Part shown: positions 1-28,766 of the stretch, piece by piece
Position numbering within the stretch: position 1 is the first letter of the stretch
Layout: each line of letters starts with the position of its first letter
Program-made: the position numbers and the translations under genes
Notes under the pieces: generated by a model
Databases searched by the model: none
Told to the model about the DNA's origin: nothing
Seen by the model: only the letters and a program-made list of their open reading frames with translations
Origin: Bdellovibrionota bacterium
Lineage (GTDB): Bacteria > Bdellovibrionota_C > UBA2361
Assembly: GCA_044352465.1 (NCBI GenBank)
Contig: JBILDU010000034.1
Coordinates: 1-28,766, forward strand
Direction of reading: 5' to 3'
DNA length: 28,766 nt

Positions 1-168
1 GGGCTCGGGGGGGGCGGAGTGTCTGCCAATTTACCGGGCCCGGGTAATCCCGCGAACAACTCTGTGGCTAGTCCGCCGCCGGCTTTGGGGCAGGGCTATG
101 GCCAGGTAGCTGCACCGACAAAGGGTGGAGTTTTAAACGGTTCGGATGGTACGGATGTGATAGCTTAG
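1..168 (+). CDS. 3' end of an upstream gene (partial); Gly/Pro/Ala-rich C-terminus, product unknown
   Basis: Frame 1 is open from base 1 to TAG at 166-168 (GLGGGGVSANLPGPGNPANNSVASPPPALGQGYGQVAAPTKGGVLNGSDGTDVIA*); no family recognised. Confidence 0.45.
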   Translation, partial: GLGGGGVSANLPGPGNPANNSVASPPPALGQGYGQVAAPTKGGVLNGSDGTDVIA

Positions 169-497
169 GGAGGGAGACTCTCCAGCTACCGGACAATATA
201 GCGCTTGAAAAAAGCTCTTCTCAACTGAGGAGGGGCCGTTCCCGTTTCCTTTACAGTGAATGTGGGGTCAGAGATAGTAATTTATCGCAGTGGGTTCTTT
301 ATCGATTCTCGACTTTACTTTCCTGCTTGGATCCATTGTTGAGCTCGCTCTCACTCCTTTGAGTGACCCCGACTGCTAATCCATCTCATGGTGGGCCGGC
401 TCTTCTCAGCGTACGGTCCGTTTCGAACATGTAGCGATCGCTCCTGCGACTGCCAGGGGGGGGCGATCGTCTGCGAAAAGAAACGTGTACTACTCCG

Positions 498-2813
498 ATG
501 CGCCTTATCGTCGTTTCGACTCGACTGCCGTGCTCTGTAATTCGCGGGGACGGCGAGCTGATCCTGGGCCGAAGCTCGGGTGGGGTAGCTTCGGGACTCG
601 CCGATTTCATCGGTGCCATTGAGTCCGCCGAGGGCGGGTCTCGGCAGGGGGAACCCCAACGAGACGGGCCTCGCCCAAGCGAGCACCTCTGGGTAGGCTG
701 GCCTGGTGGCGTCGTGCTCCCCGAGGAGCGTCGTCGCCTCGATCCTCTTTTCACCGAACGCCACCTCGTCCCGGTGTATCTGTCCGCGGTGGAGGAGGAG
801 CGTTTTTACGACGGATTCTCAAACCGCACCTTGTGGCCGCTGTGTCATTCCTTTCCCGAAGTGGCGCGGATAGAGCGGAGCTTGTTTGAGGGCTATAGCG
901 ACGTCAATCGGCGTTATGCTGAGGTTATTCAGCACATCTATCAACCGGATGATATCATCTGGGTACACGACTACCAGTTGATGCTTCTCCCGGGACTTCT
1001 CCGAAGCTTACTCCCCACTGCCACGATCGGATATTTTCACCATATACCTTTTCCAAGCGAACATCTCTTTGAGTTGTTGCCGACGGCGTGGCGTAGCGCC
1101 TTACTTGAGGGAGTTCTTGGAGCAAACGTTGTCGGATTTCATACAACCGATTACCTCGGTGCTTTTTTGAGGGCCGCACGACGATCACTTGGAGCAGCGC
1201 CGTACCTGGGCGAGTTCGCCCAGCCGACCCATCGGTGTCGAGCGGGGGTATTTCCGATGGGAATCGACGTTGAGCGGTTTGAAAGGCTCGCGGTAAGTCC
1301 GCTCACGAAGTTGGAGAGCGATCGCCTCACCGGATCTCTCGGCGATCGGAAGGTGGTTATCTCGATCGATCGACTCGACTATACCAAGGGAATTCTCGAA
1401 CGACTTCGGGCATTCAAGCGGTTTCTTGAGCTTCATCCCGAATGGCACGAACGGGTGAGCCTCGCGCTGATCGTCGTTCCCTCGCGTGTGGGGGTGTTCG
1501 ATTACCGAGCCACGAAGCGGGGAATCGAGCATTTAGTGGGGAGTATCACCGGTCAGTTCGCGACACCAACCTGGAATCCGGTGCTCTATCGCTACCGGAA
1601 TCTCGCCCCGGCAGAGTTGAGTGCGCTCTATCAACGGGGTGATGTAGCGCTCGTCACCCCGTTACGGGATGGTATGAATCTGGTGGCCAAAGAGTATGTC
1701 GCCTCGCGTCGCGATAATCCAGGAGTGCTCGTATTAAGCACCGTAGCTGGGGCCGCCCAGGAGTTGAGCGGCGCTCTCTTCGTGGAGCCCCGAGATGAAG
1801 ATGGGGTGGTGCGTGTGTTGAAGACGGCGCTGGAGATGCCCCGAGAGGAACGGTGTGAGCGTCATCGCGCGCTTTTAAAACAGGTGCGGGGCCGCACGGT
1901 GCATCGGTGGGGGGCCGACTTTCTTGAGGCGCTCGGTACCCCGTGCCGCGCGGCTCCACAAACAGGGTTGCTCACGGTTGCACGGGAGGTTGTCCCGCGG
2001 TTTCGTCAGGCGCGCCGTCGAATCGTATTCCTCGATTACGACGGAACCTTGCGATCTTTCGAGGCTAGGCCAGAAGCCGCGCGCCCCGATCGGGAGCTGC
2101 TTTTCCTCCTTGAGCGGCTTTCGACCCAGCCTGGAACGACGCTGGTGCTCGTGAGTGGGCGGGGTCGGGAAACGCTGGACCTCTGGTTCGGGCACCTACC
2201 GATCGGATTGGTGGGGGAACACGGTGGGGAGGTGCGCTCAACCGACGGGGTATGGTCGACTCGGGCGGATATAACAGTGGCGTGGAAGGACGCGGTACGC
2301 CCATATCTTGAGCGGTGTGTTGAGGCTGTTCCCGGCTCTTTTATCGAGGAGAAAAGAAGCGGGTTGGTGTGGCACTATCGAAGAGCTGAGGGAGCAGAGG
2401 CGATGCTCCGTTATGCCGAGAGCCGCGCTCATGAGCTCGCTGATTTTTTTCAAGTGTTTCTGGCGCAATCGGAGCTGCGGTTAATTCCGGGGAATCGTGC
2501 GCTCGAGATCCAGGTGAACGGTGTCGATAAGGGCAGCGCCGCACGAACGATGATTGAGTGCGGTGCGTATGACTATATCGCCGCATTTGGCGATGACTCA
2601 ACCGACGAGGATCTCTTTCGGGTGCTGCCGCATGATAGCGATACGGTGAAAGTCGGAGGGGGCGCCTCACGCGCGCGGTATCGTGTCGCCGATCCTGCCG
2701 AGGTACGTCTCCTGCTTGCTGATTGGGTCGCGCCTCACGTGGATGAGGCCGCCGAGAGCTATTTTGTTCCGAATAATCGATCGCCCGCGTCTCCGAGTCC
2801 TGGAACGATGTAG
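498..2813 (+). CDS. Bifunctional trehalose-6-phosphate synthase/phosphatase (GT20 OtsA domain fused to HAD OtsB domain)
   Basis: GT20 motifs [44 protein letters not shown] phosphatase motifs [27 protein letters not shown]. Confidence 0.96.
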
Positions 2814-3397
2814 GCATGATCGTTGAGTCGTTCGTCGACTGCGACGGTGAGGATCCGCACCTCGGGGTGGTCGGCGTGGAAGTTCTTAATACCTTCGGGG
2901 GCAGCGAGAAGGCTGACAAAGCGGATCGATTTCGGCTGGAGACTTTTAATTCTACTTACTGCAGCAGCCGCTGAGTTACCGGTAGCGAGCATCGGATCAA
3001 CGACGATGACGTCGCGGTCGGAGAGGTTCTCCGGCACTTTGAAATAATATTCGACCGGAACAAGGGTCTTCGGGTCGCGGTAGAGGCCGATATGTCCTAT
3101 CCGAGCTGAGGGGATGACGTCGATCATCCCGTCCAAGATGCCATTTCCAGCTCGGAGCACTGAGATAATGACGATCTTTTTACCTTCGATCATCGGGGCC
3201 TGCATGGTTGCAACCGGGGTCTCGATCTCAACGTGATGGAGAGGGAGGTCTGCGGTCGCCTCATAAGCCAGGAATGCGCTGATCTCCCGAAGCAGTCGGC
3301 GGAAATCGCTCGAGGGGGTCTCTTTTTGGCGCATCAGGGTCAGTTTGTGTTGGACTAACGGGTGGCTGACCACGTGGACATTGGAGAAATGTTGCAT
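2759..3397 (-). CDS. upp: Uracil phosphoribosyltransferase (URC6 equivalent in this operon)
   Basis: [28 protein letters not shown]-binding [27 protein letters not shown]; start moved to ATG at 3397 (MQHFSN), which follows a GAGG RBS. Confidence 0.97.
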
Positions 3398-3410
3398 AAA
3401 AATCCTCAAT

Positions 3411-4661
3411 TTAAAAAACGGTACCGTCGCTGATGATAGAGAGGGGTGGGCCACCTCCGGGCCGACGCTCTTTGGCGACGACCCGCCCGGCGGTCCAGGT
3501 GCCGCCTTGAAGCACCCGGGCGAGGGGAAACTGCTCCGCAGTAAAGCCGAGCTTTTCTCGTACCCGCGCTGCTACCTCGTCGAGAAGGGCCACGGTGAGG
3601 GCGCGCCATTCAATAATCGCTTCGTGCGACGGGGGGAGGGGAACCGTCAAGAGCTGCGGGTCGCGCGGAACGATGACGCCCAGATCGACTAATAACCCAC
3701 CGTTTCGGTACTCAGCGAGTCCCGTGAGTTGATCCATCTGCGTGATCTGGACCCCCATCTCTTCGAGCGGCTCGAGGAGTGAGTAGGTGAGCCATTGTGA
3801 AAGTTTGTGGAAAGGGACGAGGTTTTCCTCAAGGGTTTGGCCACCGAGCTTCGCGTGGGGCCACGTATCTCCCAGGTTGGTGCCTTCAAGGGATAGTCGT
3901 GCCGGCCAGATCGGTCCAAGTCCGCGGAGGATCGATTTAAGAAGGTCGGGTGCAGCGATCTCGCGTTGTCCCTCCTGGATGAGCGTCGCGGCGAGCCCAC
4001 CCGGGCGAGCGGGCGCGGAACCAAAAAAGTGCGGTGCTCTTTCGAGTGCTTCGGCGAGGCTTTGGAGGAGTGCGAGCCGGCCCTCAAGTCCGAGGAGTGG
4101 GTTATACTCCGATACCTGGAACGCCTTGGCGAGTTCCTCATGCGAGAGTCGCCGCAGGCCCACGCTGTCCACCTGATACGGATTGCGTGGATCGGACGAC
4201 AATGCGCCTGACATAAAAAGATGGAAGCTCACGACCGCAAGCCCCTCAGAGCGACTGAAGGTCCCCCCTGTATTTGGCTCCACAAAATGCCAGGCATCTC
4301 CGGCTCCGGCATCGAGGAGAACGCTGACGATCGCGAGGTCGAGCTTTGCTCGAGCTCGGCCAAGCGGGGTGAAGGCTCGGAGCGCCTCGTTTAATGTCTC
4401 AGTGCGTTTCACTCCGCCCACATCAAAGTGCCGCCACCGGCTATGGTACGGGATCTTGAGGTCGGGATACTCCCGCTTCGTTACCTCGAGCACGAAGTCC
4501 GCTACAGCGCCGATCTTTCCATCGTCGACGGTCCAGTGATTCAGCTCGCCGCGACGCGCGAGGGCGAGCAGGGCGCCGCAGCGGTCACGCACCGCTTGAG
4601 CTGAGAGGAGATAGTCGATTCCAGTCGTGCGGGTACGAGGATCCGTTGATCGGTCACTCAT
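3411..4661 (-). CDS. URC4/urg3-family protein (DUF1688), uracil catabolism
   Basis: [65 protein letters not shown]-terminal SDGTVF; 8-nt overlap with the URC1-like gene. Confidence 0.92.
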
Positions 4662-5910
4662 GGAGACCCCGTCCTTTCGCCTTCGCGAGCTCAGCCTTGT
4701 CGGGAACGGTATCGGGAGCGAAGTAGCCCGCCGCTTTTTTTGCGTCCATTTCGACCCAGGCGTCTGGCGGAATGAGCTCAGCAGGGATCGAAACCCGCTC
4801 CCGAATCGATATGCCCGACTGCGTGACCGAATCGTACTTCATGTTGCTCATCGAGACGAATCGATCGATATGGGTGATGCCGAGCCAATGGAGCACATCG
4901 GGCATGAGCTCTTGGAAGCGCATGTCTTGAACGCCCGCGATACATTCGGTGCGCTCGAAATAACGCTCCGCTCGATCGCCACCCTCTTGGCGTTTGCGGG
5001 CATTATAGACTAAAAATTTGGTCACCTCGCCGAGCGCACGACCCTCTTTGCGATTATAGACGATGAGACCGGTGCCACCTTTTTGGGCGCTTTCGATGCA
5101 CACCTCAATTCCGTGAGCGAGATACGGACGGCAGGTGCAGATATCCGACCCAAACACATCGGATCCATTACACTCATCGTGTACCCGCACCGCAAGCGGG
5201 ACGGCGGGATCGTGGATCTTTGAGACATCGCCGAAGAAGTAGAGGGTCATTCCCCCGATCGGTGGCAAAAACACGGCGAGATCTGGTCGGGTAACAAGCT
5301 CTGGGAACATCCCACCGGTATGCTCAAAGAGGCCCCGCCGGAGCGCCGATTCGGTGACGCCGAATCGTTCGGCGATTCCGGGGAGGTACCATACCGGTTC
5401 GATAGCGGCTTTGGTGACGATGCAGTCCCCCCGCGCGGAGAGGGTCTGGCCGTCCGGTTTCAGTCGGCCCGCCTCGATCGCGGCGGTGAGCTCGGGCATG
5501 TTGATATGCGCCTTGGTCACAGCGATCGTGGGGCGAATGTCGTACCCCTTTTCGATGAGCTCTTTGTACGCCGAGCTAATCACTGCGCCGAACGGGTCGA
5601 GAGAGACGATCTTCTTGGGGTCTCCCCACGTCCCGTGGGGGCCAATAGGTACCACCGGAGCGGTGTTGGTGAGGTCAGCGCGGTGATCGGGGTCGAGGCT
5701 GCCTGCAGCGACCGCCAGGGCGCGATACACCGCATATGAGCCGGCGTGTGTGCCGATGCAGTTCCGGTGCGCTTGGTTGGTGACGGTCCCGATAATCGGT
5801 CCCCGGGTCGCTGGGTCGGCGGCACCCCACTGAATCGGAAAATAGGCCTGCCCCGCAGCGCCGGGGTGTGAGGTCAAGATGATGTGTTTGCTCTTTTGGT
5901 TACCGGTCAC
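4654..5910 (-). CDS. URC1/urg1-type GTP cyclohydrolase II-like protein
   Basis: N-terminal extension (HIILTSHP, RGPIIG, RNCIGTHAGSYAVYRALAVA) plus GCH-II core VRVHDECNGSDVFGSDICTCRPYL and RKEGRALGEVTK; likely start is GTG at 5910 after AAGGAG (418 aa) rather than the track's 5994. Confidence 0.92.
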   Translation of the reverse strand: MTGNQKSKHIILTSHPGAAGQAYFPIQWGAADPATRGPIIGTVTNQAHRNCIGTHAGSYAVYRALAVAAGSLDPDHRADLTNTAPVVPIGPHGTWGDPKKIVSLDPFGAVISSAYKELIEKGYDIRPTIAVTKAHINMPELTAAIEAGRLKPDGQTLSARGDCIVTKAAIEPVWYLPGIAERFGVTESALRRGLFEHTGGMFPELVTRPDLAVFLPPIGGMTLYFFGDVSKIHDPAVPLAVRVHDECNGSDVFGSDICTCRPYLAHGIEVCIESAQKGGTGLIVYNRKEGRALGEVTKFLVYNARKRQEGGDRAERYFERTECIAGVQDMRFQELMPDVLHWLGITHIDRFVSMSNMKYDSVTQSGISIRERVSIPAELIPPDAWVEMDAKKAAGYFAPDTVPDKAELAKAKGRGLHE

Positions 5911-5957
5911 GCCTCTTTTCTCCTTTAAAATAGCTGGTATTGATCCGTCAGAGGCTT

Positions 5958-7439
5958 TTAACTCATCCACGTGGCGTCTTTCTGTTCGCTCCATTTCGTC
6001 GTGATCTTCTTTTGATTCGACCAGAAATCGAGGGCGCCCTCCCCGGTGATATCGCCGTGTCCAAATTTCGACTCCTTGGTGCCGCCGAACGAGAACGGCT
6101 CGCGTGGCACCGGTACTCCGATGTTGATTCCCACCATCCCTGACGTTGCTGCGCTCGCGACGTGGTTGGCCACGTTACCCGAGGTGGTGAAGACGGATGT
6201 CGCGTTGCCGAAGGGACTACGGGACTCTTTCGCGAGTGCTTCGCTGAGCGACGAGAATCGCATGATGGTAAGCACCGGCCCGAATATCTCGGTTTCAACA
6301 CACGCCATCCCTTCACGGGCGTGATCAATCACGGTAGGCCCAAGCCAATATCCCCCCTCGTATCCGGGCGGGGGGGGAGCGGTGCGACCGTCAAGCCGCA
6401 GTATCGCACCCTCACTGGCTGCTGCGCCGATAATATTTGAGATTCGCGTGTGTGCGGTGCTGTCGATGATCGCTCCGAGACAGTCTCCGGGGATGAGGGC
6501 GCGCGCGCGCGCAACGATCTTTTCGATGAGACCGTCCACCTCGCCCACCGCCAGGAGGAGGCTTGCCGCCATACACCGTTGCCCTGCGCAGCCGGTAAAC
6601 GAATCAACGACCCCACGGACCGTGACATCCTCATCGGCATCCGGAACGAGGATGACGTGATTTTTTGCTCCACCGAGGCAGAGGGCGCGTTTGCCGAGGG
6701 ATGTGGCGCGGGTGTAGACCGCGCGGGCAACCGGGGTCGAGCCGACGAATCCGATCGCTTTAACGTGGGGATGATCGATCAGCGCCTCAACTGCTTCGCG
6801 GTCGCCGTTGACGACCGAGAATACGCCCGGGGGGAAGTCCGCATCGCGCATCGCTTCAGCGAGGTAAGACGCCGTGAGCGGAACTTTTTCAGAGGCTTTC
6901 AAAACGAAGGAGTTGCCGAGGGCGATGGCGATCGGAAACATCCACATCGGCACCATGCCGGGGAAGTTAAACGGCGCGATCCCCGCAACGACTCCGAGTG
7001 GTTCGCGGGCATAGTGGCAGGTGACACCCCGGCTTACCTCCATAAGCGCGCCGGAATCGAGATTTTGAAGGCTGAGGGCAAACTCAACCACTTCAATCCC
7101 TTTGAGTATTTCGGCCCGGCCTTCGGCTACAGTTTTGCCCGCCTCAGCAGCTGCCCGGTGAGCGAACTCATCGAGTCTTTGAAGGAGAATCGCCCGAAAG
7201 TTAAAAAGCCGTTGCGCACGTTCCTTCAGTGGCGTGGCGCGCCAGGCCGGAAATGCGGCGTGAGCTGTGTCAACAATTCGGCTGATATCGGCACCGTTCG
7301 ATAGCGCAACTTCGCCGATCTTGAGCCCGGTGTACGGTGACTCGACCGCCACATATCTCCCGGTTGAAGGGGGGAGAAACGCTCCACCGCTAAAATTATC
7401 ACAGCGGCGAAAAGAGGGGGTTTGAACCAGGGTAGCCAC
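5958..7439 (-). CDS. mmsA: CoA-acylating (methyl)malonate-semialdehyde dehydrogenase (MmsA/IolA family)
   Basis: PFNFPGMVPMWMFP, KASEKVP, GFVGST, LGGAKNH, catalytic AGQRCMA, EIFGPVL, GINIGVPVP, FSFGG; GTG start at 7439 (or TTG at 7442) after GGAGG. Confidence 0.93.
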   Translation of the reverse strand: MATLVQTPSFRRCDNFSGGAFLPPSTGRYVAVESPYTGLKIGEVALSNGADISRIVDTAHAAFPAWRATPLKERAQRLFNFRAILLQRLDEFAHRAAAEAGKTVAEGRAEILKGIEVVEFALSLQNLDSGALMEVSRGVTCHYAREPLGVVAGIAPFNFPGMVPMWMFPIAIALGNSFVLKASEKVPLTASYLAEAMRDADFPPGVFSVVNGDREAVEALIDHPHVKAIGFVGSTPVARAVYTRATSLGKRALCLGGAKNHVILVPDADEDVTVRGVVDSFTGCAGQRCMAASLLLAVGEVDGLIEKIVARARALIPGDCLGAIIDSTAHTRISNIIGAAASEGAILRLDGRTAPPPPGYEGGYWLGPTVIDHAREGMACVETEIFGPVLTIMRFSSLSEALAKESRSPFGNATSVFTTSGNVANHVASAATSGMVGINIGVPVPREPFSFGGTKESKFGHGDITGEGALDFWSNQKKITTKWSEQKDATWMS

Positions 7440-7597
7440 CAAAAAACCTCCGTAAGAGTGATTTTAAGATTCGCCGGGTCAGCGATTCGTTACGCTAAAA
7501 GAGGGCGGTCGGGGGAAACGTTAACCATCCCTACAAGCATAATGAGGGGCTTTTCGGGAGGGAAGAGAAATCGCGCGGGGCGAGCGTGGGAAATCAG

Positions 7598-7629
7598 GGG
7601 GTATCGATAGTCTAACTGCTCGATACCCC
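7598..7629 (-). terminator. Probable terminator hairpin of the 7635-8426 gene, upstream of the URC operon
   Basis: Perfect 10-bp inverted repeat GGGGTATCGA(7598-7607)/TCGATACCCC(7620-7629) 5 nt after the stop codon; U-tail is weak. Confidence 0.5.
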
Positions 7630-7634
7630 AGCGA

Positions 7635-8426
7635 TTATTCAGCTGGTGGAGGTGTCGACTGGCTCTTACTCCGTACGCGTAAGCCTAACGCGTGGAGTCC
7701 GCCAAAAAGCGCAGTTCCACCCAGCATCGAGAGGAGGGCAGGGGTCGCGTACGTCTCCGGGTAGGTGTACCCGAGGAGTCCTAAGATAATGTTCGGATAG
7801 AACACCGACATCGTCCCCCGCATGTAGTTTTCGGGTAAAACGACGCTGCCGTTGTCGTTGACGACCTTCGTGGTGCACCGTTCCTCGATCCCGATCATAA
7901 AGCGACCTTGGGCGATGCAGAAGGCGGCGAGACCCAGGATTCCGGTGAGCATTTCTCCTCCCCCGGCGGCGACCCCGATGTAGGCGAGGCTGCACCCGAT
8001 ACCGGTGGCGGCAGTTATATGGGCCCGTCCAAGCATCGCATTGACGTCGGGGGGAGGCGTGCTCGCTCTGGGTGGTGGGGGTGGGCTCTCCTGCGAGGGA
8101 GGCTCTGATCGCTTCTCCGCCGGTGCATGGGGGAGGGTGGCGTGACTGAGTATGTCCTCTCTCTGAGAGGGGATAGACTGCTCTGGAGTTTCGTCTTGTC
8201 GGGGTGTGAGCGGCTGCTTTTCGGGAATCAAGGCTGCTACTTTAAAGTTGATAAACCGGACGCTGGATACGAGAAGTGGTTTCGAAAACCGCCCGAAGCC
8301 CATTTTCGAAGCCACAAAGATTATTATGGGGGCTACTCCCCCCATCAGATACGGAGTCGCCCTTTTAGGCTGCATCAAAAGATCGCGCCTTAGGTTATAT
8401 TCGAATTGGTTGAATTTTTGAGGCAC
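7635..8426 (-). CDS. Hypothetical membrane protein (Pro-rich region followed by several hydrophobic segments); true start probably downstream of the track's 8426
   Basis: Longest ORF in the gap; PPSQESPPPPPRASTPPP then hydrophobic Gly/Ala-rich stretches; 5' part overlaps strong inverted repeats (8276-8366) and may be non-coding. Confidence 0.55.
   Translation of the reverse strand: MPQKFNQFEYNLRRDLLMQPKRATPYLMGGVAPIIIFVASKMGFGRFSKPLLVSSVRFINFKVAALIPEKQPLTPRQDETPEQSIPSQREDILSHATLPHAPAEKRSEPPSQESPPPPPRASTPPPDVNAMLGRAHITAATGIGCSLAYIGVAAGGGEMLTGILGLAAFCIAQGRFMIGIEERCTTKVVNDNGSVVLPENYMRGTMSVFYPNIILGLLGYTYPETYATPALLSMLGGTALFGGLHALGLRVRSKSQSTPPPAE
8276..8366 (+). promoter_or_regulatory. Structured leader-like element: 13-bp inverted repeat plus terminator-like hairpin with an alternative pairing
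   Basis: GTGGTTTCGAAAA(8276-8288)/TTTTCGAAGCCAC(8303-8315); GGGCTACTCC(8330-8339)/GGAGTCGCCC(8353-8362) followed by TTTT; competing stem ATGGGGG(8326-8332)/CCCCCAT(8339-8345). Confidence 0.4.
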
Positions 8427-8429
8427 ACC

Positions 8430-9014
8430 ATGGCGATTCCGCTATCCGTCTTGCCCGACGCGCCCTCGTTCCGAGACCTTTTTGCCACCCCACCGATTTT
8501 GCTCACCCGCGATTGGTTTCATGAGGAGCTCACCACACCGTTAGCGGTCTTTCTGGGTGTGGGGGGCAGGCAACTTCTGTTTGGTGCGACGGTTCGTGCT
8601 GCGCCGTGGTGTGAACCTGCAAGGCCCGGTGATTTTATCGAGGGATTGTGGGAACGCGATGTCGTTGAACTCTTTCTTGGGGAGCCGGGCACCCCCCGAT
8701 ATCAAGAGTTCAACCTCAGCCCCCGTGGGGCGTGGTGGACGGTGAGTCTCTCCGCGTATCGGGTGCGGATGGAGACACGCCCAATGCCCGGTGTGCGATG
8801 TTTCTCTGAGGTGAACGCTGGCGGTTGGCGGGCAGCGCTTGCGCTTCCGCTCGATGAGCTCTCTATTCGGTGGGAGCTCCTCAACGGCGGGACCATGAAT
8901 GTCACGGCGATTCAGGGTCACCCCCAACGTTTTGTGACGGCGGTGGATCTCGGTGGGGGCGAACCGGATTTCCACCGTGCGGAGCGATTTCTGCGCCCTG
9001 CGATGGCAAGCTGA
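8430..9014 (+). CDS. DOMON-like / CBM9-like domain protein
   Basis: GLWERDVVELFL..YQEFNLSPRGAWW and C-terminal PDFH pattern; ATG at 8430 follows GAGG. Confidence 0.7.
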   Translation: MAIPLSVLPDAPSFRDLFATPPILLTRDWFHEELTTPLAVFLGVGGRQLLFGATVRAAPWCEPARPGDFIEGLWERDVVELFLGEPGTPRYQEFNLSPRGAWWTVSLSAYRVRMETRPMPGVRCFSEVNAGGWRAALALPLDELSIRWELLNGGTMNVTAIQGHPQRFVTAVDLGGGEPDFHRAERFLRPAMAS

Positions 9015-9053
9015 GTAAGAGACTCGTTGCGCCCGTGTGTACGCCGATCGGTA

Positions 9054-10814
9054 TTAGCGGCTGTGAGCTGGGGGAACGCCGACCGCGAACGCGGCGTTGA
9101 TAAGTCCAACGTGCGAATAAGCTTGCGGGAAATTCCCCGATTGCTTGTAGCCTCGAGGTTCGATGTGCTCGGCGATAAGTCCGAGATGGTTGGCGCACCG
9201 ATCCATTTCGAGAAGCATACGGTGCGCTTCCTCTTGGTGCCCTAATCGAGCCAGCGCCTCGATAAGCCAATATGAGCAGATAACGAACGAACCCTGGGGA
9301 ATGCCGAAGTCATCGGCCCGGCGATATCGGTAGATATGGGGGGATTGAGGGTCTTCTCGGTTCACCGCGAGTGCCCGGTGGATGGCGCGGACGGTACTTT
9401 CGTTCAGCGCGCGATCAGGGTAGTGAAAGATCGGCAGCAAAAGAAGCGCCGCATCGAAACTCGGATCGTGCGGGCCGTTTCGAACTGTACCATCCACGAT
9501 TGCGGCGGAGATAACTTCGGTCGCCCGCTGCATCGCTCCTCTGATATCGTAGCGTACCTCGGTGAGGGAGCCCTGTTGTTGCGCTTCGGCTACACCGCGG
9601 AGTCCAGCCCAACTTGCCAACGCACTGAACGAGTGCACCTGCTGCATAGAGCGGAACTCCCACAGCCCAGCATCCTTGGCCCCGATCGCCTCTGCTGCTT
9701 TTCGGGAGAGAAACTCAACGAGGTCGATGAGCGTCGCCGAGCGAAATTCCCCATACCTCTCCGCGGAAAATATCGGTCCGAGCGAGAGGAGCATCTCCCC
9801 GTAGACGTCGTTTTGAACGTGCTCCCCGGCCTGATTATTTGAACGTACCGGTCGCGAGTCTCGAAAACCGCGCCACCCCAGATGCACCTCCTCTGGTAAG
9901 GGGAGGGTGTGGTTGGCTCGATAGACCGGATGCAGTTCTTTCGAGTCGGTAGCGATCTCGAGCAGAAAGCGAAGAAATTGACGTATCTCTTCGGTCTGTC
10001 CGAGTCGATCAAACGCCGCCAACACAAAAGCCGCATCGCGGAGCCAGCAAAATCGGTAATCCCAATTTCGTTCCCCCCCGAATATCTCGGGGAGGCTCGT
10101 CGTGGGTGCGGCCAGGATCGCACCGCTCTCTTCGATACAGTTCAATTTCAGGGCAAGTGCGGATCGAATCGCTTGAGTGGCATGCACTGCTGGTAGTTGC
10201 AGGTGCTGTACCCAGGCGTGCCATCCGAGTGAGGTGGCGCGGAGCGCCTCTTCGACATACTGCGCCACGTCGCCGATCTGCTCGCTCCCGTGCCCCAAAA
10301 CGAAGTACTCGGTTTGGGTGAGTGGATGCACCGCTTCACTCACCACCTCTTCGGGCGAGATCGTCGTTGTGAGCGCTGCCTCGCCGCCTCCGAATTCGTA
10401 GTGAATTGCGTGTGCACCGATGTACGGCCGAAGATACTCGCGCTCCCAACCAGCAACCGGTTTACACACAACACTCACCAGCGGAGCTCCCCGAATCGGC
10501 TCGAGACGGCGGCAAATCTGGCGTGGCCGGTAAGTTCTTCCGTCCTTGGCGAAGCGGGGAGAGAAGTCGGTGATCCGAAACGCCCCCTGAGCACTCTCTA
10601 CTTCGGTTTCAAGGATGTTCGTGTATTCGATGTAGCGCTGGCGGGTCACTGTAGGTTCGGAGGTGCCTAACGCAAAGTGGCCGCCGGCGGGATCAAGGAG
10701 ACGGCCGAAAAGTGGGGGGCTATCGGGGTTCGGAAAACACAGCCAGTCGAGACTGCCCGATATGTTGATGAGTGCAACGACCGAGCAGTTTCCGATGACG
10801 CCGTAGGGATACAT
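9054..10814 (-). CDS. Glycoside hydrolase family 15 (trehalase/glucoamylase-like)
   Basis: GVIGNC, DWLCFP, AAPTTSLPE, RNWDYRFCWLRDA, QNDVYGE, catalytic GLWEFR, GLIAEHI, GNFPQAYSHVGLI. Confidence 0.94.
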   Translation of the reverse strand: MYPYGVIGNCSVVALINISGSLDWLCFPNPDSPPLFGRLLDPAGGHFALGTSEPTVTRQRYIEYTNILETEVESAQGAFRITDFSPRFAKDGRTYRPRQICRRLEPIRGAPLVSVVCKPVAGWEREYLRPYIGAHAIHYEFGGGEAALTTTISPEEVVSEAVHPLTQTEYFVLGHGSEQIGDVAQYVEEALRATSLGWHAWVQHLQLPAVHATQAIRSALALKLNCIEESGAILAAPTTSLPEIFGGERNWDYRFCWLRDAAFVLAAFDRLGQTEEIRQFLRFLLEIATDSKELHPVYRANHTLPLPEEVHLGWRGFRDSRPVRSNNQAGEHVQNDVYGEMLLSLGPIFSAERYGEFRSATLIDLVEFLSRKAAEAIGAKDAGLWEFRSMQQVHSFSALASWAGLRGVAEAQQQGSLTEVRYDIRGAMQRATEVISAAIVDGTVRNGPHDPSFDAALLLLPIFHYPDRALNESTVRAIHRALAVNREDPQSPHIYRYRRADDFGIPQGSFVICSYWLIEALARLGHQEEAHRMLLEMDRCANHLGLIAEHIEPRGYKQSGNFPQAYSHVGLINAAFAVGVPPAHSR

Positions 10815-10869
10815 GAAGAAACACTATCACGGCGGGTGAGTGCACGATGTGCGCCCTATCATCGCGAGA

Positions 10870-13035
10870 CTATTTTAGGATCGTCACATCAACGGTGCCG
10901 ATCCGATTCGTGACATGGGTGCTCACATCGTTGGCGATCCGGGAGAACATCAGGTCGAGCGAGCCCCGACCGACTTTCAGGCCGCGAACCGCCACCTCAT
11001 TAAGGAAGTGGGGGAGGAGTGGGCGATCAATAACGACGAGATTCCGTTCGGCGCACACGGTGATGCCGAGAGCGGCTTTAAGGAGCCCCAGCACCGTCGT
11101 CGCCGCCCAAGCTTGAGGGGAACAAGCCACGGGGTGCAGTGTGATCCCTTGCTCGGGGCGACGCTTGAAACCGCAGAAGAGCTCGGGCATCCGCGACAGA
11201 TGCACCGCATCAGCGACATCCATGAATGCGTGCAGGAGGTCTATCGCGCGTTCTTTCGAGCCATAGGCGGGAAGGCCGAGGGCGATGAGGGCGTTGTCGT
11301 GCGGCCAGACCGAGCCGTTATGGTAGGCCATCGGGTTATAGAGCCGTTCGCTGGAGGCTACGGTACGGATGCCCCAGCCGGAAAAAAGATCATCCTCAAA
11401 GAGGGTCGCCGCAACCCGGGCCCCACGGGTGGGCTCGGCGATCGCAGTAAAAAGGGTGTGCCCGGCATTCGATGTGCGGACCGCGCATGGCCGCTTAGCG
11501 CCGTCGAGCGCAAGGGCGTAGGTCCCGATCTCCTCGCACCAAAAAGCGGCATTGAAGCGGCGCTTCAGGTCCTCCGCTGCGGTACGAAGTTGCGTGGCGC
11601 GTTCGTGATGCCCTAGCCTCTCCGCGAGGGTCGCGACCCCTATTTTCGCGGCGTAGACATATCCCTGAACCTCACACAATGCGATCGGAGGGAGGGCAAT
11701 GTGTCCGTTCGCGTGAAAGACCGAGTCGTGCGAGTCCTTCCAGCCTTGCTGAATGAGTCCACTCGGATTGTGCGAGGTGTACTCGTAGAATCCATCGCCA
11801 TCCGGATCGCCGTAGCGATCGATCCACTCCAACGCACGCTCGATGTTCGGCCACAATCCCTCGATCAGGGGTTGGTCGCCGGTGTGTTCAAAATATGCCG
11901 CAGCGAGCATGAGAAAGAGCGGGGTCGAGTCGATACTGCCGTAGTACCGTCCAAACGGGATCTCGTTCGTCGCAGCGAGTTCACCGTTACGCACCTCATG
12001 GAGGATCTTCCCCGGCTCTTCCTCACGGGTCGGATCGAGCGCCGTGCCTTGATGTGCAGCAAGGTAGCGCAAAACACCCCGTGCGAGCGACGGTGTGACC
12101 CATAACGCCATAAGTGCAGCGATAATCCCGTCGCGACCGAACGGTGCGCTGAACCACGGTATGCCCGCGAACGGAAAGGGGCCGTGGGGTGTCTCAACGG
12201 TAAGCATCCGCAGATCTTCGAGTGACTGGGCGAGCCATCGGTTAAAAGGCGTATCAGAGGTCTCAATTTCACATTCGGCGGCGCGAAATCGACGCACACA
12301 CTGGGGTGATTCAGAGAAGGCCTGTTCGTACGGAAGGAGCCTACCCGAGGATGTCCCGTCGAGGCATGCGGTTGAGATGAAGAGTGTTTGTGAGGCTTGA
12401 GGTGCGAGAACCAGCGAAAAGTCCAGGTGGTGGGAGGTGATCTCCGTTGGTTCGATCGAGGCAGTGATCTGTAGATGACGCAGGACTCCGTCGAGCCCCT
12501 CGTAGGGCAGGCGGATACCGCGGGGGACTACAACGTCAGCGAGGCGCATGCCTCTGCGCTCGCGCCGAAATCCCCGCACCTCGAAGATGTCAGCGAAATC
12601 GACACCGAATTTTATGATCAGATGAATTGCCGCGGGTGTGGTACCGAAGTTTGAGAGGGTGAGACGCTCGTAACACACCCCGTTCCAAAGAAATTTCGCC
12701 CGCAGGGTGTGCACCGTGCCGTGTCGCACGCGCGAGCCATTGGGTGCTTCCAGGTCTGGATTCGTTAGGTCGACCGAGAGGAGGCAGTTGTCATTGGTGA
12801 CGAGCGAATTGAGGAGGAGGGGGCGTTGATGGTTGAGAAGAAGCTCCCATTGAGAGAGATACCGGGTGCCGGTATGGAAGAGTCCCTGCTCCTTCAGTCC
12901 CAGCGGCTGAATATCGCCCCGTCGATCAAAGACGGCGAAGGTGTCGCCGTCTTTGAGAATAGCGCGACGATCATCGACGATTACCGATGTAGCCAGAACG
13001 TATACGCGATCCTCGAGATTAACGACCTCGCTCAT
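10870..13035 (-). CDS. Amylo-alpha-1,6-glucosidase family protein (bacterial GDE-type N-terminal domain plus (alpha/alpha)6 barrel)
   Basis: LKDGDTFAVFD, DFADIFEVRG, AGIPWFSAPFGRD, EEPGKILHE, YYGSIDSTPLF, QGWKDS, YHNGSVWPHDN, ACSPQAW. Confidence 0.94.
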   Translation of the reverse strand: MSEVVNLEDRVYVLATSVIVDDRRAILKDGDTFAVFDRRGDIQPLGLKEQGLFHTGTRYLSQWELLLNHQRPLLLNSLVTNDNCLLSVDLTNPDLEAPNGSRVRHGTVHTLRAKFLWNGVCYERLTLSNFGTTPAAIHLIIKFGVDFADIFEVRGFRRERRGMRLADVVVPRGIRLPYEGLDGVLRHLQITASIEPTEITSHHLDFSLVLAPQASQTLFISTACLDGTSSGRLLPYEQAFSESPQCVRRFRAAECEIETSDTPFNRWLAQSLEDLRMLTVETPHGPFPFAGIPWFSAPFGRDGIIAALMALWVTPSLARGVLRYLAAHQGTALDPTREEEPGKILHEVRNGELAATNEIPFGRYYGSIDSTPLFLMLAAAYFEHTGDQPLIEGLWPNIERALEWIDRYGDPDGDGFYEYTSHNPSGLIQQGWKDSHDSVFHANGHIALPPIALCEVQGYVYAAKIGVATLAERLGHHERATQLRTAAEDLKRRFNAAFWCEEIGTYALALDGAKRPCAVRTSNAGHTLFTAIAEPTRGARVAATLFEDDLFSGWGIRTVASSERLYNPMAYHNGSVWPHDNALIALGLPAYGSKERAIDLLHAFMDVADAVHLSRMPELFCGFKRRPEQGITLHPVACSPQAWAATTVLGLLKAALGITVCAERNLVVIDRPLLPHFLNEVAVRGLKVGRGSLDLMFSRIANDVSTHVTNRIGTVDVTILK

Positions 13036-14090
13036 CGGGCGATGATCCTCTTTGGAGCAGAGGCGTGAGAGTCGACGAGCTCGCTGTAGATGGTCAGATA
13101 GTCGTCCGCCATACGGGTCGCACTGAAGCGGCGTTCAAAGTACTGTCGGCACGTTCGGCGCTCAATCGCGCCGAGTTTGCTGAGCGCGGTGCACGCCTCC
13201 GCCACGTTGCTGACGATGAATCCGGTGGTCCCGTCAGCGAGCACCTCAGGCACCGAGCCCCCTGGATAAGCGATGACGGGGGTACCGCAGGCGAGCGCCT
13301 CGATCATGACGAGCCCGAAGGGCTCAGGCCAGTTGATCGGGAAGAGCAAGGCTCGGGCGTTGCCGAGGAACTCCTCCTTCTGGTCCTCCCCGATTTCGCC
13401 GATAAACTCGATCAGCGGATGCTTGAGGAGCGGGGCGACCTCAGTGCGGAAATAGACGTGGTCATCGTCCCCGATCTTCGCGGCGATTCGGAGGGGCATC
13501 CCTGCCGCAATGGCGATGGCGATCGCCTCCTCGATACCTTTCTCTGGGGAGATGCGTCCGAGGAAAGCGAGATAGCTTCCCGGAGCCTCACGAAAACGGA
13601 GAAGATCGAGGGGTAGTCCGTGGTAGACGGTGGGGTACCAGTTTGCATGGGGAATCGTGCGACGCTGGGCCTCTGATATAGCGACGAGCGGAGCGTCGCT
13701 AAACTCCCGGCACAAGAGGCTTAATGCACCGAAATCAAGTCGGCCGTGTAGAGTCGTGAGTGAGGGGGTTGAACACCTTCGGGCCAGGGGCAGATGGAGG
13801 GTATCGACATGAAAATGGATAATGTCGAAGTCTTTGGCTCGGCGCATGATGTTCTCAAACATCGTAATGAGATACGGATTTCGCTCAGGAAAGGAGTTAC
13901 TCAGTCGAAGCGATGCCGGAGCACCGGGGATGAGCTTCGCGTTGGTGATTGAGTCGCCGCTTGCAAAGAGAGTTACCTCATGACCGAGGCGGACGAGCTC
14001 CTCAGTAAGATACGAGACAACCCGTTCGGTTCCACCGTAGGTCTTTGGGGGGACGCTCTCATCAAGGGGGGATACTTGGGCGATACGCAT
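13032..14090 (-). CDS. Glycosyltransferase family 4 protein
   Basis: MRIAQVSPL..VPPKTYGGTERVV, GRISPEKG, WPEPFGLVMIEALACGTPV; start moved to ATG 14090; ATGA overlap with the glucosidase gene. Confidence 0.93.
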   Translation of the reverse strand: MRIAQVSPLDESVPPKTYGGTERVVSYLTEELVRLGHEVTLFASGDSITNAKLIPGAPASLRLSNSFPERNPYLITMFENIMRRAKDFDIIHFHVDTLHLPLARRCSTPSLTTLHGRLDFGALSLLCREFSDAPLVAISEAQRRTIPHANWYPTVYHGLPLDLLRFREAPGSYLAFLGRISPEKGIEEAIAIAIAAGMPLRIAAKIGDDDHVYFRTEVAPLLKHPLIEFIGEIGEDQKEEFLGNARALLFPINWPEPFGLVMIEALACGTPVIAYPGGSVPEVLADGTTGFIVSNVAEACTALSKLGAIERRTCRQYFERRFSATRMADDYLTIYSELVDSHASAPKRIIAR

Positions 14091-14186
14091 AGATTTTCCG
14101 CTCCTCCGTCGGGCGAAGGAACGTAACACCACCTCGCTTCCGGAGCGTAGGAGGGGGAACAGGTCGGCTTGCCGGTGTGAGCGGAG

Positions 14187-16226
14187 TTACTGCCGATTCG
14201 AGCGCGAAACCATTCGATAGGTGGTAGGAGCCCCGCTCAATACTCGACTGAAGCGAGAGGGGAGCGGCTCAATGATCCGATTATCGGTGGGGTCGTCAAA
14301 GCGATTCCCGGTATCCTCCCAAGCGCGTTTCGACTCCGGGCTGAGGGCGTTGATAGCTACCTCCGTCGCGGTGCAGTCGCGGCAGAGAAGATGTGCCCTA
14401 CTGAGGTTGAGTCTTGCCAAACTTGCCCCGGTAAGCTCGAGAGTTACGGCGCTTGCGGCGTCAGCGCTGATATCCGAGACGATAGTCTCCTTGGCGCTCT
14501 CGAGTGGATTTGAGATTCGGAGCGTGCATCCCCGAAATACAGAGTTCGTGAGCGATCCTCCTGAGGTGAGGCGAATATGGAGATCCTCGAGCCCCGCGAC
14601 CCGTAGATTGGCGATTTTCTCAACGGCAAAGACCGATTGGTTGGAGATGGTATAGTCGTGTCGCTCCCGCTCAACGTGAAGGAGGAGCTCCAGCGCTTGC
14701 TTGCCCGCTGCGGAATTGAGGTCGCCCCGGGATTCTTTCAAGAGATCGCGCACTGCGCCGACTGCTCGTAGCGCTTCGACAGTTGAGTCCGCCGAAAGGA
14801 CGAGGGATGGGGTCTCAGCGAACTCTTTCCCCGTATAACCCTTGCGGTTGAGTTTCACCACCGCTCGGCCGCATTCTATCTCGAGTTCGAGGGTGTTAAT
14901 CCGATATGGATCCGCCCCTTCTGAGCCGAACGTCATCGGTTCAAACGTGAATCTTTGAGCGAGTGTGCGTTCGACCGCGTCAAGAACCTCCCGTGGGGAA
15001 TTAAATATCCTTCGTGCGGAGTCGGTTGGATCGAGGAGTCCCGTCACGCTTCGGAGCGGTGCGGCCTCAACGAGGGGCTCGCCTCCAAGCTCGTGGAGTC
15101 GCGAGACGATCCACCGGGTCGAATCCGCGCTGGGGGGGGTCGTTGCGAATGCTTTCATGTCGCGCATAAGCGCGACGATCGTTCGGCGAAACTCCCCCTC
15201 CTCGCCGGGTTGAGGCTTGAGCTCGAATCGATACGATGCTCCATCTCCGAACGGTGATTGCAGAGTCAGCTGGCATGCTTCGCTCCCCGCTACTGCTCCC
15301 CATGCGTAATCGAAGCGAGCGCGTAAGCCTGAACGAAGTACGATGTCATGCGGGCGCAGAAGGTCCGGCAAGTTGGGGGGAGCGTCGGCGCGCAAAACCG
15401 ACGAGCGGGAGAGCTCCCGCACCTCGTAGGCAAGGTGATCCTTGGCGTCGACCAGTGCTCGCAAGATCTCCGGGTTGCCCATCTCCCTCGCAAGAAGGAT
15501 TTTTTGGCCGGGTGCTATATCGAACTGCTTGTCCTGCTGCAGTCGGGTGAGGGCTTCGTTGAGCGCGGCTAAGCTTGGATTTCCGGTAAGGGGTTGGTCC
15601 TCCAGCGGTGTGACGCAGGGTCGAACGAAGTGGGCTTTAAAATAATCGACGATGAGAGCCCGGGTCTCTTGGAGGAGCCCGACCTGTTTTTGGAGAACGA
15701 GATCGAGATCCTTTGCAACACGATGCTCGATCGCTAAAAGCCCCGAGCGCACGTAGTCGTGCTCCTGGTTTTCGAGAACGGTCTTCGTCAGGCTCGGCGA
15801 CTCGCGATGAAGGGCCCTCTCAAGTTCCCTGGCTTGGACTACCAGCGGTGCAAACTCTGTGGTGACACGAGCTCGCTCGTCCGACGGAAGGAGATCCAGA
15901 ACTTCGGAAGGTAGACCGTGAATTATCTCTGATGCGTGGTTACACGCTGCTGCATGCTGGGTTTTGAAGTTCGTGATGCTGCGGAGATCTTTGGCCTCGT
16001 CCAGGAACGATTTGATCGCATCAAGCCCCCCGAGCGCACGGTCGACCGCTGTGCTCAGTTGCTCTCCAAAGCCAGCCGCACTCCCCTGGGCGACCGCGGC
16101 GCTGAGCGAGGCGAGGTTCAGCCGCGCTGCCGCAAGATGGGGCGGCGTCGTGGTGTGAGGAGTGTTACTTTCTTGCTCTTCTCGTGGGGTGTGTACCGAT
16201 ATTTGTCTCGATGGTGTTGTCTCCAT
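14187..16226 (-). CDS. Hypothetical protein (about 679 aa), no recognisable family
   Basis: Long ORF filling the gap; ATG at 16226 preceded by AGGA; helical-looking N-terminal half, beta-strand-like C-terminal part. Confidence 0.75.
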   Translation of the reverse strand: METTPSRQISVHTPREEQESNTPHTTTPPHLAAARLNLASLSAAVAQGSAAGFGEQLSTAVDRALGGLDAIKSFLDEAKDLRSITNFKTQHAAACNHASEIIHGLPSEVLDLLPSDERARVTTEFAPLVVQARELERALHRESPSLTKTVLENQEHDYVRSGLLAIEHRVAKDLDLVLQKQVGLLQETRALIVDYFKAHFVRPCVTPLEDQPLTGNPSLAALNEALTRLQQDKQFDIAPGQKILLAREMGNPEILRALVDAKDHLAYEVRELSRSSVLRADAPPNLPDLLRPHDIVLRSGLRARFDYAWGAVAGSEACQLTLQSPFGDGASYRFELKPQPGEEGEFRRTIVALMRDMKAFATTPPSADSTRWIVSRLHELGGEPLVEAAPLRSVTGLLDPTDSARRIFNSPREVLDAVERTLAQRFTFEPMTFGSEGADPYRINTLELEIECGRAVVKLNRKGYTGKEFAETPSLVLSADSTVEALRAVGAVRDLLKESRGDLNSAAGKQALELLLHVERERHDYTISNQSVFAVEKIANLRVAGLEDLHIRLTSGGSLTNSVFRGCTLRISNPLESAKETIVSDISADAASAVTLELTGASLARLNLSRAHLLCRDCTATEVAINALSPESKRAWEDTGNRFDDPTDNRIIEPLPSRFSRVLSGAPTTYRMVSRSNRQ

Positions 16227-16413
16227 ACTTCCTAATCCCCCCACACTGAGTACAGTTCGACTCGCAAAGGTTATGGGAGTATTTTGAGGTAAAGACTCAT
16301 TGGAGCACTTGGTGGTGGAGGTCTGGTGCCAGAGTGGCGGGTGCAGCCTGCGGCTAAATATTTGAATCTATATGGTTTTGTGCCTTTTCGTTCGATGGCC
16401 GCCTAATTGACGC

Positions 16414-16434
16414 AGCGCACTATCTTAGTGCGCT
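16414..16434. promoter_or_regulatory. Perfect palindrome (candidate operator or hairpin) in a divergent intergenic region
   Basis: AGCGCACTA-TCT-TAGTGCGCT right after a TTGACG hexamer (16407-16412) and 21 nt before ATG 16456. Confidence 0.5.
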
Positions 16435-16455
16435 ATTTTCGCTATCCTTTTGCCT

Positions 16456-17463
16456 ATGTTTACGAATCTTGCTCAGGACCTCGCCCGTTTCGCGACCAAG
16501 TTGGAGCGGGGGGAATCTGTTGATACGGGTCGGCTCATTACCATGGTCCGGACCGTGACCCTTGAGGCTTACGGGGTCGCTCCGGTACTTGAGAGACTTA
16601 TCAAAGTTGATGATCAGTCGGTGCAACTCGAGTCAGCGCTCGCCCTTGGAAAGCTTCGCGGCGCGGCGGCGGAACAGGTACCAGCCCTGGTGACTCTGAC
16701 AGGGCATGCAGAGCCATACGTCGCTGGAGCGGCTTTTTGGGCGCTCGGGCGGGTGGGAACGCCTGCGGCGATCGATGCGCTCATCGAGGCATTAAAGCCC
16801 GGCCAGCGCGACAACCTCACCTTCGTTGCTGGCGGTCTTGGAGAGGCGGGGGCGCGCGGGGCTCCAGCGCTTGAGACCATAAAGCGAACAATTCGGGATA
16901 AAACACTGTCGGAGAGCGATCGCGGTTCTTTACGTGATGCGATGGCGAAGATCTACACCGGGATGCGGTCAGAGCATCAAACGGCGACACTCGATGTGGG
17001 CTTCTCCGATTTTGTGCCGCTGGAACATCTTGCGGGGCAGATTTCTCTCGATGAATTCTTCGCTCCGTACGCTGTGGTTATTGATGTGATGAGCGAGGGC
17101 CTGATTCACGAGGGGCGGTTTCGCTTTACATTTAATTCAATCAATAGTGAGCTCGGTGTTCGGATCTACGGCAATGCTGCTGGCAGGAGCGTGGTGGTAA
17201 TCGAAGCCGATGACCGTTGGTACGGTGCGTACCCCACGAACGCTTTCGAATCGATTGCGACGGCGGTGACGCATATCTATGGTCTCGATCCAGCCGCGAC
17301 TGTCTGGATCGAGCATTACGCTCCCTCGGCGGGTATCAGGACACAGACCTGTCGTGAGGTCTGCATGCGCTTCAATGACAAAGCGGGTGTATTCGAGGAG
17401 CCGCGCTGGCAACCGTCAGCGACCCTTCCGGCACTCCTACGCCCTTACGCGCTTGAGCCGTGA
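16456..17463 (+). CDS. HEAT/PBS-lyase-like repeat protein with an uncharacterised C-terminal domain
   Basis: Repeated helical units SALALGKLRG, AFWALGRVGTPAAIDALIEAL, VAGGLGEAGARGAPAL; distinct C-terminal domain with TNAFESIAT..GLDPAATVWIEHY..PRW. Confidence 0.75.
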   Translation: MFTNLAQDLARFATKLERGESVDTGRLITMVRTVTLEAYGVAPVLERLIKVDDQSVQLESALALGKLRGAAAEQVPALVTLTGHAEPYVAGAAFWALGRVGTPAAIDALIEALKPGQRDNLTFVAGGLGEAGARGAPALETIKRTIRDKTLSESDRGSLRDAMAKIYTGMRSEHQTATLDVGFSDFVPLEHLAGQISLDEFFAPYAVVIDVMSEGLIHEGRFRFTFNSINSELGVRIYGNAAGRSVVVIEADDRWYGAYPTNAFESIATAVTHIYGLDPAATVWIEHYAPSAGIRTQTCREVCMRFNDKAGVFEEPRWQPSATLPALLRPYALEP

Positions 17464-17490
17464 CCGGGGGAAAGGGGTGTCATGCAAAGA

Positions 17491-17892
17491 CTATGGGTGT
17501 GGTGAGCTTGGAATTCCCGCATCGAAAAGCTGTTTAAAATCCTCGGGCAGCTGGGCATAGAGGTCCGCGAGCTCGCCGGGTTGCAGACCCTCTTTCACCA
17601 TTTCGAGCACCGCCCGGGTCGAGGCGACGATCTCTCCGACTTCGCGACCTTGCCGGAAGGCTACCCGTTCAAAAAACTTTTTGAGTGAGAGCTTCTGACC
17701 AGCTTTTTCGGGGGCGCACTCGAGGTATTCGTGCAATTCGTGGGGGAGCTGCGCGGCGATGTGGAGCGCCTCACCGCCTTTGATGCGCTCGGCGAGCGTC
17801 TCAAGAGTTGCCTGAATCGCCTGGCGCGCTTCCTCTTTGGATTCGAGGCGAGCGAGAGTCTGTACTTTTTTAATAAATTCAGCGTAGTTCAT
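17491..17892 (-). CDS. DUF2267 domain-containing protein
   Basis: EFIKKVQ..EEARQAIQATLETLAERI..EALHIAAQLP and a second AQLPED half-repeat. Confidence 0.88.
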   Translation of the reverse strand: MNYAEFIKKVQTLARLESKEEARQAIQATLETLAERIKGGEALHIAAQLPHELHEYLECAPEKAGQKLSLKKFFERVAFRQGREVGEIVASTRAVLEMVKEGLQPGELADLYAQLPEDFKQLFDAGIPSSPHP

Positions 17893-18028
17893 AGCAGCAT
17901 GTCGAATCTTTCAATCTGGGAAAGATATAACTCCTCTCGTCCAAAAACGATGTGATGCTCGATAGGTAGGTGTGCCCTTGAATATCGAGTCGAGGCCGCT
18001 TACACTTCGCCGTATTCGGAGAGAGAAG

Positions 18029-18769
18029 ATGAAAGGAGTGTTTTTACATCAGCAGATGCAGTTTCAGCTCGAGGTGAAAGTCGAGACTGCAGTGCAGGGC
18101 GATACGCTCCCGTGTCTCCTCACGGTTAGGAATCTTGGTGGTGCCCCGCAGAGCCTCGTGGGTGCGAGCCTCGACCTGTGTGTTGGAGATGTGAAGAAAT
18201 TAAAGGAGACCCCCGACGGTTACGAGGTTGTCGCGACGGCATCTCTTGGGCTCCCGGAGAGCCTGGGGGCGCAACAGAGTGCAGTGGGCAGTTATGCCTT
18301 TGTGCTCGATAAGAATTGCGTTGTAACTGAGAAGTCAAAGGGGTTGTTCTGTCGCTACGGGATCTCACCTGCTCAAACGGGCGAACTTCCGCTCACCGTA
18401 CTGCCTCATCCGCATATACAGAAAGTTGTTGAGATCCTTGAGTCGGCGTTTCAGTTTCTCGCCAAGGGTACGAAGTCATCAAAAGGATGGGTCGACGTAA
18501 AGTTCAAGCCCTCTTCATCGCGGCGATTCTCGTTCGTGAATGAATTGGTTCTCGGTGCGCGCTTTGAGGCGAGCGAGCTTGTGCTCAACTTCAAATTTAA
18601 CGTGAAGAAGTTTGAAAGCTCGCAGGCCAACGTCTCGGTCTCCCGAGGGAAGACCGAAGTGGAGCGCCGGCTCGACGAAAAGAGTTATATTGTCGGTGGC
18701 TTTATCGATCACGGGAAAGTTGAGGCGGTTATAGCCGATGCCCTTGAAGTCGTCGCGAGTGGGTTTTGA
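18029..18769 (+). CDS. Hypothetical protein, possibly Spo0M-like (arrestin clan)
   Basis: 246 aa from ATG 18029; beta-rich N-domain, then VLPHPHIQKVVEILE..F.F..KFKP..ELVL resembling the Spo0M domain junction; ORF solid, family call tentative. Confidence 0.6.
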   Translation: MKGVFLHQQMQFQLEVKVETAVQGDTLPCLLTVRNLGGAPQSLVGASLDLCVGDVKKLKETPDGYEVVATASLGLPESLGAQQSAVGSYAFVLDKNCVVTEKSKGLFCRYGISPAQTGELPLTVLPHPHIQKVVEILESAFQFLAKGTKSSKGWVDVKFKPSSSRRFSFVNELVLGARFEASELVLNFKFNVKKFESSQANVSVSRGKTEVERRLDEKSYIVGGFIDHGKVEAVIADALEVVASGF

Positions 18770-18770
18770 A

Positions 18771-19691
18771 ATGGAGCGACGTTCACCACGGGGGAGGAGA
18801 GGCGGTGCGCCGGAGCGGGGTCGGCCGAATGGGGCGCAAGCCCGCCAGGCGGTGCGATCTCCTCGCCGCCCGGGGATCCCCGCAGCAGGGTTACACTACA
18901 ACCGATCGTTTTTAACCCGCACTGACCGGGATGAGATACTGGCGTGGCTCGGGACGATCCAGCCGATCTGGGAAAAAAAGTTTTCGAAGCATAATCCTCC
19001 CCCACCCGGCGATACACAGCGCTCTCTGCTTCGCCCGATATACTGGCTCGGCAACTGGCAGTTCGCATGCCTGCGCTACTATATGCCGCCGAAGGGGACG
19101 CTGAATCGGTGCGTTCGCGCCGAGTCGTTTCCGCCCGTGTTGCGGCGTTTAGTCGACAAGATCGAAAAGACCGTGCGGCAGATGTTTCGGGGGGACGATC
19201 TCCCGAAGGGATGGCATTTCAATACGTGCTTGGTCAATCTCTACGGTAATAAGATTGAGAATGGAAAGGAGATAGATTGTGCTCGGGTGGGGGAGCATAA
19301 AGACCTTGAGCCAGGTCCGGTCGCGTCGATCTCGTTGGGGGAACGGGCGCTCTTTCAGTTCGTGGAGAGTCACAGTCACGGCGACAGGAGTACGGTCGTT
19401 GTTGAACAGTGGCTCGACGACGGCTCGCTCCAAATATTCGGCGGGGAGCGATGGAAGAGCGAGCTTTTTCATCGGGTGCAGCGGGTCGATGGGCGGGGGG
19501 GGTATACCTTTCCGGTGAGTGTCGAGGGATTTGAGACCCGGCGGCTCAATTTTACCTTCCGCTTTGTTCCCGACGAGCACATCGTGCCGTACGCACGGCT
19601 CTCACCTGAGGCGCGCGAGGATGTACGCGAGTATATGGAGAAGCTCGCTGAGCGCTCCGTGTATTTTTCCCGGGAGTTAGGGGAGGAGTGA
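18771..19691 (+). CDS. AlkB-family 2-oxoglutarate/Fe(II) dioxygenase
   Basis: NTCLVNLY, Fe-binding HKD...H (VGEHKD, ELFHRV), VASISLG, RRLNFTFRF; ATG 18771 one base after the upstream stop. Confidence 0.88.
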   Translation: MERRSPRGRRGGAPERGRPNGAQARQAVRSPRRPGIPAAGLHYNRSFLTRTDRDEILAWLGTIQPIWEKKFSKHNPPPPGDTQRSLLRPIYWLGNWQFACLRYYMPPKGTLNRCVRAESFPPVLRRLVDKIEKTVRQMFRGDDLPKGWHFNTCLVNLYGNKIENGKEIDCARVGEHKDLEPGPVASISLGERALFQFVESHSHGDRSTVVVEQWLDDGSLQIFGGERWKSELFHRVQRVDGRGGYTFPVSVEGFETRRLNFTFRFVPDEHIVPYARLSPEAREDVREYMEKLAERSVYFSRELGEE

Positions 19692-19697
19692 GCAACT

Positions 19698-20258
19698 CTA
19701 CGGAGCGCTCACTCGAGCCTCGTACTCAGCGAGTTCTCGCAAGGTCAGCAGCTGCTTCCGCATCATGATAAGGTCCCCTCGGGGCAGGAATATACGCATG
19801 AGCCATCCAATCGGGCCGCGCGGATATCGGAGCACGAGTTTCACGACGAGTCGGGACTCGTATGGAGACGGGCCGGAATCAATACGATAGGTGATGGCGC
19901 ATCTCCCAGCCAGGAGGCGAATAAGCTGATGAGTGCTGAGCTCGACCGTAATCGCGCGTTCCCGTTCGAAGGTTATGAGGTTGAAGATATACATGAAGCG
20001 CTCATTGCCTTCGAGTTCGGTGAGGTTTTCGGTCCTTGTGCGGGGACTGCGTCGTCCGAGGTTATCGATCCAGTCGTAGCTGTAAGGCGCAACGCGGAGT
20101 TGGCAGAGCCAGCTATAGACCAGGTGAGGCGGGGCTTTGATCGAGATGGCGCGCACAAAGATATCGTCGGCGGGTGCCAGGACAGTATCGCAACCGAAAC
20201 TCCCGCGGAGGTCTGCGGGAGTCGTGTTCCAGAGGCGGGGATCGTTCCATGACCACAT
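19698..20258 (-). CDS. SRPBCC/polyketide cyclase-like protein
   Basis: RAISIKAPPHLVYSWLCQLRVAPYSYDWIDNLGRRSP and C-terminal helix GDLIMMRKQLLTLRELAE. Confidence 0.75.
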   Translation of the reverse strand: MWSWNDPRLWNTTPADLRGSFGCDTVLAPADDIFVRAISIKAPPHLVYSWLCQLRVAPYSYDWIDNLGRRSPRTRTENLTELEGNERFMYIFNLITFERERAITVELSTHQLIRLLAGRCAITYRIDSGPSPYESRLVVKLVLRYPRGPIGWLMRIFLPRGDLIMMRKQLLTLRELAEYEARVSAP

Positions 20259-20434
20259 CGGAATAGATCTCTCTCTTGACTATAAAAAAGGGAGCTTAAA
20301 AATGGAGCCGAAATGGGGGGAGATTGTCCCCACAGCCTTTCCCTAAAGTATTAGAAAAACCAAAGAATTCCCACAGGCTTTTATCACCCTCGACCTTCTT
20401 TTCGTATCGTGGGAAAACCTATCTACGAGCTTTT

Positions 20435-21364
20435 ATGGCTGAACCCAACAGCTCCACAGGAGCTTTCTTTCAAAGACTTATCGATTACGCCGGGCTTTTC
20501 CCCCCGGCAGCGCTCGGGGTGTCGGCGGCAGTGGATAATTATCGAGCGTACCTTCACTCTCCACATCGTTGGATGTTGGGTCGTTTTGTCGCGGCTACCT
20601 CCCATGTGACGGGGCTTGCACAGGAGCAGCTAGCGCTCTTTTCTCCGGAATCGCCGCTCGATATATCGCTCGTCTCTAAAGATCCTATCACCGACATCCC
20701 GAAGGTGATCGATAAGGTTCGAGGAGCGAGTGGGCAAGTCTCAATCGGTAGCCTCGAAGTGGCGCTCCCTGTTGGCGATGATTTCGAGGCGGCTCTGAGA
20801 CGGATAGAGCCCGTCGTCGCGTTGCTCGATCGACCGGAGAGGAAGATCCCACTTTTTTATGAGCTTGGCCCGGGAGAGAAGTGGGATCAAAGTCTCCCCC
20901 ATCTCCTCGATTCTCTTGCAGAGGGGCGAGGATATGGGCGGATGCTCGGGTTGAAGCTGCGGTGTGGGGGGCTTGAGCCCCAGCTTGTGCCCGCTCCTGA
21001 ACGGGTCGCCGAGGCGCTCGCCGGTGCGGCTGCTAGGGGGATACCCGTTAAGTTCACCGCTGGGCTTCACCATCCGTTTCGTCATGTCCAACCGAGTCCG
21101 TTCCCCCCGATGCACGGGTACTTTAATGTATTTTACGCGGCGCTCGTCGCCTATCTCAGGTGCCCTGCTAAGGAAGTCCTTGTCTCGATCGTGGCTGAGA
21201 TGGAGCGGTGCGAGCCTGTGGTCGATAGAAAAGGGATCGCGTGGCTTGGTAACGAGATTTTTGCTGATGAGATCGCTCGTGCTCGGGAGCAGTTTGCGCT
21301 CTCTTTCGGGAGCTGTAGCTTTGTTGAGCCGATCGACGATGCGCAAGAACTGGGTTGGCTATAG
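20435..21364 (+). CDS. Conserved hypothetical protein (enzyme-like, probable alpha/beta barrel) directly upstream of fahA
   Basis: LIDYAGLFPPA, KLRCGG, KFTAGLHHP, MHGYFNV, SFGSCSFVEP; ATG 20435; 12 nt before fahA. Confidence 0.85.
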   Translation: MAEPNSSTGAFFQRLIDYAGLFPPAALGVSAAVDNYRAYLHSPHRWMLGRFVAATSHVTGLAQEQLALFSPESPLDISLVSKDPITDIPKVIDKVRGASGQVSIGSLEVALPVGDDFEAALRRIEPVVALLDRPERKIPLFYELGPGEKWDQSLPHLLDSLAEGRGYGRMLGLKLRCGGLEPQLVPAPERVAEALAGAAARGIPVKFTAGLHHPFRHVQPSPFPPMHGYFNVFYAALVAYLRCPAKEVLVSIVAEMERCEPVVDRKGIAWLGNEIFADEIARAREQFALSFGSCSFVEPIDDAQELGWL

Positions 21365-21376
21365 GATCCGATAGGT

Positions 21377-22642
21377 ATGAAGATTTCTTTTCTCGATGTT
21401 CCGGCTGACTCTCCGTTTCCGATCCAAAATCTCCCCTACGGGGTTTTTTCGGTCGCAGGAGGTACACCTCGTATCGGTGTAGCGATTGGGGAGTGGATCC
21501 TCGATGTAACAACCCTTCAGGCGCGCGGTATTCTCGACGGGGATTATTTCGATGCACCGACCCTCAATCGTTTCATGAAAGCTGGGCGCGCGGAGTGGCG
21601 AAAAGCACGTGAAGCGGTGACCGAGATACTTTCGAAAGATACTCCGCGCCTTCGTGACGATGTGGTGCTTCGAGCTGAGGTGCTGATCCGGCAGCGAGAT
21701 GTCAGGATGCATCTTCCGGTTTCAGTTGGTGACTACACCGATTTTTATTCATCTCGAGAGCACGCCACGAATGTAGGGGCGATGTTTCGTGACCCGGCCA
21801 ACGCGCTCCTGCCCAACTGGCTCCATGTGCCGGTTGGCTACCACGGGCGGGCGAGCTCGGTCGTTATCTCGGGGACGCCGATTCGCCGTCCGTGTGGACA
21901 GACCAAAGCCGATGACAGAGAGCTCCCAAGCTTCGGCCCCTCACGACTGATGGATTTTGAACTTGAGCTCGGTTGTATCGTCGGGAAGGATAGCGAGCTT
22001 GGGGAGCCAATTCCGGTGGGCAAAGCCCATGAGTATATCTTCGGTATGGTGATCGTGAACGATTGGAGCGCCCGCGATATCCAGAAGTGGGAGTATGTCC
22101 CGCTGGGCCCTTTTCTGGGGAAAAACTTCGGTACCTCGATCTCCCCATGGGTTGTGCCGATGGAGGCGCTTGAACCGTTTCGGGTAGCGGGGCCGGAACA
22201 GTCGCCTGAGCCGCTGCCCTATCTGCAGGGCGCGACGGATCGGAGCTACGATATCGAGCTTGAGGTAGGTCTTAAGACCCCGACGATGAGTGCATACACG
22301 TCGATAGTGCAGGGGAATTTTCGGACGATGTATTGGAGTATCTCCCAGCAAATTGCCCACCACACGAGTAATGGTTGTAATCTCCGCGTAGGAGATTTGC
22401 TTGCATCCGGGACGATTAGTGGTCCGACACCGGAATCGTTCGGCTCGTTGCTTGAGCGGACGTGGAAGGGGACGAAGCCTCTTGTGCTTCCGAACGGGGA
22501 GACGCGGACGTTTCTCCGGGATGGAGACTCGGTCACGATGAGCGCAACGGCGCGGGGTGCAGGATATGCGATAGGCTTCGGTGAGGTTGAGGGGACGATC
22601 GTTCCAGCGATAATCGATCCCGCGCTCGTTGTGGAACGTTGA
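21377..22642 (+). CDS. fahA: Fumarylacetoacetase
   Basis: [81 protein letters not shown]. Confidence 0.97.
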
Positions 22643-22655
22643 GCAGGAGAGGTGT

Positions 22656-23729
22656 ATGGAAAATCCGCTTGGTATTAAGCGATTCGGGCCGGTGACGCTC
22701 TACGTTGAGAATGCATCCGGGGAAGCGGAGCGGCTGGCGAAGATGCTAGGGATGGATATTACATATGTTCCAGATGGTGCAGAGCCGATCTTTGGGATTG
22801 AGGCGAACGATACCCTCTTTATTCTCGATGGGAGCCGAAAGGCGACGGAGCTTGCAAGGAGATACGGCAACCATGTTGCAGAGATAGCACTTCGTGTTGA
22901 TGACAGCGCGGTAACGCTTGCGGGGGCGCAGCGGCGGACCACCGAGAAGAGTTGGCGGTGCGAGAAAACCGGGGTCGGCTACCTCCGCTTCCCTCACGAT
23001 GGTGACCTTTATCTTCGCTTCATGGAAGATGGTCAGGTTCCCTATCTCGGAATGAAGCCGAATCCGAATCTGAAAAAGTCCGACTCATTCGCTTTCCAGC
23101 GGATCGATCACATCGTCGTGAATACGCAGAAGATCCAGCCGGTGATCACGTTTCTTGCTGATGTTTTCGGGATGAAGAAAGTGAATGAGTTCACTATACG
23201 GGTCGAAAACGAAGATTTTATGGCTTCGCTCTATAGTGAGGTTATGGGGATTTACGGAAGCGAGCACCCGGTGCTCTTCCCGGTCAATGAGCCGCTGACA
23301 GGGGATGATGTTTCCCAGATTCCGGCGCAACTGCGGGAGGTGGGCCGAAGCCACGCGCAACATATTGCCCTTGCTACCGACAATATCATTGAGTCGATCC
23401 GGAATCTGCGTGGGAGGGGATTGGGGTTCCTCGAGTTCCGGACCGATGCTCACGCGAGTGAGTACTATAAAGAGGTTCCGAATCGGCTCGGAAAGATTAC
23501 TGTTGAGGAGGCGATGTCGACCCTACGAGCGCTCGGAATATTAGTCGATAAATGTGGTCAGGGTTATCTGCTTCAGCTATTCTCGAAGAGAATGTTTCCC
23601 GAGAAGAGCGTGCCGTTTATTGAGATTATCCAGCGCGAAAGCGATGTAATCGGATGTTTTGGAGATGGTAATTTTGCTGCACTCGCTGAGGCGCTCGAGC
23701 ACTCGATGCGCTCGGAGAGTCGAACGTAG
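22656..23729 (+). CDS. hppD: 4-hydroxyphenylpyruvate dioxygenase (divergent-looking)
   Basis: Fe triad motifs IDHIV, QHIAL, FIEIIQR; FPVNEP, SQI, YLLQLFS, FGDGNFAAL; ATG 22656 after GGAGAGG; adjacent to fahA. Confidence 0.87.
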   Translation: MENPLGIKRFGPVTLYVENASGEAERLAKMLGMDITYVPDGAEPIFGIEANDTLFILDGSRKATELARRYGNHVAEIALRVDDSAVTLAGAQRRTTEKSWRCEKTGVGYLRFPHDGDLYLRFMEDGQVPYLGMKPNPNLKKSDSFAFQRIDHIVVNTQKIQPVITFLADVFGMKKVNEFTIRVENEDFMASLYSEVMGIYGSEHPVLFPVNEPLTGDDVSQIPAQLREVGRSHAQHIALATDNIIESIRNLRGRGLGFLEFRTDAHASEYYKEVPNRLGKITVEEAMSTLRALGILVDKCGQGYLLQLFSKRMFPEKSVPFIEIIQRESDVIGCFGDGNFAALAEALEHSMRSESRT

Positions 23730-23809
23730 CGGGGGCGAGAGGGGGCTCTCTTTGAGATAAGCGGTAGCGAGGGGTCATAACGTCCGGATTTAAAGCATAA
23801 GGAGCGCAC

Positions 23810-24832
23810 ATGAAAATGATGAGAACCGCTAAGTCGTTACTTTGTGGGCTTGGAGTCGTGGTGGGATTGTGCGGATGTAATTCCTCCGTGGTGAAAGATG
23901 CGGTCGACCTTATCGAAGGAGTTCCCCGTAAAGATATCGATACCTCCATTCTCGGAGTGAATGCATTCGCCAATGACTCACGTTTCGGTTCCCCAGCGGC
24001 GCAGTTCCTCGAAGTCCGAGATACGCTGCGACTTCGCTATGTGCGGATGCTCTTCAATTGGGATGACGGCGTTCAACCAGGTCCGGGAAGTCCACTCAAC
24101 TTGTCTTTCTACGACGATCTGATTGCAGCGTTGCCGAGCGGGGTAGATGCGCTGATCGTGCTGACCGGTGCCCCGAGTTGGATGGATGATCCGTCCAACT
24201 GGCGTGGGGGAAACCCGCGCGCGACGTTTGTCGATGAGTTTCTTAAGCCGGTTGTGGCTCGGTATGGGAGAAATGGCCGTATCCGTGGATTTCAGGTGTG
24301 GAATGAGCCGAATATGACCGCCAATCCGGATAACATTACGCTTGGGGTCGCCGTTGATGCAGCGGCTTATGTGGAGCTCTTGGCCCGGGCGCATGATGTT
24401 ATTCGAGAAGTGGCCCCTGGCAAGCTGATCGTCAGTGCTGCTACCACTGCTATTAATCAGAATTACTCGGAAACGCTCGACTATAACCGTGCGATGCGGG
24501 ATGCCGGGGCGCAGGAGTTCGTCGATGTCTGGGCGATCCATTACTACGGCCGACAGTTTGAAAATGTGCTTCGCTCCGGTGGAGTTCAGGACTTCCTCAA
24601 TGGATTGTCGCGGCCGATTTGGGTCACCGAATCGGGGGCTCAAGGAGTCAACCAGCAGCTTGCGTACGGGGAGCAGGTGTGGCCGTTCCTTGTTGATCAA
24701 ATCAATAACCTCGAGCGGATCTACATCTATCAGTTTACCGAAGCTACCCCCAGCGACGTCACCTACGGCTTGCGCAACACCTCGGCGGACCTGCCCGTCT
24801 CCGACCTCTACATCTCTCTGCGCGACCGCTGA
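23810..24832 (+). CDS. Putative lipoprotein glycoside hydrolase, clan GH-A (GH5/GH39-like)
   Basis: Signal peptide with lipobox-like LCGC; acid/base WNEPN and nucleophile IWVTESG motifs; AAGGAG RBS. Confidence 0.85.
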   Translation: MKMMRTAKSLLCGLGVVVGLCGCNSSVVKDAVDLIEGVPRKDIDTSILGVNAFANDSRFGSPAAQFLEVRDTLRLRYVRMLFNWDDGVQPGPGSPLNLSFYDDLIAALPSGVDALIVLTGAPSWMDDPSNWRGGNPRATFVDEFLKPVVARYGRNGRIRGFQVWNEPNMTANPDNITLGVAVDAAAYVELLARAHDVIREVAPGKLIVSAATTAINQNYSETLDYNRAMRDAGAQEFVDVWAIHYYGRQFENVLRSGGVQDFLNGLSRPIWVTESGAQGVNQQLAYGEQVWPFLVDQINNLERIYIYQFTEATPSDVTYGLRNTSADLPVSDLYISLRDR

Positions 24833-24833
24833 T

Positions 24834-24918
24834 CACGGACCACGGGACCACGACCTCGTACGTCCCAGCTAGTTAACCTATCGAAACTGCAACTAACTGG
24901 TCCGAACTGACTGGTCCG
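24834..24918. repeat. Short tandem repeats after the GH gene
   Basis: CACGGAC-CACGGGAC-CACGAC (24834-24854) and a 14-bp tandem pair AACTAACTGGTCCG/AACTGACTGGTCCG (24891-24918, 13/14 identical). Confidence 0.7.
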
Positions 24919-25064
24919 TTCCACCAGGACAAACGTCGGAGACATTTGGGAAAATATGTCGCTGTAGCGGTATGAGGCAGATAGTACCCCTTTCAATAAG
25001 TTCTTCTACTGAGCTCGCCGTAATTACGACCGAAGTCAGGCACCTGTGCTTCTCTTTGGTATCG

Positions 25065-25085
25065 GCGCGGCCATCCTGGCCGCGC
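25065..25085. repeat. REP-like perfect palindrome upstream of the HUH transposase
   Basis: GCGCGGCCA-TCC-TGGCCGCGC (9-bp stem, 3-nt loop), 107 nt before the transposase ATG; only one copy seen in the window. Confidence 0.6.
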
Positions 25086-25192
25086 TTGTATCCGACCCGC
25101 AGACCCTCTGGTGGGTGAAAAAAACGTATCGGACGAGTTAATAAGATTCTCTTGCCAGCAACACCCAGTCAGATTTTCCGATTACGGCTGGT

Positions 25193-26188
25193 ATGGGAAG
25201 ACCACGTAAGCAAATACTTTCAAATGAAACATATGAGATCTGCATGCGAACCCGGCGGGGACTGCCCTTCGTCTGCACGTTCTACATGCAACTTATTCTC
25301 GAGGGTGTGTTAGCTCGGGTTCAGCGCAATATGAAAGTGGTGATTAACCATTTTCTGTGGATGGCGAACCATGCTCATATCATCGTTGAAGCTAAGGATG
25401 CTGAGGAGTGCACCCGATTCTACGGGGAGGTACAGAAGCAACTTACCGAGGCCCTGAAACGGCTGTTAGGGCGCAAGCATCTGTCGCTTTGGCGCAGTAA
25501 TGAGACATCGGTTCTTCATCTGGGTGATAAAGCGGCCGTGATGAAGCAAATAGCATATCTGTATGCAAACCCAGCACGAGCGAACCTTGTCGAGACTATT
25601 GATGACTATCCCGGGGTCTCCTCGTGGCGGGATTTCGCTGCTGCGACAGCTGATATCAGAGCCACCGTCTCAAAAAGCTGTCCTTGGATCCAAGCTCCGA
25701 TGATTCCGACCCTGCCGACCCGTTCGGTGAATTCTCGCCAAGATATGCGACTGACGGCCATGATGCGCGAAAGGAAGCGTCAGTCACACGACTTAGTGTT
25801 GCATCCGAATAGCTGGATGAAGAAGTACGGAATCGTCTCTTCAGAGGATGTTGCGGCAACGAATCGCTCTATCATGGAGATGGTGCGGGAGAACGAGAGG
25901 AGAGCGCGGATTCAGCGCCAAGTCGATGGGAAAAAAGTGATGGGGGCGAATAGGCTTCGGAGGCGGGAGCTGACGCTTGATTACGTTCCACGGAAGTTGA
26001 CGCGGCGGCTTTTCGTCTACGCGGAAGATAAACAGCTTCGAATCCGAATGATCGAGGCTTATCGCGCATTCTGCGAGGCTTGCCGACGATGTTACGAGCA
26101 GTGGAAGCGGGGCATCTTTGCGGTCGATTGGCCGCCTGGAGCGCTCAAGCCTCCTCAGCCGATTAACGCTAATTGGTTCGGGCCATAG
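25193..26188 (+). mobile_element. REP-associated tyrosine transposase (RAYT)-like HUH/Y1 transposase with a long C-terminal extension
   Basis: MGRPRK start, HUH motif MANHAHII, catalytic Tyr motif AYLYANPARANLV, DDYPGVSSW; no tnpB adjacent. Confidence 0.85.
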
Positions 26189-26360
26189 CCAGAGAGCCGG
26201 GCCCCCCCCCGGAAAAAAAGCAACCTAAGCGAAAGCCTCGCCCGTTCGTGCGGAGACGGCGATGTGTACCTTAGATTCGAACATGGACCGATTCCGAGGT
26301 CGCCGTTTGCGCTGCGCCGAATTTTTTTGAGCGAGAATGAGTCATTATCGACGACATCCC

Positions 26361-26526
26361 GCTATTCTCTTTTTAAGATAAGTAGAACTTGACTCTCTGA
26401 ACGTTTAATCATGTCGAGTTGAGACGTACTAGGTACTGGGTACTAGGCTATTCTCTTTTTAAGATAGGTAGAAATTGACTGTCTGAATGTTGAATCATGT
26501 TGAGTTGAGACGTACTAGGTACTGGG
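26361..26526. repeat. Two 80-bp direct repeats (26361-26440 and 26447-26526), each ending in GTACT(A/G)G heptamers
   Basis: Hand alignment gives 74/80 identity and period 86; three heptamers at 26426-26446, two at 26512-26525; copy 2 contains the hmgA stop codon. Confidence 0.93.
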
Positions 26527-27810
26527 GAATTTGCGTTCGAGGCCGCGCCAGCAGTCGAGGTAGTCGTCTTGGAGGGTTTCAAGCTGGGCGGCGTATTTGG
26601 TGAGCAGCTGCGGATAGCGGGTCTCGAACATAAACGCCATGGTGTCGGTGAGCTTTGAAGGCTTCAGTTCCACGGTACTGGCTTTTTCGTAGCCACTCGC
26701 ATCGGGGCCGTGAGGTAGCATCATATTGTGGAGGCTTATCCCACCTGGAACGAAACCGGTCTCTTTCGCGTCGTATCGGCCGCAGATGAGACCCATGAAT
26801 TCGCTCATCACGTTGCGGTGATACCACGGTGGGCGAAACGTATGCTCGGCGACGAGCCACCGCGGTGGAAAGATAACGAAGTCGACGTTTGCGGTGCCGG
26901 CTTCTCCACTTGGCGCGGTTAGTACTGTAAATATCGATGGATCGGGATGATCGAACAAGATAGCGCCGACGGGTGAGTAGGTGTTGAGGTCGTATTTGTA
27001 GGGCGCGTAATTGCCATGCCACGCAACCACGTCGAGAGGGGAGTGCCCGATCTCGGTCGTGTAAAATCGGCCGCACCATTTTACATGAAGACGGCACGGG
27101 GTCTCTTTATCTTCGAATGCTGCGACCGGAGTTTTGAAATCGCGCGGGTTGGCGAGGCAGTTGGCACCGATTGGTCCCCGCTCGGGTAAGGTAAACTTGG
27201 CACCGTAATTTTCACACAGGTACCCACGCGCCACTTGAGATCGAAGCTCAACCTTGAACATCATTCCACGAGGGATGACGCAGATCTCGCCGGGCTTCAG
27301 AGCGATCTTCCCCATCTCGGTGAAAAAGACGCATTCGCCCTCTTGGGGGACCAGGAGCATCTCGCCGTCTGCATTGAAAAAATAATCGTCGGTCATGGAC
27401 TCGTTCATCACGTACACGTGGGCAGCCATCCCGACCTGAGTTACACAGTCTCCCGCAAGGGTCATCGTCCGGATCCCGCCGATGAAATTAGTGCTCTCCG
27501 GGGGATAAGGAGTAGGGTTCCACCGTAATTGTCCAATCGGCAGTTCGTGCTCTTCTGAAGCAGGGGCGGTCTTCCAGTAGGGCAGATCTGCCTTTTTGAA
27601 GCGATTTGTGTGCCGTACACTCGGTCGAATTCGATAGAGCCAGGAGCGCTCATTCGTGCCTCGAGGGGCGGTGAACGGAGAGCCGGAGAGCTGCTCAGCG
27701 TAGAGGCCATAGGCACATTTTTGGGGGGAGTTTTGCCCTTGGGGGAGAGCCCCGGTCAGTGACTCGGTCTCGAAATCGTTGCCGAAGCCAGGCATATATT
27801 TGAGTCCCAT
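26515..27810 (-). CDS. hmgA: Homogentisate 1,2-dioxygenase
   Basis: [89 protein letters not shown]. Confidence 0.98.
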
Positions 27811-28086
27811 GCGCCCCCTTGATCATGAAGTCTATTTTAAGTGTCACCAGTCGAGCGGTGATTGTAAATAAAAATGTATTTTCAGGGGAGGGGTCTGAAT
27901 AAGTCATCGTCGCGTATACTCATCGGCAACTCCTCGTCTTTGCTCCGCGTATGATAAGTCGACCTGGCCAGCTATCTCCCCGATAATCACCCCGTTTTTA
28001 CGAAGCGCAGCCGGCTCAATCCTCGCTCCACCGTTCCCCTGATTGATCCCGCTTCGGGAGCATGACATCGTCTGTGCGTGAGCGAT

Positions 28087-28766
28087 ATGGCAACACCACT
28101 CGTCATTTGGTGGGCAAAACGGGATTTGCGGCTTGCTGATAATCAAGCGCTAACCGCCGCCCTTGAGACAGCGCGCCCGGTGCTCCCGCTTTTTTGCTTC
28201 GAGCCCTCGGTATTAGCGTCATCAGACTATTCACCGATGCACCTGTCTGCCCAGACCGATGCGGTTACGGGGCTGCGGGAATCATTGAGGAGTATCGGGG
28301 GAGAGCTCTATGTGAGCTATGATGAAGTTATCCCCACGTTTGAACGGATTCTCCAACACCGCCCAATTGAGGCAGTGTATTCCCACGAAGAGATCGGCAA
28401 CGGCCTGACATACGCCCGTGACCGCCAGGTGGCCGCGTGGTGCCGGGAGCGTGGCGTCGGCTTCAAGGAATTCCCTCAGTCGAGCGTCAAACGCGGTGGA
28501 GTTAACCGCGATAAGCTGCACCAACTATGGCAAGCTCGGATCGTCGAACGTTCTCCGTTGCCTCCACCCTGTAAGATTCCGATGACCCGCGGTATGCACT
28601 CCTCCGCTTCGAAGACGTCGGTTCGCGCAGTTGAAAGCTCCGCACTCTGGCAAGCGGTCAACGAGTCTGCGGCGCAAGCAACGCTGATTGAATTTCTCAC
28701 TGAGCGGGGACTACGCTATCGGGGGGGGATTAGCTCCCCGAACTCCGCGATGACGGCGGGCTCGCG
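28087..28766 (+). CDS. Photolyase/cryptochrome family protein (partial, runs off the window)
   Basis: Own translation from ATG 28087: MATPLVIWWAKRDLRLADNQAL..VLPLFCFEP..SHEEIGNGLTYARDRQVAAWCRERGV..RYRGGISSP; frame open to the window end; not in the ORF track. Confidence 0.92.
   Translation, partial: MATPLVIWWAKRDLRLADNQALTAALETARPVLPLFCFEPSVLASSDYSPMHLSAQTDAVTGLRESLRSIGGELYVSYDEVIPTFERILQHRPIEAVYSHEEIGNGLTYARDRQVAAWCRERGVGFKEFPQSSVKRGGVNRDKLHQLWQARIVERSPLPPPCKIPMTRGMHSSASKTSVRAVESSALWQAVNESAAQATLIEFLTERGLRYRGGISSPNSAMTAGS

Follow-up and report, generated by a model that had tools for sequence, protein, structure and literature searches.

A conserved protein with a predicted TIM-barrel fold, encoded beside fumarylacetoacetase, is a candidate glutathione-independent maleylacetoacetate isomerase

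Homogentisate pathway genes in the window and its source genome

The stretch of DNA analyzed here (the window, 28,766 nt) carries genes of the homogentisate pathway and, directly in front of one of them, a gene of an unannotated family that we call X. X (20435..21364, + strand) encodes a protein of 309 aa that folds as a TIM barrel in an AlphaFold2 model. A spacer of 12 nt (21365..21376) separates it from fahA (21377..22642, +), whose product is a fumarylacetoacetase with both N- and C-terminal domains (PF09298 and PF01557) and scores 588 bits against TIGR01266 (cut-off 375). The dioxygenase gene that follows (22656..23729, +) matches PF00903 at 29 bits and TIGR01263 at 177 bits, and since the latter score is under the cut-off of 277 we term the gene hppD-like rather than a certified equivalog. 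Its ORF as listed begins at TTG 22629, and judging by the sequence ATG 22656 is the likelier start. About 3 kb beyond the hppD-like gene and on the opposite strand, hmgA (26515..27810, −; PF20510 and PF04209) encodes a homogentisate 1,2-dioxygenase that scores 707 bits against TIGR01015 (cut-off 511). An earlier, sequence-only reading had placed hppD, hmgA and fahA all in the window, which stands for fahA and hmgA, both over their cut-offs, and has to be weakened to hppD-like for the third. That reading had also found the window to lack the glutathione-dependent isomerase MaiA, and indeed no GST domain appeared among the 22 larger window ORFs scanned with Pfam. A promoter and terminator scan of 19600–24200 gave counts not above those of shuffled sequences.

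X is a genuine gene and no chance ORF by sequence comparison, because its relatives reach E 1e-140 at 65–68% identity and more than 6,620 proteins, among 8,000 candidates scored, match it at E ≤ 1e-3. The + strand ORF at 20435–21364 translates without internal stops into 309 aa. With the last base of the stop codon at 21364 and the start codon of fahA at 21377, the 12-nt distance reported earlier is confirmed, and the translation contains all five of the motifs then quoted (DYAGLFPPA at residues 17–25, KLRCGG at 174–179, TAGLHHP at 208–214, HGYFN at 227–231 and SFGSCSFVEP at 290–299). The ATG start at 20435 agrees with the N-termini of relatives, which give no support to a TTG start at 20324 that would extend X by 37 codons.

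The source genome (3.13 Mb in 170 contigs, 94.9% complete) has no recognizable genes for glutathione synthesis, as far as sequence models can tell. Neither type of gshA was detected in it, and the only match to gshB was an ATP-grasp match at 70 bits (cut-off 299), consistent with the earlier suggestion that the X family occurs in bacteria without glutathione. Where X is found in genomes without recognizable glutathione synthesis genes, it presumably does not depend on glutathione. A search of the whole genome for maiA (TIGR01262), which the sequence-only reading had recommended, returned no match; MDMPI_N was likewise absent, and the fahA of the window was the sole FAH-family gene found. Given that maiA, gshA and MDMPI_N are all missing, any enzymatic isomerization of maleylacetoacetate in this organism would be glutathione-free, with X as its sole apparent candidate.

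Gene neighborhood and distribution of the X family

X belongs to a large family of unnamed proteins. X itself has zero matches in Pfam or NCBIfam, and 32 aligned family members (X and 31 relatives) gave no real Pfam match even at E ≤ 10. All of the more than 6,620 matching proteins are unnamed or "hypothetical," and none carries a Pfam domain. An exhaustive profile search yielded 5,734 clusters (50% identity) at E ≤ 1e-3; tightening the threshold to E ≤ 1e-30 leaves 2,780. Searching the ESM Atlas with X returned "hypothetical protein" clusters only, and a sequence-profile search of the PDB returned a single chance match (E 0.36).

Across this family, X is closely linked to fahA. A one-genome-per-species scan found at least 597 X loci, and we retained the best 80. 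By their record titles, these come from Chloroflexota, Planctomycetota, Bacillota, Acidobacteriota, Verrucomicrobiota, Eremiobacterota, Bacteroidota-type groups, Calditrichota, Marinimicrobia, Krumholzibacteriia, Eisenbacteria, and one Poseidoniia archaeon. Using tblastn with the window proteins, we found FahA within 8 kb of X at 74/80 loci, HmgA at 30/80 and HppD at 27/80, in agreement with the statement in the sequence-only reading that this family stands beside fahA/hmgA in other bacteria. Wherever fahA is present it lies downstream of X on the same strand (74/74 loci), with an estimated gap of at most 150 nt in 61/74 loci and of more than 300 nt in 8. Two loci (L014 and L040) show a Paenibacillus-type cluster of the order hppD-X-fahA-hmgA. 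Among the six loci without fahA, the sequence stops no more than 250 nt from X in three (L009, L016, and L062), and 827 nt remain in L072. Only L017 and L038 are real exceptions, in which no fahA adjoins X; an MFS gene lies downstream there and a MatE gene opposite. Genome searches placed fahA at another site for L017, L072, and L009 and did not find it for L038 and L016.

A neighbor census gave a similar picture: among 712 crudely called ORFs no farther than 5 kb from X, only X, FahA, HmgA, and HppD occurred in more than 9 loci. In 13 loci the crude ORF caller picked an antisense shadow ORF in place of X, and the tblastn counts are to be preferred. Neither CoA enzymes for acetoacetate nor any maleate-handling gene is conserved near X in this census. 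X and FahA also occur as natural fusions: five of nine longer relatives are X-FahA proteins of 763–783 aa, and X is the N-terminal part in both fusion sequences inspected.

X and maiA are mutually exclusive in the genomes searched. With fahA and maiA counted over their model cut-offs, maiA occurs in 0/117 X-bearing genomes and X in 0/3 of the maiA genomes found, so that the anticorrelation for which the earlier reading had proposed to look is present; its maiA-positive side is thin (3 genomes, 2 lineages) because the sampled phyla are poor in maiA (0/151 genomes in the phylum of G118 and 1/251 in that of G129). Among 78 genomes (≥90% complete) of the window's own phylum, 19 have fahA, 34 an X-family gene and 2 maiA. 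The two maiA genomes belong to one genus, both have fahA and neither has an X-family match, a result with which a broader profile of X and its distant relatives (X1+X2, see below) agrees. All of the other 17/19 fahA genomes have an X-family gene and none has maiA. The sole maiA genome among the 251 searched for maiA in the phylum of G129 (G509) also lacks X, and has a FAH-family ORF of 338 aa 2.8 kb from maiA. Furthermore, maiA over cut-off was found in 0/50 X-bearing genomes (the first 50 of the 80-locus set), where the best GST match reached 64 bits against a cut-off of 171.

Conversely, X and fahA occur together, as the same reading had anticipated. In the phylum of G088 (151 genomes; 57 with fahA, 27 with X at E ≤ 1e-8, 0 with maiA), every one of the 27 X genomes also has fahA, and X is present in 0/94 genomes without it; X adjoins fahA in 18 of these genomes, is about 3 kb off in 5 and lies elsewhere in 4. 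In the phylum of G118 (a record titled Alcaligenaceae; 151 genomes, 7 with fahA, 8 with X, 0 with maiA), the seven fahA genomes are the seven X genomes among 150, the eighth X genome being the center genome G118 itself. In the window's own phylum, the close form of X (X1) occurs only in fahA genomes (5/5), adjacent to fahA in four and at a contig end in the fifth; G066, for example, has X1 adjoining fahA.

Many genomes of the window's own phylum carry a second, distant version of X, the paralogue X2, that accompanies a different type of fumarylacetoacetase and serves as an independent replicate of the linkage. X2 matches the X profile at E 1e-17 to 1e-41 and is 22–27% identical to X. In five loci (L098–L102) Pfam matches show X2 adjoining a type-2 FAH (PF18288 and PF01557, ~331 aa); three of these five loci also have HppD, two of them together with a short HmgA-like cupin. 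By coordinates, the same adjacency of X2 and type-2 FAH is found in 14/17 genomes in which an X-family gene occurs without a type-1 fahA. Further genomes of the same genus have X2 next to hppD or by itself and a type-1 fahA at another site (L085–L089, L094, and L095); at L094, X2 is far from any fahA. One further genome (G057, a g11 genome) has a type-2 FAH and neither X nor maiA. That X is kept while the type of hydrolase changes favors a step of the pathway over an accessory of one particular FahA.

Predicted fold and invariant residues

The structure model identifies X as a TIM barrel. The AlphaFold2 prediction from the family alignment (pLDDT 94.1, pTM 0.92) consists of eight beta-alpha units with an inserted helical and hairpin segment at residues 229–286. 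Foldseek comparison with the PDB gave weak TIM-barrel matches only (best E 7.7e-5, TM ~0.4). In an all-against-representatives structure search the class I aldolase DERA (TIGR00126, PF01791) came top, at Z 12.4–14.1 and rmsd 3.2–4.2 Å over 194–230 aligned residues, with unrelated and even designed TIM barrels next at Z 10–12 and 459 chains at Z ≥ 8. When the X-family profile (A1) was compared with five DERA sequences using hhalign, the probability was 0.09%, which, with the absence of any Pfam match, rules out X as a DERA homologue at the sequence level. Because the structure matches are weak or at fold level and the profile comparisons null, no relative can be demonstrated for the TIM barrel modeled for X, and its likeness to known barrels is at fold level only. 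DERA has lysines on strands 6 and 7, as does X, whose K174 lies on the sixth strand by DSSP; the DERA match (Z up to 14.1) is one of fold, and other unrelated barrels follow close behind it. A complex prediction for FahA and X scored 0.00 in two runs and carries no weight either way.

Conserved residues of X fall on or near the barrel strands, where the active sites of TIM barrels lie (on or just after strands). The 32-sequence alignment, whose members are 34–68% identical to X, has 30 invariant residues, and 16 remain so when X1 and X2 are taken together (D17, P23, P24, E108, E143, K174, R176, G179, K206, T208, G210, H212, P214, G228, G292, and C294). In the DSSP string of the model, invariant residues are found on or just after strand 1 (D17 and Y18), strand 4 (E108), strand 5 (E143), strand 6 (K174 and R176), strand 7 (K206, T208, and H212) and strand 8 (S293 and C294); these positions are taken from secondary structure alone and do not imply clustering in space. 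The sequence-only reading had singled out the cysteine of FGSCS and the histidines as possible catalytic residues. The cysteine, C294, is invariant in X1 and also in the distant X2, and so is H212, whereas H213 is only nearly invariant and H227 (of HGYFN) is lost in X2.

Candidate function and alternatives

X is thus a conserved TIM-barrel protein, according to its model, that is linked to fahA, sometimes fused to its product, and never present alongside maiA in any genome searched. Since X precedes fahA here and in many microbes that do not have the usual isomerase, it is the best candidate for the missing step. From gene context, we consider it probable that X is a maleylacetoacetate cis-trans isomerase (the reaction of EC 5.2.1.2) that works independently of glutathione. 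As a nonhomologous, glutathione-independent version of a known pathway step, this is supported as the best available hypothesis for X. The known enzyme (MaiA, HmgC or GSTZ1; a zeta GST, TIGR01262) would share with X its reaction and its place in the pathway, and a FAH-family gene is found near each (2.8 kb from maiA in G509); the two never occur together in the genomes searched. They differ in architecture: MaiA has a thioredoxin-like GST fold, whereas X is a predicted TIM barrel with no sequence or fold relation to it and no TIGR01262 or GST match.

Other thiol-dependent isomerases offer partial parallels. In MaiA, glutathione serves as the nucleophile that acts on the substrate, and maleate cis-trans isomerase works via a covalent cysteine adduct with no cofactor. 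The latter is a possible model for X, in that it brings an enzyme thiol to bear on a maleyl double bond and X has an invariant C294; it nevertheless has another fold (the Asp/Glu racemase superfamily) and another substrate, and X has no Pfam match. Non-GST, thiol-dependent cis-trans isomerization of a maleyl compound without glutathione also takes place in the gentisate pathway of Gram-positive bacteria, catalyzed by the mycothiol-dependent (MDMPI, PF11716) and DinB-type maleylpyruvate isomerases, to which X, having no Pfam match, is unrelated.

By analogy with these enzymes, a mechanism for X can be sketched. HmgA would open homogentisate to maleylacetoacetate, X would isomerize its C2=C3 bond to the trans form, and FahA, the product of the next gene, would cleave fumarylacetoacetate to fumarate and acetoacetate. 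Within X, Cys294, just after the last barrel strand, might add as a thiolate to C2 of the enone. The enolate would be held by K174, K206, and H212, or else by a metal on D17, E108, and E143; the C2-C3 bond would then rotate and the thiol depart, with R176 and the lysines gripping both carboxylates. An iminium route via K174 or K206 may be envisaged as an alternative. Of these chemistries we think nucleophilic catalysis by Cys294 the likeliest, and put it forward tentatively.

The strongest form of this proposal is one that we likewise advance with some doubt, namely that X stands for a new class of C=C cis-trans isomerase, one with a TIM barrel and no cofactor, which acts via a covalent Cys294 adduct, possibly with assistance from a metal or lysines, and that it provides the main prokaryotic route of tyrosine breakdown outside glutathione-using lineages. 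To our knowledge no TIM-barrel C=C cis-trans isomerase is known, which counts against any isomerase reading of X. Were the new-class reading true, the route would range from Bacillota to Planctomycetota and marine archaea, and the GST-zeta MaiA would be a minority solution. The textbook homogentisate pathway has an isomerase step that is without a gene in glutathione-free organisms; if X is the isomerase, this gap would be closed in the metabolic reconstructions of many phyla, thousands of "hypothetical proteins" (~5,700 sequence clusters) would gain a name and the TIM barrel a new catalytic use.

A note in the Journal of Bacteriology of 1985 is said to have described glutathione-independent maleylacetoacetate isomerase activity in Gram-positive bacteria. 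Our full-text search found no paper that names a gene for such an enzyme, and two of the matches to "glutathione-independent" concern formaldehyde dehydrogenase. One study of a Bacillus species reports that neither an isomerase nor a maleylacetoacetate hydrolase gene was identifiable beside hppD-fah-hmgA (PMC4457819), and another repeats the HmgA-HmgC-HmgB scheme only (PMC11889516).

Several observations could also be explained if X were an enzyme tied to FahA by some other reaction. It might process a product of FahA, as in the handling of acetoacetate by way of a Schiff base to a lysine, or else a tautomer or by-product of maleyl- or fumarylacetoacetate. The constant partner of X is fahA (74/80 loci), with hmgA within 8 kb at only 30/80, the nearest folds are those of class I aldolases (DERA, Z 12.4–14.1), invariant lysines lie on strands 6 and 7, and 30/57 fahA genomes in one phylum manage without X or maiA. 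However, such an enzyme would leave the mutual exclusion of X and maiA unexplained (0/117 and 3/3), acetoacetate is normally activated with CoA by enzymes that are not conserved near X, and there is no profile similarity to DERA (0.09%). We therefore consider this explanation unlikely.

The sequence-only reading had left room for a hydrolase, and X might bypass isomerization altogether by cleaving maleylacetoacetate as a hydrolase or lyase. According to an older report cited in PMC4457819, some Bacillus hydrolyze maleylacetoacetate directly, yielding maleate and acetoacetate, and the acidic invariant residues of X could bind a metal and water. This option is nonetheless disfavored, and in our judgment improbable, because a full-length fumarylacetoacetase almost always accompanies X, sometimes in the same polypeptide, and would be superfluous were the cis compound cleaved by X itself; nor is a maleate-handling gene conserved nearby. 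Finally, although adjacency to and fusion with FahA would suit a noncatalytic partner, chaperone or regulator, this is very improbable given that 16 residues (D, E, E, K, R, K, T, H, and C included) are invariant at 22–27% identity and lie on or after strands, the pattern of an active site, and that X2 is far from any fahA in some genomes (L094).

Returning to X as a candidate isomerase, the step that it would catalyze is not obligatory in every lineage, and X is not the sole answer where MaiA is missing. The 30/57 fahA genomes in the phylum of G088 that have neither X (E ≤ 1e-8) nor maiA indicate that the step can be absent, spontaneous or carried out otherwise, and that X is not indispensable to FahA. 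Isomerization of maleylacetoacetate may thus sometimes be spontaneous or missing; mice without GSTZ1 still isomerize maleylacetoacetate nonenzymatically with glutathione. We inspected the surroundings of fahA in 20 of these 30 genomes. Seven have an unrelated SHMT gene beside fahA, and five have a gene for a PF01613 (Flavin_Reduct) protein of ~300 aa within ~0.6 kb of it, the remainder showing nothing conserved. At the five PF01613 loci this gene is directly downstream of fahA in three, an hmgA-like gene is present in four and an AMP-binding gene in two, and the PF01613 protein is a possible third candidate for the step.

Alternative arrangements of the pathway genes

The distant subfamily X2, which is 22–27% identical to X, the candidate glutathione-independent maleylacetoacetate isomerase, has pathway clusters of its own. 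In genus g11 and others of the window's own phylum, X2 genes are clustered with genes for HppD, for a short cupin resembling HmgA, and for a fumarylacetoacetase of type 2, which combines PF18288 and PF01557 (loci L095 and L098–L102). With this set, the pathway cluster exists complete in a second form. A different arrangement is seen at L096 and L097 (genomes G050 and G051), where four consecutive genes encode HppD, an X-like protein, a PF05995 cupin of the cysteine dioxygenase type, and a membrane protein of PF03601, and fahA lies on a separate contig.

We also found a recurrent neighbor of fahA among genomes that carry fahA and have neither X nor the glutathione-dependent isomerase gene maiA. 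Within the 20 such genomes examined, five encode a Flavin_Reduct (PF01613) protein of ~300 aa no more than ~0.6 kb from fahA (loci L112–L115 and L126; genomes G213, G269, G240, G264, and G156). The PF01613 gene is directly downstream of fahA at three of these five loci, an hmgA-like gene is present at 4/5, and an AMP-binding, acetoacetyl-CoA synthetase-like gene is present at 2/5. This protein may represent a third, unrelated solution to the isomerase step.

Atypical and interrupted loci

One X locus, L038, belongs to a genome (G118) whose record title reads Alcaligenaceae. No fahA was found beside X at this locus or elsewhere in the genome. Among 151 genomes sampled from the phylum of G118, none has maiA and only seven have fahA. 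The taxonomic label or the binning of G118 may be off.

Two reading frames are interrupted: an X2 copy in G059 (contig C102, 3215–4120) contains an internal TAA, and a fahA ORF at L059 (5233–6567) contains an internal stop. Both could possibly be pseudogenes or sequencing errors.

Other genes in the window

Two plus-strand genes lie between the fahA-hppD unit and hmgA. The first (23810–24832) encodes a GH5-like glycoside hydrolase whose N-terminus resembles a signal or lipoprotein sequence, and is unrelated to the tyrosine pathway. The second, a 331-aa ORF (25193–26188) located between hppD and hmgA, shows weak likeness to REP-associated tyrosine transposases, scoring 45.7 bits on NF047646, whose cut-off is 80.

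Domain matches also identified several other clusters and genes. Four consecutive minus-strand genes (2759–7442), encoding a uracil phosphoribosyltransferase, a DUF1688 protein, a GTP_CH_N plus GTP cyclohydrolase II-like protein, and an aldehyde dehydrogenase, resemble the URC-type cluster for uracil breakdown. A minus-strand run (9054–16244) contains GH15, glycogen-debranching-like, and GT4 genes, together with a 685-aa ORF that has no family match, and a fused trehalose-6-phosphate synthase/phosphatase is encoded on the plus strand at 498–2813.
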